Shown here: positions 1 to 64,000 of the stretch, piece after piece
How positions within the stretch are numbered: the stretch's first letter is position 1
How the letters are laid out: each line of letters starts with the position of its first letter
The notes under the pieces: model-generated
The model's input: only the letters and a program-made list of their open reading frames with translations
What the model was told of the DNA's origin: nothing
Database searches by the model: none
Source: Bryobacterales bacterium
GTDB lineage: Bacteria; Acidobacteriota; Terriglobia; Bryobacterales; Bryobacteraceae
Direction of reading: 5' to 3'
Length of the DNA stretch: 64,000 nucleotides
Assembly: GCA_038215275.1 (NCBI GenBank)
Contig: JBBQRA010000003.1
Coordinates: forward strand, 355-64,354
Program-made: the position numbers and the translations under genes

Positions 1-962
1 CGCAGCCTTTGCCACTCCCCGCTCAGCGCCAGCCGGGATCGCGCCCACTGCGCGTCCAACCCGATGCCGCTCGCATTGAATTGGCGCCAATGGAGGCCTC
101 GGTCGAGTTGCGACTGCGTGCTCGATTCGAGCCACGGCCCGCGAAAACCGGAGACGCCTGCGCGCAACCCAGGCACCACCGTTACGCCCATCCCGCCAGC
201 CCACTGCGCCGCCTGACTGGAAGCGGTGATCTTCTGGGGATTCGAAGGCGATCCGTTCGCAAGCTGCAGCCGTCCGTCAAGCCGGCGCCAAGTTACGTCC
301 ACTTCTGCGCCAAAGACGCCATAAGGCGTCACCGGCAATACGCCGTACGTGTAGGTTTCAAGGTGGTTGCAGTGGTAGGCCGAAACGTTCGGATGAACCC
401 GCTGCTGATGTTCGAGGTCGAAGGTGGAACACGGAATCAGATCCGGCCTGAGCAAGAGGTAAGAACCGTAGGCCATCGGCGCGTCGATCAAGGCGTTATC
501 CCGGTCGTTGTACCGGGTCGCAAACTGGCCGAACGCCGTTGTCAGCTTGCCTACCTTCACTGTGACGCTGCCGGCTTCGCCACCGGTCGTGTAGGCGCCA
601 AACCCTTGCAACATCCTCACCCGGGCTCCCTTGCCCCGTACGTGATACACCTCATAGTAGAAGAAGGGCGACGTGTTTCCCTGGAAAGTGCCGTGAAAAT
701 ACCAGTGCCGCCCCAGTTTCAACGTCGGCGCGATCAACACGCGGGCACCGGCCGCGGCCACGCCGCGATTGGAGCGGATCGGGTCGTCAATCGTCGCGAG
801 CCACGCCGGAATCGTATTCTTGAAGCGGTCCGTCACCGTCGTCCCAAACGTGAACGTCACGGGAACTTCGAAACCGATCTGTGCTTCCTGCGCCTCAGCC
901 AGCCAGGGGCTGAGCAGCATCAGCCAAAGGCAGAGCTTTCCCCTGATCCCGAATTGCTTCAT
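1..962 (-). CDS. putative secreted / outer-membrane beta-barrel-like protein (partial, runs off the left edge)
   Basis: ATG at 962-960 (minus) opens a frame with no stop before the window edge. It is not in the supplied ORF track. My translation is MKQFGIRGKLCLWLMLLSPWLAEAQEAQIGFEVPVTFTFG...: a signal peptide followed by Gly/aromatic-rich, strand-like sequence. It overlaps the 3' end of the HD-GYP gene. Confidence 0.5.
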   Translation of the reverse strand, partial: MKQFGIRGKLCLWLMLLSPWLAEAQEAQIGFEVPVTFTFGTTVTDRFKNTIPAWLATIDDPIRSNRGVAAAGARVLIAPTLKLGRHWYFHGTFQGNTSPFFYYEVYHVRGKGARVRMLQGFGAYTTGGEAGSVTVKVGKLTTAFGQFATRYNDRDNALIDAPMAYGSYLLLRPDLIPCSTFDLEHQQRVHPNVSAYHCNHLETYTYGVLPVTPYGVFGAEVDVTWRRLDGRLQLANGSPSNPQKITASSQAAQWAGGMGVTVVPGLRAGVSGFRGPWLESSTQSQLDRGLHWRQFNASGIGLDAQWARSRLALSGEWQRL

Positions 963-2532
963 GTAACTTCTCCAAACTCGCAGCCGTACTGTCGATCGGG
1001 CTGGCAAAGAACGCGGCTACCACTGCCGGGTCAAACTGAGTGCCGCTGCACTCCCGGATAATGCGACGGACTTTCTCCTCTGGCATTCGGTTGCGGTACG
1101 GGCGGTTACTGGTCATGGCGTCATAGGCATCGGCTACGTGAATGATCCGGGCATCCATCGGAATTTCGTCTCCCCGCAATCCCTTCGGGTATCCGGTGCC
1201 ATCGTGGTTCTCGTGATGGAGACCGACCGCCCCCAGATACTCACCAAACGCGCCGATTCGCTCGAGAATCCGGACGCCGATCTCCGGATGTTTCTTGATC
1301 GTGGCAAATTCGTCTTCGGTCAACCGGCCGTCTTTTAAGAGCACGGCGTCGGGAATACCGATTTTGCCGATGTCGTGCAGCAACGCTCCAATCCGTAACC
1401 GCTCCAAGTCCGGCGCGGCGAGCCCGATCTTCTCGCCAATCCACACTGAGTATTGGCTCACCCGGCGGCTATGCCCGGCCGTGTATTCATCGCGGGCTTC
1501 GAGACTTTCAATGAGCGCCTCAAGAATATCGAGATAGGCTTCCTCCAGGCTCCGCCGTGCATCGGAGGCCGCGATCGCCGCCCGGTGGAGACTATCCGAC
1601 AGCACGTCGATTTCGAGAACGCCGGCGGGCTTGGTAACAGGAATCTCCAAAATGCCTTTCTGAATGCTCTCCTGACAGGCTGCTGTAAGTATCTGCAGCG
1701 GCCGCGTCACAGCCCGAGACATGAACCAGACGAGCGTTAGGACCAACCCAAGACTGATCGCCCCCGCCGGCGCGAGCACCATGCGAAGCGTGCGGACGAA
1801 CGGGGCCACCGCCGCATCCACGGACGCGAGCATGACAACTCGCCGCCCGTCGCCGATATCTGTATCCGCCATTGGCACCGCTAACCAGCGTTCCGTCCCC
1901 AAGAGCAACTCGCCAGTCTTCGTCCAATCGCGCGCCAGACCCACAAATCGTTCGGCAGGCAAGGTGGAAAGTTCCACGCGGCCGTCTTTTATCAGCACCG
2001 CCTCGGCCCCACCGCTCATCGCCGCCAGGTCCAACTCGCGGCCCACCACGACCCGGCCGAGGTTCTCCCGTTCTAGATTGACGGGAATTTCCTGGCGCAT
2101 ATAGATGCCCCCCGGCTGCCGTTGCCACTCGGCTACGGTCCTCTCCCGCGAATTCACCATAGCCAGAAAATCAGCATCGATCGACTCCCGCACTGCCTCG
2201 AGCCGCTCGTCCAAAGTTCGTTGCAGTTCAGCCTTCGCCGCCGGATTGCGCAGAGCCCCGGCATCCTCAAGATCCCGTTGCAGCGTCAGAACCGCTTTCA
2301 GCCCGGCGTTTTCGCTCAATACTTGCATCGCCCGTTGCAACTCCCGGCCTTGTCGCTCTTGCTCCCGCTGCCTCCGCAACTCCCGCTTCTGCAGATCCGT
2401 CCGGACCTCGGCCGCCGTGCTTTGCCGCAAGGCCCGTTCCATCCAGAACAGGCTCGCCGCAAACACGACCGCTAGCGGCAGCAGGACAAACAGCACAACC
2501 CGGCGTGTGAGGGAGGAATCACGCATCGGCAA
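895..2532 (-). CDS. membrane sensor with HAMP and HD-GYP (cyclic-di-GMP phosphodiesterase-type) output domain
   Basis: Motifs HDIGKIGIPD and HHENHDGTGYPKGL. Two hydrophobic segments (VVLFVLLPLAVVFAASLFW and ISLGLVLTLVWFM) bracket a periplasmic region of about 240 aa, followed by a HAMP-like stretch. Confidence 0.88.
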   Translation of the reverse strand: MPMRDSSLTRRVVLFVLLPLAVVFAASLFWMERALRQSTAAEVRTDLQKRELRRQREQERQGRELQRAMQVLSENAGLKAVLTLQRDLEDAGALRNPAAKAELQRTLDERLEAVRESIDADFLAMVNSRERTVAEWQRQPGGIYMRQEIPVNLERENLGRVVVGRELDLAAMSGGAEAVLIKDGRVELSTLPAERFVGLARDWTKTGELLLGTERWLAVPMADTDIGDGRRVVMLASVDAAVAPFVRTLRMVLAPAGAISLGLVLTLVWFMSRAVTRPLQILTAACQESIQKGILEIPVTKPAGVLEIDVLSDSLHRAAIAASDARRSLEEAYLDILEALIESLEARDEYTAGHSRRVSQYSVWIGEKIGLAAPDLERLRIGALLHDIGKIGIPDAVLLKDGRLTEDEFATIKKHPEIGVRILERIGAFGEYLGAVGLHHENHDGTGYPKGLRGDEIPMDARIIHVADAYDAMTSNRPYRNRMPEEKVRRIIRECSGTQFDPAVVAAFFASPIDSTAASLEKLHEAIRDQGKALPLADAAQPLAG

Positions 2533-2535
2533 GGA

Positions 2536-3216
2536 TCAGGTACCTTCGGACTTAATCGTCGCCAATGGCAAATTGAAGTTGACGCTGACGATACCCTCCG
2601 CCGGAACCTCTACCTCTTGCTGCAGAAAACCGGCGCTCCGATGCCATAGCCGCAACAGATGCTTCCCAGGCGGCACATCTGGAATGCGAAATGCTCCATC
2701 GGACGACGGTTGCACAAATAGCTGATTCGGCACGACGAGAATCGCCGCGCTCATGTTCGTGTGCAGGTGGCAAAACACCTGTACCGGCCCCGGCTTCTCG
2801 AACCGTACCGTTCGGGTCTGCCCCTTTGGGTAGTACCCCAAGTCAAACGCTTTCGCCTTCGAAAGCGAGAAGACATTGTGAAAGATCGGATCTCCATTCG
2901 GGAACGAGACGCTGCTGCCCGCCGGAATCACAAGCACTTCCCGCTCAAAGCGCCGGTTCCGCTGCCCGATCTGGGCAACTGTCGAAGGTGGATCCCCTGC
3001 AATCGGAGCATCGACGTAGACTACAGTCCGGCCCCATTCATCGAGGTCCTGAGGGGCAGAGGCCGCCGCCGGGGCCCCACCTCGCGGTGCGTACACATCC
3101 ACGACCACCCGTTTTTTCGTCAGATTCCGGGTGATCGTCACCTTTCCGGCAATCTCGCCCGCCCAGATCGGGAGGGCGCACATTAGCAGGACGATCGCCG
3201 TCAGTACCGACTTCAT
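2536..3216 (-). CDS. secreted cupredoxin-like protein ('methylamine utilisation protein'-type family)
   Basis: Signal peptide MKSVLTAIVLLMCALPIWAGE. Core FPNGDPIFHNVFSLSKAKAFDLGYYPKG...VFCHLHTNMSA resembles the plastocyanin-like family. Only 3 nt separate it from the HD-GYP gene. Confidence 0.7.
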   Translation of the reverse strand: MKSVLTAIVLLMCALPIWAGEIAGKVTITRNLTKKRVVVDVYAPRGGAPAAASAPQDLDEWGRTVVYVDAPIAGDPPSTVAQIGQRNRRFEREVLVIPAGSSVSFPNGDPIFHNVFSLSKAKAFDLGYYPKGQTRTVRFEKPGPVQVFCHLHTNMSAAILVVPNQLFVQPSSDGAFRIPDVPPGKHLLRLWHRSAGFLQQEVEVPAEGIVSVNFNLPLATIKSEGT

Positions 3217-3290
3217 ACGAGGAGTATCGGCGTTAGTGGCAAAAACTTTAAGTACCGCTCCGCGACCGTCGCAGATAGTAGCCTGTAACC

Positions 3291-4199
3291 ATGGCTCAGA
3301 TTCTGGACGGCAAACGCGTCCGCGACGAAATCCTCACTGAACTCCAGCCCCGCATTGCGGCGCTCCCTCGCCGGCCCGGCCTTGCGGTGGTCCTCGTCGG
3401 CGCCGACCCCGCCAGCGAGGTCTACGTCTCCAGTAAGGTGAAGACCTGCGCCAGCCTCGGATTTACCAGCGAGAAGATCACGCGGCCGGACACGATTAAG
3501 ACCGCGGAGCTGCTCGCCATTGTCGACGAACTCAACGCGAACGGCGCCATCGACGGCATTCTGGTGCAGATGCCGCTGCCCAAGCACATTGACTCCCAAC
3601 TGGTGCTCGAGCGTATCGACCCGGAAAAGGATGTTGATGGCTTCCATCCCGTCAACGTCGGCCGCCTTTCGATCGGTCTGCCCGGCCCCCGGCCCTGCAC
3701 CCCGAACGGAGTCATGCAGCTCCTACGCCGGGCCGGCATCGAAGTGGCCGGCAAGCGGGCGGTGGTGGTCGGGCGCAGCGATATCGTCGGCAAACCGATG
3801 GCGATGCTCCTGCTGCACGCGCACGCCACGGTTACCATCTGCCACTCGCGCACGGCGGACCTGGCAGCCGAGTGCCAGAGGGCGGACATCCTTGTGGGCG
3901 CCATTGGCCGATCCGCGTTCCTCACCGCGGAACACATCCGCCCCGGCGCAGTGGTCATCGACGTCGGGATCAACCGGCTATCCGAACGCAAGTCCGTAGA
4001 GGCTATTTGGCGAAACGAACCCAATGCGCTGGCCGAGTTCGACAAGAAGGGAAGGATCCTGGTCGGTGACACCCATCCTCTCGACGCCGCTGCCCTTGCG
4101 AGCGCCTGGACGCCCGTCCCCGGCGGGGTGGGCCCGCTGACCATCGCTATGCTGATGAGCAACACCGTCGAAGCCGCTGAGCGCCGTCAGCGATGCTGA
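3291..4199 (+). CDS. folD: bifunctional methylenetetrahydrofolate dehydrogenase / methenyl-THF cyclohydrolase
   Basis: Full-length FolD-like sequence: ILDGK..., VYVSSKVKTC, ILVQMPLPKHID, DVDGFHP, VVVGRSDIVGKPMAMLL, PGGVGPLTIAML. Confidence 0.95.
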   Translation: MAQILDGKRVRDEILTELQPRIAALPRRPGLAVVLVGADPASEVYVSSKVKTCASLGFTSEKITRPDTIKTAELLAIVDELNANGAIDGILVQMPLPKHIDSQLVLERIDPEKDVDGFHPVNVGRLSIGLPGPRPCTPNGVMQLLRRAGIEVAGKRAVVVGRSDIVGKPMAMLLLHAHATVTICHSRTADLAAECQRADILVGAIGRSAFLTAEHIRPGAVVIDVGINRLSERKSVEAIWRNEPNALAEFDKKGRILVGDTHPLDAAALASAWTPVPGGVGPLTIAMLMSNTVEAAERRQRC

Positions 4200-4792
4200 C
4201 CGTCGCTCTCACCGGCGGCCTCGCCACTGGCAAGTCCACTGTCGGGCGCATGTTCGTCGAACTCGGCTGCGAACTCGTCGAAGCCGACCGGCTAGGCCAC
4301 GAAGTCCTAGCCGGGCCGGGACGGGATGCTACGGTGGCTTTGTTCGGCGAGGGCATTTGCCAGCCGGACGGCTCCATCAACCGCCGCGCGCTTGGCGCCG
4401 TCGTTTTTCAAGACCCGGCCAAGCTGGCCCAATTGAACGCTATCGTGCATCCGCTGGTGGAATCGTTGCGCGAAGAGCGATTCCTGGTGATCTTCGAAGC
4501 GGACCCCCACGCCATCGTACTGTATGAGGCGGCCATCCATATTGAAACGGGCATTTACAAGCAGTTTGCCCGAGTGGTGCTCGTGACCTGCGACGAAGAG
4601 ACGCAGATCAGCCGAGCAATGTCTCGTAGCCAGTGGACCCGCGAGGAGGCGATTGCCCGCATCCGGCGCCAAATGCCACTTGCCGCGAAACGAAAATTTG
4701 CGGACTACGTCATAGATAGTTCTGTCTCCCTGGACGACACCCGGCGCCAAGCAGTGGAAACTTATAATGAGCTTAGGGCTCTCCAGGAGTAA
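4193..4792 (+). CDS. coaE: dephospho-CoA kinase
   Basis: P-loop LTGGLATGKST at the N-terminus, about 200 aa, CoaE-like throughout. Overlaps the folD stop by 7 nt. Confidence 0.88.
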   Translation: MLTVALTGGLATGKSTVGRMFVELGCELVEADRLGHEVLAGPGRDATVALFGEGICQPDGSINRRALGAVVFQDPAKLAQLNAIVHPLVESLREERFLVIFEADPHAIVLYEAAIHIETGIYKQFARVVLVTCDEETQISRAMSRSQWTREEAIARIRRQMPLAAKRKFADYVIDSSVSLDDTRRQAVETYNELRALQE

Positions 4793-4802
4793 CCCTCAAC
4801 AT

Positions 4803-5957
4803 ATGACACGGTTCCGCTACATTTTTCTGGCGTTGGCCTTCGTCGGCGCGTTCTTCTACCTCACCACCATCGCAAAGTCCCGGTTCTTCCCTCCCGTGGG
4901 ATCGCCGTCGGCGGCGGCAGATGGGCCGGCCTGGCAGGAAGCAAAGGCGGTGCAGGGCGCTGGCCTTGGCATCGACGAGCAGAACAACATCGACGTGTAC
5001 AAACGCTCCCGCGCGGCGACCGTTAATATTTCAAGCACCGTCTACCGGCGTGCGAACTTTTTCGAAGTGGTCCCGGCTAGAGAGACCGGCTCCGGTTTCA
5101 TTTTCGATGCGAGCGGCTTGATCCTCACCAACAACCACGTGCTGGCCGGCAACTCCAAAGTTGTCGTCACGCTTCCCGACCAATCCAAATACGACGCCGA
5201 GGTTCTGTACAAGGACCCGAATAATGATCTTGGGCTGATCAAGATCGTTCCCCGGAAGAAACTGCCAGTGCTTACGCTCGGCGATTCGGACGTCATTCAG
5301 GTCGGCCAGAAGGTACTGGCCATCGGCAATCCGTTTGGCCTGAACGGCACGTTGACCACGGGCATCATCTCCGCGGTCGGCCGAAACATCCGCGCCGACG
5401 ACAACCGGGAACTCGAAGGGATGATGCAGACGGACGCGGCTATCAATCCCGGCAACTCCGGCGGGCCGCTCCTCGATTCGCAGGGCAACGTAATCGGCAT
5501 TAATACGGCGATCTATGGGCCTGGGGGCAACATCGGGATCGGTTTTGCGATGCCGATCAACAAGGCGAAGGTGATGATCAGCGACCATCGCGCTGGGCGG
5601 AGCTATAAGCGGCCGCGACTGGGCGTTGAAGTGATCTATGTGACCGGCGAATGGGCCGAGGCACTCGATCTGCCTGCGGAAGGCGGCCTGTTGCTGCAGG
5701 GAGTGCAGCGGGGCAGCGCGGCCGATCGTGCGGGTCTGCGGGGTCCGCGGCAGATCGTAATCGTGGGTAATGCCGAGGTGGGCATTGGCGGCGATCTCAT
5801 CATGGCCATCGATAACATGCCCTCTGACAGGCCTGATGCGATCACCCGGGCGTTGGCCAAGAGGCGCGCTGGCGATACCATCGAACTCACGATTGCGCGG
5901 CAAAAGAAGATTTCCAAGTTGAAAGTGCAACTCGGCGAAGCGCCGGACGACCTCTAA
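4803..5957 (+). CDS. HtrA/DegP-family serine protease with C-terminal PDZ domain
   Basis: Catalytic motifs TNNHV, DLGLIKI and GNSGGPLLD. PDZ-like tail (GLLLQGVQRGSAADRAGL). N-terminal TM/signal anchor. ATG at 4803 chosen (the ORF track starts at 4767). Confidence 0.88.
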   Translation: MTRFRYIFLALAFVGAFFYLTTIAKSRFFPPVGSPSAAADGPAWQEAKAVQGAGLGIDEQNNIDVYKRSRAATVNISSTVYRRANFFEVVPARETGSGFIFDASGLILTNNHVLAGNSKVVVTLPDQSKYDAEVLYKDPNNDLGLIKIVPRKKLPVLTLGDSDVIQVGQKVLAIGNPFGLNGTLTTGIISAVGRNIRADDNRELEGMMQTDAAINPGNSGGPLLDSQGNVIGINTAIYGPGGNIGIGFAMPINKAKVMISDHRAGRSYKRPRLGVEVIYVTGEWAEALDLPAEGGLLLQGVQRGSAADRAGLRGPRQIVIVGNAEVGIGGDLIMAIDNMPSDRPDAITRALAKRRAGDTIELTIARQKKISKLKVQLGEAPDDL

Positions 5958-6590
5958 TCAGCGAGAGAAACGTACCAGGAGCGCGGCGCCTTTTTCCGGC
6001 GCCGCGCCTATTTCATTCATCATTACGGGGCGGATTTCGTCTCCGGCCAGCCAGGCCGCTTCGGTCGCCCCTGTCAGGGCTTCGGGGCCTGGGTTTCCGG
6101 CTTGAAAGATCTTCACGGAGACTTTCTTGCGTTCGAGCGTCAGGTCGTCCACCTGACGGGCGACCGCCCAGAGGCCGTCGGCGCGGCGGATTCGCAGTTG
6201 GAGCTTGATGCCGCGTTGGGGTTGGTCGGGGACCCATTGGGTGTTCCATTCGGAGGCGATCCGATGCCAGCCGGAACCGAGGCGTTCAAAGTGGGCCCAA
6301 AGTTCGCCTTCGGCGTCGGTTTTGAAGCGGATGACCGGGTCGTCCTTGATGGTCCCGCCGCTGCGGGGGGAGACTATTTGTCCTCTGGGGCCTTCGACGG
6401 ACGCACCGAAGTAGACTCGCACTGGCCCCTCCACTTTCTTGCCGCGGAGCAGGGCCAGGGAGACTTCGCCCGCTGCGTTTTCCGCTCGGATGGCGCCGGC
6501 TAGTTGTTCGGGGGGCATGGTCTTTGCGTCCGGGACTTCGCGGTAAACGTCGCCGGGGCCGAGGGCCCAGAGCAGGAGGAGCCACTTCAT
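5958..6590 (-). CDS. hypothetical secreted protein
   Basis: 210-aa ORF with a hydrophobic N-terminus (MKWLLLLWALGPG). No recognised motifs. Coding-like composition, fills the gap between flanking genes. Confidence 0.45.
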   Translation of the reverse strand: MKWLLLLWALGPGDVYREVPDAKTMPPEQLAGAIRAENAAGEVSLALLRGKKVEGPVRVYFGASVEGPRGQIVSPRSGGTIKDDPVIRFKTDAEGELWAHFERLGSGWHRIASEWNTQWVPDQPQRGIKLQLRIRRADGLWAVARQVDDLTLERKKVSVKIFQAGNPGPEALTGATEAAWLAGDEIRPVMMNEIGAAPEKGAALLVRFSR

Positions 6591-7030
6591 TTTGACAACG
6601 CAATCAACTGCCCGGTGTGGCGTTGGGTGTGTTCGGCAATATGGCCGAGCAGGAGGCCAAGCGGCACTTCCACGCGCTGGCGGCCCACATAGCGGGGTTC
6701 GCGATAGTCGAGATCTTCGAGCATGCGGAGTTGGGTTTGAACGCGTTCAAATACTGAGGCGGCGGCGGCGAGGAGCTCTTCGCGGTCTCCGGCGCCGTTG
6801 GGTTCGTTTCGCAAAAAGGCGAGTTGGTCTTCGGTGAGTTGTCCGCCGAGGACGTAGGTCCAAAGCCGGTCGACCGAACCGGCAATGTGCCGGAGATGGA
6901 AAGAGACGCTGGCGCCAGGTTCGACCGGAGTCCATTGGCGGAGGTCGCCAAGGGCGTGCTCCAGCGAACAGGCCAGGAGCCGGCGGATCGGATCCAGATC
7001 GGCGTGTCTGCCCGCCAGCCAAGGTTCCAT
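6587..7030 (-). CDS. DinB-family (four-helix bundle, metal-binding) protein
   Basis: MEPWLAGRHADLDP...FHLRHIAGSVDRL...LLGHIAEHTQRHTGQL matches the His-triad pattern of the DinB superfamily. The longer 270-aa ORF-track version has an Arg/Pro-rich, non-protein-like extension. Confidence 0.72.
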   Translation of the reverse strand: MEPWLAGRHADLDPIRRLLACSLEHALGDLRQWTPVEPGASVSFHLRHIAGSVDRLWTYVLGGQLTEDQLAFLRNEPNGAGDREELLAAAASVFERVQTQLRMLEDLDYREPRYVGRQRVEVPLGLLLGHIAEHTQRHTGQLIALSK

Positions 7031-7044
7031 ACAACCAGAATAAG

Positions 7045-8688
7045 CTACGGCACGAATTCGACCGAAACCACTTCGCGGGTGGCCTGGATGTAGCCGACGC
7101 GGACCTTGCGATTTGTTATGCCGCAGGCCAGTTCGCGGGATCCACCGGAGATCCGGATTTCGCGGGGGCGGAGGACGCGGAGTTCGCCAACGCCCTTGAT
7201 GCGCATGACGGCGGGGTCGCTGCAGACGAGTTCTTCGAGGACCCCATCGCTGATGGCATCGCCTTGGAGGCCCTGCCAGGCGTCGGGGATGACGACGGCG
7301 GGCTGGCGGGCGGCGAGCGGAGCGGCTTTTGACGAAACGAGCCCATTGAGGGCGGCGGCCATCTCTCGTTCCGCGCCGGTGGCCGCGGCCAGGCGGCACT
7401 TCTGGGCGGCGCGGGCCGCTTCGTCACGGCGGCCGGCGCGGTGCAGGGCCATGGCCATGGCGTGCCAGAAGTTGGCTTGGCGAGGGAGGATGGCCGTGGC
7501 CTTCTGGTACGCTTCGATCGCTTCTTCGAACTGCTCCCGCTTGGCGGCTTCGAGGCCGAGCAGGAACCATACTTCGGCGTGGTTTGGGTTCCGCTCGACC
7601 GCTTGGCGGAGGAGAAGCTCAAAGGGCTGTTTGGCGTCACGCCGGAGCATGGCGGTTTCGAAGTAGGGTGTGGACTCGGACGAGCCTTCGACGATCGCCT
7701 GTTCGAAATAGGCTAGCGCGGCGGCGTTCTCTCCGCGGGCGAGGGCTAGGAGCCCCAAGGGGGTGGCGCTCTTCTGGCGCTCGTACAGACGGGTCGCCAG
7801 AGCGGTCTTGCCGCAGGCGAGCGCCAGTTCGGCGACGGTCTCTTCGTTTACGGTATCGACCTTTACGCGGGGGGCGTCGAGGGGGTCGCCGTCGACGGAG
7901 GCGACGGTGAGCGGACCGCGCAGAATCCTTTGCCGGGCATCGTCAACGATCTGGGAGGCGCTGCGTTTGAAAGCCCGCAGGCAAGCCTCTTCGACAGGGA
8001 CGCCTTCGTCGAGCAGTTCGGCGAGCTGCTCGATGTGTTCGCGGTAACCGGGTTGGGTGTAGAGCATGTGAACGACGGCCCAGCTTTGGGCGTAGAAGAG
8101 GCCGGCGCGGTTGGCTTCGTCGTAGACTGGAGAGTCCTTGGCGACGCCGAAAAGTTGGCGGGCAGTGAGCCATTCGACCCGGCGGAGGACGCGGACATGG
8201 TCATCGACCGGGCGGCCGATGAACCAGCGATCTTTTTCGGGGGCGACGGTGGAATAGAACTCGGCGACTCCTTCTTCAAGCCAGAGGGGACGGCGGGCGG
8301 TGGAGTGTTCGAGAGAGGCGTGGACGAACTCGTGAGAGAGGGCGCGAAGGTCGTCGGGACCGGCGAGGACGGCCAGAAAATCGCGCTCCGGTCCGGATTG
8401 GAAGAACCCCCGGGCGGTGGGGACGGGACGAAGGGCGCGAAACCAGCGATCGTCCCGAAACAAATACGCCCGAATTTGTGACTGGCGGCGGCCGAGGAGG
8501 CGCTCCATCTGTTGCATTCGGGCGAGGGCGCGGCGGGCGGCGGGTTCACCGGCGTCAGAGATAACCTCAAGCGTTTCAGTACGCAAACGGACGAACGAAA
8601 ATTTTACACCTTCGGGGGGCTGGGCGGCATCGACCACCTGTGTCCAAGTCGCCACGAGCAAAATAACTCTTAAGGAAGTTTGCAGCAT
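7045..8688 (-). CDS. secreted HExxH (peptidase MA-like / DUF1570-like) protein with C-terminal TPR repeats
   Basis: HEFVH motif (LSHEFVHASLEH). TPR-like repeats (AEVWFLLGLEAAKREQFEEAIEAYQKA...). Signal-like start MLQTSLRVILLVATW at 8688. Confidence 0.65.
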   Translation of the reverse strand: MLQTSLRVILLVATWTQVVDAAQPPEGVKFSFVRLRTETLEVISDAGEPAARRALARMQQMERLLGRRQSQIRAYLFRDDRWFRALRPVPTARGFFQSGPERDFLAVLAGPDDLRALSHEFVHASLEHSTARRPLWLEEGVAEFYSTVAPEKDRWFIGRPVDDHVRVLRRVEWLTARQLFGVAKDSPVYDEANRAGLFYAQSWAVVHMLYTQPGYREHIEQLAELLDEGVPVEEACLRAFKRSASQIVDDARQRILRGPLTVASVDGDPLDAPRVKVDTVNEETVAELALACGKTALATRLYERQKSATPLGLLALARGENAAALAYFEQAIVEGSSESTPYFETAMLRRDAKQPFELLLRQAVERNPNHAEVWFLLGLEAAKREQFEEAIEAYQKATAILPRQANFWHAMAMALHRAGRRDEAARAAQKCRLAAATGAEREMAAALNGLVSSKAAPLAARQPAVVIPDAWQGLQGDAISDGVLEELVCSDPAVMRIKGVGELRVLRPREIRISGGSRELACGITNRKVRVGYIQATREVVSVEFVP

Positions 8689-8760
8689 AAGGCTAATAAA
8701 GTTTTTCGATTGGACCAGTCTGATCGTGACCCTTACGCTGAGAACGTGGCAAGCATAAGC

Positions 8761-9501
8761 ATGGAGATCCCTACTCCTCAAGTATCACTCCTGCATCGGG
8801 TGAGCAATATCGTTTCGAGCGAGCTCTCGCTGGATGAGATGTTGGGAGAAATCGTCGGACTCACCGTCCAAGTAACTGACTGCGACGCCTGCTTGGTTTA
8901 CCTTTTTGAAAAGGAAGCCGGAGAAATTGTTCTGTGTGCGTCGCAAGTACCGCACGCGCACGAACTGGGCAACCTTCGCCTGAAGATGGGTGAAGGCATT
9001 ACCGGATGGGTGGCCGAACACAAGTCGGTGGTCGCCCTATCGTCGAACGCCGCGCAGGATAAGCGGTTCAAACGATTCCGGGCCTTGGTTGAAGACACAT
9101 ATGATGCCTTCCTTTCCGTCCCGCTGGTTTCGAGCGGCGACCTGATTGGGGTCATCAATGTCCATCACCGCGAACGTCACGAGCATTCGCCCGAAGAAGT
9201 CTCGCTTCTGAGCTTTATCGGGGAGCAGATGGGCGGAGCGATCTTCAAGAACAAGCTGGCTGAAGAGAACGTCCGGTTGAAAGAAGAGACCGTCGAAGTG
9301 AAGCGGAAGCTGGAGGAGCGCAAGTTGGTTGAGCGCGCCAAGGGTATTCTGCAGCGGCGTCACGGATTAACCGAAGAAGACTCGTACTTGCAGCTTCGCA
9401 ATGAGAGCCGGCGGTTGCGGCGTCCGATGAAAGACTTGGCGGAAGCCATTATCTTTACCGAGGAACTAAGCAAGCGGGCTTCTGGCGAGACGAGCGACTA
9501 A
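8761..9501 (+). CDS. GAF-domain / ANTAR-domain RNA-binding antiterminator-type regulator
   Basis: N-terminal GAF-like region (CDACLVYLFEK...GEGITGWVAEH...VPLVSSGDLIGVINVHH). C-terminal ANTAR (ERKLVERAKGILQRRHGLTEEDSYLQLRNESRRLRRPMKDLAEAI). Confidence 0.85.
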   Translation: MEIPTPQVSLLHRVSNIVSSELSLDEMLGEIVGLTVQVTDCDACLVYLFEKEAGEIVLCASQVPHAHELGNLRLKMGEGITGWVAEHKSVVALSSNAAQDKRFKRFRALVEDTYDAFLSVPLVSSGDLIGVINVHHRERHEHSPEEVSLLSFIGEQMGGAIFKNKLAEENVRLKEETVEVKRKLEERKLVERAKGILQRRHGLTEEDSYLQLRNESRRLRRPMKDLAEAIIFTEELSKRASGETSD

Positions 9502-9510
9502 ACTAGAAGT

Positions 9511-10470
9511 TTGGCTCCGTTCAAACCGCTCATTCGCAATCCCCATCTGGCGACTATTGCGTCCAATTTCTGGCCGCGATACAAGGAATTAGAACGATAC
9601 CCCGTGCGAGCGGTCCGCTATGAGACCGAGGCCGGGGTATCTGTTTTGGTGCACGAGCAGCGCCCGGAAGGGGCATGCCGTGGGGAGGTTGTTCTCGTAC
9701 ACGGACTCGAAGGCTCGTCCGAGGGCGGGTACCTGCTGAGTATGGCGTACACAGCCCTGCAGGCGGGGTTTGCCGTTCATCGGGTGAACATTCGGGGGTG
9801 TGGGGGGACGGAAAGCTGGTGCCAAACCCTGTACCACGCCGGGCTGACGAGTGACCTGCACAGCATTCTGGACGAAATCTTTCCTCGTGCCGAGGGGCCG
9901 ATTTTGCTGGTGGGCTATTCGCTGGGCGGAAACGTCGTGCTGAAATTGACCGGAGAGGGTGGCCCGCAGCGGGCGACGGTGGCCGTCTCGACTCCGCTTG
10001 ATCTGCATGCCTGCGTGCGGGCGCTGGGCCGGCCGCAATGTTTTGTCTATCAGAACCGTTTCATCAACCGGATGCGGGACCGGCTGAAGGAGCGAGCGCG
10101 CCTGCATCCGGAGGTGTTCGCGCCACTGGCGGAGAGGGCCGAGCGGTCCAATATTCGGACTGTGTTCGATTTCGACGACCGGCTTACGGCGCCGTTCTTT
10201 GGCTTCGGCGATGCGCCGAACTATTACGCGACGCAGTCGGCGCAGAACTATCTGGATAAGATCGCGACACCGACGCTATTGATTACGGCGCAGGACGATC
10301 CGCTGGTGCCTTTCGACATTTACGGACATCCGGCGATTGCGGCGAACCGGCTCATTGAACTGGTCGCGCCGGCGCACGGAGGCCATGTGGCGTTTTTGGC
10401 CAAAGGGAAGCAGCGTTTCTGGCTGGACACGGCGGCCCTGGGGTGGCTTGAAACTTACGGGAACAAATAA
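9511..10470 (+). CDS. alpha/beta hydrolase (YheT/ABHD-like)
   Basis: Nucleophile elbow GYSLGGN. HGLEGSS near the N-terminus and AHGGHVAF near the C-terminus. TTG start as given in the ORF track. Confidence 0.78.
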   Translation: MAPFKPLIRNPHLATIASNFWPRYKELERYPVRAVRYETEAGVSVLVHEQRPEGACRGEVVLVHGLEGSSEGGYLLSMAYTALQAGFAVHRVNIRGCGGTESWCQTLYHAGLTSDLHSILDEIFPRAEGPILLVGYSLGGNVVLKLTGEGGPQRATVAVSTPLDLHACVRALGRPQCFVYQNRFINRMRDRLKERARLHPEVFAPLAERAERSNIRTVFDFDDRLTAPFFGFGDAPNYYATQSAQNYLDKIATPTLLITAQDDPLVPFDIYGHPAIAANRLIELVAPAHGGHVAFLAKGKQRFWLDTAALGWLETYGNK

Positions 10471-10500
10471 ACTGTTGGGTTCGTCCTTTGTAACGACCTG

Positions 10501-11748
10501 ATGGCCAAGACTAACAATGCCTCGTTCGCCGAAGCCGCCCGCGTGGCGTTCGGCTCTTTGCGCGCGAGCAAACTGCGCAGTTTTCTTACGCTGCTCGGGA
10601 TCATCCTGGCGACCACCACACTAATCGCCGTCATGAGCGTGATTCGCGGGATGGACGACTACATCGCCACGCAAGTGGCCGATATGGGCGTCGATGGGTT
10701 CCGGGTGCGGCGGATGGTGATGATCGGGCAGTGGGACCCGAAGAAGTTTCTCGAAATGCAACGGCGGAATCCACAGCTGTCCCGGGAAGAGTTCGCCTTC
10801 TTGAAGCGCGAATCGAAACTGCTGCGGGAAGTGGGCATGGAAACGAACCGACAGGCGACGCTGAACTTTCTTACCGAGCGGATGGAAGAGGTGGAGCTGC
10901 GCGGGGTGACGGCAAATGTCGGGGTGATTACGAACACGCAGATTGCCCAGGGACGGTTTTTGACGGAGTCGGACGACGCCCGGCGATTGCAGGTGGCCGT
11001 GATCGGCCATGAGGTGAAACAGAAGTTCTTCCCGTCTGTGGATCCGATTGGAAAGACCATGGACGTGAGCGGGCGGCCGTTCACGGTGGTGGGCGTGGCG
11101 AAGGAACAGGGCAGCGTTTTCGGGCAGTCGCGGGACCGGTTCGTGGTGATCCCGGTGGAGACCTACTTCAAACATCACGGCAGCCGGAAGGGCATTGGCT
11201 ATGCGGCGCTGGCCATGGACCGGGACCACTTGGAGCAGGCGCAGGACGAGGTGCGGTCGCTGCTGCGGGCTTGGCGCCATGTGCCACCGGGCGAGGTCGA
11301 TAATTTCGGTTTGTTTTCTTCGGATTCGCTGGTGGCGGCTTGGGACCAGATGACGAGCGCTATTGCAGCGACGGCAGTGGCGATTGTGAGCGTGTTCATG
11401 GTGGTGGGCGGGGTGGTGGTGATGAACATCATGCTGGCCGTCGTGACGGAACGAACCCACGAGATCGGGATCCGGAAGTCAATCGGGGCGCGGCGGCAGG
11501 ACATTTTGAACCAGTTCCTGGTGGAGTCGAGCGTGCTGTCGGGTACGGGGGGATTTATCGGGGTCATGATTGCGTGGGTTGTCGCGGTGGTCGTGCGAAA
11601 TACGACTTCGGTGCCGATGTCGGTGCCGGGGTCGGCTATTTTTATCGGCGTGGGGCTTTCGGCGGTAGTGGGTTTGTTTTTTGGGATCTATCCGGCGAAT
11701 GTCGCTTCGAAGCTGGATCCGATTGAAGCACTACGGGCGGACCATTAA
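10501..11748 (+). CDS. MacB-type ABC transporter permease (periplasmic domain + FtsX)
   Basis: N-terminal TM, large extracytoplasmic domain, C-terminal FtsX motif ERTHEIGIRKSIGARRQDILNQFLVES followed by 3 TM segments. Confidence 0.85.
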   Translation: MAKTNNASFAEAARVAFGSLRASKLRSFLTLLGIILATTTLIAVMSVIRGMDDYIATQVADMGVDGFRVRRMVMIGQWDPKKFLEMQRRNPQLSREEFAFLKRESKLLREVGMETNRQATLNFLTERMEEVELRGVTANVGVITNTQIAQGRFLTESDDARRLQVAVIGHEVKQKFFPSVDPIGKTMDVSGRPFTVVGVAKEQGSVFGQSRDRFVVIPVETYFKHHGSRKGIGYAALAMDRDHLEQAQDEVRSLLRAWRHVPPGEVDNFGLFSSDSLVAAWDQMTSAIAATAVAIVSVFMVVGGVVVMNIMLAVVTERTHEIGIRKSIGARRQDILNQFLVESSVLSGTGGFIGVMIAWVVAVVVRNTTSVPMSVPGSAIFIGVGLSAVVGLFFGIYPANVASKLDPIEALRADH

Positions 11749-11751
11749 GCG

Positions 11752-12984
11752 ATGCGGCAAATCTGGTTTGGCATACAACTCGCTCTGGACACGCTGCGCG
11801 GCCATAAGCTTCGCGCGTTTCTGACGGTGCTGGGCGTGATTATCGGGACGAGCACGGTGATCGGCGTGGGATCAATCATCGCGGGGCTGGACGGGGCGAT
11901 CACGAACCAGTTGAAGAGTTTCGGGACGAATAATCTTGTGGTGACGAAGTGGGACTCGTTGATCGGGTTTGGCGGGCGCTCGCTCGAAGAGCGGCTGCGG
12001 AAGCCGCTGACTTATGAGAATGCCGTAGCGATCAATGAGCGCTGCCCGAGCGTGGCGAGCGTGAGCCCGTGGCTGTTTGCGCCTTGGAACATGATCCACA
12101 AGGGGAAATATAAGGGCGTGGATGCGTTCAACCTGAACCTGGGCGGGACCGATCCGGGGTATGTGGAAAGCGGCGTGGAGATGGTGCATGGGCGGTTCTT
12201 CACAGAGTCAGAGAACCTGCGGCGGCTGCCGGTGGTGGTGTTGGGGGAAGACCTGGGGAAGAGTTGGTTTCAAAACGCGGACCCGGTGGGGAAGAGCGTG
12301 GAGATTGACGGCCACATTTTTGAAGTCGTCGGGGTGATGAAGCGGCCGACGGCGTCGATGCCGGGGCAGGAAGACCGGCGGGCGCTGTTCCCGTACTTCA
12401 GCATGCGGAAGCTGTTCCCGAGCGCGCGAGAACATATGTTGATCGTGGTGGCGCAGGAGGGACGGCAGGCCGCGGCGATCGACGAAGTCCGGGCGGTGTT
12501 GCGGATTGAGCGGCGGCTACCGTATGGCAAGCAGGACAGTTTTGCGATTTCGACGGCGGAGCAGATGATCGATCAATTTCGCGGAGTGATCTCAATGGTC
12601 GCGCTGGTGATGGTGGTGATGAGTTCGATCGGGCTGCTGGTGGGCGGGATCGGCGTGATGAACATTATGCTGGTGAGCGTGACGGAGCGGACGCGGGAGA
12701 TTGGGACGCGGAAGGCGCTGGGGGCGCGGCGGATCGACATTGTGACGCAGTTCCTGACGGAGGCCGTCGTGCTGACGTTCTTGGGTGGCTTGGCAGGAAT
12801 GGGCGTGGGTTGGCTGATTTCGCAGGCCGTGGGGTTGGTGTTCCCGACGCTGCCTACGGCGGTCCCGGTGTGGGCGGTGGTCGCGGGACTGGGGGTATCG
12901 ATTGGTGTGGGTTTGTTTTTCGGAATTTGGCCGGCGAGTAAGGCGGCAAGCCTGGACCCGGTAGTCGCGTTACGCTACGAATAG
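11752..12984 (+). CDS. MacB-type ABC transporter permease (paralogue of the preceding gene)
   Basis: Same architecture: ERTREIGTRKALGARRIDIVTQFLTEA plus C-terminal TM segments. 3-nt gap to the upstream gene. Confidence 0.85.
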   Translation: MRQIWFGIQLALDTLRGHKLRAFLTVLGVIIGTSTVIGVGSIIAGLDGAITNQLKSFGTNNLVVTKWDSLIGFGGRSLEERLRKPLTYENAVAINERCPSVASVSPWLFAPWNMIHKGKYKGVDAFNLNLGGTDPGYVESGVEMVHGRFFTESENLRRLPVVVLGEDLGKSWFQNADPVGKSVEIDGHIFEVVGVMKRPTASMPGQEDRRALFPYFSMRKLFPSAREHMLIVVAQEGRQAAAIDEVRAVLRIERRLPYGKQDSFAISTAEQMIDQFRGVISMVALVMVVMSSIGLLVGGIGVMNIMLVSVTERTREIGTRKALGARRIDIVTQFLTEAVVLTFLGGLAGMGVGWLISQAVGLVFPTLPTAVPVWAVVAGLGVSIGVGLFFGIWPASKAASLDPVVALRYE

Positions 12985-12985
12985 T

Positions 12986-14479
12986 ATGTCTTTTCGAAAT
13001 CTCACTTGCCTGGGCCTGCTGGCGCCCGTGCTGCTCTGCGCCCAAAGCCTAGCTGACTTCGAGAAACGGGTGACGGAGTTCACGCTGAAGAACGGGATGC
13101 ACTTCCTGGTGATGGAACGGCACGACTCGCCGACGGTGGCGTTTCACGCTCACGTGAACGTGGGTGCAGCGAACGATCCGGCGAATGCGTCGTCGACGGC
13201 GCACATGTTTGAACACATGATCGGCAAGGGTACGGCGTCGTTGGGATCGAAGAATTTCGCGATGGAGCAGAAGGCGCTGGCGGCTGTGGAAGAGGCTTAC
13301 GACAAGCTGGAGGAAGAGCGGCGGAAAGAGCGGCGGGCGGACAAGACGCAGATTGAGCGCCTGGAAGCCGGGCTGAAGAAGGCCATCGAAGAGGCCGACA
13401 AGTATGTCGAGCAAAACGCCTTCACGCGGGAGATTGAGAAGAGTGGCGGAGTAGGCTTTAACGCGTCTACGGGCTTGGATACGACGAACTACTTCTATAG
13501 CCTGCCGTCGAACCGGACTGAGCTTTGGTTTGCGCTGCAATCGGAATGGTTCCGGCAGCCGGTGTTCCGCGAGTTCTATAAAGAGCGGGACGTGGTGCGG
13601 GAAGAGCGGCGGATGCGCGTGGAATCGTCAGCGCAGGGCAAGCTGATTGAGGCACTGCTGACGACGGCGTTTGCGGCGCATCCGTACCGGAATTTTATAG
13701 GCTGGGCGAGCGACATTGAGAATCTGCGGGCGAAGGGCGCGGCCGAGTTCCACAAGACGTACTATGTGCCGGCCAACATCACTATTTCAATTGTCGGCGA
13801 TGTGAACACGGCGCAGGTGAAGCAGTGGGCCGAGAAGTACTTCGGGCCGATTCCGGCGGGACCGCTGCCGCCGCGGCTTTATACTACCGAGCCGCCGCAG
13901 AACGGCGAGAAGCGGGTGACGGTGGATACCGAGGCCCAGCCGTTTATCGCGATCGCTTACCACCGGCCCGAGGGTACCCATCCGGACGACCCGGCGATTG
14001 CGGTGCTAGATGGGATATTGTCGGGCGGGCGCACGGGGAAGCTGAACCGGGAACTAGTGGAGGAGAAGAAGCTGGCGCTGGGCGCCGACACCGGGGCGAC
14101 GTTCCCGAGCGGGAAGTATCCGAACCTGTTCATCGTTTTTATGGTGCCGAACGCGGGCAAGACGGTGGAGGATCTGGAGAAGGCGTGGGACGAGTTGATC
14201 GAGAAGATGAAAAAGGAACCAATCGATGAAGCGGCGGTGAAGCGCGTGAAGACGAAGCTGCGGGCCGGTTTCATCGCGGGGCTCGACAGCAATAGTGGCC
14301 TGGCGCGGCAGATGGCGGAGGCCCATGTGGCTTTGGGGTCGTGGAAGAAGGTGTTCACGGAGTTGGAGGAGTTAGAGAAAGTCACCTCCGCGGACGTGAA
14401 GCGGGTGCTGAACACGTACCTGACGAAGAAAAACCGGACCGTTGCTTATAGCATTCAAGTTAAGCCGGAGGGCAAGTAA
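12986..14479 (+). CDS. M16 (pitrilysin/insulinase) family zinc peptidase, catalytic-type subunit
   Basis: Inverted zinc motif HxxEH is present (AHMFEHMIGKG). Signal peptide present. 1-nt gap to the upstream permease gene. Confidence 0.85.
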   Translation: MSFRNLTCLGLLAPVLLCAQSLADFEKRVTEFTLKNGMHFLVMERHDSPTVAFHAHVNVGAANDPANASSTAHMFEHMIGKGTASLGSKNFAMEQKALAAVEEAYDKLEEERRKERRADKTQIERLEAGLKKAIEEADKYVEQNAFTREIEKSGGVGFNASTGLDTTNYFYSLPSNRTELWFALQSEWFRQPVFREFYKERDVVREERRMRVESSAQGKLIEALLTTAFAAHPYRNFIGWASDIENLRAKGAAEFHKTYYVPANITISIVGDVNTAQVKQWAEKYFGPIPAGPLPPRLYTTEPPQNGEKRVTVDTEAQPFIAIAYHRPEGTHPDDPAIAVLDGILSGGRTGKLNRELVEEKKLALGADTGATFPSGKYPNLFIVFMVPNAGKTVEDLEKAWDELIEKMKKEPIDEAAVKRVKTKLRAGFIAGLDSNSGLARQMAEAHVALGSWKKVFTELEELEKVTSADVKRVLNTYLTKKNRTVAYSIQVKPEGK

Positions 14480-14482
14480 TCC

Positions 14483-16555
14483 ATGCGTACACTACTCACT
14501 CTCTTTGCGGTTGCCGGAATCGCATTCTCTCAACCGGCGTACAAGCAGTTGAAGTATCCGAAGCTGGGCGAGGTGAAGATTCCGGACATTGAGACGTTCA
14601 CGCTGCCGAATGGGATCAAGGTGTTTCTGCTCGAGAACCATAACCTTCCTTTGATCAATGGCATTGCTCTGGTGCGGACTGGGACTCTGCTGGAGCCGGC
14701 GGACAAGACCGGGGTGCATGTCATTGCGGCGGGCACGATGCGGACGGGCGGGACGAAGGCGAAGACCGGCGACCAATTGGACGAACAGTTGGAGGCGATT
14801 GCGGCGGGCGTGGAATCGAGCATCGACGAGACGCTGGCCTCGGTTTCGTTTAATTGTTTGAAAGAGAACATTGACGAGGTGTTGGGCGTTTTCTTCGACG
14901 TCCTGACGGCGCCGGAGTTCCGGCAGAACAAGATCGACTTGCTGAAGATGCAATACCGGTCCGCGATTGGCCGGCGGTATGACGATGCGGGCGAAGTGAA
15001 CAACGCGGAGTTCTCGGATACGGTGTACGGGAAAGATACGCCGTTCGGGCGGAGCATTGAATACGAAACGCTCGACCGGATTCAGCGGGAGGACCTGCTT
15101 GCGTTCCACAAGCGCTACTACTTCCCGGCGAATGTCCGGCTGGCGATTCAGGGCGACTTTGATAAGGCAGCCATGCGGGCGCGCCTGGAGCAGATTTTTG
15201 CCAATTGGACCGTGCAGCAGCCGCCAGTGCCGGAGTTCCCGAAGGTGACGCACGTGGCGAAGCCGGGGATCTACGTCGGCGATAAGAAAGAGGTGAACCA
15301 GACGTCGTTCAGCGTCGGCCACTTGGGCGGGCTGCTGAGCGATAAGGATTACCCGGCGCTCGAAGTGCTGAGCGACATTCTGGGCGGCAGCTTCGATTCG
15401 CGGCTGTTCCGGAAGGTGCGGACGGAGATGGGGCTGGCCTATAGCGTGGGCGCGGGCTGGGGTGCGGGATATCTGAATCCGGGGCTGTTCCGGGTTTCGG
15501 GTTCGACGAAGTCGGAATCGACGGTGTTGACGTTCCAGACGATTCAGCAGGAGATCAACCGGATCCGAACGGAGCTGGTAACCGATCAGGAGTTGAACGA
15601 TGCGAAAGAGAAAGTGGTGAACTCGTTCGTGTTCAACTTCGACCGGCCGTCGAAGACGTTGTCGCGGCTGTTCCGGTACGGGTACTACGGCTATCCGAAG
15701 GACTTCCTGTTCACTTATCAGAAGGCCTTGGCGGCGGTAACAAAGGAGGACATTCTGCGGGTGGCGAAGCAGTACATTCAGCCGGAGAAGTTTGTCTATG
15801 TCGCGATTACGAATACGGACCAGTTGAAGACGCCGCTGACCGATTTGAAGCTGCCGATTACGCAGTTGGAACTAAAGGTGAAGGAGCCGAAGAAAGTAGT
15901 TTCGGCGGCGGATCCGGCATCGCTCGCCAAGGGCAAGGCGATTTTGGCGCGGATGCAGCAGGCGATGGGCGGGGTGGAGAAACTGGCCGAAATCAAAGAC
16001 GTCGTAATGTCGAACAAGGCAGAGCTGGGGCCGATGAAGGTGAACCAGAAAGTGCAGTTGTTGCTGCCGGATAAGGTTCGGCAGGAGCAGGAGCTTCCAT
16101 TTGGGAAGGTGATTGCGGCGTTTGACGGGAAGAGCGGCTTCCTGGTGGCGCCGGGCGCGCCGGGTCCGCAGCCGATGCCGGCTCCAGTGCTGAAGCAGGT
16201 GGGCGATGAGCTGTTTGCGACGCTGGTGACCCTGCTGCAGAGCGACACGATGGCGGGGCGGACAGTGAACGCGATTGGCGATAACCGGATTGAGATTACC
16301 GCTGGTGGCGGGGAAGCGGCGAAGCTGGAGTTGGACCCGGCAACGGGTCTGCCGGCGAAGTTGATCGTCGAGGCGATGGGACCGCAGGGCAAGATGGAAG
16401 TGGAGCGGCAGTTCAGCGACTGGAAGGACGTAAACGGAGTGAAGTTCCCTTTCAAAACGGTGATCCTGCAGGGTGGAAAAGCGGCGGGAACGACTATAAG
16501 CGAAACTATTACCACCAATACGGGCGTCTCAATAGAAGAGATCATGAAAAAGTGA
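14483..16555 (+). CDS. M16-family peptidase-like protein lacking HxxEH, with a C-terminal extension of about 220 aa
   Basis: M16 fold features (TLPNGIKVFLLENH..., YYFPANVRLAIQGDF). The HxxEH position reads GVHVIAAGTM. The extra C-terminal domain begins near GKAILARMQQAMGG. Confidence 0.8.
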   Translation: MRTLLTLFAVAGIAFSQPAYKQLKYPKLGEVKIPDIETFTLPNGIKVFLLENHNLPLINGIALVRTGTLLEPADKTGVHVIAAGTMRTGGTKAKTGDQLDEQLEAIAAGVESSIDETLASVSFNCLKENIDEVLGVFFDVLTAPEFRQNKIDLLKMQYRSAIGRRYDDAGEVNNAEFSDTVYGKDTPFGRSIEYETLDRIQREDLLAFHKRYYFPANVRLAIQGDFDKAAMRARLEQIFANWTVQQPPVPEFPKVTHVAKPGIYVGDKKEVNQTSFSVGHLGGLLSDKDYPALEVLSDILGGSFDSRLFRKVRTEMGLAYSVGAGWGAGYLNPGLFRVSGSTKSESTVLTFQTIQQEINRIRTELVTDQELNDAKEKVVNSFVFNFDRPSKTLSRLFRYGYYGYPKDFLFTYQKALAAVTKEDILRVAKQYIQPEKFVYVAITNTDQLKTPLTDLKLPITQLELKVKEPKKVVSAADPASLAKGKAILARMQQAMGGVEKLAEIKDVVMSNKAELGPMKVNQKVQLLLPDKVRQEQELPFGKVIAAFDGKSGFLVAPGAPGPQPMPAPVLKQVGDELFATLVTLLQSDTMAGRTVNAIGDNRIEITAGGGEAAKLELDPATGLPAKLIVEAMGPQGKMEVERQFSDWKDVNGVKFPFKTVILQGGKAAGTTISETITTNTGVSIEEIMKK

Positions 16556-17337
16556 CCCGACGGACTGCCCTCTTCTCACTCGCCTCGCCGGCCTTGCTGC
16601 TGGCGGATCGCCAAACAGCCGGCAAGCAGCTTCTGGCTGAGACGCTGACCGCCATGGGTGGTCCTGCGTTTCTGGCGATGAACGACCGGACTGAAGCCGG
16701 GCGTTTGTACTCGTTCTACCGGGAGCGCCTTTCCGGGTTGACCCGGGCGCGGATCTATACGCGCTACGGGCCAGAGCCGAAGCCAGGCGAGTTGGACGTA
16801 CAGGAGCGGCAATCGTATGGAAAGGACAAGGAAGATTACGCGGTGTTGTTCGAGGAGACCGCGGGGTATCAGGTTTCCGACCGCGGGGCCCGGCCGCTGG
16901 CGCCGGACGTTTGGGAGCGATATCAGGACACGACTCTGCGGAATATTTTCTACATTCTGCGGCAGCGGCGGAACGAACCGGGGCTGATTGTGGAGCACAG
17001 AGAGACCGGGGTGCTGGAGAATCAACCGGTGGAAGTACTGGATATCACCGATGCCGAGAACCGATTAGTGACCGTGTACCTTCACCGGACGACTAAGTTG
17101 CCCCTGCGGCAGGTGTTTTACCGGCGCGATGCGATGCGTTACCGGCATGAGGAGATTAGTATCTTCGCCAAATACCGCGACGTGGGCGGCGGGGCGATGT
17201 GGCCGTGGAACATTGTCCGGAACCGGGACGGGGAAAAGGCGTTTGAGATCTTTTCGGAGCAGGTCACGATCAACGACAAGTTGGACGAGAAGCTGTTCGA
17301 ACTACCGCCAGACTTGCCGCGGCTGAAAACGATTTAG
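16552..17337 (+). CDS. hypothetical secreted protein, paralogous to the C-terminal extension of the preceding M16-like protein
   Basis: GTG start in a GTGA overlap with the upstream stop. GKQLLAETLTAMGG... and the tail ...FAKYRDVGGGAMWPWNIV... align by eye with GKAILARMQQAMGG... / ...FSDWKDVNGVKFPFKTVI... of the upstream protein. Confidence 0.55.
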   Translation: MTRRTALFSLASPALLLADRQTAGKQLLAETLTAMGGPAFLAMNDRTEAGRLYSFYRERLSGLTRARIYTRYGPEPKPGELDVQERQSYGKDKEDYAVLFEETAGYQVSDRGARPLAPDVWERYQDTTLRNIFYILRQRRNEPGLIVEHRETGVLENQPVEVLDITDAENRLVTVYLHRTTKLPLRQVFYRRDAMRYRHEEISIFAKYRDVGGGAMWPWNIVRNRDGEKAFEIFSEQVTINDKLDEKLFELPPDLPRLKTI

Positions 17338-17813
17338 AACAGTTTGGCCTGTGCGTCGGGGACGGTGGTTTTTTTCGGCGCTTTGAGGCCACTGCCTACC
17401 ACGGCGAGCACCTGGATGTCGAGGAGCGCGGCGCGGGGGACGAAGACTCGCTGGGGATTGACCCCTTGGTCCGGCGGCGTGACGGTATACCCGTGGGGGT
17501 CAAGCTGAAGGAGGCCGTTGCTGAGGAGGCCGTCCATTACTATGCCATCGCGGAAGCGCATGCGGACCCAGAGTCCGGCTTTCTTGGGGCGGCTGACGAA
17601 CTGGGCTCCGTCGAGACGGGGGAGGGGATCGTCGAAATCCTGAACGAAGCAGATGGCCTTAACGTCGGGGTAGGGGATGACGGCGAGGTTGCCGTCCTGC
17701 GAGAGAAACTCGATTCCGGACGCGGTTTGGAAGCCGGGAGATTGCACGAAACCGTGCAAGAGTTCCCGATCAAAGCGTAAAACCCGGACCTTTTTACTTG
17801 CGGAACTTGCCAA
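17334..17813 (-). CDS. hypothetical protein
   Basis: 159-aa ORF with protein-like composition. Convergent 4-nt overlap with the upstream operon. No recognised motif. Confidence 0.45.
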   Translation of the reverse strand: MASSASKKVRVLRFDRELLHGFVQSPGFQTASGIEFLSQDGNLAVIPYPDVKAICFVQDFDDPLPRLDGAQFVSRPKKAGLWVRMRFRDGIVMDGLLSNGLLQLDPHGYTVTPPDQGVNPQRVFVPRAALLDIQVLAVVGSGLKAPKKTTVPDAQAKLF

Positions 17814-17893
17814 AACGTGCCTGACCCCCTACAAACGCTTGATTTTGGCCCAAGAAGTTCAACATTTTTGCTAAATATTGTATCATTGGGGCA

Positions 17894-18793
17894 ATGTACC
17901 GCGAGGGTTCTCTCGCCGCGGAGGTCCGGCACTTTATCGACTTTTGTCGTATCGAGAAGGGTCTAGCCGCCAATTCGCTGGAATCTTACGGTCGGGATCT
18001 CGATCGGTTCTCCTGTTTTTGTGGAGGAGCAGACGCGACGGTGCCGTCCTCGCCGGAACAGATTGGACAGTATTTGGACTCGTTATATCAGGGCGGTTGT
18101 TCGGCCAGGACGGTGGCGCGCCACTTGACATCCTTACGAAACTTCTATAGGCATTTGCAGCGGGAGCGCCGGATGGAGGACAATCCCACCGAGTTGCTGA
18201 GTGCACCAAAGGCGATGCAGGCGATTCCGAAGTTCCTAAATTCGGCAGAAGTGGAAAAGCTGCTGGCGGCTCCGCCGGTGGACGCCCTGACGGGGGTGCG
18301 GGACCGGGCGATGCTGCAGTTGCTTTATGCGTGCGGGTTGCGCGTGTCAGAACTGATCCTGGTGGAGTTGAGCAATGTCAACTTGGAGATGGGGTATCTC
18401 CGGGTAACCGGCAAGGGAAACAAGCAGCGGTTGATTCCGATGGGTCAGGCGGCGATTGCCGCTATTGAAACCTACCTTGCCTCGGCGCGCCCCGGGTTAC
18501 TCAAAGGCCGGGCCAGCCGATTTCTTTTTGTTACCGCGCGCGGCACTAGCATGACCCGGCAGGGTTTTTGGAAGTTACTCGCGCAGTATGGCAAGACGGT
18601 GGGAATTTTCCACCATTTAACTCCTCATGTTTTGCGCCATTCCTTCGCGACACATCTACTCGAAGGCGGCGCCGATTTGCGCAGCGTACAAGCCATGCTC
18701 GGCCACGCCGACATTGGCACCACACAAATTTATACCCACGTCGCCCGCGGCCGCCTGCGCCGCGTGGTGGACGATCATCATCCCCGAGCCTAA
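17894..18793 (+). CDS. xerD: tyrosine recombinase XerD/XerC family
   Basis: N-terminal SAM-like domain (FIDFCRIEKGLAANSLESYGRDL). Catalytic region RVSELI...HVLRHSFATHLLEGGADLRSVQAMLGHADIGTTQIYTH. The XerC versus XerD call is tentative. Confidence 0.82.
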   Translation: MYREGSLAAEVRHFIDFCRIEKGLAANSLESYGRDLDRFSCFCGGADATVPSSPEQIGQYLDSLYQGGCSARTVARHLTSLRNFYRHLQRERRMEDNPTELLSAPKAMQAIPKFLNSAEVEKLLAAPPVDALTGVRDRAMLQLLYACGLRVSELILVELSNVNLEMGYLRVTGKGNKQRLIPMGQAAIAAIETYLASARPGLLKGRASRFLFVTARGTSMTRQGFWKLLAQYGKTVGIFHHLTPHVLRHSFATHLLEGGADLRSVQAMLGHADIGTTQIYTHVARGRLRRVVDDHHPRA

Positions 18794-18799
18794 AACTTC

Positions 18800-20116
18800 A
18801 TGAGCGACTATCTGTACACCCTTGAGAGCCACCTGAATTCCGCGCAGAGCCAGGCGCTGGCGGCCGTGCAAACCGCGGCCACCGAGGCCGGGCTGAATCT
18901 ATTCCTGGCGGGTGGCGCCTTGCGGGACATGATTGGGGGGTTCCCGATTCGTGATCTCGATTTTGTGGTGGAAGGCAACGCGAACGCTCTCGCCAAGGCC
19001 ATCGCCAAGAAAACCGGGGCGGAGATTCTGGCGACGGACCCACGCCGTAATAGTGCTGAACTGCTGTTTCCGCAGAACGTCCACATTGAGCTTTCGATGG
19101 CCCGGGAGGAAAAGTACGCGAAGTCGGGCGGGAAGCCGACGATCAGCCCGGCGACCATTTACGAAGACCTGAAGACTCGCGACTTCACGATCAACGCGAT
19201 TGCGATGTCGTTGAACCGGGCGTCGAAGGGGCTGCTGATCGACCCGAACAATGGATTAGGGGACCTGGAGCGGCGGGAATTGCGGACGGTTTCGAAGTAC
19301 ACGCTCTACGATGATCCGGTTCGGATTCTGCGGTTGATCCGGTTTGCCAAGCGGTTCCAGTTCACGATTGATGAGCGGACGCTGAGCCAGTACGAGAGCG
19401 TCCGGGATGCGAATTTGGACCGGAAGATTGGGGCCGAGGCGTTGCGGCGGGAGTTGCACAATATTGCGGACGAACCGACGAGCGCCGAAATTGTGAAGGA
19501 ACTCGACGACCAGGGACTTCTTACGCTGTTTTCCCCGGCGATGGTGGGCGACAAGGTGAATCATGCGGGGCTGCAGAAGCTGCAAAAGGCGCGGCAGAAT
19601 GTCCCGCTCGAGTTGAATCTGCCGGTGGAGAACATTGGACTTTTCCTGACCGTGCTCTGCGAGAAGTTGACACCGAAGGAGAAGGCTGGACTGAAGACCG
19701 CTTGCGCGCTTGACAAGCCGGCGATACAGGCATGGGAGCGGCTGGACACGCGGGCCAAGAAAGTAGCGGCGGAGTTAAAGTTGCCCAAGATGGCCAAGCC
19801 GTCAGTGCTGTATGCGACGGCGCAGAAGGCGCAGGGGGCGGAGTTGGTGTATCTGCTCTACAAGTCCACCGAACGCGCCGTACAGGACCGGATCAAGAAC
19901 TATGTGCAGAAGTATCTGCCGGCGGCGCTTGAGATTACGGACGAAGAGATTACCGAAGCAACTGGGATTGAACCGGGATCGCCGAAGTTTGAGAAGGCGA
20001 AGACGACGTTTACAGCCAAGCGGTTGGACGCGCGGCCGAAGAAGATTGTTGAGCCGGAACCTTTAGTGCCGCCGGCGCCGCAGCATCCGCCGCTCGTTTC
20101 GAGCGCGCGGCGCTAG
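18800..20116 (+). CDS. class II nucleotidyltransferase (CCA-adding / poly(A) polymerase head-domain family)
   Basis: GGALRDMIGG, DLDFVV, RDFTINA and PVRILRLIRF motifs. The C-terminal half is divergent. Confidence 0.72.
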   Translation: MSDYLYTLESHLNSAQSQALAAVQTAATEAGLNLFLAGGALRDMIGGFPIRDLDFVVEGNANALAKAIAKKTGAEILATDPRRNSAELLFPQNVHIELSMAREEKYAKSGGKPTISPATIYEDLKTRDFTINAIAMSLNRASKGLLIDPNNGLGDLERRELRTVSKYTLYDDPVRILRLIRFAKRFQFTIDERTLSQYESVRDANLDRKIGAEALRRELHNIADEPTSAEIVKELDDQGLLTLFSPAMVGDKVNHAGLQKLQKARQNVPLELNLPVENIGLFLTVLCEKLTPKEKAGLKTACALDKPAIQAWERLDTRAKKVAAELKLPKMAKPSVLYATAQKAQGAELVYLLYKSTERAVQDRIKNYVQKYLPAALEITDEEITEATGIEPGSPKFEKAKTTFTAKRLDARPKKIVEPEPLVPPAPQHPPLVSSARR

Positions 20117-20520
20117 ACGTCGAGAACCTGAAGGTATTCGCGAGCGCGCCTCGCATCGACCTGGGTTCCTTTCCAGACCTTTTCCGGCTTTTCGCAGGAG
20201 TCGAACAGCCGGAAAAGGGCGAGTTTGGCGACGCCGTAGCGTTCGTTTTCGGCGAGGCGCCGGCCGGACTCCTTTTCAAAGGGAGCTAGCGCAGAATCGG
20301 GCACGACGACGGCCACCCGCTGAGGGCTCTTCCGATTGGCGGTGACCGAGAAAACGAAGGCAGTCTCCCGGCCGCAGCAGTGGCGACCCTCAAAGAGGTA
20401 CTGGTAGACGTAGCCGCTTTCGGCCTGATAGGTTTTGGTGCGCTGGGAGACGGGTTGCGCGGGAGCGAGAAATTTGCGGGCGAACAGCCATCGTTTCAAC
20501 CGACCGAACATGTGTACCAT
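20113..20520 (-). CDS. hypothetical protein
   Basis: ORF with plausible starts at 20520 or 20511 (MVHMFGRLKRW). Divergent from the gene at 20529. No recognised motif. Confidence 0.4.
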   Translation of the reverse strand: MVHMFGRLKRWLFARKFLAPAQPVSQRTKTYQAESGYVYQYLFEGRHCCGRETAFVFSVTANRKSPQRVAVVVPDSALAPFEKESGRRLAENERYGVAKLALFRLFDSCEKPEKVWKGTQVDARRAREYLQVLDV

Positions 20521-20528
20521 GAGAACAG

Positions 20529-21434
20529 ATGCGCGCCGTTCTTGCCATATTTCTTGCGATGGCGGCCTTCGGGCAACCGCCGGCGACCGCTCCATCTCCG
20601 CTGGTGTACGCCGGCAAGCCGCTGCGCGTGGAAGCGGTCTGCACTGAGGACGATATCCAATCCCTGGGTTTAGGCTGCACCCCGGAAGAGCCTTGCGCTA
20701 TCTACCTGGAGCTGAGCGCGATCGAAACGGGGGCCAACCGGATTCTGGCCGCTGGTAACCTGCACACGGATACGGCGACGTTGTCGAGCGTTTTGCTGGC
20801 TAGCGAGGACGGTGGGGTGACCTGGACGGAGCCGCATCCGCGAATCAAGAATGGCAGCCTGGACCATGCGCAGTTCTTCGATCTGCAGACGGGTTGGATC
20901 TCGGGGCAAATCGTGGGGGCGCTGGCGCGGGATCCCTTTTTCCTGCTGACGACAGACGGGGGGAAGAGTTGGCGGCAGCGGACGGTGTTGAGCGAATCGG
21001 GACCGGGGTCGATTGAGCAGTTCGGGTTTGAGTCGGCGACAACAGGCACGGTTTTGGTGGATCGGGCGGCGGGAGCCGAGGGCGGGCGGTACGCGCTGCT
21101 GGAGACGCGGACTGGCGGGGAAAGCTGGTCGATCCGGTCGGTGGGCCGGGAGAAGCCGGATTTGCCGAACCGGCGGGTGGCGAATGCGGCGTGGCGACTG
21201 CAGCCGCACGCGCTGACGAAGTCGTACCGGGTGGAGCGGAAAGAGGCGAGCGGGAAGTGGATTCCGGTCGCAAGTTTTCTCGTGAGCGCGGGGCAGTGTA
21301 AGCCGAAGGAGACGGAGCTTCGGGAGCCGCCGCCGGAGGAACCCACGGCTGGACAACCGACGGATGCCGTCGGAGTTTTTCAAGTGGGCACGCCTAAGAA
21401 TGCCAAAAAAGCCACGCCTAAAAAGAAACCCTGA
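20529..21434 (+). CDS. secreted BNR/Ycf48-like beta-propeller repeat protein
   Basis: Signal peptide MRAVLAIFLAMAAFGQP. Repeated Asp-box-like DGGVTWTE, DGGKSWRQ and TGGESWSI. Confidence 0.58.
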   Translation: MRAVLAIFLAMAAFGQPPATAPSPLVYAGKPLRVEAVCTEDDIQSLGLGCTPEEPCAIYLELSAIETGANRILAAGNLHTDTATLSSVLLASEDGGVTWTEPHPRIKNGSLDHAQFFDLQTGWISGQIVGALARDPFFLLTTDGGKSWRQRTVLSESGPGSIEQFGFESATTGTVLVDRAAGAEGGRYALLETRTGGESWSIRSVGREKPDLPNRRVANAAWRLQPHALTKSYRVERKEASGKWIPVASFLVSAGQCKPKETELREPPPEEPTAGQPTDAVGVFQVGTPKNAKKATPKKKP

Positions 21435-23025
21435 ACCGGCGGCGCAGGACCCGATTGGACTCGAACTCTTCCGGCAACTGCTGGTTTCAATTGCCGAGGA
21501 GATGGGCATTCTGCTGCGCCGGACGGCGTTTTCGGCCAACATCAAGGAGCGCCGGGACTACTCGTGCGCGGTGTACGACGGCAGCGGGGAGACGGTGGCG
21601 ATGGGCGATCATATGCCGGTGCACCTGGGCGCGATGCCATTGAGCGTCCGCCACGCGATTGACGCCTGCCAGCCGGGACCGGGCGACATCGTGATTCTGA
21701 ACGATCCGTTTCGTGGGGGGACGCACCTGCCGGATATCACGGCCGTGGCGGCGGTGCTTGTGCCTGGTCAAATGGAGCCGGCGTTCTATGTTGCCAATCG
21801 CGCTCACCACGCCGATGTCGGGGGGATGAGCCCGGGTTCGATGCCGCTGGCGCGGGAGATTTACCAGGAAGGAATTCGGATCCCGCCGATCAAGCTGGTG
21901 CGAGGCGGGGCGATGGACGAGCCGCTGCTCGAGTTGCTGCTGGCGAACGTGCGGACACCGGAGGAACGGCGCGGCGATTTGACGGCGCAGTTGCGATCCC
22001 TAGAGCGGGGTGCGGAGCGGTGCCGGGAGTTGGTGGCGCGGCAGGGGTTGGCGGCGGTGCAGGAGCAGATGGCGGAGTTACAGGACTACGCGGAGCGGCG
22101 GATGCGGCATGCTTTGGTGGCGTTGCCGGATGGGCGATACGAGTTTGCCGATCAGTTGGACGAAGACGGGATCGGGGCGGAGCCGCTGATCGTAAAGGTG
22201 GCGATCACAATTGCGGGTGACCGGGCGCATGTCGACTTCACGGGGACGGCAAAGCAGACGACGGGCAGCGTGAACGCGAATTATGCGATTGCGGTTTCGG
22301 CGACGCTCTATGTGTTCCGGTGTTTGATTGCGGACGATGTTCCTTACAACGCGGGGTTGCTGCGGCCGATTTCGATTGATACGCCGGCGGGGACGCTGGT
22401 GAACGCCTTAGCGCCGGCGGCGATGGCGGCGGGGAATGTGGAGACCTCGCAGCGAATTACGGACGTGCTGTTGGGGGCCTTGGCGCAAGCGGCGCCGGAC
22501 CGGATTCCGGCGGCGAGTTCGGGGACAATGAACAACTTGAGTTTCGGCGGGGCGATGCCGGGTAGCGGAAAGCCGTTTGCGTACTACGAGACCATCGCGG
22601 GGGGCATGGGGGCGGGACCGCGGCATCCGGGGTGGTCGGCGACGCATACGCACATGACCAATTCATGGAACACGCCGGTGGAGGCGTTTGAACACCAGTA
22701 TCCGGTGCGGGTGACGGTTTATCGGCGACGGCACGGCAGCGGGGGAGGCGGCCGGCAGAGGGGCGGGGACGGGATTGTTCGCGAGCTGGAGTTTTTGACG
22801 GAGGCCGAGGTGACGATCTTGTCGGACCGGCGCGTGCGCGGGCCTTATGGATTGGCGGGTGGGGAAGCGGGGCAACCGGGCCGGAATCTGCTGAATGGAC
22901 GGCCACTGCCGGCGAAGTGCCGGTTTCCCGTAACAGCCGGGGACCGGCTGCGAATCGAGACGCCAGGAGGCGGCGGCTGGGGCGACGGGTCGGCTATTAT
23001 GGAGGGACTACCGATCGGGAGTTAG
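21400..23025 (+). CDS. hydantoinase B / oxoprolinase (HyuB) family protein
   Basis: DPIGLELFRQLLVSIAEEMG at the N-terminus, NDPFRGGTHLPDIT, ...GGGGWGD at the C-terminus. ATG at 21400 chosen (track start 21364). Confidence 0.85.
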   Translation: MPKKPRLKRNPEPAAQDPIGLELFRQLLVSIAEEMGILLRRTAFSANIKERRDYSCAVYDGSGETVAMGDHMPVHLGAMPLSVRHAIDACQPGPGDIVILNDPFRGGTHLPDITAVAAVLVPGQMEPAFYVANRAHHADVGGMSPGSMPLAREIYQEGIRIPPIKLVRGGAMDEPLLELLLANVRTPEERRGDLTAQLRSLERGAERCRELVARQGLAAVQEQMAELQDYAERRMRHALVALPDGRYEFADQLDEDGIGAEPLIVKVAITIAGDRAHVDFTGTAKQTTGSVNANYAIAVSATLYVFRCLIADDVPYNAGLLRPISIDTPAGTLVNALAPAAMAAGNVETSQRITDVLLGALAQAAPDRIPAASSGTMNNLSFGGAMPGSGKPFAYYETIAGGMGAGPRHPGWSATHTHMTNSWNTPVEAFEHQYPVRVTVYRRRHGSGGGGRQRGGDGIVRELEFLTEAEVTILSDRRVRGPYGLAGGEAGQPGRNLLNGRPLPAKCRFPVTAGDRLRIETPGGGGWGDGSAIMEGLPIGS

Positions 23026-23093
23026 CATTGTCCGCCGAAACGGAAACGGTTCCTATTCCAAAAACAAAACGCAATCAGGCCAAGGCGAATGTC

Positions 23094-23474
23094 ATGGTAG
23101 GCGGATGCACGGTACTCGGCGCGGCGGCGCAGATGCTGATCAAGCGAGGTCTTGTGAACCTCCCTCCATCCCCGGCGTCCCTTTCTTCGGGCCTGGAGCC
23201 ATGGGTCACGTTCGTCATGGGCATTGCGACGAACGTGCCGCTGGTGGCAGGTTTGTCGTGCTACGGACTTTCAACGGGTCTGCTGGTGCTGGCGCTGCGC
23301 TACGGTGAGCTTTCGGTGTTGTATCCGATTATCGCGCTGACATACGTTTGGGTTTCGATTCTCTCCGTCGCTCTGTTGGGCGAGACGATGAATGTGTTCA
23401 AGATCCTGGGATTGGCCGTGATTGTGATCGGTGTCACGGTACTGGGCAGGACAGGCTCGAAGGGTAAGGGATGA
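23094..23474 (+). CDS. half-size DMT/EamA-like (4-TM) membrane protein
   Basis: Hydrophobic protein of about 126 aa ending ...LGLAVIVIGVTVLGR, an EamA/SMR-like pattern. ATG at 23094 chosen. Confidence 0.6.
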   Translation: MVGGCTVLGAAAQMLIKRGLVNLPPSPASLSSGLEPWVTFVMGIATNVPLVAGLSCYGLSTGLLVLALRYGELSVLYPIIALTYVWVSILSVALLGETMNVFKILGLAVIVIGVTVLGRTGSKGKG

Positions 23475-23824
23475 AGACTCCGCTTACCTCTATTTTGTTG
23501 GTGATTCTGGCGTCTTTCATCGGGTCGTTTGGTGCGGTGTTCCTGAAAGCCGGGGCCGATAAGCTGGAGCGAAATCTGGTGCGGATCCTGCTGAATTGGC
23601 GGTTGATGGCTGGGGTGGCATTTTACCTGGCGTCGTTCGTCGTCTACACCATGGGCATCCGAAATGGGGAATTGACGATTCTCTACCCGATGGTCTCGAT
23701 GGGCTATCTATGGACCTTGCTGTGGGCTCGGATGATTTTCAATGAGCCTTTCACGCGGAACAAGTTTACGGGCATCGGGCTAATTCTCGGCGGAATTGTT
23801 ATCCTCAATCTCGGCAACCGCTAG
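23471..23824 (+). CDS. half-size DMT/EamA-like (4-TM) membrane protein, partner of the preceding ORF
   Basis: 117 aa, 4 predicted TM segments, ends ...GIGLILGGIVILNLG. ATGA overlap with the upstream ORF. Confidence 0.68.
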   Translation: MKTPLTSILLVILASFIGSFGAVFLKAGADKLERNLVRILLNWRLMAGVAFYLASFVVYTMGIRNGELTILYPMVSMGYLWTLLWARMIFNEPFTRNKFTGIGLILGGIVILNLGNR

Positions 23825-23833
23825 TCGCCAGTC

Positions 23834-24601
23834 ATGTCGGAGACAATCCCCATTCCCGGGTTTGAGCAGTTGACTGGCCGACCGTTTTCGTTTTATCCGC
23901 CGGTATTGAATATTGAGCATAACGAGTGGAAACTACTGGAGGCGACTTGGTCGGAGATCCTGGTCCATAACACGAAGATGGAGCTGGAAATCTGGGTTCC
24001 GCGGCGTTTCATCGGGCAGGTTTCGCAGATTGAGAAGCCGGTGATGATTGTCGGCTTAAGCAAAGAGCTGGAGTATAACGCCGGGATGATCCGCCCGCAC
24101 GAGAAGCGGGTATTGAATTTGCCGAAATCGCCGACCGGGCCGCCCCCTGCGGCGGCCAACACGATTCCGACGCCGGCGATGGTGGGCGGAGTCCGATTGA
24201 GCAGTGGGACCGAGAGCAAGATTGTCTGGTTGGTCGGTGGGGTGCTGGTGTTTGGCCTGTTGGCCGCGTTTGTCGGCGTTAAGCTGTCCCGGAACGACAA
24301 CGTCGAGTACCAGGCGGTCCTGCAGGAAGACCTGGGATTCAGCGCGCAGGACGATTATTTTGCGATTGTACGCAAGCTTGGGCAGCCCGGCAACGACCGA
24401 TGGAAAGATCCGGCAACCGAGATGCAGTACCGGGCGTTGACCTATCCCGACCGGCACTTTACGATAATTCTGATGGGAACCCAGCGCAATAATGCGCTCT
24501 ACATTGGCGCTATGAACGAAAATTGGCGGCCCGTACACACCGTGCCCCACGCAGGCCGCGGAAATACGCGCTCCCTGCTTGACCGGCTCAAGCGGTTCTG
24601 A
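23834..24601 (+). CDS. hypothetical single-pass membrane protein
   Basis: 255 aa with a central TM ([20 protein letters not shown]). No recognised motif. Confidence 0.45.
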
Positions 24602-24626
24602 GCAGCGCAACGATACACTGTTCAAG

Positions 24627-26648
24627 ATGAACAAATTGACTGGGAATGTCCTGGGCGGCCTCTGCGCCGTGGTGGGGGCATTCGCGCTGGCTGGGATCGC
24701 GCTGAACCGGGATGAGCCCGTGAACTCGATGTGGTTGGTGGTGGCCTCTGTTTGCGTGTACCTAACGGGATACCGATTCTACGCCAGTTGGATCGCAGCG
24801 AAGGTGATGACCCTGAACGACGAACGAGCCACACCGGCCGAACGTCTGCGAAATGGGCACGATTATGAGCCGACCAACAAATGGATCGTTTTCGGTCACC
24901 ATTTTGCGGCCATCGCGGGCCCAGGGCCGCTGGTCGGGCCCACATTGGCAGCACAGTTCGGCTATTTGCCGGGCACATTGTGGATCATTGCCGGGTGCGT
25001 GCTGGGCGGAGCGATTCAGGACTTTGTGGTACTGTTCTGTTCCGTGCGCCGGGATGGGAAATCATTGGGGCAGATGGCGCGGGAGGAGATCGGCAAGGTG
25101 GGCGGCATGACGGCGCTGATCACTGTGTTGCTGATCATGATTATTCTTCTGGCCGTGGTGGCGCTGGTGGTGGTGAACGCGCTGAACCATTCCCCGTGGG
25201 GCACGTTCACAATTGCCGCGACGATGCCGATCGCCATTTTCATGGGCTTGTACCTCCGCTACTTCCGGCCGGGCCGGGTGCTGGAAGTGTCGCTCATCGG
25301 TTTTTTGATGATTCTAGGCTCGATTTTCGCTGGTGAATGGGTGGCCAACTCGCCCACCTGGGCGCCGGTGTTCACGATTTCGGCGATTGGCTTGGCGTGG
25401 AGCGTGATTGCGTACGGCTTTGCGGCGAGCGCTTTGCCGGTGTGGCTGCTGCTGGCGCCGCGAGACTACCTCAGCACGTTCGTGAAGCTAGGCGTGGTTC
25501 TGCTGTTGGCTATTGGCATTCTGGTCGTCCAGCCGCAGATGCAAATGCCGGCGCTGTCGCGGTTCATCGACGGCACGGGGCCGGTGTTCGCCGGGAGTGT
25601 TTTCCCGTTTTGTTTCATTACGATCGCTTGCGGGGCGATCAGCGGGTTCCATTCGTTGATCAGTTCCGGCACAACGCCGAAGATGATTGCGAAAGAGAGC
25701 CATATCCTGCCCGTGGGCTACGGCAGCATGCTGCTGGAAGGCTTCGTCGGCATCATGGCGATGATCGCGGCCTGCGTACTGGAGCCGGGTGTGTATTTCG
25801 CTATAAACTCGCCGGCCGGCGTAGTGGGGGCGACGGCGGAGGCTGCGGTTTCCACCATTACCGGCTGGGGGTTTCCGGTGACGGCGGACACGATGGCGCA
25901 GCTGGCCAAGTCCGTCGGTGAGGAGAGCCTGTTTTACCGCACCGGCGGTGCTCCCTCGCTGGCGTTGGGCATGGCGCATATCTTCTCGAAGGGGGGAGGC
26001 GGCGAGGCGCTCCTCGGCTTCTGGTACCACTTCGCGATCATGTTTGAGGCGCTGTTTATCCTGACGGTAATCGACGCTGGGACCCGCGTGGGCCGGTTTA
26101 TGCTGCAGGATTTGCTGGGCCAAATCTACGCTCCGCTGGGGAGGACGAGTTGGATGCCGAGCGTGATTGGGTCGAGCGCGGCGATCGTGCTGAGCTGGGG
26201 ATACTTTTTGATCCAGGGCGTCCGCGATCCGCTCGGAGGCATCAATAGCCTTTGGCCGCTATTTGGTATTGCCAACCAGTTGTTGGCGATTATTGCGCTC
26301 TGCGTGTGCACGACGGTTCTTGTCAAGATGCATCGGGCGCGCTACATTTGGATCACTTTGCTACCGATGTGTTGCCTGATCACTGTGACGTTTACGGCAG
26401 CGTTGCAAAAGATATTTTCGCCTTCGCCCCGGATTGGCTTCTTGGCCGCCGCCGAGAACTCGACGAATCCCACGATCGTGTTTAACAATCAGCTCGACGC
26501 GGCCCTATGCGGACTCTTTCTCGTGCTGGTGACGACAATTCTCGTGGACTCGGGGCGGCAATGGATCGGCATTTTGCGTGGTAGCCGGGCCGCCAATAGC
26601 ATGGAGACCCCATTTGTCGCCTCGCAGTTGCGGGCGGAGGAGGTCTGA
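24627..26648 (+). CDS. cstA: carbon starvation protein A (peptide/pyruvate transporter family)
   Basis: Polytopic protein of about 670 aa with CstA-like blocks ([45 protein letters not shown]). ATG at 24627 chosen. Confidence 0.92.
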
Positions 26649-26818
26649 TGCTGGGAAGGGTTTGGCGTAATGTGCTGGCGATTATCCGCGAGTTATCGGA
26701 CGAGAACGCCTATGCTCGCCATTTGGCGCACCACGGGTGCAACCACTCTCCACAGGAGTATCGCCGTTTCCAAGCCGAACATTTCGGCCGGAAGTATAAG
26801 CGGGCTCGTTGCTGCTAG
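26648..26818 (+). CDS. YbdD/YjiX-family small protein (CstA-associated, DUF466-like)
   Basis: Not in the ORF track (56 codons). Its ATG shares one base with the cstA TGA (TGATG). My translation is [56 protein letters not shown], which fits the family pattern and the known cstA-ybdD pairing. Confidence 0.75.
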   Translation: MLGRVWRNVLAIIRELSDENAYARHLAHHGCNHSPQEYRRFQAEHFGRKYKRARCC

Positions 26819-26834
26819 AGAGGAATTGTCGTTT

Positions 26835-26863
26835 GGGGGCCCTCGGAAAGCCGATCGGCCCCC
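26835..26863. terminator. GC-rich hairpin between convergent genes (possible bidirectional terminator)
   Basis: GGGGGCC (26835-26841) pairs with GGCCCCC (26857-26863) across a 15-nt loop. No clear U-tract on either strand. Confidence 0.3.
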
Positions 26864-26889
26864 GGATTCGGGAAGGAATAGAGCGGAAT

Positions 26890-27168
26890 TTAGGCGGTCA
26901 GGGGAACCCAGCAATAACCGTGTCGCAGGACGGTCTGAATTTCACCGCCCAAATTGAATAATTTCACTTTTCTGCGCAAACGCTGCACGTGAACATCCAA
27001 TGTGCGCGTCCGAACGCCTCCGGTGTAGCCCCAAATCGTTTGGAGCAGGAAATCCCGGGACAGGCAATTGCCCGCGTGCTGACGCAAAATCATCAGCAAC
27101 TCGGACTCTTTTCTCGTCAGATGGACGGAACCCAGGGTCTCAGGAAGCGTAGGTGTCGTTGTATCCAT
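26890..27168 (-). CDS. stand-alone OmpR/PhoB-type winged-helix DNA-binding protein (no receiver domain)
   Basis: LTRKESELLMILRQHAGNCLSRDFLLQTIWGY...RTLDVHVQRLRRKV......TVLRHGYCW matches the Trans_reg_C pattern. Only 92 aa. Confidence 0.8.
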   Translation of the reverse strand: MDTTTPTLPETLGSVHLTRKESELLMILRQHAGNCLSRDFLLQTIWGYTGGVRTRTLDVHVQRLRRKVKLFNLGGEIQTVLRHGYCWVPLTA

Positions 27169-27172
27169 GACA

Positions 27173-27208
27173 ATCTCCTCTATGCTTGTAACGAAAGGTA
27201 GAGGAGAT
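27173..27208 (-). promoter_or_regulatory. perfect 10-bp hairpin that sequesters the Shine-Dalgarno of the winged-helix gene
   Basis: Minus-strand RNA: AUCUCCUCUA-(16 nt)-UAGAGGAGAU-UGUC-AUG. The AGGAG of the 3' arm lies 6 nt upstream of the ATG at 27168. Confidence 0.6.
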
Positions 27209-27222
27209 CGGTTTCAAGTTTT

Positions 27223-27495
27223 CTACGCGGCTTGGATTTGAACCAGAGAGACGACTTTCTTGCTCGATATCGGGGCGACTTGGCCGTCGGCTTCGAGGTA
27301 GGCCCACTGGAAGTCGTGTTCATTGATCAGACAGTCGGCGTGAGAATACATCCGGCGAAAGGTCTGGCCCGCTTGTTCGGCGGTCATGCCTGGACAAACG
27401 GTGGCTACGGATCTGGCGGCGTGCGCTACGCACGAGCGGCAAGTAATGCCGTCAGTCCAGCATTGCTCCTGAAAGGAAGGGTGCATTCGGTCCAT
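27223..27495 (-). CDS. hypothetical small Cys-containing protein
   Basis: 87-90 aa (MDRMHPSFQEQCWTDGITCRSCVAHAARSVATVCPG...). The ATG at 27486 has better SD spacing (AGGAG about 9 nt upstream) than the one at 27495. No recognised family. Confidence 0.45.
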   Translation of the reverse strand: MDRMHPSFQEQCWTDGITCRSCVAHAARSVATVCPGMTAEQAGQTFRRMYSHADCLINEHDFQWAYLEADGQVAPISSKKVVSLVQIQAA

Positions 27496-27708
27496 GCTCC
27501 TGATGGTGTCCCAGAGGGGATGTACCTTTGTAAAGGATATTCCGCAGTTTCGGTACGGCGCGAGGGTGGACTACCCTTATGTTTGATGCGGGGCGGATTC
27601 CCCCCGTTCGCGATAATTAAGGATAGTACTTATGGATCTTCGCCCCGATTTCGTCAATCGGTAGTGGTCGACAAACGGATATACCCACATGGTGAGCACT
27701 CTTTGCCA

Positions 27709-28818
27709 CTAGGACTTCTGGTACCGCCGGAAAAAGTCCCAACTCTTTCTCGCGCATTCCCCCCACTGGAAGTGATCGCGCGCTCTTTGTTGGCCCGCCG
27801 CCCCGACCTGGGACCGCAATTCGGCCGAGTCCAGCAGGCGGCGAAGACCGTCGGCAATCTCCGAGACACTTCGGGGATCGACGTGGATTGCCCCCTCTCC
27901 GGTGATCTCCGGCAGGCATGAGGTGTTGGAAGTCAGGACCGGGACTCCGCACGCCATGGACTGCGCGACGGGGAAGCCAAACCCTTCATACAAAGAGGGA
28001 TACGCGAAAACCGCGGCGGCTTTAGTTAGAGCCGGCAGGTCCCGCTCGGCAACGTAGCCCAGGTAGCGGACGCCGGGCATCCCCGTTTCGATCCGGCGGG
28101 CCGTAGCGCCGGCGGCCCAGCCCATCGGACCGGCCAGAACCAATTCGAAGTCTTCGCGACGCAGTTGTGCCCAGGCGTCGAGAAGCGTATCGAGGTTCTT
28201 GCGCGGCTCGACGGTGCCTAAATTGAGGACGAAAGGCTTGGTGAGGCCCAGACGGGCCCGGACAGCATCGGCATCGGGTGCGGAGGCCCGGAAGAACCGG
28301 TCGTCGACACCGGAATGGATGGTGACTACCTTTTCCGGATGGAGGCCAAGGATGCGAATGGCGTCCTGGCGAGTGTTTTCGCTGACAGCGATGAGGCCGT
28401 CGGCCTTGGCGGCGATCTGGGCGGCGAAGCGTTTATCGGCTTCGACATTGGCCGGGGTGTGGAGTTCCGGCATGAGCCAGCAGGTGAGGTCGTGGAGGGT
28501 GGTCGTCAGGGCCATGCCGGGGACGGGATGGTGGACCTGATTGGTGGCGTGGAAGACGTCGGCCCGATGGTTGGCGAGGCGCATGAGCCAGCCGGGGCCG
28601 TAGTTGGAGCCGAGGAGGAAGGCGATGCGGGGGACAGTTTGCCAAGGGCTGAGAGTGGACTGTTCGTGGTTGAGGTTGCCAATCTGGTCGAGGAAGGGGA
28701 AGGGAGAGACCCGATGACCGGCGCCGGTTTGGCGGAGCGCGACGATCCAGTGGTAGAGGTAGTTTTTTACGCCGGCGCTGCGGAGGAGGAGCGGGGAGGC
28801 GTCGACGGCCAGGTGCAT
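27709..28818 (-). CDS. glycosyltransferase family 4 (GT-B, GT1/GT4 type)
   Basis: C-terminal domain with EGFGFPVAQSMACGVPVLTSN (E-x7-E region). N-terminal GT4-like domain. Confidence 0.85.
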   Translation of the reverse strand: MHLAVDASPLLLRSAGVKNYLYHWIVALRQTGAGHRVSPFPFLDQIGNLNHEQSTLSPWQTVPRIAFLLGSNYGPGWLMRLANHRADVFHATNQVHHPVPGMALTTTLHDLTCWLMPELHTPANVEADKRFAAQIAAKADGLIAVSENTRQDAIRILGLHPEKVVTIHSGVDDRFFRASAPDADAVRARLGLTKPFVLNLGTVEPRKNLDTLLDAWAQLRREDFELVLAGPMGWAAGATARRIETGMPGVRYLGYVAERDLPALTKAAAVFAYPSLYEGFGFPVAQSMACGVPVLTSNTSCLPEITGEGAIHVDPRSVSEIADGLRRLLDSAELRSQVGAAGQQRARDHFQWGECARKSWDFFRRYQKS

Positions 28819-29224
28819 GAGGTTCTCTCATGCTAGCGCGGCAGCTTGCACCTGCTCCCAGCGCTTGGCCCAGTGGGGAGCCTCTAGTGCTTCAAACTGG
28901 TCGTTCTCCAGATTGAGGAATTCTCGCCACACGCCCGTCCTGTTCGTGAACGAGCAGCCGACCGCCGATGGTGGCCGTCAAGCGTCCCCGATGGTCCCAG
29001 TCCGCCCAGTTTGCCGGGATGGCGAACAACTCCTCTCCAGTCGGCTGTTGGAGACCGCCTTTAGGACGGCGGCGCAGGACTTGATCAACTCGGCGTTTGA
29101 TGGCGCAGGGCGCTGCGCTCCAGGACGTGGAGGGGGCTAGGCGAGCCAGATCTCAATTGCCTTCCGCGCCAATCCGGTTTAGCATGAGGGATTAGTTTTG
29201 CCACAATCGGCAACGAGGAACATT

Positions 29225-29779
29225 ATGTGGAAACGTCGAGATCGCGAAGATGAACAGCCGTTGAGAGGGACCTCTACGCCTGTTCCAGAACCGGCTAAGG
29301 AGGGTATTTCCATGTCTACAACTCCCGCAATTCGCTCCTATGAACCGGAATCGCCGCGCGGGGTGGCAACCATAGGCAAGGCGGTTTACATCAAAGGGCA
29401 AATCATCGCCCGAGAAGACCTGATCGTCGACGGGCAAGTGGATGGCACCGTTGAAGCGCAGGAACACCGGATAACCGTTGGCCCGAATGGACGGGTGGCG
29501 GCGACAATCAAGGGTCGCCACATCATCATCCAGGGCCAGGTGACCGGCAATGTCGAAGGCAGCGAAAAGGTCGAGATCCGGAACGGCGCTAAGCTGCTCG
29601 GCGACGTACGGACAGTGAAGTTCGTTTGCGAAGAGGAAGGTACCATCAACGGCTCGGTCGCCAGCCTGCGCCCCGAACCGAAGCCCGTTGTTGTGGCTCC
29701 CCCGCCCGAGACGAAGGAAAAAACAATGGCCGCCTCAGCCACGCAACAAACCCTAGCCCCGCCTGAAGTCAAGAAGTAG
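29225..29779 (+). CDS. bactofilin (polymer-forming cytoskeletal protein, DUF583)
   Basis: Beta-helical repeat core KGQIIAREDLIVDGQVDGTVEAQEHRITVGPNGRVAATIKGRHIIIQGQVTGNVEG. Pro-rich tail. ATG at 29225 with GAGGA upstream. Confidence 0.8.
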   Translation: MWKRRDREDEQPLRGTSTPVPEPAKEGISMSTTPAIRSYEPESPRGVATIGKAVYIKGQIIAREDLIVDGQVDGTVEAQEHRITVGPNGRVAATIKGRHIIIQGQVTGNVEGSEKVEIRNGAKLLGDVRTVKFVCEEEGTINGSVASLRPEPKPVVVAPPPETKEKTMAASATQQTLAPPEVKK

Positions 29780-29784
29780 TAGCC

Positions 29785-30462
29785 GTGCTGGACAAGCTAC
29801 GGAATTTTTTTCAGACCGATGACGAGCCGCCGAAACTATCGGCGTACACGCCGCCGCCTGTCCAGCCGTCCACTCCCATTCAGTTGACCCGCGTGTCAAA
29901 CGGACTCGACCAGTTCTTCCTGGAGCTGGCCGGACAGGATCGGTTGAAGATCCTCGACCTTTGCGGGGCACCGGCTACCACCGAGTATCTTTTTGAGCAG
30001 CAGCAGATTCCCCGCCCGGATTCGTTCTATCGGGCGCTGGAGTTGGCCTTTGGAAACGGCCCGAGGTATCTCGAGCGCCAACTGGAAGAGGATCGGGTCG
30101 AAATATTCGTCAAGCACACTCTCGACCACAAAGAAGGCGAATTTGACGCGGTGCTGCTTTGGGATTCGCTTCAGTATCTGCGACCGGAGTTACTGGGACC
30201 GGTGCTCGAACAGATCCATGCCATCACCCGGCCGGGCGCGCCGATTTTCGCCATCTTCCACGCCGACGAGCGCATTGAGGAGGTGCCGGTTTTCTCCTAT
30301 CAGATTCAGTCGCGAAATCAGCTAAGCCTCACGGAACGCGACCGCCGCCGGCTGGCGCAGCCCTTCAATAACCGTACCATTGACAGAATCTTCAAGAATT
30401 TCGGGCCAAGGAAGTTTTTCCTGGCCAGGGATCAGTTGCGAGAAGTTTTGATCTGGCGGTAG
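29785..30462 (+). CDS. hypothetical protein, class I SAM-methyltransferase-like fold (tentative)
   Basis: LKILDLCGA... and AVLLWDSLQYLRPE...ITRPGAPIFAIF resemble methyltransferase motifs I and post-II/III. GTG start. Confidence 0.5.
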   Translation: MLDKLRNFFQTDDEPPKLSAYTPPPVQPSTPIQLTRVSNGLDQFFLELAGQDRLKILDLCGAPATTEYLFEQQQIPRPDSFYRALELAFGNGPRYLERQLEEDRVEIFVKHTLDHKEGEFDAVLLWDSLQYLRPELLGPVLEQIHAITRPGAPIFAIFHADERIEEVPVFSYQIQSRNQLSLTERDRRRLAQPFNNRTIDRIFKNFGPRKFFLARDQLREVLIWR

Positions 30463-30491
30463 GATTCCACGGGACGGGTCTGGCTCCCCGG

Positions 30492-30497
30492 TATAAT
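30492..30497 (+). promoter_or_regulatory. candidate -10 box (TATAAT) upstream of lysS
   Basis: Consensus TATAAT lies 25 nt upstream of the TTG start. GGAG at 30511-30514 serves as SD. No convincing -35 seen. Confidence 0.3.
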
Positions 30498-30521
30498 GGG
30501 AGTTTTTGAAGGAGTTCGATA

Positions 30522-32024
30522 TTGTCGCTCGAACATGAGCTGCTGAAGCAGCGGCTCCAACGTACTCACGAGATCAGCAGCCTCGGCCAGCTTCCTTACG
30601 GTTCCCGCTTTGATGCCTCGCATAGCGTGCCCCAACTCTGGGATGAACACGGCGCGAAGCCAGCGGAAGAGCTTGAAACCACCAAGATCGCTGTCCGCGT
30701 TTGCGGCCGCATCAACTCGCTGCGCGGCAAGGGCAAGGCCGGCTTCCTGCATCTCGAACAGGGCGGCCGCAAGATTCAGGTCTATATCAAGATCGACTTC
30801 CTCTCCGAGAGCGACTTCAAGCTCTATCAGCTGCTCGATATCGGCGACATCCTCGGGGTGGATGGGACGCTGTTCCATACGCGCACCGGCGAGTTCTCCA
30901 TCCACGCGACCGGCCTGACGTTTCTGTCGAAGACGTTGCTGCCCATGCCGGAGAAGTACCACGGCCTCGAAGACGTCGAAACCCGCACGCGCCAGCGCTA
31001 TCTTGATCTCATTGCGAATACCGACGTCCGTGCCACCTTCGTGGCCCGCGCCAAGGTCACTCAGTCCCTCCGCCGGCAACTTGATGCCCGGGGCTTCGTC
31101 GAAGTCGAAACGCCGATGCTGCAGCCGCTTTATGGCGGCGCTGCCGCGCGGCCCTTCGTCACGCATCACAACACGCTCGACCTTGACCTCTATCTCCGCA
31201 TCGCCCCGGAACTGTACCTCAAGCGCCTGATCGTCGGTGGGATGGACCGGGTCTACGAGATCAATCGCAACTTCCGCAACGAAGGCATTTCGATCAAGCA
31301 CAACCCCGAGTTCACGATGCTTGAGTTCTACCAGGCCTATACCGACTATCGCGGCCTGATGGACTTGACCGAGGAACTCCTTCGGCAGGTGGCCATCGAC
31401 GTCACTGGCGGCACGACGATCACCTACCAGGGGCAGGAGATCGATTTCGGCTCCATCCGCCGCTACACTATGCGAGAGGCTGTCATCGAATACTGGCGCG
31501 GCGAAGACAAACCGTCGATTGCCGATTTGACAGACCCCACGTGGCTCGTTCGGCACTCCTCGAAATCCACCTCCGGCGAGATGCTGCTCGATTTGTTCGA
31601 GCGCGTTTGCGAAGAGCATCTCTTCCATCCGACGATGATCTACGACTACCCCGTGGAAGTCTCGCCGCTTTCTAAAAACAAACCCGACGAACCCAACTTC
31701 GTCGAGCGCTTCGAAATCTTCTGCGCCGGCATGGAGATCGGCAACGCCTATACCGAGTTGAACGACCCCAACGAGCAGCGCAAGCGTTTTGAACTGCAAC
31801 TCGCCATGGCGGCCCGTGGCGATGACGAAGCCCACCAGATGGATGAGGACTACGTCCGCGCCCTCTGCTACGGCATGCCCCCCACGGGTGGGGAAGGGAT
31901 CGGCATCGACCGCCTGACGATGATCCTCACCGACTCCCGCTCTATTCGCGACGTGATTCTCTTCCCGCTCCTCCGGCCCGAAGGGGAGATCGGCATCGCT
32001 CAACTCTTGCGCGACTCGGAATGA
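30522..32024 (+). CDS. lysS: lysine--tRNA ligase (class II)
   Basis: Full-length LysRS-like sequence: OB-fold N-domain, [52 protein letters not shown]. Confidence 0.93.
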
Positions 32025-33256
32025 ACTTCGCCTTTGAACGCTTCGTCGCCCGTCGCTACTTGACCGCGAAGCGCAAACACGCGGTCATCTCGGTAATTAC
32101 CGGGATCTCCATTCTCGGCGTAGCGGCAGGGGTGATGGCGTTGATCATTGCCCTCGCCATCACGAACGGCTTCCGCAATACGCTGCAGCGAACACTGCTC
32201 GGCGCCACAGCCCATGCCGCGCTCCTTGAAAAGGAGCCTGGCATCGGCTTTGAAGAGTGGCCGGCAATGGCGCAGAACCTGCGAACCATTCCCCATGTCA
32301 CGAGCGTTTCGCCGGTGCTCTACGGCCAAGTGCTCTATAGCGGTCCGCTGCAGGGGCAAGGCGGGGTGCTGAAAGGGCTCGCCCCGGGCAGCAGCGGCGA
32401 ATGGAGCGAAATCGCCAAGTACTTGAAGCAGGGCAGCCTCGACCGCCTGCAGCAGGATACCGGTTACCCCGGCGTCCTCCTCGGGGCCCGCTTGGCCAGT
32501 CGCTCTGGCATGCTGCTCGATTCCATCGTCACTGTAATCAGTCCGAACGGCGACCTTACCCCGCTGGGCCCGCGGCCGAGCTATCACAAGTTCCGCGTCG
32601 TGGGTATCTTTGAGAGCGGCTTCTTCGATCTCGACAACACGTGGGGCTTCGCCCGTCTGAATGATGTCCAAATGGTCCTCGGCCAGCCGGACGTCGTAAA
32701 CGCGATCGAGATGAAGCTCGACGACGTCTCCCTCGCTCCCGAAATCGCCCGTCGGGCCGAGAAGATGGCCGGCAACAAGGTGGGCGGTACGCATTGGCAG
32801 GAGCAGAACAAACAGATTCTCTCCGCGTTGAAGATGGACCGCGTGGTCACGGTGATTACCATTTCGCTGATCCAACTAATCGCCGCGCTGAACATTCTCA
32901 TCAGCCTGATCATGATGGTGATGGAAAAGAATCGCGACATTGCGGTGCTGATCTCGATGGGTGCGCGGTGGGACCAGATCCGCCGGATCTTCATCTTCCA
33001 GGGCCTGATGATCGGCGCCGTGGGCTCCTCGATCGGACTGATTTTAGGCTACGGCCTCAGCTACCTGGCCGAGCATTACAAGTGGATTTCGCTCGATGCC
33101 GAGGTCTATGCTCTCAGCTATGTGCCGTTTGAGCCTCGGCCCATCGACGCGCTGTGGGTTACTGGGGGAGCCCTTCTTGTCAGCTTCCTGGCGACGCTCT
33201 ACCCCGCCCGCCAGGCGACGAAGGTGCTTCCGGCAGAAGCTCTCCGCTACGAATAG
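32021..33256 (+). CDS. LolC/LolE-family lipoprotein-releasing system permease (FtsX)
   Basis: [14 protein letters not shown]... N-terminus typical of LolC/E. C-terminal FtsX block ([27 protein letters not shown]). ATGA overlap with lysS. Confidence 0.82.
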
Positions 33257-33263
33257 CCGAGGT

Positions 33264-34844
33264 TCACGACCACGGCCGGGCTTCGACGCGTAGCCGCCCG
33301 CGCAGGCCCGGGCGCGTCTTCTGCTCAATCGGAATCTCGAACGCGATGCCCGCGGCCGGATCACCCACCACCAGTTCCCGCGTCGCTGCGTCCACTCCCG
33401 GCTTCCCCGGATTCATATCCTGATAGCCATACTTAATCCGCCATCCCGCCGGGGCAGCCTTGTCCGGAAACGCTTCCACCAATATCAGCTCCCGATAGAT
33501 GAAGCCGCCCTCGTAGTGCCGTTTCAGGAATAGTAGACCATCCACCACATAGTCCGGCACAAGCACCTTCACATCAAAAGCGAAGCTTACCGAGTTCGAC
33601 GCCTTCACGCTCTTCTTCGGATCGAGAAAGAGCGAGAAGAGGTGCGGGCTCTTCGTCCGGTCCGGCGCGCGCATCGTGCCATCGGCTCCCGGAAACAAGT
33701 CATCATAGGTCCGAAACACTGCCGAGTTCTCTCGCACCTCGCGCCGCGTCATCTGCCATTGGCAGCCTCGCACACTCGCCGCAATTTCGAACTGATACGA
33801 CGCCCGAACGGCCTTCCCCTCTTCGTGAGCCTTCTGGACCTCCGCTGGCAGCGTAATGTCGTCGATGTCCAAAACTCCATCGACGCGCAGCGCGCCAAAC
33901 AGAAACCGCGTCAGGTTCTGGAAGCCCTCTTCCGAGTTCACAATTCCGTAGTGGCCCGAATGGCTCCGGTGCACAAAGGCCCGCGGCGAGGTGACGTCGT
34001 GGCCATCGGGCCCCGGCCCATGTGTCGTCGCGTTTTCAATCCGCACCAGCCCATCGCTTGCCGGCCCCACCGCCCAACTCGAAATGCCGCCTGCGGCAGT
34101 GTAGTCGGCGGGGTTCGTACCGACCAGGTTGAAAACCCGTTCCGGCGGAAAGTTCTTCACAATCGAGACATCGTCGCCCGGAGGCAAGCCCAAGTACCCA
34201 GCCATCTTCCCGCGGTTGAAATTGTTGATGTCTCCAAACGAAAGCCATCCGGGCACGTTGCGCACAACACGCATGTCGATTCCGTTGTGAGGAGTCGCGT
34301 AGGTGAACAGCTTATTTACCGCGCCCCGTGCTTCGTCCGAGCCAAGTGCCGGGTTCTGCAGAAAAGCCCGGCAAACCAGCCCTCCCATTGAATGGGCCAC
34401 CAGATAAACGCGGAAATCCTCTGCCTTCACTTCGTTCGCCTTGTTGGCGCAGATTCGCTCTCGCAAGCGCAGAATTAGATCTCCCAACCCACGTGCGAAG
34501 TGCTCAATCGGCGGAGTCTTGCCGTCACCAAAATCCTTAGAGGCTTCGTCGTAGTAGCGATAGATGATGATGCTGCGGTACGGAACCTCTCGGTCCGTAC
34601 GCTGCGCTGCCAGCAGGTCGTCCCCATCGACAAACACATCCTCGTAGTCGTGGTCGCCCATCAGCCGCACCAGCGGCGACTCGAAGAAGAAGCGTTTCAA
34701 TTCGCCCGTCCAGGCCGTGCGCGCCTTGGTCGATCCGATGTTGAAGCCCATGTAGGGGTCAGCCACCGTCTCCTCAATCTCGCTTTGCGTGGCAGCGAAG
34801 CCGCGGACATAAATGATGGGGTGGTAAGGGTGATGCGACGCCAT
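33264..34844 (-). CDS. alpha/beta hydrolase (lipase/esterase, PGAP1/DUF676-like) with an uncharacterised C-terminal domain of about 230 aa
   Basis: Nucleophile elbow VAHSMGGLV preceded by IIYVRGF. The C-terminal half has no recognised motif. Confidence 0.68.
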   Translation of the reverse strand: MASHHPYHPIIYVRGFAATQSEIEETVADPYMGFNIGSTKARTAWTGELKRFFFESPLVRLMGDHDYEDVFVDGDDLLAAQRTDREVPYRSIIIYRYYDEASKDFGDGKTPPIEHFARGLGDLILRLRERICANKANEVKAEDFRVYLVAHSMGGLVCRAFLQNPALGSDEARGAVNKLFTYATPHNGIDMRVVRNVPGWLSFGDINNFNRGKMAGYLGLPPGDDVSIVKNFPPERVFNLVGTNPADYTAAGGISSWAVGPASDGLVRIENATTHGPGPDGHDVTSPRAFVHRSHSGHYGIVNSEEGFQNLTRFLFGALRVDGVLDIDDITLPAEVQKAHEEGKAVRASYQFEIAASVRGCQWQMTRREVRENSAVFRTYDDLFPGADGTMRAPDRTKSPHLFSLFLDPKKSVKASNSVSFAFDVKVLVPDYVVDGLLFLKRHYEGGFIYRELILVEAFPDKAAPAGWRIKYGYQDMNPGKPGVDAATRELVVGDPAAGIAFEIPIEQKTRPGLRGRLRVEARPWS

Positions 34845-34951
34845 GGGTGTCTCCTATCTACAACAAGGCAATTGGTTTCAGCCTACCAAGAGATACATCC
34901 CAGGGCGACCAAACGTCAGTCGCACGTTCGCGTTCCACCGCCACCGGCCAG

Positions 34952-36475
34952 TTACGGCGTGTCGGCTCCTTCCTCCTGGCGAAGCCAGTCAGTGGCCCGA
35001 TGGGTGGATGACAACAGCGCTCCCACCGTATCCAGCCGAAGCGCCGCGCCACCCCAAGGGCGATACCCCTCGAGTTGCTGAAGATAGATCCCCCAATCCG
35101 CATCCGAAAGTCCATCGCCCAGTTTGGCCCGCTTCCGCAGGCGCTCCCGAACGCACGCCGCGGCCAGCGAACATTCCACCACGCGCAGTCGCGCCCCGGC
35201 CGCCTCGGCCAATTGCGCCACCGCCGTTCGCTGGTTCTGGGCCGAGAACGTTCCGTCAACGACGACGCCGCCGTCGGTCCGCAAGCGTGTGGCGGCCCGT
35301 TCGAACAGCGTCCGATACGTCAGCTCCGTGTGCTCCGGCCCGTAGGCCCCTTCGCCATAGGCGGCAGGCCCTTTTGCGACGCCGAAGAGTTCTCGCCGCA
35401 CACTGTCGGTCGAAATCACGTGCAGCCCCAGTTCCCCCGCCACAGATCGCGCAATCGCAGTTTTGCCGCTCCCCGATAGTCCCGCCACAACGACCAAAGT
35501 CTTCTCCTTCAGCCGGTCAGCGTACCGCCGGGAGACATCAAAGTAGTGGGTTGCCTCTGCCGCGGCCGCCGCCATTTCCTCCGCACTGAACTCAGGCTCC
35601 GCTAAGCGGAAACCGGCCACCTTGCCACGCACAAAAGCCCGGTAGCAGCGATAGAACGGCTGCAGCATCATCAGCCCTTCGTCTGGACTCCGCCGCAAGT
35701 ACTCTTCAACGAAGTAGTAGCCAAGATCCGGCCGCCCCCGTGCGTCCAGATCCATCGCCAGAAAAGCTACCTCGCTGGCGACATCCTCGCAGCGGAAGCG
35801 CTCGTTAAATTCGATGCAGTCAAAGATATAGATCTGCTCAGCAACATTGATGCTCTCGCACCGCAGGTCGCCATGGCCGTCCACGATGTGGCCGCCGGTC
35901 ACCCGTGCCTCAAACAGCCCTGCATGCCGTTCAAGTTCCCCATGGACCCACCGGCGAATCCAGGCGCGCTCACGCGGAGCAATCGAGGCCCACGCCGAGC
36001 CATCGGTCTGCGCAAAGTTCTCCCGCCAGTTCTCCTCGATCACGGCGAGCCTCCCGTACCGGTCCACCTCCGGGCCACGCCGCGCTCCGCGATGAAACCG
36101 CGCCAGAGTCTCTGCGATGTCCCGGATCATCGTTTCGGACACCTCGTCGCGCCGGACGAGTTCATCCAGCATGCGCTCCCGGCGAAGCCGCTTCATCAGA
36201 ACGCCGTAGTCGAGCGATTCGCCTTCTCCGAGCGTCTCGACGCCAAGATAGATGTCCGGGCTCAGCCGGCTATTTAGCTCCACTTCGGCTTGGCACGCGG
36301 CCAAGCGTTTCTCTGGCGTCGTGTAGTCGAGAAAGCCGAAGTTCACTGGCTTTTTCAGCTTCAGCACGCGGTCCTGCCCCAACAGGACCGCCGAAATGTG
36401 CGTCTGGATCAACGGTTCGCCTGACCACTCCGGCAGCCGGTGAAGTTTGGCGATCCTATTGATCCAGGGATCCAT
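34952..36475 (-). CDS. fusion protein: aminoglycoside-phosphotransferase-like kinase domain + P-loop (AAA_33/zeta-like) kinase domain
   Basis: N-terminal APH-like region (THISAVLLG..VLKLKKP, GHGDLRCESINV). C-terminal Walker A VVVAGLSGSGKTAIA. Confidence 0.72.
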   Translation of the reverse strand: MDPWINRIAKLHRLPEWSGEPLIQTHISAVLLGQDRVLKLKKPVNFGFLDYTTPEKRLAACQAEVELNSRLSPDIYLGVETLGEGESLDYGVLMKRLRRERMLDELVRRDEVSETMIRDIAETLARFHRGARRGPEVDRYGRLAVIEENWRENFAQTDGSAWASIAPRERAWIRRWVHGELERHAGLFEARVTGGHIVDGHGDLRCESINVAEQIYIFDCIEFNERFRCEDVASEVAFLAMDLDARGRPDLGYYFVEEYLRRSPDEGLMMLQPFYRCYRAFVRGKVAGFRLAEPEFSAEEMAAAAAEATHYFDVSRRYADRLKEKTLVVVAGLSGSGKTAIARSVAGELGLHVISTDSVRRELFGVAKGPAAYGEGAYGPEHTELTYRTLFERAATRLRTDGGVVVDGTFSAQNQRTAVAQLAEAAGARLRVVECSLAAACVRERLRKRAKLGDGLSDADWGIYLQQLEGYRPWGGAALRLDTVGALLSSTHRATDWLRQEEGADTP

Positions 36476-36481
36476 GCATTG

Positions 36482-37051
36482 CTATTCGGCCGCGGTCTCC
36501 ATGAAGTAGTACGCGATCATGTGGCAAGTCATCATATGCACGTCTTCAATGCGCCCCATATGCTGATTGGGAACATGAATGTTCAACTGCGCCAGTTCAG
36601 CCAGCTTGCCGCCATTCCGCCCGGAAAGGCCGATGGTCTTGCAGCCAATCTGATTGGCGTATTCCATCGCCTTCACCACGTTGGGCGAGTTGCCCGAACC
36701 GCTGATCGCCATGAACACGTCGCCCGGTTGCGCGAAGTTCTTAAGCTGCTCGGTGAAGATCGCGTCGTAGCCCACATCGTTCGAATACGCACTCAACGTG
36801 CCGATGTTTTCGTTCAGTGAAATGATCCGGAAACGGCTGGTCCGCCCGAAGCTGGCGCCCTTCACCATGTCGCACACAAAGTGCGAAGCAGAAGCGGCAC
36901 TGCCGCCGTTCCCACCCAAAAAGATCGTCTTGCCGGTCGCCCGCGCGTCAGCAAAAATGGCAACGGCCTGCTCGATCCCAGCGATGTCGAGCGTGTTCAG
37001 ACTGGCGATCAGATCGGCGCGGTAGTTCTCGAAAAAATTCATAAAATTCAA
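36482..37051 (-). CDS. gmhA: D-sedoheptulose-7-phosphate isomerase (SIS domain)
   Basis: GNGGSAASASHF, ISGSGNSPNV, and C-terminal His-containing motif EDVHMMTCHMI. Confidence 0.83.
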   Translation of the reverse strand: MNFMNFFENYRADLIASLNTLDIAGIEQAVAIFADARATGKTIFLGGNGGSAASASHFVCDMVKGASFGRTSRFRIISLNENIGTLSAYSNDVGYDAIFTEQLKNFAQPGDVFMAISGSGNSPNVVKAMEYANQIGCKTIGLSGRNGGKLAELAQLNIHVPNQHMGRIEDVHMMTCHMIAYYFMETAAE

Positions 37052-37180
37052 TGTTATCTTCAGGATAGCACCGACTCGCCGGGCGCAGCGATTTTCAGGA
37101 ATGCGCGCCGCCGTTCGCCGTCGGCTTCACCGAGACACCGTGACTCGACGGAACGCATTACACTGCGAAGGGAGTCCGCC

Positions 37181-37801
37181 ATGAAGATCATCCTGACAGC
37201 CGCCCTCATCTATTCCGCCCTTGCCGCCGCCGACGGGTCCGTCTCCTACCGTTGCCCGTCAGGCGAGACCTTTCAAGTGCTCTACCAGAAAAGCGGGACG
37301 CGAGCCGTTCTGATCGTCCCCGGAAAACCCAAGCTCACCCTCCAGCAAAGGGGGCCGCAATACTCGGACGGATTCACAGCTCTGACCGTCCAGGGTCCCG
37401 AGGCAACCCTCGCCTCCGGAGTCGTAAACTTGAAAGGCTGCACCGACTCAACCGTGAAAATGGCGCCCCAAGCCAGCCTCGGCGGAAAGTGGACCCTCGC
37501 CACGCTCGCGGGCCAACCTGTCACGCTCCCCCGCCCAGCCTTCATCGACTTCCAGGCCGATGGCGGCACCGCCGGGCTCGCCGGCTGCAACCGGTTCAAC
37601 AGCGGCTACACCTCCTCCGGCTCGTCGCTCGCCTTTAAAGGCGTCGTCGTCACGCGCATGGCCTGCATCGGGGACGCAATGAATATCGAAGTCCAGTTCT
37701 TGAAAGCGATGGAGCAAACCACGTCCTACAGCATCGCCGCCAAGACTCTAACCCTCCGCAACGCCACCGGCGAAGCTCTCGCCACGTTGATCAAAGACTG
37801 A
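37181..37801 (+). CDS. secreted MliC-like + META (HslJ-like) domain protein
   Basis: Signal peptide MKIILTAALIYSALAAA. YRCPSGETFQVLY... is MliC-like. GGKWTLATLAG...AGCNRFNSGY...TRMAC is META. Confidence 0.68.
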   Translation: MKIILTAALIYSALAAADGSVSYRCPSGETFQVLYQKSGTRAVLIVPGKPKLTLQQRGPQYSDGFTALTVQGPEATLASGVVNLKGCTDSTVKMAPQASLGGKWTLATLAGQPVTLPRPAFIDFQADGGTAGLAGCNRFNSGYTSSGSSLAFKGVVVTRMACIGDAMNIEVQFLKAMEQTTSYSIAAKTLTLRNATGEALATLIKD

Positions 37802-37802
37802 C

Positions 37803-38750
37803 ATGCGCCCCCTACTCCAGCTCCTCCTTGCCATCCCGCTCCTGGCAGCCGACTCCCCCGTCGCTCCCGGCGCCAAGCCGACACAGGTCGACTCCGCCGG
37901 CGCCGGTGAAGGCCCCGTCTGGGGCCCGGACAATGCCTTATACTATTCCGGCCGGAATCGCATCCAGCGACGCGCCCCGGATGGCACGACAACTACGTTT
38001 CGCGAAAACGCCGGATCGAACGGCCTGCTGTTCGATCCACAGGGCCGCCTGATCGTCTGTGAATCGGGAAACCGCCGCATCACCAGAACCGAGAAGGACG
38101 GCGCCATCACCGTCCTCACCGACCGCTACGAAGGCCATCGATACAACTCGCCCAACGACCTCACTATCGACTCGAAAGGACGCATCTACTTCTCCGATCC
38201 CCGCTACGGCCCCCGCGATTCCATGGAGATGCGCGACTCGGCCGGCAAACTCGTCGAAGGCGTCTACCGCATCGATGGTCCCGGTAAGGTCACCCGCATA
38301 ATCACCCACGAGGTCGACCGCCCCAACGGCGTCTTCGTCACCCCGGACGACAAGACTCTCTTTGTCGCTGACAACAATAACAACACCGCCGGCGGACCCC
38401 GCAAGCTCTATCGATTCCTCCTCCGGCCAGACGGTACGGTCGACCACGCCTCCCGCCAGATGATCTTCGACTGGCAGGACGGTCGCGGTCCCGATGGCCT
38501 CAAGATGGATAAAAAAGGGCGCCTCTTCGTCGCCGGCGGACTCAACAAACCCAATCCGCCGCACGAGACCGACAAGTTCAAGGGCGGCGTCTATGTCTTC
38601 TCTCCAGAAGGCAAGCTGATCACAATGCTTCCCGTCCCCGTCGACGAAGTCACCAACTGCGCCTTCGGCGGCGCCGACCGTAAGACCCTCTTCATTACGG
38701 CTGGCGGCACCTTGTGGAGCATTCCGGTCGATACGCCCGGAGTCCGGTGA
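37803..38750 (+). CDS. SMP-30/gluconolactonase/LRE-family beta-propeller hydrolase
   Basis: GEGPVWGPD, NGLLFDPQGRLIVCE, PNDLTIDSKGRIYFSDP, PDGLKMDKKGRLFVA, NCAFGG. Confidence 0.8.
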   Translation: MRPLLQLLLAIPLLAADSPVAPGAKPTQVDSAGAGEGPVWGPDNALYYSGRNRIQRRAPDGTTTTFRENAGSNGLLFDPQGRLIVCESGNRRITRTEKDGAITVLTDRYEGHRYNSPNDLTIDSKGRIYFSDPRYGPRDSMEMRDSAGKLVEGVYRIDGPGKVTRIITHEVDRPNGVFVTPDDKTLFVADNNNNTAGGPRKLYRFLLRPDGTVDHASRQMIFDWQDGRGPDGLKMDKKGRLFVAGGLNKPNPPHETDKFKGGVYVFSPEGKLITMLPVPVDEVTNCAFGGADRKTLFITAGGTLWSIPVDTPGVR

Positions 38751-39559
38751 CCTCCCGTCGACAGCTGCTGATGGCCGCCCTGGCTCCGGCCCAGACGTGG
38801 CCCCTCGGCATCAGCCTGAAGGGCTTCCCCGGCTGGCCGCTCGATCGCTCGCTCGCCCTTTGCGCCGAACTTGGCTATTCCGGCGTCGAACTCATGGCCG
38901 GGTCGCCCCCCGTCCGATCGTTTCCGATTCTGTCAATTATGGAGGATCTCCGGCTCCCCGGTCCCGAAGAGCCCGAGCGGCTCGAAGCCAGTCTGCGGCT
39001 CGCCAAGTCCATCAGCACCCGGCGGCCGCCGGTGGTCGAAACGGTAGTCGGCGGCAAACCAGCGGAGTGGCCGGACATTCGGCCACAGTTTCTGACGCGG
39101 CTCAAGTCCTGGGCGCGCATAGCCGAGCGATACCGCGTGCCGGTCGCCATCAAAGCTCATATCGGCAGTGCGCTCCATCGTTCAGCCGATGCCGTGGCTC
39201 TCATCCGCGAAATCGGCAGCCCCTTTCTGCTGCTGAACTACGACTACAGCCACTTCCAGCTCCAAGGCGAATCCCTCGCGGAATCGCTTGCCGCGTCGCT
39301 TCCCTACACCTCGATGATCCATGTCAAAGACTCCACCGGTCAGGCGCCGAACCATCGGTTCCTTCTCCCCGGCGAAGGCTCCATCGATTACGCTGCCTAC
39401 GCCGCCCTCCTCCGCCGATACCAATATCGCGGGCCCATCGTCATTGAAGTCTCGACGCACGTGCTCCAAGCCCCCGGCTATGATCCCGCTCGCGCCGCGC
39501 GCGAGTGCGCCCTTCGACTTTTTCCCCATTTTCCCCCGTCTTTACTTAAGAACGCATGA
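38747..39559 (+). CDS. xylose-isomerase-like TIM-barrel protein (sugar phosphate isomerase/epimerase family)
   Basis: GYSGVELM, ...HVKDS..., GEGSIDY pattern. GTG at 38747 in a GTGA overlap with the upstream stop (track start 38714). Confidence 0.68.
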   Translation: MTSRRQLLMAALAPAQTWPLGISLKGFPGWPLDRSLALCAELGYSGVELMAGSPPVRSFPILSIMEDLRLPGPEEPERLEASLRLAKSISTRRPPVVETVVGGKPAEWPDIRPQFLTRLKSWARIAERYRVPVAIKAHIGSALHRSADAVALIREIGSPFLLLNYDYSHFQLQGESLAESLAASLPYTSMIHVKDSTGQAPNHRFLLPGEGSIDYAAYAALLRRYQYRGPIVIEVSTHVLQAPGYDPARAARECALRLFPHFPPSLLKNA

Positions 39560-41037
39560 TCCCTTCTGTCTCTGAAAGCCGCGCCGCGCGCACGCTGCGC
39601 GAGATCTATGAATCCGGCCGCCCCCTCGCCTATATCCGTTCGTCCGAGGAGCTTCGCATCGGCCGCCTTCTCACCGCCCTCGGCCTCCCGGTCTGGACAT
39701 GGAGCCTCACTGATGGCCTCCATCAATCGGACGGGAGCCCCGTTCCCGGCACAACGGACGCCCGCGCCGCGCTCGACTTCATCATTGCCCATCCCCACCC
39801 GGCCATCTTTCATCTCAAGGACTTCCACGAGCCCCTCCGCGACTCCTCCGCCGTCCGCCGCCGTCTCCGCGATGTCGAGTCCGCCTGCTTCGATCGCCAT
39901 AAGTTCGTCGTCATTACGTCCCCCGTCCGCTCCGTCCCCGAAGAACTCGAACGCAGCATGGTCTTCGTGGAACTCCGGCCGCCGGATGAGGTCGAACTCG
40001 CGAGCTTCCTGCACGACGAACAGCCCGACGCCCCGCCCGCCTTGCTCCCGCAGTTCGCCCGCGCGCTCAAGGGGCTGACACTTGACGAAGCCCGCTACGC
40101 CCTCCGCCGCGCCCTCGCCGCCAAACCCGAACTCTCTGCCGCGTCCCTACCCTTTCTTCTCGAAGAGAAGCGACTGCTCGTCAACCGTAGCGGCGTAATC
40201 GAGTTTCTCTCGACGCCCACCAACGTCAACGAAATCGGCGGCCTCGAAGGCCTGAAGAAATGGCTCTTCGAGCGCCAACGCCTCTTCGAACTCCGCGACG
40301 AAGTCAGTTCGGAAATCGTCCCCAAAGGCGTCCTGCTGATGGGCATCCCCGGCTGCGGCAAGAGCCTCTCGGTGAAGGCGATCGCCAGTTGCTTCCAACT
40401 GCCGCTCTATCGCATGGACATGAATGCCATCTTCTCCGGCCGCCACGGTAAGCCCGAAGTGGTCTTCTCGGAAGCCTGCCGCATGATGGAGGAAATGGCC
40501 CCCGCCGTCCTCTGGTTTGACGAAATCGAGAACGCCGTTTCCACGCAAACCGTGGGCGGAGAATCCGGTCGCATGTTCGGCTTCTTTCTCACGTGGATGC
40601 AGGAGAAGACGCGCGGCCTCTTCGTCGCCGCCACGGCCAACCGCATCGACGTGCTCCCCGCCGAACTCCTCCGCAAAGGGCGTTTCGACGAGGTCTTCTT
40701 CGTCGACCTCCCCGTCGATGACGAACGCCTGGACATCTTCCGGATCCATCTCGAACGCCGCGGCGTCCCGGTCGCTGGCCTCGATCTCACTCAGCTCACA
40801 CAGTTCACGGGCGGCTGGTCCGGCGCCGAAGTGGAACAGTGCGTCGTCTCGGCAATCACCAAGGCCAAGCTCGCCGATCGTGCCGTCAACATACAGGATC
40901 TGATCACGACCGCCGTCGGTATCGTCTCTCTCTCTCGCACTATGAAGGAACAGATTTCGAACATTCGCGCGTGGGCCTTTGAACGTGCCGTCCGCGCCTC
41001 GCCCCCGGCCAGCCGCGCTTCGAAGCCTATGATGTAA
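39556..41037 (+). CDS. AAA+ ATPase, Ycf46-like
   Basis: N-terminal non-ATPase domain of about 230 aa, Walker A GIPGCGKS, Walker B VLWFDEIE, sensor/arginine region LLRKGRFDEVFFVDLP. ATGA overlap with the upstream gene. Confidence 0.8.
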   Translation: MIPSVSESRAARTLREIYESGRPLAYIRSSEELRIGRLLTALGLPVWTWSLTDGLHQSDGSPVPGTTDARAALDFIIAHPHPAIFHLKDFHEPLRDSSAVRRRLRDVESACFDRHKFVVITSPVRSVPEELERSMVFVELRPPDEVELASFLHDEQPDAPPALLPQFARALKGLTLDEARYALRRALAAKPELSAASLPFLLEEKRLLVNRSGVIEFLSTPTNVNEIGGLEGLKKWLFERQRLFELRDEVSSEIVPKGVLLMGIPGCGKSLSVKAIASCFQLPLYRMDMNAIFSGRHGKPEVVFSEACRMMEEMAPAVLWFDEIENAVSTQTVGGESGRMFGFFLTWMQEKTRGLFVAATANRIDVLPAELLRKGRFDEVFFVDLPVDDERLDIFRIHLERRGVPVAGLDLTQLTQFTGGWSGAEVEQCVVSAITKAKLADRAVNIQDLITTAVGIVSLSRTMKEQISNIRAWAFERAVRASPPASRASKPMM

Positions 41038-41039
41038 GG

Positions 41040-42350
41040 ATGTTCCGCCGGACCTTCCTCAGCCTCGCCCTCGCCAACCGCGGCCTCCGCCTGGCTACGT
41101 TTCAAGCCGACGTTACCCCGCCCCTCGGCGCCGCGCTCTGCTACGGACTCGTGCCTCCCGCCGATACGGTCACTGATCCGCTCTCGGCCCGGGGCGTCAT
41201 CCTTCTACCAGCGGGCCAGCGCCCCATCGTGCTCTGCGCGGTCGACTGGCTCGGCATCGGCAACACCAGCCACGACCGTTGGCGCGCCGCGCTCGCCAAG
41301 GCCGCCGGCGCCACGCCGGACCGCGTGGCACTCCACACCGTCCACCAGCACGACGCCCCCGGCGATGATGCCGCCGCGTTGGCCCTGCTCCCTGCCGGCA
41401 TCCCGCTCGGCCCCGATGCCTTTGCCCGCCAGGCGGTCGACCGGGTCGCCCGCGCCATTCGCGCCGCCAAGCCGGTGACCATCACGGAAGTCACGGCCGG
41501 GGCCGCTCCCGTCGTCGAAGTCGCTTCCAACCGCCGCATCCTTGGCCCGGATGGCCGCGTTGCCTTCGGCCGCATGACCGCATGCCGGAACTCGCCCCAG
41601 TGCCAAGCTCCGGAAGGCGTCATTGATCCGCTGCTGCGCTCCATCAGCTTCTGGGCGGGCCCCCGCCGCACCGCCACCCTCAGCTACTACGCCACCCACC
41701 CGATGAGCTACTACGGCAAAGGCGCTATCTCCGCCGACTTCGTCGGTCACGCCCGAAATCAGCAGACGGATACCTTCCAGGTCCACTTCACCGGCGCCGC
41801 CGGCAACATCGGGGCCGGCCGCTATAACGACGGTTCGCCCGAACTGCGCCCCGTGCTCGCACAACGCATAGCCACGGCGATGACCGCCGCCAAGGCCGCT
41901 GAAAAGCCCGTCCCGTTCTCCGATGTCCGCTGGCTCTCGGAGTCCGTCGCCCTGCCACTGCGCGAGGGCGCCGGCTTTGCGGAATCCGAACTGACAGCCG
42001 CCATCGCCAACACGGCACTCGATTCTAAGCAGCGGGCCAACCACGCCCGCTATCTCGCCTTCTATCGCCTAACGAAAGCCGACCGCCGCATCGACCTCAC
42101 GTCCCTCCGCCTCGGCCCATTCTCCATCGTTCACATGCCCGGCGAACTCTTCGTCGAGTACCAACTCGCTGCCGCCGCCGAACGCCGCAACGAACTTGTC
42201 GCCACCGCCGCCTATGGCGACTACGGCCCCATGTATATCGGCACCAGCAGCTCCTATGCCGAGGGCGGCTACGAGACCAGCGCCGTCTCCCGCGTGGCGC
42301 CATCAGTCGAAGACGTGCTGCTCTCCTCGGTCCGGTCTCTGCTTCGGTAA
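41040..42350 (+). CDS. hypothetical protein (neutral-ceramidase-like N-terminal region, tentative)
   Basis: 436-aa ORF with protein-like composition. LATFQADVTPPLG...DPLSARGVIL...VHQHDAPG is reminiscent of the ceramidase-like family. 2-nt gap to the AAA+ gene. Confidence 0.5.
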   Translation: MFRRTFLSLALANRGLRLATFQADVTPPLGAALCYGLVPPADTVTDPLSARGVILLPAGQRPIVLCAVDWLGIGNTSHDRWRAALAKAAGATPDRVALHTVHQHDAPGDDAAALALLPAGIPLGPDAFARQAVDRVARAIRAAKPVTITEVTAGAAPVVEVASNRRILGPDGRVAFGRMTACRNSPQCQAPEGVIDPLLRSISFWAGPRRTATLSYYATHPMSYYGKGAISADFVGHARNQQTDTFQVHFTGAAGNIGAGRYNDGSPELRPVLAQRIATAMTAAKAAEKPVPFSDVRWLSESVALPLREGAGFAESELTAAIANTALDSKQRANHARYLAFYRLTKADRRIDLTSLRLGPFSIVHMPGELFVEYQLAAAAERRNELVATAAYGDYGPMYIGTSSSYAEGGYETSAVSRVAPSVEDVLLSSVRSLLR

Positions 42351-42381
42351 GGCCTTTATACTGTTAAATTGCCGCCTTAAA

Positions 42382-43024
42382 TGGAACCACGGATCCATCT
42401 GCGCGGCTACCAATCGCGATCCGCGCATCCAGGTCGTCGCCTTCAACCACGACATCTTGATCCACCGCGAGAACATCGCCATCCACTGGGAGGCTCCGTT
42501 TACTTGCCTGCTGGCCGACACAGATCGCGCCTGCCTGATCGACACCGGCGCCACGCCGGAAGCCAAAAACACTACCCACTCCGTGCCACCGTTGACGGCC
42601 TGCTGCGGCGATTGGCTCCCTTCGCGGGAAAGCGGCACTGCCGCTCACCGTCATTCACACCTCAGGCGAGGATGTCGCGCAAAACCAGGCGGTGACCCAG
42701 TTCCGGAACCGGCCGGATACGACCATCGTGCCGGTCACCCTCGACGGCATGAAACGCCACCTCAGCTTCTCCGCCTGGCCGCAAGGCACCGCCGCCATCG
42801 ACTTGGGCGGCCGCACCGTCACGGTACTCCCTACGCCGGGCACCCACAAAGACGGCCCCTCCTTCTACGACAGCGCCACAGGCCACCTCTTCACTGGCGA
42901 CCTGCTCTTCCCCGGACGGATACTGATTTCCAACGATACCGACTACATCGCCGGCCTTACGCGTCTCGAATCCTTTGCCGCCGCCCAGCCCATCCGCTGG
43001 CTCCTCGGCGCCACATCGAAATGA
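42382..43024 (+). pseudogene. MBL-fold hydrolase-like gene, copy 1, split over three reading frames and lacking the HxHxDH motif
   Basis: Frame 1: WNHGSICAATNRDPRIQVVAFNHDILIHREN...LIDTGATPEAKN. Frame 3: YPLRATVDGLLRRLAPFAGKR. Frame 2: LPLTVIHTSGEDVAQNQ...TPGTHKDGPSFYDSATGHLFTGDLLFPGR. These pieces are collinear with copy 2. Confidence 0.45.
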
Positions 43025-43094
43025 GTGCGATACCGGGAGTGCAGTACTCCACCCGCACCAATTTCAAACCGCTCCGGGAACATTCCCCGCGAAG

Positions 43095-43594
43095 TGGATC
43101 CATGGCTCCACGTCTCTCCTCGACAATCAGGACCCGCCGGTGCAGGTCCACTGGTACATCCCCCACACGGTCATCATGCGGGAGAACAAAGCTTACAACT
43201 ACGAAGGCGCCTTCATGTACCTGTATTTCCGGAACGATCGCGCTATCCTTCTCGATCAAGGCTCCACCTCGTCGCCCACCGAATGGCCGCTTCAGACAGT
43301 GTTGGATGACGTCATCGATGCGTGGTCCCGCCGCAATCAGCGCCCCGCCGGCATCGATATCGTCCTTGCCTTCAGCCATCTCCATGGGGACCATTGCGCC
43401 GGACAGAACCAGTTTCTCGATCGGCCGAACACGCGCATCATAGGCTTGACCGATCAAGAAATGCTCTCCTTTTGGGGCATGAAGCAATACCCGGATTCAC
43501 CAAGACCATCACTAGGCCAGGCATCTATTTCTCCGGCGATGTCTACCTGTGCAACCGGACCCGCTTCCGGACAACCATCCAAAAGAATCCATAA
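43095..43594 (+). pseudogene. MBL-fold hydrolase-like gene, copy 2, HxHxDH intact but 3' part frameshifted or deleted
   Basis: WIHGSTSLLDNQDPPVQVHWYIPHTVIMREN...LLDQGST...WPLQTVLDDVIDAW...AFSHLHGDHCAGQNQ (HLHGDH at 43387-43404). Similarity then continues in another frame (TKTITRPGIYFSGDVYL) with an apparent internal deletion. Confidence 0.45.
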
Positions 43595-43654
43595 TTCTAT
43601 TGAGGGAAGGCTGGCGCCGCCCGGGCTGCTTCGATATCCTCATTGCAGCCGAGT

Positions 43655-45364
43655 ATGCGTGTCCCCCTGTTCTCTCTCCTTGCCGCTGCCCTCCTTGCCG
43701 CTGCCCTCCACGCCGAGGAGCCCAACCTCATCGACCGCCATATCTTCGGCAAGATCCAGGCCGGCAGGGTCCCCGTGGCCGCGCCCGCCTCGGACTCCGA
43801 GTTCCTCCGCCGCGTCTACCTGGACGTCACCGGCCGCCTGCCCGACCCCGCCGTCACCCGCAAGTTCCTCGCCGACTCCGATCCGCAGAAGCGCACCAAA
43901 ATCATCGACTCTCTTTTCCCCGTGCTCCCCATCAGCGGGATGCGGTCGGTCAGCGAGGCCCCATTCCTCGACCGCTGGACCTATTTCTTTGACGACCTCT
44001 TCCGCAACGGCCAACTCTTACAGGAAGGCATCAACACCTTTCACGACCATATCTACAAGTCCCTCACGTTGAACATCCCTTACGACGAGTTCGTCCGCGA
44101 TCTCATCACCGTCAACGCCGTCTCCACGTGGGCCACCGGCTCGGCCAATTTCATAGCCCGCAGCCACGTCTTTGAAGGCGATGGCTACCAGATGAATCAC
44201 GAAGACACCGCCGACGAAATCGCCATCAACTCGACGAAGCTCTTCCTCGGCGTCAACCTCGAATGCATCTCCTGTCACGACGGCGCCAACCACCTCGAGA
44301 AGGTCAATCTGTGGCTGTCGAGCCGCAAGCGCGCGGAAATGTGGCGGCAAGCCAGCTACTTCGGCAAAACGTTCATCGATCCCTCCTACGGCCGCTTCCC
44401 GCACTTCCAGGTCCGCGACTCCCGTAAGGGCTATGACCTCTCCACCCGCAGCTCTCTCCGCCCGCCTCGCAATAAGAAAGCCGACGTCACACCCACCTTC
44501 CTTCTTACCGGTGAGCGGCCCCTTCCCGGCGAGAATTACCGCCAAGCTTACGCCCGCCAGCTCACGAGCCACCCCCAGTTCGCCCGCGCCGCGGTGAACC
44601 TCTTCTGGGCCGAACTCATGGGCCAAGGCATTGTCGATGGGCCCTTCGATTTTGACCTCGCCCGCCAGGACCCGAAGAATCCGCCGCCCGCACCGTGGAC
44701 GATCCAACCCTCTCACCCCGAGCTACTCGATGAACTCGCCGCCGACTTCCGCAATCACGGCTACGACCTCCGCCACCTGTTCAAACGCATCGTCTCTTCC
44801 CGCGCCTATCAGCTCTCTGGCAAAGCCCCGGCCGGTTGGAAGTCCACCTATGACTCTTATTTCGCCCGCCGGATGACGCGCCGCCTCTCCGCCGAACAAG
44901 CTTGGGACGCCGTCGCCCACGTCGCCGGGCATACCCAGTCCTACAAGATCACCTACGCCGACAAGCGCGCCGCCACCGTCATGCAAACCCGCTCGCCGCA
45001 GGACGTCGAAAAGTCGGATAAGCCCACTTTCACCGCCCTCCAGGCCTTCGGCCAATGCGACCGCTACGCCATTGAAGCCAGCCGCAAACCGACGATGGTA
45101 CAGTCCGCCATCCTGATGAACGATCGCGTCATCCGCGAACGCGTCAAGGTGGCCAAAGGCAGCCGCCTCGAAACGCTCCTCCGTGCCGACCCCGCCCCCT
45201 CCAACGCGGCCGTCGTCGAAGAGCTCTACCTCACGGCCCTCTCCCGCCTACCCACCAGGGAAGAATCGGAGACGGGCGTCGAGCTCCTCCGCGAATATCG
45301 CGAACAGGGCGCTGAAGACCTCGTCTGGGTCCTGCTCAACCGCCTCGATTTCCTCTTCTACTAG
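43655..45364 (+). CDS. DUF1549/DUF1553 domain protein (planctomycete-type PSD1/PSCyt family)
   Basis: Signal peptide. SDSEFLRRVYLDVTGRLP is DUF1549-like. ECISCHDG... and the C-terminal ...EDLVWVLLNRLDFLF are DUF1553-like. Confidence 0.82.
   Translation: MRVPLFSLLAAALLAAALHAEEPNLIDRHIFGKIQAGRVPVAAPASDSEFLRRVYLDVTGRLPDPAVTRKFLADSDPQKRTKIIDSLFPVLPISGMRSVSEAPFLDRWTYFFDDLFRNGQLLQEGINTFHDHIYKSLTLNIPYDEFVRDLITVNAVSTWATGSANFIARSHVFEGDGYQMNHEDTADEIAINSTKLFLGVNLECISCHDGANHLEKVNLWLSSRKRAEMWRQASYFGKTFIDPSYGRFPHFQVRDSRKGYDLSTRSSLRPPRNKKADVTPTFLLTGERPLPGENYRQAYARQLTSHPQFARAAVNLFWAELMGQGIVDGPFDFDLARQDPKNPPPAPWTIQPSHPELLDELAADFRNHGYDLRHLFKRIVSSRAYQLSGKAPAGWKSTYDSYFARRMTRRLSAEQAWDAVAHVAGHTQSYKITYADKRAATVMQTRSPQDVEKSDKPTFTALQAFGQCDRYAIEASRKPTMVQSAILMNDRVIRERVKVAKGSRLETLLRADPAPSNAAVVEELYLTALSRLPTREESETGVELLREYREQGAEDLVWVLLNRLDFLFY
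43676..43705 (+). repeat. perfect 15-bp tandem duplication inside the signal-peptide coding region
   Basis: CTCCTTGCCGCTGCC occurs twice back to back (43676-43690 and 43691-43705), encoding LLAAA-LLAAA. Confidence 0.9.
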
Positions 45365-45373
45365 GTCCAAGCC

Positions 45374-46735
45374 ATGACGCCATTCCACCGCCGCCACCTC
45401 CTCCGCCTCGGCGCTCTCACTGTCTCCGGCTTTGAACTTGCGCAGTTCCTGCGCCCCTCCAACGTCCACGCCCAAAGCAAGGTGACGCCCCGCGGCTCGG
45501 CCAAATCCGTCATCTTTCTGAACCTGCAGGGCGGCCCCTCGCAGATGGACATGTTCGACGTGAAGATGGGCAAATGGGCGCCCGAAAATCGCGACGTTCG
45601 CTCGACGCCCCAGGGCTACCAATTCCCCTACGGCCTCTTGCCCAAGCTCGCCGATCGCCTCGGCGACCTCGCCGTCGTCCGCTCCGCCTCCGCTTGGGAA
45701 ACCGTCCACTCCCGTGGCCAGTACTACCTGCAGACCGGCCACGCCGTCAGCCCCGCGCGCATTAAGGAAGCGCCCGCGCTCGGCTCCGTCATCGCCTACG
45801 AAGCGTTCCAACACCGCCGCTCCACCGACTTCCTGCCTCCCTTCGTTGCGATGAACTACGAGCCGTCCACCATGTACGGCCCGCTGCAGAGCGAAGGATG
45901 CCTACCCGCCGACTGCTCCCCACTCATCCTCGATCTCAAGGACCGCAACCTCCCCTTCGTCCTCGATGCGAAAGACCGCCCACGATTCGACCGCCGCTGG
46001 GAACTCCTCAAAAAGATGGACACCTCCCGCCACGCCCTCGACGATAGCTCACCGCAAGGGATGCGCCAGTTCGATAGCTTCGGCCGCGCGGTGCACAAGA
46101 TGATGACCAACCCGGCCATCTCCACCGTGCTCCAAACCACTCCGGAAGAACGTGCAGCTTACGGATCCACGCCCTTCGGCGACGCCTGCCTAATCGCCCG
46201 CAACATGGTGGCCGCCGATGGTGGCGCCAAGTTCCTGCTCGTCACCCAGCCCGGCTGGGACCACCACGGCAACATCTATGGCAAGTTAGGCAAAGGCGGC
46301 CTGTACAAGACCTGCGCCGATCTCGACGCCGCCTTCTCCGCGCTGCTGCTCGATCTACGCCGCCTTAAGTTGCTCGATTCCACGCTCGTCGTTTGCATGG
46401 GCGAGTTCGGGCGCACCCCCGGCGAACTCACCCCGCTCGCCGGCCGTGAGCACTACGCCGATACGATGTTTGCCCTCTTCGCCGGGGCCGGCGTGAAGGG
46501 CGGGCGCCTCTACGGCGCGACGGATGCCGCAGGAGCCCACATCACCGACTTCGGCTGGTCCGCCAAGCGCCCCGTCTACCCGGAGGACGTCTGCACTACC
46601 ATCTACAGCGCCCTCGGCATTGATTGGACCAAGCGCATCACCAACACGCCGTCAGGCCGGGACTTCCTCTACGTCGACCCCGCCGCCGGCACCAAGAGCA
46701 TTAACTTTCGCGAGGTCGCTGAGCTCTACTCCTAG
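45374..46735 (+). CDS. DUF1501 domain protein (sulfatase-fold, Tat-signal)
   Basis: Twin-arginine leader MTPFHRRHLLRLG. LQGGPSQMDMFD, ...GWDHHGN..., MGEFGRTP are hallmarks of DUF1501. Confidence 0.85.
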   Translation: MTPFHRRHLLRLGALTVSGFELAQFLRPSNVHAQSKVTPRGSAKSVIFLNLQGGPSQMDMFDVKMGKWAPENRDVRSTPQGYQFPYGLLPKLADRLGDLAVVRSASAWETVHSRGQYYLQTGHAVSPARIKEAPALGSVIAYEAFQHRRSTDFLPPFVAMNYEPSTMYGPLQSEGCLPADCSPLILDLKDRNLPFVLDAKDRPRFDRRWELLKKMDTSRHALDDSSPQGMRQFDSFGRAVHKMMTNPAISTVLQTTPEERAAYGSTPFGDACLIARNMVAADGGAKFLLVTQPGWDHHGNIYGKLGKGGLYKTCADLDAAFSALLLDLRRLKLLDSTLVVCMGEFGRTPGELTPLAGREHYADTMFALFAGAGVKGGRLYGATDAAGAHITDFGWSAKRPVYPEDVCTTIYSALGIDWTKRITNTPSGRDFLYVDPAAGTKSINFREVAELYS

Positions 46736-47234
46736 CCCGCACGGCGTCCCAACGCCGCCTCACCCAGCCCCGGTTCCGCTCGCGAATCCGGCGCCACATC
46801 CGGCCGGCCGCGGAGTTCCACCACAACCCATAGGCCGCTGCCCGCAGCGCCATGACTTTCTCATAGCTCCATCGAAACCACCCAATCGTCAGCAGTTGCG
46901 GCTGCGTCAATTGAAACAGCCGCGCCACGACGGCCGTCCCCGTCACCTTCGCCGTGATGATCGTCCCAATGCCCAACATCGGATGCCCACCGGCCATCCA
47001 GTAGAGCGCCAGAAACTTGATCGGCGCCAGCCCCACCGAAGGAATTCCAAACATTGCCAGCGCGCCCCACGGCGGAACACGCCGGATCCACTCTTCCATC
47101 GCGTGGAATATGGGCAGCCGGCCCAGCAGCGCCAGCAGTCCGGAAAGCTTCCACAGCGCCTCTTCGACCAGCAGGACCACGCCCGCCACAACCAGCAGCG
47201 GGTACGTGATCACTCGTTTAGAGAAGCGGCGCAC
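46701..47234 (-). CDS. hypothetical polytopic membrane protein
   Basis: 177 aa with several hydrophobic segments. GTG start immediately abuts the upstream stop (47235). Convergent 35-nt overlap with the DUF1501 gene. Confidence 0.45.
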   Translation of the reverse strand: MRRFSKRVITYPLLVVAGVVLLVEEALWKLSGLLALLGRLPIFHAMEEWIRRVPPWGALAMFGIPSVGLAPIKFLALYWMAGGHPMLGIGTIITAKVTGTAVVARLFQLTQPQLLTIGWFRWSYEKVMALRAAAYGLWWNSAAGRMWRRIRERNRGWVRRRWDAVRARSRAQRPRES

Positions 47235-48935
47235 CTACCTCCATTGAGTGCTTTGCGCAATGCCGATCTGGCTGCCGAGCGTCCCATAGTCCAGGCCGGT
47301 GGCTTGGATCCGCATCCCGCGGCCAACCGTGGCCAGCGCCAGCGTACCACGCTGCAAGAGAGTCAGCCCCGGAGCCGGCGTTAACGTCTGGCTCGAAGGC
47401 AGCGTCAGCAGCACCGTGGCGGGAACCGTGAACTGACGGTCCGCATTGCGCGCCCAGCACTGGAAGGAAGCCCCGGTCACTTGCGTACCCTGCGTCACAA
47501 AACTCTGGCCCTGAATTGTCACTAGTGACGCCGGCTCCCCACCGCTCCACGTCACTGTCGTCCCTGCCGAGCGCGTGATGGCCTCGAGCGAAGCCCGGTT
47601 GGTCCATTCGAACTCCGGAGCCACCGTAATGCTCCCGCTGAAGCTCCCGATGTCCGGGCCGCCCGGACCGCTCATCGTGTAGCGACCCGCGTCCAGATAG
47701 TTCCCCGCTGTGCCATTGCCCACCTCGGCTGAATAGCCGATTACTCCCACCGAATTGATCGAACGGGCCACGGTGCGGTCACCGGCCGGCCCCGCCACCG
47801 CAAGCGGTGTACCTGCGTCCAGGCCCCGATACACCAGATCCGGAAAAGGATTGGTCAGGCCCGTGGTCACGATACAGGAGCCCGCAGTTGGCACGAAAAA
47901 GTTCGACCGGAAAAGCGGCGCGAGATTCCCGCTCACGCGGTTGTACCCGGCCGAGGCGACATCACTCCGAATCACCGATCGCGTAATCGCGCCACCCGCC
48001 CCGTCAGCCACCGAGTAGCTGATCGAGCGGGTCAAGCCAAAGCTTCCGGTAGTGAACTGCCCGGCCCCAATCCACCGGCTCACCTCTTCCGGCGTTACGG
48101 AAAGTCCTTCATCGCCGCCTTCGAGTGCCGGACACTCCGCACCCGAGGCCGCCACCGGGATCGTGCTGAAATTGCTCACGTAGCTGCCGGAGGCCACTGC
48201 AACCGCCACGCCACAACCTGTACCCACGTTCGCCGGCACCACGACGTTAATCTGATCCAATCCCGGAAACACCGTCCGTCCGTGGTACAGCACCGTCGCT
48301 GGTTTTCCGCCAATCTCCACCAGGATCGGCACATTGGCCAGGTTCGTCTGCGTCTGAGCCACGGTCTCGTCGCCCGCCGATGGCCCGGCGCCTGTGCCAT
48401 ACAGCACAATCACATCGCCCGGATGCGTCGCGTTCGACGGCCCCAGCAACTGGTTCGCCGCATCAAACACTGCCGCCGCTCCGCTGCCGGATCCGTCCAG
48501 CGTCAAAGTGCCGAACGCACTCTGCACCACACGAATCGGCGACGTTGCGCTCGTACGGCCATTGTTGGTCACCGTGATTGTTCCCGTTCCCACTGGAGTA
48601 GCCGAAGGTAGAATCCCCGCCACCTGCGTCGGCGTGACGTAGTAGAGGATCACCGCTCGTGTCACACCGCCCACGGTCACTGCTGCCGAGACGCCTTCAA
48701 GCGTCGTTCGTAGCGGCACACTTTGTAGGCCCGTCGACGAATTCGCCAGACCTGTGCCAAAGATCACAAAAATGGAACCCTGCGCAATACCGTGGTGAGG
48801 CAGCGCCGCCGGCACATAACTGTAATTGTTCAGAACCGCCGAAACCACCGGCTGTGCGGAGGCCAATCCTCCGCACAGAAACGCCGCCCACACCAGCCGG
48901 AGCACTATTCCGTACCTTCCGCAAAGGCCCGCCAT
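47235..48935 (-). CDS. secreted Ig-like repeat protein, TIGR03437 (Solibacter-type) family
   Basis: Repeated blocks GDVIVLYGTGAGP...ATVLYHGRTVFPGLDQINVVVP and GSIFVIFGTGL... typical of this family. Signal peptide present. Confidence 0.62.
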   Translation of the reverse strand: MAGLCGRYGIVLRLVWAAFLCGGLASAQPVVSAVLNNYSYVPAALPHHGIAQGSIFVIFGTGLANSSTGLQSVPLRTTLEGVSAAVTVGGVTRAVILYYVTPTQVAGILPSATPVGTGTITVTNNGRTSATSPIRVVQSAFGTLTLDGSGSGAAAVFDAANQLLGPSNATHPGDVIVLYGTGAGPSAGDETVAQTQTNLANVPILVEIGGKPATVLYHGRTVFPGLDQINVVVPANVGTGCGVAVAVASGSYVSNFSTIPVAASGAECPALEGGDEGLSVTPEEVSRWIGAGQFTTGSFGLTRSISYSVADGAGGAITRSVIRSDVASAGYNRVSGNLAPLFRSNFFVPTAGSCIVTTGLTNPFPDLVYRGLDAGTPLAVAGPAGDRTVARSINSVGVIGYSAEVGNGTAGNYLDAGRYTMSGPGGPDIGSFSGSITVAPEFEWTNRASLEAITRSAGTTVTWSGGEPASLVTIQGQSFVTQGTQVTGASFQCWARNADRQFTVPATVLLTLPSSQTLTPAPGLTLLQRGTLALATVGRGMRIQATGLDYGTLGSQIGIAQSTQWR

Positions 48936-50425
48936 TTCTTCGCGAGCTCACCTTTACCGCCCATGCCCGGCGCACCTGAGTACATCATCGAAAGGTTGCG
49001 CGCCGCCAAGCGGTGACCGCCCTCGGCCGCCTTCGTCAGCCAACGTTCGCCTTCCTTGAAGTTCTGCTCCGTGCCGTTACCGACCAGGTACAGCATGCCC
49101 ACCCGCGCCGCCGCCGTCACGTCTCCCTTCTCCGCCGCCGCCAGCGTCTGCTGGAAATTGCCCAGCGGACCAAAGCCGTCGTTCTTCGCCGTGATTTCCG
49201 CAAGCCATTTATCCCAACCGCCGACCGGCTCCCGGTTCTGCTTGCGGCCCAGGTCACCGCGGAATTCGCGATCCCGAATCGTGGCCAGCGCGTTGTTGGC
49301 CATCGTCCGCAACTCTTCGTCCGGATCTTTCAACAGGCCTACCAGCGCCGCAAACACGGGCGGATCCTGCCTCACCCCGTTGATCTGCAGTTTCACCGCG
49401 TTCACCAAACCGTCTACCGCGCTCACGCCGTACGGACCCTCGTCGAGCGCCAACTTGATCAGCGCCCCCTGGGCCGCCTGACTGCGCCAGTTCGCGTTAA
49501 TCGCCAACACTTGGATCGTTTCTGGGGTCGCCGGCAAACCGCCGATCGCCGCAATCGCTTCCTCACCACAGTTCGTCTTCGCACAGGCCTTGATGGCCTC
49601 TGGCGTTAACTTCTTCTTCACCACTTCGCCCGCCGCAGCGCCGCCCACAACGGCCAGACCCGTGCCCTTGGCCAGCATTGCCTTTTCAGCGGCCGATAGA
49701 GGCAGCCGCTTGTTCCGCTGCGCCACCGCCCAGGCAATCGCATCGTCGTTCGTCACCGGGTGATACGTCCGCTCTCCCAGGTCATCCACTTCGCGATAAA
49801 TCACCGGATAGCTCTTGGCCTGCACCCGGCTGTAGCCGTCGCGCACGTTGGTCAAGTGGTGCGACAAGTCACGCATGCCCAGAACCATATAGATGCCCGG
49901 CCCTTCTTTCTCGGCATTGAACGGGGTCACGTGCGACGGCATCAGCCACCACGTCCAGCTATAGGAGATGGACGCCGCGTACAGGTCCGGGAACAGCATC
50001 GCCATCTGCCCGGAGATCTTGCCGCCCTCGCCTTTGCCATAGAGGTACACCCGGCGCGGATTCACCGGATAGGTCTTCTTCGCCCACGCGAGCAACTGCT
50101 GAATCGGCTCATGATCGGCCGTACCGAACTTCCGCTCCTGCGGATGCGCGCCGATCACGACAAACTGATCGCTCAAGCCCAGTCGATCGAGCGCCGCCTT
50201 CACAGGCAGCATCTCATCGCCGGTCGGACGGTCATGTTCCGGAAAACACAGGAACAGGCCGACTTGTTTATTCGGATCCGTGGTCCCGGCCGGGGCGATG
50301 CCCGCCGGCGCGGAGACCGCATAACGAATGATCGTCTTGCCGGCCTCGTCCTTCAATTCTTGCTCTAAGGGCGTCAGACCCCACATCAATCCGATGCTCA
50401 ATACGCTCAGTAATGCCGCTTTCAT
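48905..50425 (-). CDS. secreted multidomain protein: esterase-like alpha/beta region + HEAT-like helical region + C-terminal Sel1 repeats
   Basis: Signal peptide MKAALLSVLSIGL. YLYGKGEGG and dienelactone/esterase-like N-region. C-terminal AARVGMLYLVGNGTEQNFKEGERWLTKAAEGGHRLAARNLSMMY is Sel1. Confidence 0.55.
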   Translation of the reverse strand: MKAALLSVLSIGLMWGLTPLEQELKDEAGKTIIRYAVSAPAGIAPAGTTDPNKQVGLFLCFPEHDRPTGDEMLPVKAALDRLGLSDQFVVIGAHPQERKFGTADHEPIQQLLAWAKKTYPVNPRRVYLYGKGEGGKISGQMAMLFPDLYAASISYSWTWWLMPSHVTPFNAEKEGPGIYMVLGMRDLSHHLTNVRDGYSRVQAKSYPVIYREVDDLGERTYHPVTNDDAIAWAVAQRNKRLPLSAAEKAMLAKGTGLAVVGGAAAGEVVKKKLTPEAIKACAKTNCGEEAIAAIGGLPATPETIQVLAINANWRSQAAQGALIKLALDEGPYGVSAVDGLVNAVKLQINGVRQDPPVFAALVGLLKDPDEELRTMANNALATIRDREFRGDLGRKQNREPVGGWDKWLAEITAKNDGFGPLGNFQQTLAAAEKGDVTAAARVGMLYLVGNGTEQNFKEGERWLTKAAEGGHRLAARNLSMMYSGAPGMGGKGELAKKWRAFAEGTE

Positions 50426-50469
50426 GAACAAGACTATATCTAATTCTGTATCCGCTATCATCAACAGTC

Positions 50470-51573
50470 ATGCGCCTTGCTGCCCTTTGCCTGCTCACCC
50501 CCTCCCTGTTTGCCCAATCGCCGCTTACCCATACTGACGTTTTCCGGGCCGGCGTCGGTGGCTATCACTCCTATCGCATTCCCGCCCTCCTCACCGCCGC
50601 TAACGGCCATCTGCTGGCCTTCGCAGAGGCCCGCCGTGACAACCGGGGCGACCCCGGCCTCGGCGATATCGACTTAGTTGTTGCCCGGTCCACCGATCAG
50701 GGCCGCACTTGGACAAAGCCCGAGCTGCTCGACGACCCCGGCGAAAAATGGTCAGCCTCCAACCCCACGCCGCTACTGGACCGATCGAACGGCCGCCTCT
50801 GGATCTTCTTCAATCGCTGGCAACCCGGCTACGGAACTGAGAAGTCGCAACCCGGCCAGCCCCATAACCAGATGTGGGCCCGCACCAGTGATGACCACGG
50901 ACTCACCTGGTCCGCTCCCCGCGACCTCACCCGCGACAGCCGCGAATACGACCACTGGGGCGCCATGTTCCTGGGCCCCGGCGGGGCCATTCAAACCAAG
51001 TCCGGTCGAATGTTAATCCCGGCCTCGATGAAGGCCGACCTCTTCACTGCCCAAGCCACCGTCGGCGGCTTCACGGGCTCTATGGGCCTTATGCGCGCCT
51101 ATATCCTGGCCAGCGACGACCACGGCCAATCCTGGAAGCGCGGCGCCCTCGTCCCCGCCCTAACCAATGAAAACCAATTGGTCGAACTGGCCAACGGCAA
51201 CGTCCTGATGGACGCCCGCCAGAACAACGGCGACCACCGCTGGTTCCTCACCTCCCCGGACGGCGGTCAATCCTGGCTGCGCCCGCGCCGCGGCCTCACC
51301 GTCACCGCCGTCGCCACCGCCATCGAACGGCTCGGCAACCGCCTTCTCTGGACCGGCCCTACCATGAACAACCGCCAGAACCTCGTCGTCCGCTCGAGCT
51401 ACGACGAAGGGCAAACCTGGATCCAGGAACGCGTCATCTACGGCGGTTTCGCAGCATACTCTGACCTCGCCGTGCTCTCCGATGGCGCCGCCGGCGTCCT
51501 CTGGGAACGCGGTTCGACCGAGCCCTATCAGGCCATCACGTTCACGCGCCTTCCCCCGGCGTTCCTGGAATAA
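50470..51573 (+). CDS. exo-alpha-sialidase (GH33, BNR repeats)
   Basis: YRIPAL (RIP motif). Asp boxes STDQGRTW, SDDHGLTW, SDDHGQSW, SPDGGQSW and SYDEGQTW. Confidence 0.87.
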   Translation: MRLAALCLLTPSLFAQSPLTHTDVFRAGVGGYHSYRIPALLTAANGHLLAFAEARRDNRGDPGLGDIDLVVARSTDQGRTWTKPELLDDPGEKWSASNPTPLLDRSNGRLWIFFNRWQPGYGTEKSQPGQPHNQMWARTSDDHGLTWSAPRDLTRDSREYDHWGAMFLGPGGAIQTKSGRMLIPASMKADLFTAQATVGGFTGSMGLMRAYILASDDHGQSWKRGALVPALTNENQLVELANGNVLMDARQNNGDHRWFLTSPDGGQSWLRPRRGLTVTAVATAIERLGNRLLWTGPTMNNRQNLVVRSSYDEGQTWIQERVIYGGFAAYSDLAVLSDGAAGVLWERGSTEPYQAITFTRLPPAFLE

Positions 51574-51711
51574 CGAACTCGGCTACGGCTTTCCTCCAAT
51601 TAGGTGCTCCTGCAAAATCCGCTCCAGCACCAAGCTCTGCGGTACCGAAACCAGAATCGAAGCAAAAATCAATGTGGACCGATTTGGTCGTCTTGTGTTA
51701 CGCTCAATTCC

Positions 51712-54087
51712 ATGAATGCAAATGTGTTGCAACTGCCTCTTTTGGCGTTAGCCGTTGCCCCCATCATCGCGGCTCAGTCCGCTGCTTTCCCGGTCCGTGG
51801 CGTCGTGCAGGATGCCTCACGCTCCGCCATCGCCGGTGCCCAGATAAGGGCCATGACGGGCCTGAAAGGCCAAGAAACGACGATTCTATCCGATCCCCAA
51901 GGCCGTTTCGAATTATCGCTCGCTGCCGGCAGCTACCGCCTTCTCACCTCCGCCGCAGGCTTCTCCGCCACCGAACAGGCCCTCACAGTTGCGGACAAGC
52001 CGTTGCAAGTCGGTATCACTCTCACCATCGCGCCCTTGGCTGAAACGATCCGGGTCTCCGGCGGCCGCGTCCTCTCCTCTGGTGCCGACTTGCAACGCCT
52101 TCCCGGCGCTGCCGACATTCTCACAGCGGAAGTCCTCCGCGAAAGCAATGTCATGACCACGGAAGAGGCTCTGCGGAAAGTCTCCGGAGTCCATGCCCGC
52201 GGTGAGGACGCTTTCGGTCTTCGCCCCAATATCGGCATCCGTGGTCTCTCCCCCACTCGCTCTACCAAAGTCCTCCTGCTTGAAGATGGTATCCCGCTGT
52301 CCTATGCGCCATACGGCGACAACGCTTCTTACTACCATCCCCCCGTTGATCGCTTCGAAACCATCGAAGTCATGAAGGGCGGAGAGCAGATCGTATTCGG
52401 CCCCATGACCGTTGGCGGCGTCATCAACTACGTCACCCCGGCTATCCCAGCCAAGCGCGGCGGCTCCCTGATGCTGATGGGCGGCAATCGCAACTATCTC
52501 AATGGACACGCCAAATACGGGGCAAATTTCAAAAACACGGGTTGGCTGATTGACCTCCTTCGCAAACAGGGCGAAGGCTCCCGGGACAACGTCCGCCATG
52601 GCATCACCGACTTCAACGTAAAGACCCTGACCAGCGTCTCCTCCCGCCAAACTATCGGCCTCCGCTTCAACTCCTACGCCGAGGATTCCAACATCTCCTA
52701 CTCCGGGCTCCGCGAAAGCGAATTCCTCGCCAACCCGCGCGGCAACGTCTTCCGCAACGACTTCTTCAACACCAATCGCTACGCCGGCGCCGTTACCCAT
52801 ACGCTGGCCCTGTCCGACCACCTCGTACTCTCCACCAACGGCTACGCTTCTGCCTTCCTCCGGGACTGGTGGCGCCAATCCAGCAGCTCCAGCCAGCGCC
52901 CCAATGACTCCGCCGACCCCGCCTGCGGCGGCATGGCCAATCTCCTCACCACTTGCGGAAACGAAGGCCGCCTCCGCTACTATCAGACTTGGGGCGTCGA
53001 CCCCAAGTTGAAATATACTTTCAAGTTCGGCAACGCGCAGAACGAATTCGACCTCGGCTTCCGCTACCACTCCGAGATTCAGGAACGCTACCAGAAGAAC
53101 GGCCCGCTGCCCACTTCCCGCGATGGCGTCGTCGCGGAAAACAACGACCGCCGAGCCCAGGCCGCTTCCTTCTTTCTGCAAAACCGTTTCGTCTTTGGCA
53201 ATCTGGCCATCACCCCCGGCCTCCGCTTCGAGTCCGTGAATTTCCGGCGCGTCAACCATCTCAACGGGGCTCGCGGGGATACCCGCCTCACGCAATGGAT
53301 CCCCGGCATCGGCGCCGCCTACACCGTGGGCAGCCGCCTCACCTTCTTCTCCGGCCTCCACCGCGGGTTTGCCCCGCCTCGCGTCGAAGACATCATCAAC
53401 AACAACACCGGCGCATCCGTCGATCTCGATGCCGAGTTGAGCTGGAACTATGAAGCCGGCGCCCGCGTCAACCTACCCGGCGATCTCCGGGCCGAAGCTA
53501 CCTTCTTCCGGATGGACTTCGAGAATCAGATCGTTCCCGCCAGCGTCGCCGGCGGCCTAGGCGCCACACTCACCAACGCCGGGTCCACGCTCCACCAAGG
53601 CGCCGAATTTTCCACCGCTTGGCAACTCGCCCGCTTCCTCCCCCGTCAGCATAACGTCACGCTCCGCACCGCTTGGACCGCGCTGCCCATCGCCCGCTAC
53701 TCCTCGGATCGCTTCAGCAGCATTCCTGGCTTCACCACCGCCCGGATCACCGGCAACCGGCTCCCCTACGCACCCAAGAGCCTGCTGACGTCCAGCCTCA
53801 GCTACACCCACGCCAAGGGAGTTAACGTGTTCGTCGAGAACGTCTATACGGGCAGCCAGTTCGGCGATGACCTTAACACCATCGGAGGCACGCCGGACGG
53901 CCAGCGCGGTCTGCTGCCCGGCAACGCCATATGGAACGCCTCGGTTAACGTGCCCGTCACAACCAGCACCACGCTCTTCTTCACCATGAAGAACGTCACC
54001 GACCGCCTCACCGTCGTCGACCGCAGCCGCGGCCTGCTCCCTGGCATTCCGCGGCTCGTTCAGTTCGGTTTCCGGTTCAATTTTTAG
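51712..54087 (+). CDS. TonB-dependent receptor with N-terminal carboxypeptidase-regulatory-like domain
   Basis: Signal peptide. VRGVVQDASRSAIAGAQIR is CarbopepD_reg-like. Plug domain (EEALRKVSGVHA..., IEVMKGG). C-terminal beta-barrel ends ...FGFRFNF. Confidence 0.85.
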   Translation: MNANVLQLPLLALAVAPIIAAQSAAFPVRGVVQDASRSAIAGAQIRAMTGLKGQETTILSDPQGRFELSLAAGSYRLLTSAAGFSATEQALTVADKPLQVGITLTIAPLAETIRVSGGRVLSSGADLQRLPGAADILTAEVLRESNVMTTEEALRKVSGVHARGEDAFGLRPNIGIRGLSPTRSTKVLLLEDGIPLSYAPYGDNASYYHPPVDRFETIEVMKGGEQIVFGPMTVGGVINYVTPAIPAKRGGSLMLMGGNRNYLNGHAKYGANFKNTGWLIDLLRKQGEGSRDNVRHGITDFNVKTLTSVSSRQTIGLRFNSYAEDSNISYSGLRESEFLANPRGNVFRNDFFNTNRYAGAVTHTLALSDHLVLSTNGYASAFLRDWWRQSSSSSQRPNDSADPACGGMANLLTTCGNEGRLRYYQTWGVDPKLKYTFKFGNAQNEFDLGFRYHSEIQERYQKNGPLPTSRDGVVAENNDRRAQAASFFLQNRFVFGNLAITPGLRFESVNFRRVNHLNGARGDTRLTQWIPGIGAAYTVGSRLTFFSGLHRGFAPPRVEDIINNNTGASVDLDAELSWNYEAGARVNLPGDLRAEATFFRMDFENQIVPASVAGGLGATLTNAGSTLHQGAEFSTAWQLARFLPRQHNVTLRTAWTALPIARYSSDRFSSIPGFTTARITGNRLPYAPKSLLTSSLSYTHAKGVNVFVENVYTGSQFGDDLNTIGGTPDGQRGLLPGNAIWNASVNVPVTTSTTLFFTMKNVTDRLTVVDRSRGLLPGIPRLVQFGFRFNF

Positions 54088-54897
54088 CTACTGCTTGTCC
54101 ACCGGCAGCTCCGGCTTCGCGCTCCACTCTTCAAACGAGCCGTCGTACAACTTCACATCGCGGCCGGCTAACCGGGCAGCGAAGTACGGCACGGTGGCCT
54201 GCATCCCGATGTGGCAGTAGGTCACCAGTGTCTTTCCCTCGCCCAGTTTCTCGCCCAACGCGTTCACGGGCTGAAAGGCTTTCGACTCCGTCAGTAAAGT
54301 CGGAAACGGAATGCTCTTCGCCCCCGGTATGTGCCCCGCACGCGGCATCACCCCGGCGTTCGCACCCGAATAAAACTCCGGCAACCGCGCATCCACCATC
54401 GTCACCGACTCGTCCCGCAAGTGGGCATTCACCCACGCCGAGTCCACAATCAGTTCCGGCCGCGGCTTCACCGTCAACGCCCTCGCCGCCACCACCGCCG
54501 GAGCCTCCGTCGTCAACGGCAGCCCCTTAGCTTTCCAAGCCACCAAGCCCCCATCCAGCAGCATCGCCGGCAGGCTGTGATACTCAAACGTGAACCAGAT
54601 CCGCGTCGCCGTCTGCACCGATTCGTTCCCCGCGTAGATCACCACGCGCGTCCCGTCCCCAATGCCCCACTGCATCATCCGCTCCCGCATCAACTCCGGC
54701 GGCGGCATCTCCAGCCGCAGCTTCGAATCCGGCTTCGAAACATCGGCCAGCGTCACGAGGCGCGCCCCCGCAATGTGACCCTCAGCATAATCCTTCGCCG
54801 AACCGGCGTGCAGGATGACAACATCTTTCTCGGCAGACAACCACTCCGGAGTAACCAGCAAATTCACGGCAGCAACCATCATCGGCATCACAAGCAT
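54088..54897 (-). CDS. tandem-rhodanese sulfurtransferase (SseA/thiosulfate-mercaptopyruvate type)
   Basis: Two rhodanese modules (LVTPEWL..., GHIAGA..., GHIPGAKSIPF). Active-site loop YCHIGMQA. ATG at 54897 chosen to avoid overlap (the track starts at 54936). Confidence 0.8.
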   Translation of the reverse strand: MLVMPMMVAAVNLLVTPEWLSAEKDVVILHAGSAKDYAEGHIAGARLVTLADVSKPDSKLRLEMPPPELMRERMMQWGIGDGTRVVIYAGNESVQTATRIWFTFEYHSLPAMLLDGGLVAWKAKGLPLTTEAPAVVAARALTVKPRPELIVDSAWVNAHLRDESVTMVDARLPEFYSGANAGVMPRAGHIPGAKSIPFPTLLTESKAFQPVNALGEKLGEGKTLVTYCHIGMQATVPYFAARLAGRDVKLYDGSFEEWSAKPELPVDKQ

Positions 54898-54899
54898 AC

Positions 54900-57278
54900 C
54901 TACAGTGTCCGCGAACGCGGATACGGCGTGTTCCACCCCTTCACCGCATGCCAGATGATGCGGTCCAGCACGTCAGCCGGCGCCTCGTCCGGCTCGCTGA
55001 AGTCCATTCGCAGCGAAGCCTCGGCCCCCTTGCGCTCCGCCCCGCGCAGCGCCCGAAGCGGCGGGTTCATCTCATCGAGCGGCACCCGATTTTTCTCTGC
55101 CACGTACGGCGCCAAGTCCGCTTTTTCCGTGAACACACTGAACATCGGCTCCGCCGCCAAGTCGAACTGGTTCTGCGGCGGCAACCCCAGCAGATGCTGA
55201 ATCGTCCGGTACATGTGGATCGTCGTGTAGAACGTCGAATCCACCGCCTTCCGCTTCACCCACGGGCCAATCACCATCCCAATCGTCCGGTGCCCATCCA
55301 CATGGTCCAGGCCGCTCTGCGCATCGTCCTCCGTCACGAAGATCACCGAGTCCTTCCAGTACTTGCTCTTCGAGATCGCCTCCACCAACCGCCCCAACGC
55401 CAGGTCGTTGTCCGCCACCATCGCCCGCGGCGTAGGGAACCCCGGCGAGGTGCCGCTCGTATGGTCCTGCGGCAGCAGAATCACATTCAACCGCGGCAGA
55501 TCGTCGTTCTTCTCATACGCCCTAAACTCCTCCAGGAAACGGTCCACCCGCACCTGATCCGGCACCGTCAATCCGTACGCCGGCACGTTCGGCGAATAGA
55601 CATCGCGCAAACCCACAATCTGCGCCCGCGGCGCAATCTTCACCTTGCTGGTTCCGTTCTTCCAGTCCGCGTAGATATCGCTCCATGTCGCCTTCGCCGG
55701 CGTGATGGTATTCAGACCGCGCTCCCCGTAGCTCCGCACGCTTACGCCATGAACCTTCGCCGCGTCCCAAAGAAAATCGTTCGGCGCAAACAGCATCGGG
55801 TTTTGATCGTTCCGCCCATTCCCATACTTGTGTACCCAGTCGCTCGCGTAGCCCTGCGTGCACCACCGGTGCCCCAATGCCGACTGGTCCGCCGGCGTGT
55901 AGAAGTTGTCCAGCAGCACGTACTCCTCCGCCAACTTGTGATGGTTCGGCGTCACGTCACGCCCAAAGTGCACCAGCTTCGGATCGCCATTGCCCTGCGG
56001 CAAATCGCCGAAAATCTGGTCATACGTTCGGTTCTCTTTGATCACATAAAAGACATGCTTCACCGGCGCAATCTTCCCCTTCTTCCCCCGCTGCAACTCG
56101 CCCGAGTCGTTCGCCCGCACCGCCTTCGTCCACTCCGCCAACTGCTTCGCCGACGGCTGCGGAATCACGCTGATCAACCCCTTCCGGTTCTTGTACGTCG
56201 GCGGCAGCGAGCCCATCCCATACCCGCTCGCCACTACAATTTCCCGCTCATCCGCCGATAGCGCCACCGCCGTCGGGTACCACCCCGTCGGCACAAACCC
56301 CCGCGTCTTCCCGCTGCCCGTATCGATCACGGCCACGGCATTGTCTGCGCCATTGGCCACATATAACGTCTTCCCGTGCCGGCTCACCGCCAGCGCATTC
56401 GGCGCGCTGCCCACCGGCGCCTTCGGCGTAATCCGCGCCGGAATCGTCTGCACCACGCGGTCCCCTTCCGTATCAATCACCGACACTGAATCGCTATTCG
56501 CATTCGCCACGTAAAGCCGTGTCCCGCGCAGCGCCAGCGCGCTCGGATGCAGCCCCGTCTCAATCTCCTTCACCACCTTCCGCCCCGCCACATCCACCAC
56601 TGACACCGTCCCCGACTTCGCGATCCCCGTCCGCGGATCCACTACCACCGGGAACACTCCGTCCGTCATATCTCCCGTCCCCGGCCGCCGCCCGCCCCAG
56701 TTCGACACATAGGCCTTCCCCCCGCTCACCGCCACCGTGTACGGATAGCTCCCCACCGCCACCGTCTCAACGCTCTTCTTCCCCAAGTCCACAATCGCCA
56801 ACGCATGCTTCTGGTTCAACGCCACCAGAACCGTCTCTCCCATCACCGCCAATCCGCTCGGCGCCCCGTCCATTTTGATCGTCCCATCCGCCACGAACCC
56901 CGCCCCCGTCCGCCGGAACAACTTCAACTCTTGATCCTGCCCCCCGCCCACGAACAGCCGCTCCCCATCCGCCGAAAACGCTACCCCCACAAAGCTATCG
57001 CCCAGCGCAATGGTCTGTTCCACCTTCCGGCCGGCCATATCGAGCAAATGCAGAGCCCGCGGAGCAAAGTTCGACCCCGTCACTACCGCCATCCGCTTCC
57101 CGTCAGGGCTCAGCGTGATTCCCAGCGGCCGGTCGTTCACCTCCAGCGGCACGCCCGCCGGCGCCACCCATTGTCCTGTCGGCAGCAGCGTCCGCCCATC
57201 GGACTGCTTGCCCACTTTCAACGTCCACACCGCCGCGCCCAACAGCGCCAAGCCACACAGTCCAACCAGTATCCGCAT
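54900..57278 (-). CDS. YncE-like beta-propeller fused to phosphoesterase (phospholipase C / AcpA family) domain
   Basis: N-terminal YVTN-type repeats (LYVANANSDSVSVIDT, LYVANGADNAVAVIDT). C-terminal HVFYVIKENRTYDQIFGDL and ...DHVDGHRT. Signal peptide at MRILVGLCGLALLGA. Confidence 0.8.
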   Translation of the reverse strand: MRILVGLCGLALLGAAVWTLKVGKQSDGRTLLPTGQWVAPAGVPLEVNDRPLGITLSPDGKRMAVVTGSNFAPRALHLLDMAGRKVEQTIALGDSFVGVAFSADGERLFVGGGQDQELKLFRRTGAGFVADGTIKMDGAPSGLAVMGETVLVALNQKHALAIVDLGKKSVETVAVGSYPYTVAVSGGKAYVSNWGGRRPGTGDMTDGVFPVVVDPRTGIAKSGTVSVVDVAGRKVVKEIETGLHPSALALRGTRLYVANANSDSVSVIDTEGDRVVQTIPARITPKAPVGSAPNALAVSRHGKTLYVANGADNAVAVIDTGSGKTRGFVPTGWYPTAVALSADEREIVVASGYGMGSLPPTYKNRKGLISVIPQPSAKQLAEWTKAVRANDSGELQRGKKGKIAPVKHVFYVIKENRTYDQIFGDLPQGNGDPKLVHFGRDVTPNHHKLAEEYVLLDNFYTPADQSALGHRWCTQGYASDWVHKYGNGRNDQNPMLFAPNDFLWDAAKVHGVSVRSYGERGLNTITPAKATWSDIYADWKNGTSKVKIAPRAQIVGLRDVYSPNVPAYGLTVPDQVRVDRFLEEFRAYEKNDDLPRLNVILLPQDHTSGTSPGFPTPRAMVADNDLALGRLVEAISKSKYWKDSVIFVTEDDAQSGLDHVDGHRTIGMVIGPWVKRKAVDSTFYTTIHMYRTIQHLLGLPPQNQFDLAAEPMFSVFTEKADLAPYVAEKNRVPLDEMNPPLRALRGAERKGAEASLRMDFSEPDEAPADVLDRIIWHAVKGWNTPYPRSRTL

Positions 57279-57399
57279 CGCCCGGCAGCGTAGCACAATT
57301 GGGCACGTCCCAGGCAGCAATCCTTTTACCAACTGCTACCCTAACGAATGTGCAGATGGATGTACTCAAATACATGTGTGACCAACACCAGACCCAGTC

Positions 57400-58710
57400 A
57401 TGCGGATAGACAGCCTCGAACTTATCAACTTCCGTGGATTCGAGAACAAGTCGCTCACACTCCATCCGAATTTCACGCTCTTCATTGGTGATAATGGCTC
57501 TGGCAAGACAAGCGTCCTGGATGGCCTGGCCGTCGCTGCCGCCATCTGGTTGGTTGATCCCCCCGACTCCAAGCTTGCTGGCAGCCGCAGAGAAATCTTA
57601 GTCTCGGAGATCCGTCTCGAAGCAGAGGCCCGTGGAGATCGGCTCCAGTTTCGTGAGAAAAGACCGGTACTCATCAAGGCATCGGGCTGTATCGGAGAAC
57701 ACAGCGATATCTCATGGACGCGACAAATTAGAGTGGACGGACGACGCACCACGAATGCTGAGGCCAAAGCGGCTCTGAGCATCATTAGAGATATCTATCG
57801 CCGCGACGACGCCGGTGAAGACGTGCTTTGTCCGGTGCTAGCCTACTATGGGGCCGGACGCGCATGGCTCCCATCGAACCTCCAGAAGGCAAAACACGCA
57901 ATGCGCGGACCCTCCCGCCGGTGGTCGGCATTCTACGACTGCTTCAATGAGCGCATTCGATTCGGTGAATTGCACTCATGGTTCCGAAAGGAGACGATCG
58001 AACGAGGTAATTTGGGTGGACAATGGCGCAATGGCTATGGAGCCGTGGCCCGCGCAGTCCTAATGTGCTTGCCCGGTGCTGACTCGATTTTCTTCGATGC
58101 AGATCGAGACGAAATCGTCGTTGAAGTCAAGGGCAATCGACAGCCATTCAGCAACCTAAGCGCCGGGCAGCGGATGATGGCCGCGCTAGTTGCTGATCTC
58201 GCTATCAAGACCGTGACGCAGAATGCGTTCCTAATTCCCACAGAGGGGCCGCTCGCCGCTGACGCCCTACCTCGGGTGTTGGCGGAAACACCTGGGCTAG
58301 TTCTTATCGACGAACTGGACGTCCATCTTCACCCCGCTTGGCAACGCCACATCGTCGCCGACCTGCGCTCGACATTCCCGTCCATCCAGTTCGTCTGTAC
58401 TTCTCATTCCCCTCAGATTATTGGAGAGATTCCGAGTGAGCAAATTCGTGTTCTGCACGATGGCGAAGTCTCGGCCCCATCAGCCTCATTCGGACTCGAC
58501 TCCAACCGCGTTCTGGAGGAGATCATGGAAGCGCCCTCCCGTAATGAGTCTACCCGGATTTCGTTGCGCGACACCTTCGACCTCATCGAAATGGGCCAGT
58601 TCGAAGAAGCCAGGGGAAAACTTGAAAAGCTGACTGAGCAGCTTGGACCAGCCGAACCCGAGATCAACAGAGCGAAGGCACTGATGGCGTTTTTGGAGAC
58701 GGAGGTGTGA
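57400..58710 (+). CDS. ptuA: ABC/SMC-like AAA ATPase, Septu PtuA-like
   Basis: MRIDSLELINFRGF...FIGDNGSGKTSVLDG (Walker A), LSAGQRM (signature-like), LVLIDELDVHLHP (Walker B/D-loop), CTSHSPQ (H-loop). Visibly lower GC than the flanks. Confidence 0.8.
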   Translation: MRIDSLELINFRGFENKSLTLHPNFTLFIGDNGSGKTSVLDGLAVAAAIWLVDPPDSKLAGSRREILVSEIRLEAEARGDRLQFREKRPVLIKASGCIGEHSDISWTRQIRVDGRRTTNAEAKAALSIIRDIYRRDDAGEDVLCPVLAYYGAGRAWLPSNLQKAKHAMRGPSRRWSAFYDCFNERIRFGELHSWFRKETIERGNLGGQWRNGYGAVARAVLMCLPGADSIFFDADRDEIVVEVKGNRQPFSNLSAGQRMMAALVADLAIKTVTQNAFLIPTEGPLAADALPRVLAETPGLVLIDELDVHLHPAWQRHIVADLRSTFPSIQFVCTSHSPQIIGEIPSEQIRVLHDGEVSAPSASFGLDSNRVLEEIMEAPSRNESTRISLRDTFDLIEMGQFEEARGKLEKLTEQLGPAEPEINRAKALMAFLETEV

Positions 58711-59345
58711 AAAGTATCGCCAAAGGACCAGTGCCGCCGGAGCTGATCGCCCATCAAAAGAGCACCAACCCGACTTACGAGAACTTCCGCCACCGAGATC
58801 GACTTCGGAATGCGCTTGTGGCGGAGCAACGAGGTCTGTGCTGCTATTGCCAATCTCGGATTCGCGCGACTGCGGACCACATGAAAATCGAGCATTGGCA
58901 TTCACAAAGTCGCTATGCTGGGGAGGCGCTCGACTACCAAAATCTACTTGGGGCCTGCCGAGGAAACGAAGGACAACCGAAGAGCCTACAGCATTGCGAT
59001 ACCAGCAAAGGCGACTCCGTTTTGTCCCGAAATCCGGCGAATCCCGCGGACAACGTCGAAACGCATGTCGTTTACCTTGGCGACGGACGTATTTCTTCAC
59101 GGGATACGCAATTTCAGAACGAATTGGAAGCGGTGCTCAACCTGAACACGCCTCGGCTCGTGAACAACAGAAAAGCCACGCTTGACGCATTCACCCAAGC
59201 TATCCCCCTCACGGGTAAGCTTACCCGCCCCAAGCTCGAAAAATGGATGGCGCGATGGTCCGGCGAGGAGTCCGCTGGGGACATCGAGCCTTTCAGTGGA
59301 GTGGTGACGTTCTGGCTTCAGAAGAAACTTCAAAAAAAGCTGTAG
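58707..59345 (+). CDS. ptuB: TIGR02646-type HNH nuclease, Septu PtuB-like
   Basis: CCYCQSRI...DHMKIEHWHSQS...YQNLLGAC...HCDTSKGD pattern of the TIGR02646 HNH family. GTG start in a GTGA overlap with the ptuA stop. Confidence 0.78.
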   Translation: MKSIAKGPVPPELIAHQKSTNPTYENFRHRDRLRNALVAEQRGLCCYCQSRIRATADHMKIEHWHSQSRYAGEALDYQNLLGACRGNEGQPKSLQHCDTSKGDSVLSRNPANPADNVETHVVYLGDGRISSRDTQFQNELEAVLNLNTPRLVNNRKATLDAFTQAIPLTGKLTRPKLEKWMARWSGEESAGDIEPFSGVVTFWLQKKLQKKL

Positions 59346-59363
59346 CGTATTCCGCGGCTTAAT

Positions 59364-59411
59364 TTTTCGCTTGTCGAATGGCTCTCTTACTCGTCCGGGC
59401 GCAAGCGAAAA
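59364..59411 (+). other. 10-bp inverted repeat 19 nt downstream of ptuB (hairpin; terminator or RNA element)
   Basis: TTTTCGCTTG (59364-59373) and CAAGCGAAAA (59402-59411) are perfect complements with a 28-nt spacer. No U-tract after the 3' arm. Confidence 0.4.
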
Positions 59412-59744
59412 GCAGGTTATAGGCCCCCTCTCCGATTCATCTTGCGCCTCGCTTCTGCCTTGCGCATCCGTCGTCAAGGTCACCTCCGCTCCGGAAGACC
59501 AACCCACTTATTGATCCGGTGTCCTGACGAACGACTTCAACTCTCCTGCCGGCGACCCCTCGCCGCCAACTACAGCTCGGCCCTTGGGACCAACCAACTC
59601 AACACGCCTCCGCCCAGCGACTTCACAGGCTCCGAAGCAGAAAACCACAGCGACTACTTAGTCGACCTTCGATCCCCGGAACCCACCCGTTTCTATCTGC
59701 GGCTTCGCTCTCGTCGTTCTCGGATCGGCCCGCCGCCGAAAGTG

Positions 59745-61067
59745 CTAGTCGGCCCGGCGGAACCGGTCCCCCGTCTGCTGGCTCCACTCCGCCAACATCC
59801 GCCGGTGGCGCGCCAGTTCTGCCGACGCCTCGGGCCGTCGCGCGAGGTTCACCACCTCCCCCGGATCCTGCTCCAAATCGAACAACTGCTCCGCACGCTC
59901 CCCGCTCCGAAACACGACGTACTTAAATCGCCCACTCCGCACCATTCTTCCGTCCCGGCTCGCATCCTGGTAACGCAGTTCACTCACTACGTACTCCCGC
60001 CCCGCATCCTTCCGCAGACTCGCCCCTCGCATCTCCGCCGGCGCCGCCACCCCGGCGTAATCACAGAACGTGGGCAGAATATCCAGCAACGAAACCAAAC
60101 GGTCCGTCACGCCCTGCCCCACCCCCGGCCCCGCCATCATCATCGGCACATGCACACTCTCTTCGTAGAACGCCGCCTTCTGCGCCCACCGGTGCCCGCC
60201 CTGCCCTTCCCCGTGGTCGCTCGCAAACAGCACCACCGTCTTCCGGTCCAGCCCTGTCTCCTCTAACGCCTTCAACACCGCGCCGATATAGCCATCCACC
60301 GCCTCCACCATCCGGTAGTAATCGTGCAGATATTGCCGTACATCATCCCGCCGCCACTCCGCCGCCACCCTGATGCCCTGCGACATCAAGTCATACCCCT
60401 CCCGCCGGTGGTACTGCATGCACTCCGGCTCCTCCGGGTCCGCGGCCATGTTGCCCGGCGCAGGCGGATAGCGCGAAACGTCCACATGGTTCCGCGTCCC
60501 CGGATGCTGCCGAATCCAGTCGCAAATATCATGCGGATTCATAAACGAAGCCACCATCAGAAAGGGCTCCTTGGCCGCCGGTCCCCGCAACCACTTCGCG
60601 CACTCCCGCGCCACCGGCGCATCCATATCCCGGCCCAGCGCGCTCCCTCCCACCAGCTTTTCGAATCCCGTCATCCCATCGAACGACTTCGGCAGATGCC
60701 ACTTCCCCGCGTAAACCGTCTTGTACCCCGCGCCGGAAAACACCTCACCCATCGTCGGCATCCCCGCGACAATCGGCCGCCCGTTCACCTCCACCCCCGT
60801 CTCATTCGGCATCCGCCCCGTGAAGATGCTCGACCGCGACGGCGAGCACACCGGATACGTGCAGTACGCCTCGGTGAACGTCGTCCCCCGCGCCGCCAGC
60901 CGGTCCATCGCCGGGGTCTTCAAGTACGGATTCCCACACCCGGACCATGCCGTGTGCCCCTGCTGATCCGTCAGAATCAGCAACAGATTCGGCCGCTCCA
61001 CCGCCGCCCACACCGGCGCCGCCATCATCCCGCTCACCATCGCCCGTCGACTCATCATCGACGCCAT
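59745..61067 (-). CDS. sulfatase (formylglycine-dependent, arylsulfatase family)
   Basis: PNLLLILTDQQ, CTYPVCSPSRSSIFTGR (C-x-P-x-R), ...SDHGE. Confidence 0.87.
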   Translation of the reverse strand: MASMMSRRAMVSGMMAAPVWAAVERPNLLLILTDQQGHTAWSGCGNPYLKTPAMDRLAARGTTFTEAYCTYPVCSPSRSSIFTGRMPNETGVEVNGRPIVAGMPTMGEVFSGAGYKTVYAGKWHLPKSFDGMTGFEKLVGGSALGRDMDAPVARECAKWLRGPAAKEPFLMVASFMNPHDICDWIRQHPGTRNHVDVSRYPPAPGNMAADPEEPECMQYHRREGYDLMSQGIRVAAEWRRDDVRQYLHDYYRMVEAVDGYIGAVLKALEETGLDRKTVVLFASDHGEGQGGHRWAQKAAFYEESVHVPMMMAGPGVGQGVTDRLVSLLDILPTFCDYAGVAAPAEMRGASLRKDAGREYVVSELRYQDASRDGRMVRSGRFKYVVFRSGERAEQLFDLEQDPGEVVNLARRPEASAELARHRRMLAEWSQQTGDRFRRAD

Positions 61068-61082
61068 AATACAGCGCCCGGC

Positions 61083-62054
61083 CTACGCACTATAAAAATT
61101 CTTCGCCCACGCGTGCCGCGCCAATCGCTTCATCACCTCCGCCGGCAACGGCCCCCGCTCGCTCGCCGCGATATTCGCCTCCACGTTCTTCACCTGCCGC
61201 ATCCCCGGTATCACCGACGACACCTCCGGATGCGAAAGCACCCACTGCAAAGCAATCTCCGCCAAGCTCCCGGACACTCCTTCCACATCCGCCCGCAGCG
61301 CCGTCACCCGCTCCACCACCTGCCGCTTCCGGTCGCCCGCAAAATACATCTCCCGGAACTCACCCGGCGCAAACACCGTCTCCTCCGTAATCGCCCCCGT
61401 CAGCGCCCCCTCATCCAACGGACACCGCGCCAACACGCCAATCTCATGCTTCGCACACAGCGGAAACAACTCGATTGCCGGCGTCGGGTCAAAAATGTTG
61501 AAGATCACCTGCACCGCATCAATCATTCCCGTCTCAATCAATGACAACGCCGACCCCGGCTGATGGTCATTGATCGAAATCCCAAAATGCTTCACCTTCC
61601 CCGAACTCTTCAGCGTCTCAATCCCCCGCCGCCAATCCTCCGCCGCGAGCCACTCCGGATTCCATACATGAAACTGCTGCAGGTCGATCTGCTCCACACC
61701 CAGATTCCGCAGCGACTCCTCCGTCGACTCGACGATAAACGCCAACGGAAACACTTCCTCGATCGCCACCCCCGGTTGCGCCGGCCACACCCGGTTCTTC
61801 GGAGGAATCTTCGTCGCAATCGTCACCGCATGCCCCGCCCCCCGCGCGGCCTCTCCCACCAACTTCTCCGAATGGCCTTCGTTGTAAGCCAGCGCCGTGT
61901 CGATAAAATTCAACCCCAGCTCAAACGCCCGCCGCAGCGCCGCCAGCGATTGCGTGTCGTCCCCGCCGATCCATTGGCGGCCCCCAATCCCCCAGGCTCC
62001 ATACCCAATCTCACTCACCGCAATCTGCGTTCTGCCCAATTTTCGAAAGCGCAT
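61083..62054 (-). CDS. aldo/keto reductase
   Basis: MRFRKLGRT...SEIGYGAWGIGG, FIDTALAYNEGHSE, ...VIPGMRQV. Confidence 0.87.
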   Translation of the reverse strand: MRFRKLGRTQIAVSEIGYGAWGIGGRQWIGGDDTQSLAALRRAFELGLNFIDTALAYNEGHSEKLVGEAARGAGHAVTIATKIPPKNRVWPAQPGVAIEEVFPLAFIVESTEESLRNLGVEQIDLQQFHVWNPEWLAAEDWRRGIETLKSSGKVKHFGISINDHQPGSALSLIETGMIDAVQVIFNIFDPTPAIELFPLCAKHEIGVLARCPLDEGALTGAITEETVFAPGEFREMYFAGDRKRQVVERVTALRADVEGVSGSLAEIALQWVLSHPEVSSVIPGMRQVKNVEANIAASERGPLPAEVMKRLARHAWAKNFYSA

Positions 62055-62083
62055 TAGACCTTCAGTTTAGAATAGGGAGGCTC

Positions 62084-62536
62084 ATGGATACGCTCCTCGA
62101 CCCTCAGATCCTCGCCGCCACCTGCCGCCGTCTCGAAGGCCTCACGCCGGACACCAAAACCCTCTGGGGCCGCATGTCCGCTCACCAGATGGTGTGCCAT
62201 CTCAACGACAGCTTCCTCCTCGCCATGGCAGAAAAGACGGCCTCGCCCGCCACCAACTTTTTCCAGCGCACCGTCATCAAGTGGCTCGCCCTCCGCCTCC
62301 AGCGGCCCTGGCCCCACAACATCCCCACCCGCCCCGAAATGGACCAGGCCCTCCGCGGCACCCCCCTCACCGGCTTCACCGACGACCGCAGCCGCCTCAG
62401 CAGCCTCCTTCACCGCTTCGCCCAACCCGCGCCCGCCTTCGGCGTCCACCCCATCTTCGGCCCCATGACCTCCTGGGAGTGGCGCCGCTGGGGATACCTC
62501 CACGCCGACCATCACCTCCGCCAATTCGGACTCTAA
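62084..62536 (+). CDS. DUF1569 (DinB-superfamily-like) protein
   Basis: 150 aa. ...WGRMSAHQMVCHLNDS... and C-terminal WRRWGYLHADHHLRQFGL fit DUF1569. Confidence 0.65.
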   Translation: MDTLLDPQILAATCRRLEGLTPDTKTLWGRMSAHQMVCHLNDSFLLAMAEKTASPATNFFQRTVIKWLALRLQRPWPHNIPTRPEMDQALRGTPLTGFTDDRSRLSSLLHRFAQPAPAFGVHPIFGPMTSWEWRRWGYLHADHHLRQFGL

Positions 62537-63942
62537 TGCAACGTCGCCACTTCCTCTCTCTCGTCGCCGGCTCCGCCCTCGCGCAGCCCTCTTTCACGCC
62601 GCCCAACATCGTCCTCATCCTCGCCGACGATCTCGGCTGGGCCGACCTCGGCTGCTACGGCGCCGACCTCCATGAAACGCCCCGCATCGATCGCATCTCC
62701 CGCCAATCTCTGCGTTTCTCGAACGCCCTCTCCCCCGCGCCCGTCTGCTCCCCCACGCGCGCCGCCCTCCTCACCGGTAAGCACCCCGCCCGCCTCGGCA
62801 TCACCATCTGGCACGAGGGCGCCGTCAACCCGCCCACCAATCGCGCCCTCCTCCCCGCAGCCTCCGAAGCCAGTCTCCCCCACTCGGAAACCACCCTCGC
62901 CGAAGTCCTCCAGCAAGCCGGCTACTCCACGGCTTTGGTCGGCAAATGGCATCTCGGCGACGCCGCGCACCACCCCGAAACCCAAGGCTTCGAAGTCAAC
63001 ATCGGCGGCACCCACTGGGGAGCCCCCGCGACGTACTTCTATCCCTACAGCGGGCCCTTCGGCACTCAGAAGGAGTTGCGCTACGTTCCCAGCCTCGCCC
63101 CCGGAGTTGAAGGCGAATACCTCACCGACCGCCTCACCACGGAATCCCTCCGCGTCATCGACGCCTTCGCTGCCCGCCAAAAACCGTTCTTCCTCTATCT
63201 CGCCCACCACGCCCCCCACACTCCCATCGAAGCCAAGCCCGCCCTCGTCGCCAAGTACGAAGCCAAAATCCCCAAAGGCGTCAACCACACCAACGCCGCC
63301 TACGCCGCCATGGTCGAGTCCTTCGATCAAAGCGTCGGCCGTGTCCTCGACCATCTCCGCATCCGCGGCCTCGACCGCAACACCATCTTCATCATCACCT
63401 CTGACAACGGCGGCTTCCTCCACAGCGGTAACGGCCCCCGCATCACCACCAACGTCCCCCTCCGTTCCGGCAAGGGCTCGCTGTATGAGGGAGGCATCCG
63501 CGTCCCCCTCATCATCAACTGGCCCGGCGTCACTCCCGTCGGCGCCGTCTCCGCCGAACCCGTCGTCCTCACCGACCTCTTCCCTACCCTCTGCGCCGCC
63601 GCCAAGGCCCCTCTTCCCGCCGGAGCCACCGACGGGCTCGACCTGCTCCCTGTCCTGCGCAACCCCGCCGCCCGCCTCCCTCGCGAAGCAATTCATTTTC
63701 ACTACCCGCACTACTACCCCACCACTACCCCCGTCTCCGCCCTCCGCACCCGCGATTGGAAGCTCCTCGAATACTTCGAAGACAACCACGTCGAACTCTA
63801 CAACCTCGCTCAGGACCCGAGCGAGAAGTCCGACCTCGCCGAAAAGAACCCCGCCAAGGCCAAAGCCCTCCGCGACCAACTCCACGCCTGGCGCCAATCC
63901 GTCGGTGCCCGTCTCCCCACACCGAACCCGAAAAAGGAATAG
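62536..63942 (+). CDS. sulfatase (formylglycine-dependent)
   Basis: Tat/signal-like MQRRHFLSLVAGSAL, PNIVLILADDLGW, VCSPTRAALLTGK, TSDNGG. Start shares one base with the upstream stop (TAATG). The ORF-track N-terminal extension is Pro/Arg-rich and not protein-like. Confidence 0.87.
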   Translation: MQRRHFLSLVAGSALAQPSFTPPNIVLILADDLGWADLGCYGADLHETPRIDRISRQSLRFSNALSPAPVCSPTRAALLTGKHPARLGITIWHEGAVNPPTNRALLPAASEASLPHSETTLAEVLQQAGYSTALVGKWHLGDAAHHPETQGFEVNIGGTHWGAPATYFYPYSGPFGTQKELRYVPSLAPGVEGEYLTDRLTTESLRVIDAFAARQKPFFLYLAHHAPHTPIEAKPALVAKYEAKIPKGVNHTNAAYAAMVESFDQSVGRVLDHLRIRGLDRNTIFIITSDNGGFLHSGNGPRITTNVPLRSGKGSLYEGGIRVPLIINWPGVTPVGAVSAEPVVLTDLFPTLCAAAKAPLPAGATDGLDLLPVLRNPAARLPREAIHFHYPHYYPTTTPVSALRTRDWKLLEYFEDNHVELYNLAQDPSEKSDLAEKNPAKAKALRDQLHAWRQSVGARLPTPNPKKE

Positions 63943-63948
63943 TCTCCC

Positions 63949-64000
63949 ATGCGCCTCGCCCTCCTCCTGCTCCTGACGTTCCCTCTGGCCGCCCAGCCGC
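63949..64000 (+). CDS. start of a secreted protein (partial, runs off the right edge)
   Basis: ATG at 63949 followed by MRLALLLLLTFPLAAQP, a signal-peptide-like sequence. Only 17 codons are visible. Confidence 0.3.
   Translation, partial: MRLALLLLLTFPLAAQP

Follow-up and report, generated by a model that had tools for sequence, protein, structure and literature searches.

Septu is an anti-phage system in which an ABC-type ATPase, PtuA, is paired with an HNH nuclease, PtuB. Of the PtuA:PtuB complex, one report describes a 6:2 stoichiometry, DNA cleavage and inhibition by ATP (PMC12640716). [quoted passage not shown] For the stand-alone system Septu Ec-B88, phage protection requires both enzymatic activities, that is, the ATPase and the HNH motifs (PMC13096335). 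A homologous PtuA/PtuB effector pair is found in the type I-A retrons (Retron-Eco7/Ec78 and Retron-Eco4/Ec83), which are sometimes called "type II Septu". [quoted passage not shown]

The locus described here lies in the window, which is the whole 64-kb stretch of DNA that was analyzed. Two ORFs are present on the plus strand: ptuA (57400..58710, 436 aa), encoding a Septu ABC-type (AAA_15/AAA_21, SMC/Rad50-like) ATPase, and ptuB (58707..59345, 212 aa, GTG start), encoding a Septu HNH (TIGR02646) nuclease. Bases 58707-58710 read GTGA, so the GTG start of ptuB overlaps the TGA stop of ptuA by 4 nt; the genes have the adjacent, co-oriented, operonic arrangement of type I Septu and are translationally coupled. 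The genes on either side read from the minus strand. In the ancestral string, which runs from sulfatase to phosphoesterase, the insertion site has the sulfatase (59745..61067) upstream and the phosphoesterase (54900..57278; beta-propeller and PF04185, as read from the gene context table of the related locus L001) downstream. The two ORFs, the GTGA overlap and the opposite-strand flanks had all been noted in an earlier sequence-only reading of this DNA, and we confirm each of them, as well as the eight motifs (four in each protein) at the places it gave.

The cassette brings its own 5' region for ptuA, 57297..57399 (+), as homology to the empty sites of relatives (L003 and L004, see below) ends at 57296. 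With the adjoining 18 nt of ancestral spacer (57279-57296) this makes a divergent intergenic region of 121 nt that faces the phosphoesterase start. Presumably the ptuAB promoter sits within 57297..57399; a sigma-70 promoter scan returned 0 sites, and a terminator scan found terminator-like sites to be no commoner than in shuffled sequence. A block at about 57333-57350 (CTGCTACCCTAACGAATG) is kept in L001, and the remainder of the spacer has diverged. Bases 57333-57346 of this block also show a 10/14 inverted match to the spacer before the phosphoesterase start, a match too short to stand out from chance.

PtuA has all the elements expected of a full-length PtuA-profile ATPase: the Walker A motif GDNGSGKTS beginning at residue 30 (G30-T37), the signature LSAGQRM at 253 (L253-Q257), the Walker B/D-loop motif LVLIDELDVHLHP at 300 (D304-E305) and the H-loop TSHSPQ at 334 (H336). 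Across 27 PtuA homologues G30, N32, G33, G35, K36, T37, L253, S254, A255, G256, D304, E305 and H336 are invariant, and Q257 is kept in at least 90% of the sequences. The protein matches the PADLOC model for type I Septu PtuA (PtuA1, PDLC00277) with E=9e-113 over residues 1-431 of 436, and it passes the Pfam cut-offs for AAA_21 (67.9 bits) and AAA_15 (67.5 bits), each with E=2e-18. Its nearest solved chain is the E. coli Septu PtuA 8ee4 (phmmer E=1.3e-37, 133 bits), matched in two stretches, residues 1-195 and 243-427. The sequence-only reading had singled out this PtuA as compact. That view does not hold: lengths of 434-439 aa are found in hundreds of homologues, and the matching PADLOC models span 421-443 positions; 436 aa is the normal size for the subfamily.

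PtuB likewise shows the His, Asn and Cys residues of a TIGR02646 HNH protein, with CCYCQ beginning at residue 45, DHMKIEHWH at 57, NLLGAC at 79 and HCDTSKGD at 96. C45, C46, C48, H63, N79, C84 and C97 are invariant across a 29-sequence alignment, which also backs the GTG start. We take C45/C46/C48, C84 and C97 as putative Zn ligands and H63 and N79 as the HNH residues. The match to PADLOC PtuB1 (PDLC00322) has E=3e-67 and covers residues 1-210 of 212; TIGR02646 scores 71.7 bits, above its cut-off of 52.15. By phmmer the nearest solved chain is PtuB 8ee7_C (E=1e-5). The best Foldseek match to an AF2 model, which has a moderate mean pLDDT of 75 and is weakest in the HNH core (residues 60-100), is 8eea_G, the E. 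coli Septu PtuB (prob 1.00, TM 0.61, 18% identity). The public record of ptuB is 58 residues too short, likely a mis-annotation.

These searches included all the models that the sequence-only reading had proposed to run (PtuA, PtuB, TIGR02646, AAA_15 and AAA_21), and the strong, near end-to-end PADLOC matches, together with E. coli Septu PtuA and PtuB as the nearest structures, bear out its assignment of the pair to Septu. The gene order (ptuA first) and the protein families (ABC ATPase plus TIGR02646 HNH) are those of the stand-alone E. coli Septu (8EE4, 8EE7, 8EEA) and of Septu Ec-B88. Like E. coli Septu, the pair has no reverse transcriptase (RT), its PtuB fold matches E. coli Septu PtuB best, and its PtuA aligns with E. 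coli Septu PtuA over both lobes and the PtuB-binding C-terminal extension. The differences are ones of size, sequence and host. The window PtuA has 436 aa against 465 aa in E. coli, and its signature is the canonical LSAGQR, in contrast to LSDGLR in the E. coli Septu structure (PMC12819146). Sequence identity is low (18% in the PtuB structural alignment; 133 bits for PtuA by phmmer), and the host is an uncultured acidobacterium.

Homologues are abundant, with more than 2000 of PtuA and 648 of PtuB in metagenomes and metagenome-assembled genomes (MAGs). Hundreds belong to the same subfamily (PtuA 434-439 aa, PtuB about 211 aa, 50-63% identity), many of these in MAGs of Bryobacterales, Pirellulaceae and Verrucomicrobiota, and the nearest relative, the locus's own database record aside, is 84% identical in PtuA and 76% in PtuB. 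A co-oriented overlapping ptuA-ptuB pair is also present in L001/L002, L022, L024 and L025. The last three are unrelated contexts holding homologues of about 60% identity, in each of which PtuA and a PtuB overlapping by 4 nt stand alone, with neither a reverse transcriptase nor an integrase beside the pair. Compared with the PADLOC type I Septu models and the metagenome homologues, nothing of substance differs, and the window pair is a member of the subfamily. We conclude that it is very probably a type I Septu system of the stand-alone kind, directed against phages and borne on an accessory cassette of about 2.45 kb in a Bryobacterales, "Ca. Sulfopaludibacter"-like acidobacterial chromosome. 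As such it is an ordinary two-gene Septu system of a known kind, not a new system.

The sequence-only reading had also drawn attention to a 400-nt non-coding tail after ptuB. There are indeed 399 nt (59346-59744) without an intact gene, but they hold the decayed gene of a PEP-CTERM-anchored protein (59437..59748, +), a relic of an unrelated neighbor and outside the Septu system. Four colinear plus-strand tblastn pieces correspond to aa 11-48, 55-67, 205-222 and 236-258 of an intact 259-aa PEP-CTERM gene that occupies the same junction in L014. The relic is broken by frameshifts and by an in-frame stop, and it has lost about residues 68-204; it ends in CGFALVVLGSARRRKC followed by a stop codon that overlaps the sulfatase stop. 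L001 retains a shorter relic, ending in GFVVLGLALMRKR and a stop. A retron-type ncRNA in the tail was considered and rejected, the fold having z = -0.59 and the pseudogene explaining the tail. A perfect 10-bp hairpin after ptuB (59364-59411) was likewise rejected as a terminator or ncRNA: it has z = 0.21 against shuffles and no U-run, and is not kept in L001.

The comparative loci define the insertion. In a conserved string of aldo-keto reductase, sulfatase, phosphoesterase and rhodanese genes, the window has about 2.45 kb inserted (~57297-59751), which interrupts the otherwise contiguous, co-directional sulfatase-to-phosphoesterase pair. At L003 and L004 the cassette is absent, the sulfatase and phosphoesterase are separated by 33 nt, and the phosphoesterase orthologues, 94-97% identical in amino acids, follow directly after the sulfatase; beyond the junction the empty site of L004 shows no visible scars. 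L001/L002, which represent one metagenome relative, have the same cassette with an identical left nucleotide boundary and a PtuA 84% identical in amino acids. The flanking genes of L001 and L004 are 95.1% identical, which makes the two near-conspecific, yet L001 is occupied and L004 is empty; between the window and the L001 lineage, flanking DNA is 87% identical. This comparison of the junction in relatives had been suggested by the sequence-only reading, and the empty sites with their 33-nt spacer support its proposal of horizontal acquisition. On the flank comparison the acquisition is not recent, because it would predate the split of lineages that are now 87% identical there. Neither allele, occupied or empty, looks young, and the presence/absence difference could reflect gain or loss.

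No mobility gene or terminal repeat accounts for the arrival of the cassette. When its ends were searched for repeats, direct or inverted, only short, chance-level matches came up, none of them at 57297 or ~59751; no mobility gene was found in the cassette, no tRNA that could serve as an integration site in the 64-kb window, and no neighboring defense genes around the cassette. With tblastn, PtuA matched 113 plasmid records, none above 33% identity, and seven phage records, at up to 38% identity (30% or less for full-length matches); there was no close relative in either set.

The cassette is compositionally foreign. GC is 0.54-0.58 over 57250-59500 against 0.62-0.67 in the flanks, and the cassette holds the lowest-GC 2-kb stretches of the whole window. 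Each of the two genes has a GC3 of 0.62, whereas the window's 52 other ORFs have 0.76 +/- 0.046 and none falls under 0.64 (z = -3.05), and GC skew is about 0 within the cassette and -0.2 to -0.46 outside. The same contrast in GC3, 0.62 in the cassette against 0.77-0.83 in the flanks, is seen in both carriers, the window and L001. Thus the composition drop that had been proposed from hand counts of single 60-nt stretches (29/60, 33/60 and 38/60 G+C, all exact) is real and not a sampling effect, as windowed GC and GC3 show. Nor is the pair conserved at this junction across the clade with host-like composition, since L004, the near-conspecific of L001, has no cassette and composition is atypical in both carriers. 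Against L001, dN/dS is 0.129 for PtuA and 0.114 for PtuB, and the dS of PtuA (0.67) is similar to that of the flanks (0.47-0.66). Neither gene is broken, and purifying selection acts on both.

Could the pair instead be the orphaned effector of a type I-A retron (Ec78/Ec83-like), its RT and ncRNA lost and PtuAB left as an unrestrained or dead toxin? Among the named NCBIfam models, the retron Ec78 equivalogs come nearest (PtuA E=8.8e-64, PtuB E=1.7e-29); in PADLOC, ATPase_I-A and HNH_I-A match as well, and about 400 nt without an intact gene lie 3' of ptuB. However, the equivalog scores are far under their cut-offs (216 against 500 for PtuA, NF041760; 103 against 150 for PtuB), and of the 524 positions of NF041760 only 305-519, in its C-terminal half, are matched. 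Retron PtuA chains in the PDB have 542-552 aa, whereas the window PtuA, at 436 aa, matches stand-alone PtuA models end to end; it is neither the ~540-550-aa retron type nor long enough for the N-terminal extension and helical flap. The sequence-only reading had noted that no reverse transcriptase is present, and in a crude test we found no RT-like motif pair in any of the window's six frames; the genes beside ptuAB are the phosphoesterase and the sulfatase, both syntenic metabolic genes. There is no Rfam match in 54000-62000 at E<=1, nor in the whole window at gathering thresholds, and so no sign of an msr/msd ncRNA at the sensitivity of Rfam, which divergent retron ncRNAs could escape. The tail is a pseudogene with no excess RNA structure, and the homologues in other contexts are RT-free two-gene cassettes. 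The lack of an associated RT or ncRNA accords with type I Septu, and a dead module would not be expected to show a dN/dS of about 0.12. We consider the orphaned-retron explanation largely refuted and extremely improbable.

Other pairings of an ABC ATPase with a nuclease (OLD/Gabija-, PARIS AriA-, MADS MAD3- or AbiEii-like), or a housekeeping RecF/SbcC/Rad50-like repair pair, are very improbable too. PADLOC gives weak matches to mad3 (E=1.7e-23) and AriA (4e-20), NCBIfam and Pfam give weak ones to RecF, Rad50, SbcC and SMC, and some homologue records are named "DNA replication and repair protein RecF". For AriA, RecF, Rad50, SbcC, SMC and MAD3 the alignment, wherever its extent is given, stays within the ~40-50 N-terminal residues that hold Walker A; that of PADLOC mad3 spans residues 2-117 only, against 431 of 436 residues for the PtuA models. 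All the NCBIfam matches are far under cut-offs. Moreover, PtuA is paired with a TIGR02646 HNH protein and not with a Toprim, DUF4435 or helicase protein, and the genes are accessory and compositionally foreign, unlike core repair genes. A cassette of selfish, addiction- or toxin-like character would be costly to lose, its patchiness would reflect selfish spread, and any anti-phage effect would be incidental or absent. Consistent with this, retron-associated PtuAB alone is toxic in E. coli (PMC12640716), no defense genes adjoin the cassette, and the presence/absence pattern crosses lineages. We nevertheless find this very improbable: stand-alone Septu protects against phages experimentally and needs both of its enzymatic activities to do so (PMC13096335), the close relative L004 evidently does without the cassette and bears no visible scar other than the junction itself, and the cassette has no mobility functions.

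As a stand-alone type I Septu system, the pair would be expected to work along the lines of published E. coli Septu and retron-associated PtuAB work, from which the following steps are drawn. PtuA would oligomerize (6:2 PtuA:PtuB in E. coli) and hold PtuB by its helical C-terminal extension, and nucleotide bound by the ABC ATPase would keep the HNH nuclease silent. [quoted passage not shown] Cutting would halt replication of the phage at the expense of the host's own growth, in an abortive infection. Because identity to the studied PtuA and PtuB proteins is low, stoichiometry, trigger and substrate are extrapolations for the window pair. The window PtuA has LSAGQ, whereas the E. coli PtuA has a Leu and no ATPase activity; the switch here may therefore involve ATP hydrolysis as well as ATP binding.

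A more far-reaching proposal would combine these observations. In "Ca. Sulfopaludibacter"-like Acidobacteriota the cassette would be an old, species-crossing presence/absence polymorphism at one fixed site in a former operon, free of mobility genes and exchanged between lineages when the core genes on either side undergo homologous recombination; its PtuA would belong to a Gln-signature subfamily that switches by ATP hydrolysis, unlike the hydrolysis-dead E. coli PtuA. We offer this tentatively and judge it, taken whole, rather unlikely.

The window pair itself adds little to what is known of Septu. It shows, at nucleotide resolution, how a minimal defense cassette is lodged in the chromosome of an acidobacterium, an uncultured one from soil or lake. 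Its presence/absence pattern, free of integrase and repeats, is useful for studies of how defense genes come and go in Acidobacteriota of soil and freshwater. The Gln of the canonical signature marks a large Septu subfamily with which the need for ATP hydrolysis in Septu regulation could be decided.

The cassette consists of two plus-strand genes, ptuA (57400-58710, 436 amino acids [aa]) and ptuB (58707-59345, 212 aa with a GTG start), set between a phosphoesterase gene (54900-57278) and a sulfatase gene (59745-61067) that both lie on the minus strand. A sequence-only reading had described the two open reading frames (ORFs), their motifs, their overlap and the minus-strand flanks, and all are present in the sequence. 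The ATPase motifs of PtuA fall at residues 30 (GDNGSGKTS), 253 (LSAGQRM), 300 (LVLIDELDVHLHP) and 334 (TSHSPQ). PtuB has its Cys/His motifs at residues 45, 57, 79 and 96, and the GTG start of ptuB overlaps the TGA stop of ptuA in the tetranucleotide GTGA (bases 58707-58710). The start at 58707 is backed by 28 homologues of 206-228 aa that cover the first 58 residues in a 29-sequence PtuB alignment (A1). In the public record (P0122, from the same 64,763-nt NCBI contig), ptuB is apparently called as 154 aa, from the internal Met in MKIEHWH onward, which leaves off 58707-58880 and with it the invariant CCYC motif. The copy on L001, one of two metagenome contigs with the same cassette, is likewise shortened in its ENA call (155 aa); it is full length (213 aa) in the Logan call for the other, L002.

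Profile searches gave unambiguous matches to all the families that the sequence-only reading had named (PtuA, PtuB, TIGR02646, AAA_15 and AAA_21). Against PADLOC, PtuA matches the PtuA1 model PDLC00277 (E = 9e-113, residues 1-431) and more than 20 other PtuA models, and PtuB matches the PtuB1 model PDLC00322 (E = 3e-67, residues 1-210). In Pfam, AAA_21 and AAA_15 each match PtuA above cut-off at about 2e-18, with SMC_N and AAA_23 also found; PtuB has no significant Pfam family and is recognized in NCBIfam by TIGR02646 (71.7 bits; cut-off, 52.15). Among solved structures, the best relative of PtuA is the E. coli Septu PtuA 8ee4 (E = 1.3e-37, in two stretches, residues 1-195 and 243-427), which outranks every retron PtuA chain (542-552 aa). 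The best for PtuB, the E. coli Septu PtuB 8ee7_C, is a weak match (E = 1e-5), and therefore the 29-sequence alignment and a structure prediction were made. When the predicted structure (mean pLDDT 75, with the HNH core weakest) was searched against the PDB by fold, the model most resembled Septu PtuB 8eea_G (probability 1.00, TM 0.61), with retron Ec78 PtuB next and the rest of the PDB below significance. Across 27 homologues, PtuA is invariant at Walker A residues G30, N32, G33, G35, K36 and T37, signature residues L253, S254, A255 and G256 (Q257 is kept in at least 90%), Walker B residues D304 and E305, and H-loop residue H336. All 29 PtuB sequences share C45, C46, C48, H63, N79, C84 and C97. 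The Septu interpretation is thus supported: the two-gene pair belongs, as a typical type I Septu cassette, to a known and very large family.

Retron identity was considered for the cassette and rejected. No Rfam family was found in 54000-62000 at E<=1, nor in the whole window at gathering thresholds, and a six-frame motif scan of the window, crude as it is, showed no reverse transcriptase (RT)-like PQG...SP/YxDD pair. The NCBIfam retron Ec78 equivalog models score below cut-off for both PtuA (216 versus 500, over the C-terminal half of the model only) and PtuB (103 versus 150). Retron PtuA carries a specific N-terminal extension and a helical flap (PMC12819146), for which the 436-aa PtuA is too short. 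Both the lack of an RT and the compactness of PtuA had been taken as unusual; the former is a defining trait of stand-alone Septu, and the latter is the subfamily norm. More than 2000 PtuA relatives are found at E<=1e-10, and the best 120 of them, nearly all 434-439 aa long and 58-63% identical, include several Bryobacterales or Bryobacteraceae MAGs and one Pirellulaceae MAG. The PtuB relatives (n = 648) are typically 211 aa and are frequently labeled 'TIGR02646 family' or 'retron system putative HNH endonuclease'. In all three contigs of such homologues inspected (L022, L024 and L025), an ORF of PtuB size comes directly after the PtuA gene and overlaps it by 4 nt, and the pair is solitary among housekeeping genes, with no RT, integrase or other recognized defense gene. 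Just upstream of the pair in L022, a Bryobacteraceae MAG contig, rho is called as three fragments (4560-7818), the first with Rho_N, Rho_RNA_bind and ATP-synt_ab and the others as ATP-synt_ab pieces, with a DUF3800 gene separating the last two; rho may have been interrupted by an insertion, or the arrangement may be an artifact of assembly or annotation.

The composition of the cassette differs from that of its surroundings. The hand counts of G+C in three 60-nt stretches (29, 33 and 38) are exact on recount, and the drop that they indicated is real by windowed GC, GC3 and GC skew. GC is 0.54-0.58 over 57250-59500 versus 0.62-0.67 on both sides, and nowhere in the 64-kb window is GC lower over 2 kb than in the stretches that start at 57200-57700. 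GC3 is 0.62 for each of ptuA and ptuB, versus a mean of 0.76 (standard deviation, 0.046; minimum, 0.64) for 52 other gene-sized ORFs (z = -3.05), a shift beyond sampling accident. GC skew is about 0 within the cassette versus -0.2 to -0.46 outside, and this collapse is a further compositional mark of the insert. Over 50000-64000, plus-strand skew flanking the cassette is strongly negative (-0.16 to -0.46) irrespective of gene strand, and only within 57250-59250 is it about 0. The next-lowest GC in the window (about 0.57) is that of 26648-27709, a stretch with no long ORF; it holds a 56-aa ORF directly after the gene for a 689-aa membrane protein, and a 92-aa minus-strand ORF that, by eye, resembles the C-terminal winged-helix domain of an OmpR-type regulator.

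A phosphoesterase scan, with one genome per species, yielded 19 loci from Bryobacterales-type Acidobacteriota, among them L004 ('Ca. Sulfopaludibacter sp. SbA3', with a phosphoesterase 97% identical to that of the window). In L003 and L004 the junction is empty: aldo-keto reductase, sulfatase, phosphoesterase and rhodanese genes are all co-directional, with 33 nt from the sulfatase stop to the phosphoesterase ATG. Homology between the window and these empty sites ends at 57296/57297 and restarts at about 59752, and therefore the window carries an insertion of about 2.45 kb in the opposite orientation. The same cassette occupies the same junction in the mutually identical contigs L001 and L002, with a left boundary equal to the nucleotide. 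Other relatives have a PEP-CTERM gene (L014) or a PEP-CTERM gene together with one for a repeat protein (L009 and L021) at this position. The latter, another variable occupant, lies upstream of the phosphoesterase gene (85% identical) at 8082-9929 in L021 and 8521-9930 in L009, adjoins the PEP-CTERM gene, and encodes a protein of 469-615 aa that carries long tandem repeats of the NTGATATS type, variable in copy number.

The 399 nt from ptuB to the sulfatase stop had been singled out as a noncoding tail. A regulatory RNA was considered here and rejected: the folding of the tail does not exceed that of shuffled sequence (z = -0.59), and a 10-bp hairpin just 3' of ptuB has a z of 0.21 versus shuffles. 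What the tail holds instead is the relic of a PEP-CTERM-anchored protein gene (59437-59748, plus strand), which is broken by frameshifts and an in-frame stop and has lost its middle part. At the same junction, L014 has an intact gene for a 259-aa PEP-CTERM-anchored protein (6119..5343, the strand equivalent to window plus), and aa 11-48, 55-67, 205-222 and 236-258 of this protein correspond to four colinear plus-strand pieces in 59437-59742, the last ending ...CGFALVVLGSARRRKC*. Homologues of this gene are found near the phosphoesterase gene in L021 and L009. The relic in L001 is shorter (...GFVVLGLALMRKR*). The tail is thus a pseudogene of an unrelated neighbor, outside the defense module.

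Between the window and L001, PtuA is 84% and PtuB 76% identical. PtuA has a dS of 0.67 and a dN/dS of 0.129, and PtuB a dN/dS of 0.114, versus a dS of 0.47-0.66 and a dN/dS of 0.04-0.09 for the flanks; the cassette has thus diverged at the pace of its flanks, and purifying selection acts on it somewhat less stringently than on core genes. The composition is foreign in both carriers (cassette GC3, 0.59-0.62). The empty spacer of L004 is homologous to that of L003, a more distant relative, and therefore the occupied and empty alleles both appear old. The flanking genes of the window and L001 are 87.2% identical, versus 95.1% for L001 and the cassette-free L004. This history may reflect either a single old insertion with later loss or allele replacement, or transfer of the cassette between lineages with recombination through the flanks. 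The original insertion left no terminal repeats, integrase or tRNA to account for its arrival, the 64-kb window has no tRNAs, and no close relative of PtuA was found among known plasmids and phages. The sole recombinase in the window, a 299-aa tyrosine recombinase (17894-18793, plus strand; Phage_integrase, E = 1e-48, with an N-terminal SAM-like domain) of XerC/XerD-like size and architecture, lies 40 kb from the cassette, with no indication of a connection between the two. The proposed horizontal acquisition stands, as an old event: the pair occupies this exact junction in one relative but is neither clade-wide nor host-like in composition.

In the host locus, the cassette separates two genes that relatives have in the same direction with 33 nt between them, and therefore transcription of the phosphoesterase-rhodanese genes would now have to come from the divergent region 57279-57399 (121 nt). 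A scan of this region found no consensus promoter; an 18-nt block within it is kept in L001. In the known system, a C-terminal extension of PtuA clamps the C-terminal helical domain of PtuB (PMC12819146). By homology, nucleotide-bound PtuA (K36, D304/E305, Q257 and H336) would hold PtuB (H63, N79 and the Cys ligands) inactive, and upon infection PtuA would release or activate PtuB, which would cut DNA or tRNA; trigger, substrate and stoichiometry are extrapolated here. A second E. coli Septu, Ec-B88, reportedly acts by abortive infection. The ABC signature of the PtuA described here is the canonical LSAGQR, in contrast to LSDGLR in E. coli Septu 8ee4. Stand-alone E. coli PtuA, with Leu in this motif, is without ATPase activity (PMC12819146), whereas the subfamily represented here, judged by its motif, may therefore hydrolyze ATP. 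The interest of the cassette is only mild, and lies in this canonical signature motif and in the clear evidence from empty sites, together with a presence/absence polymorphism that is old.
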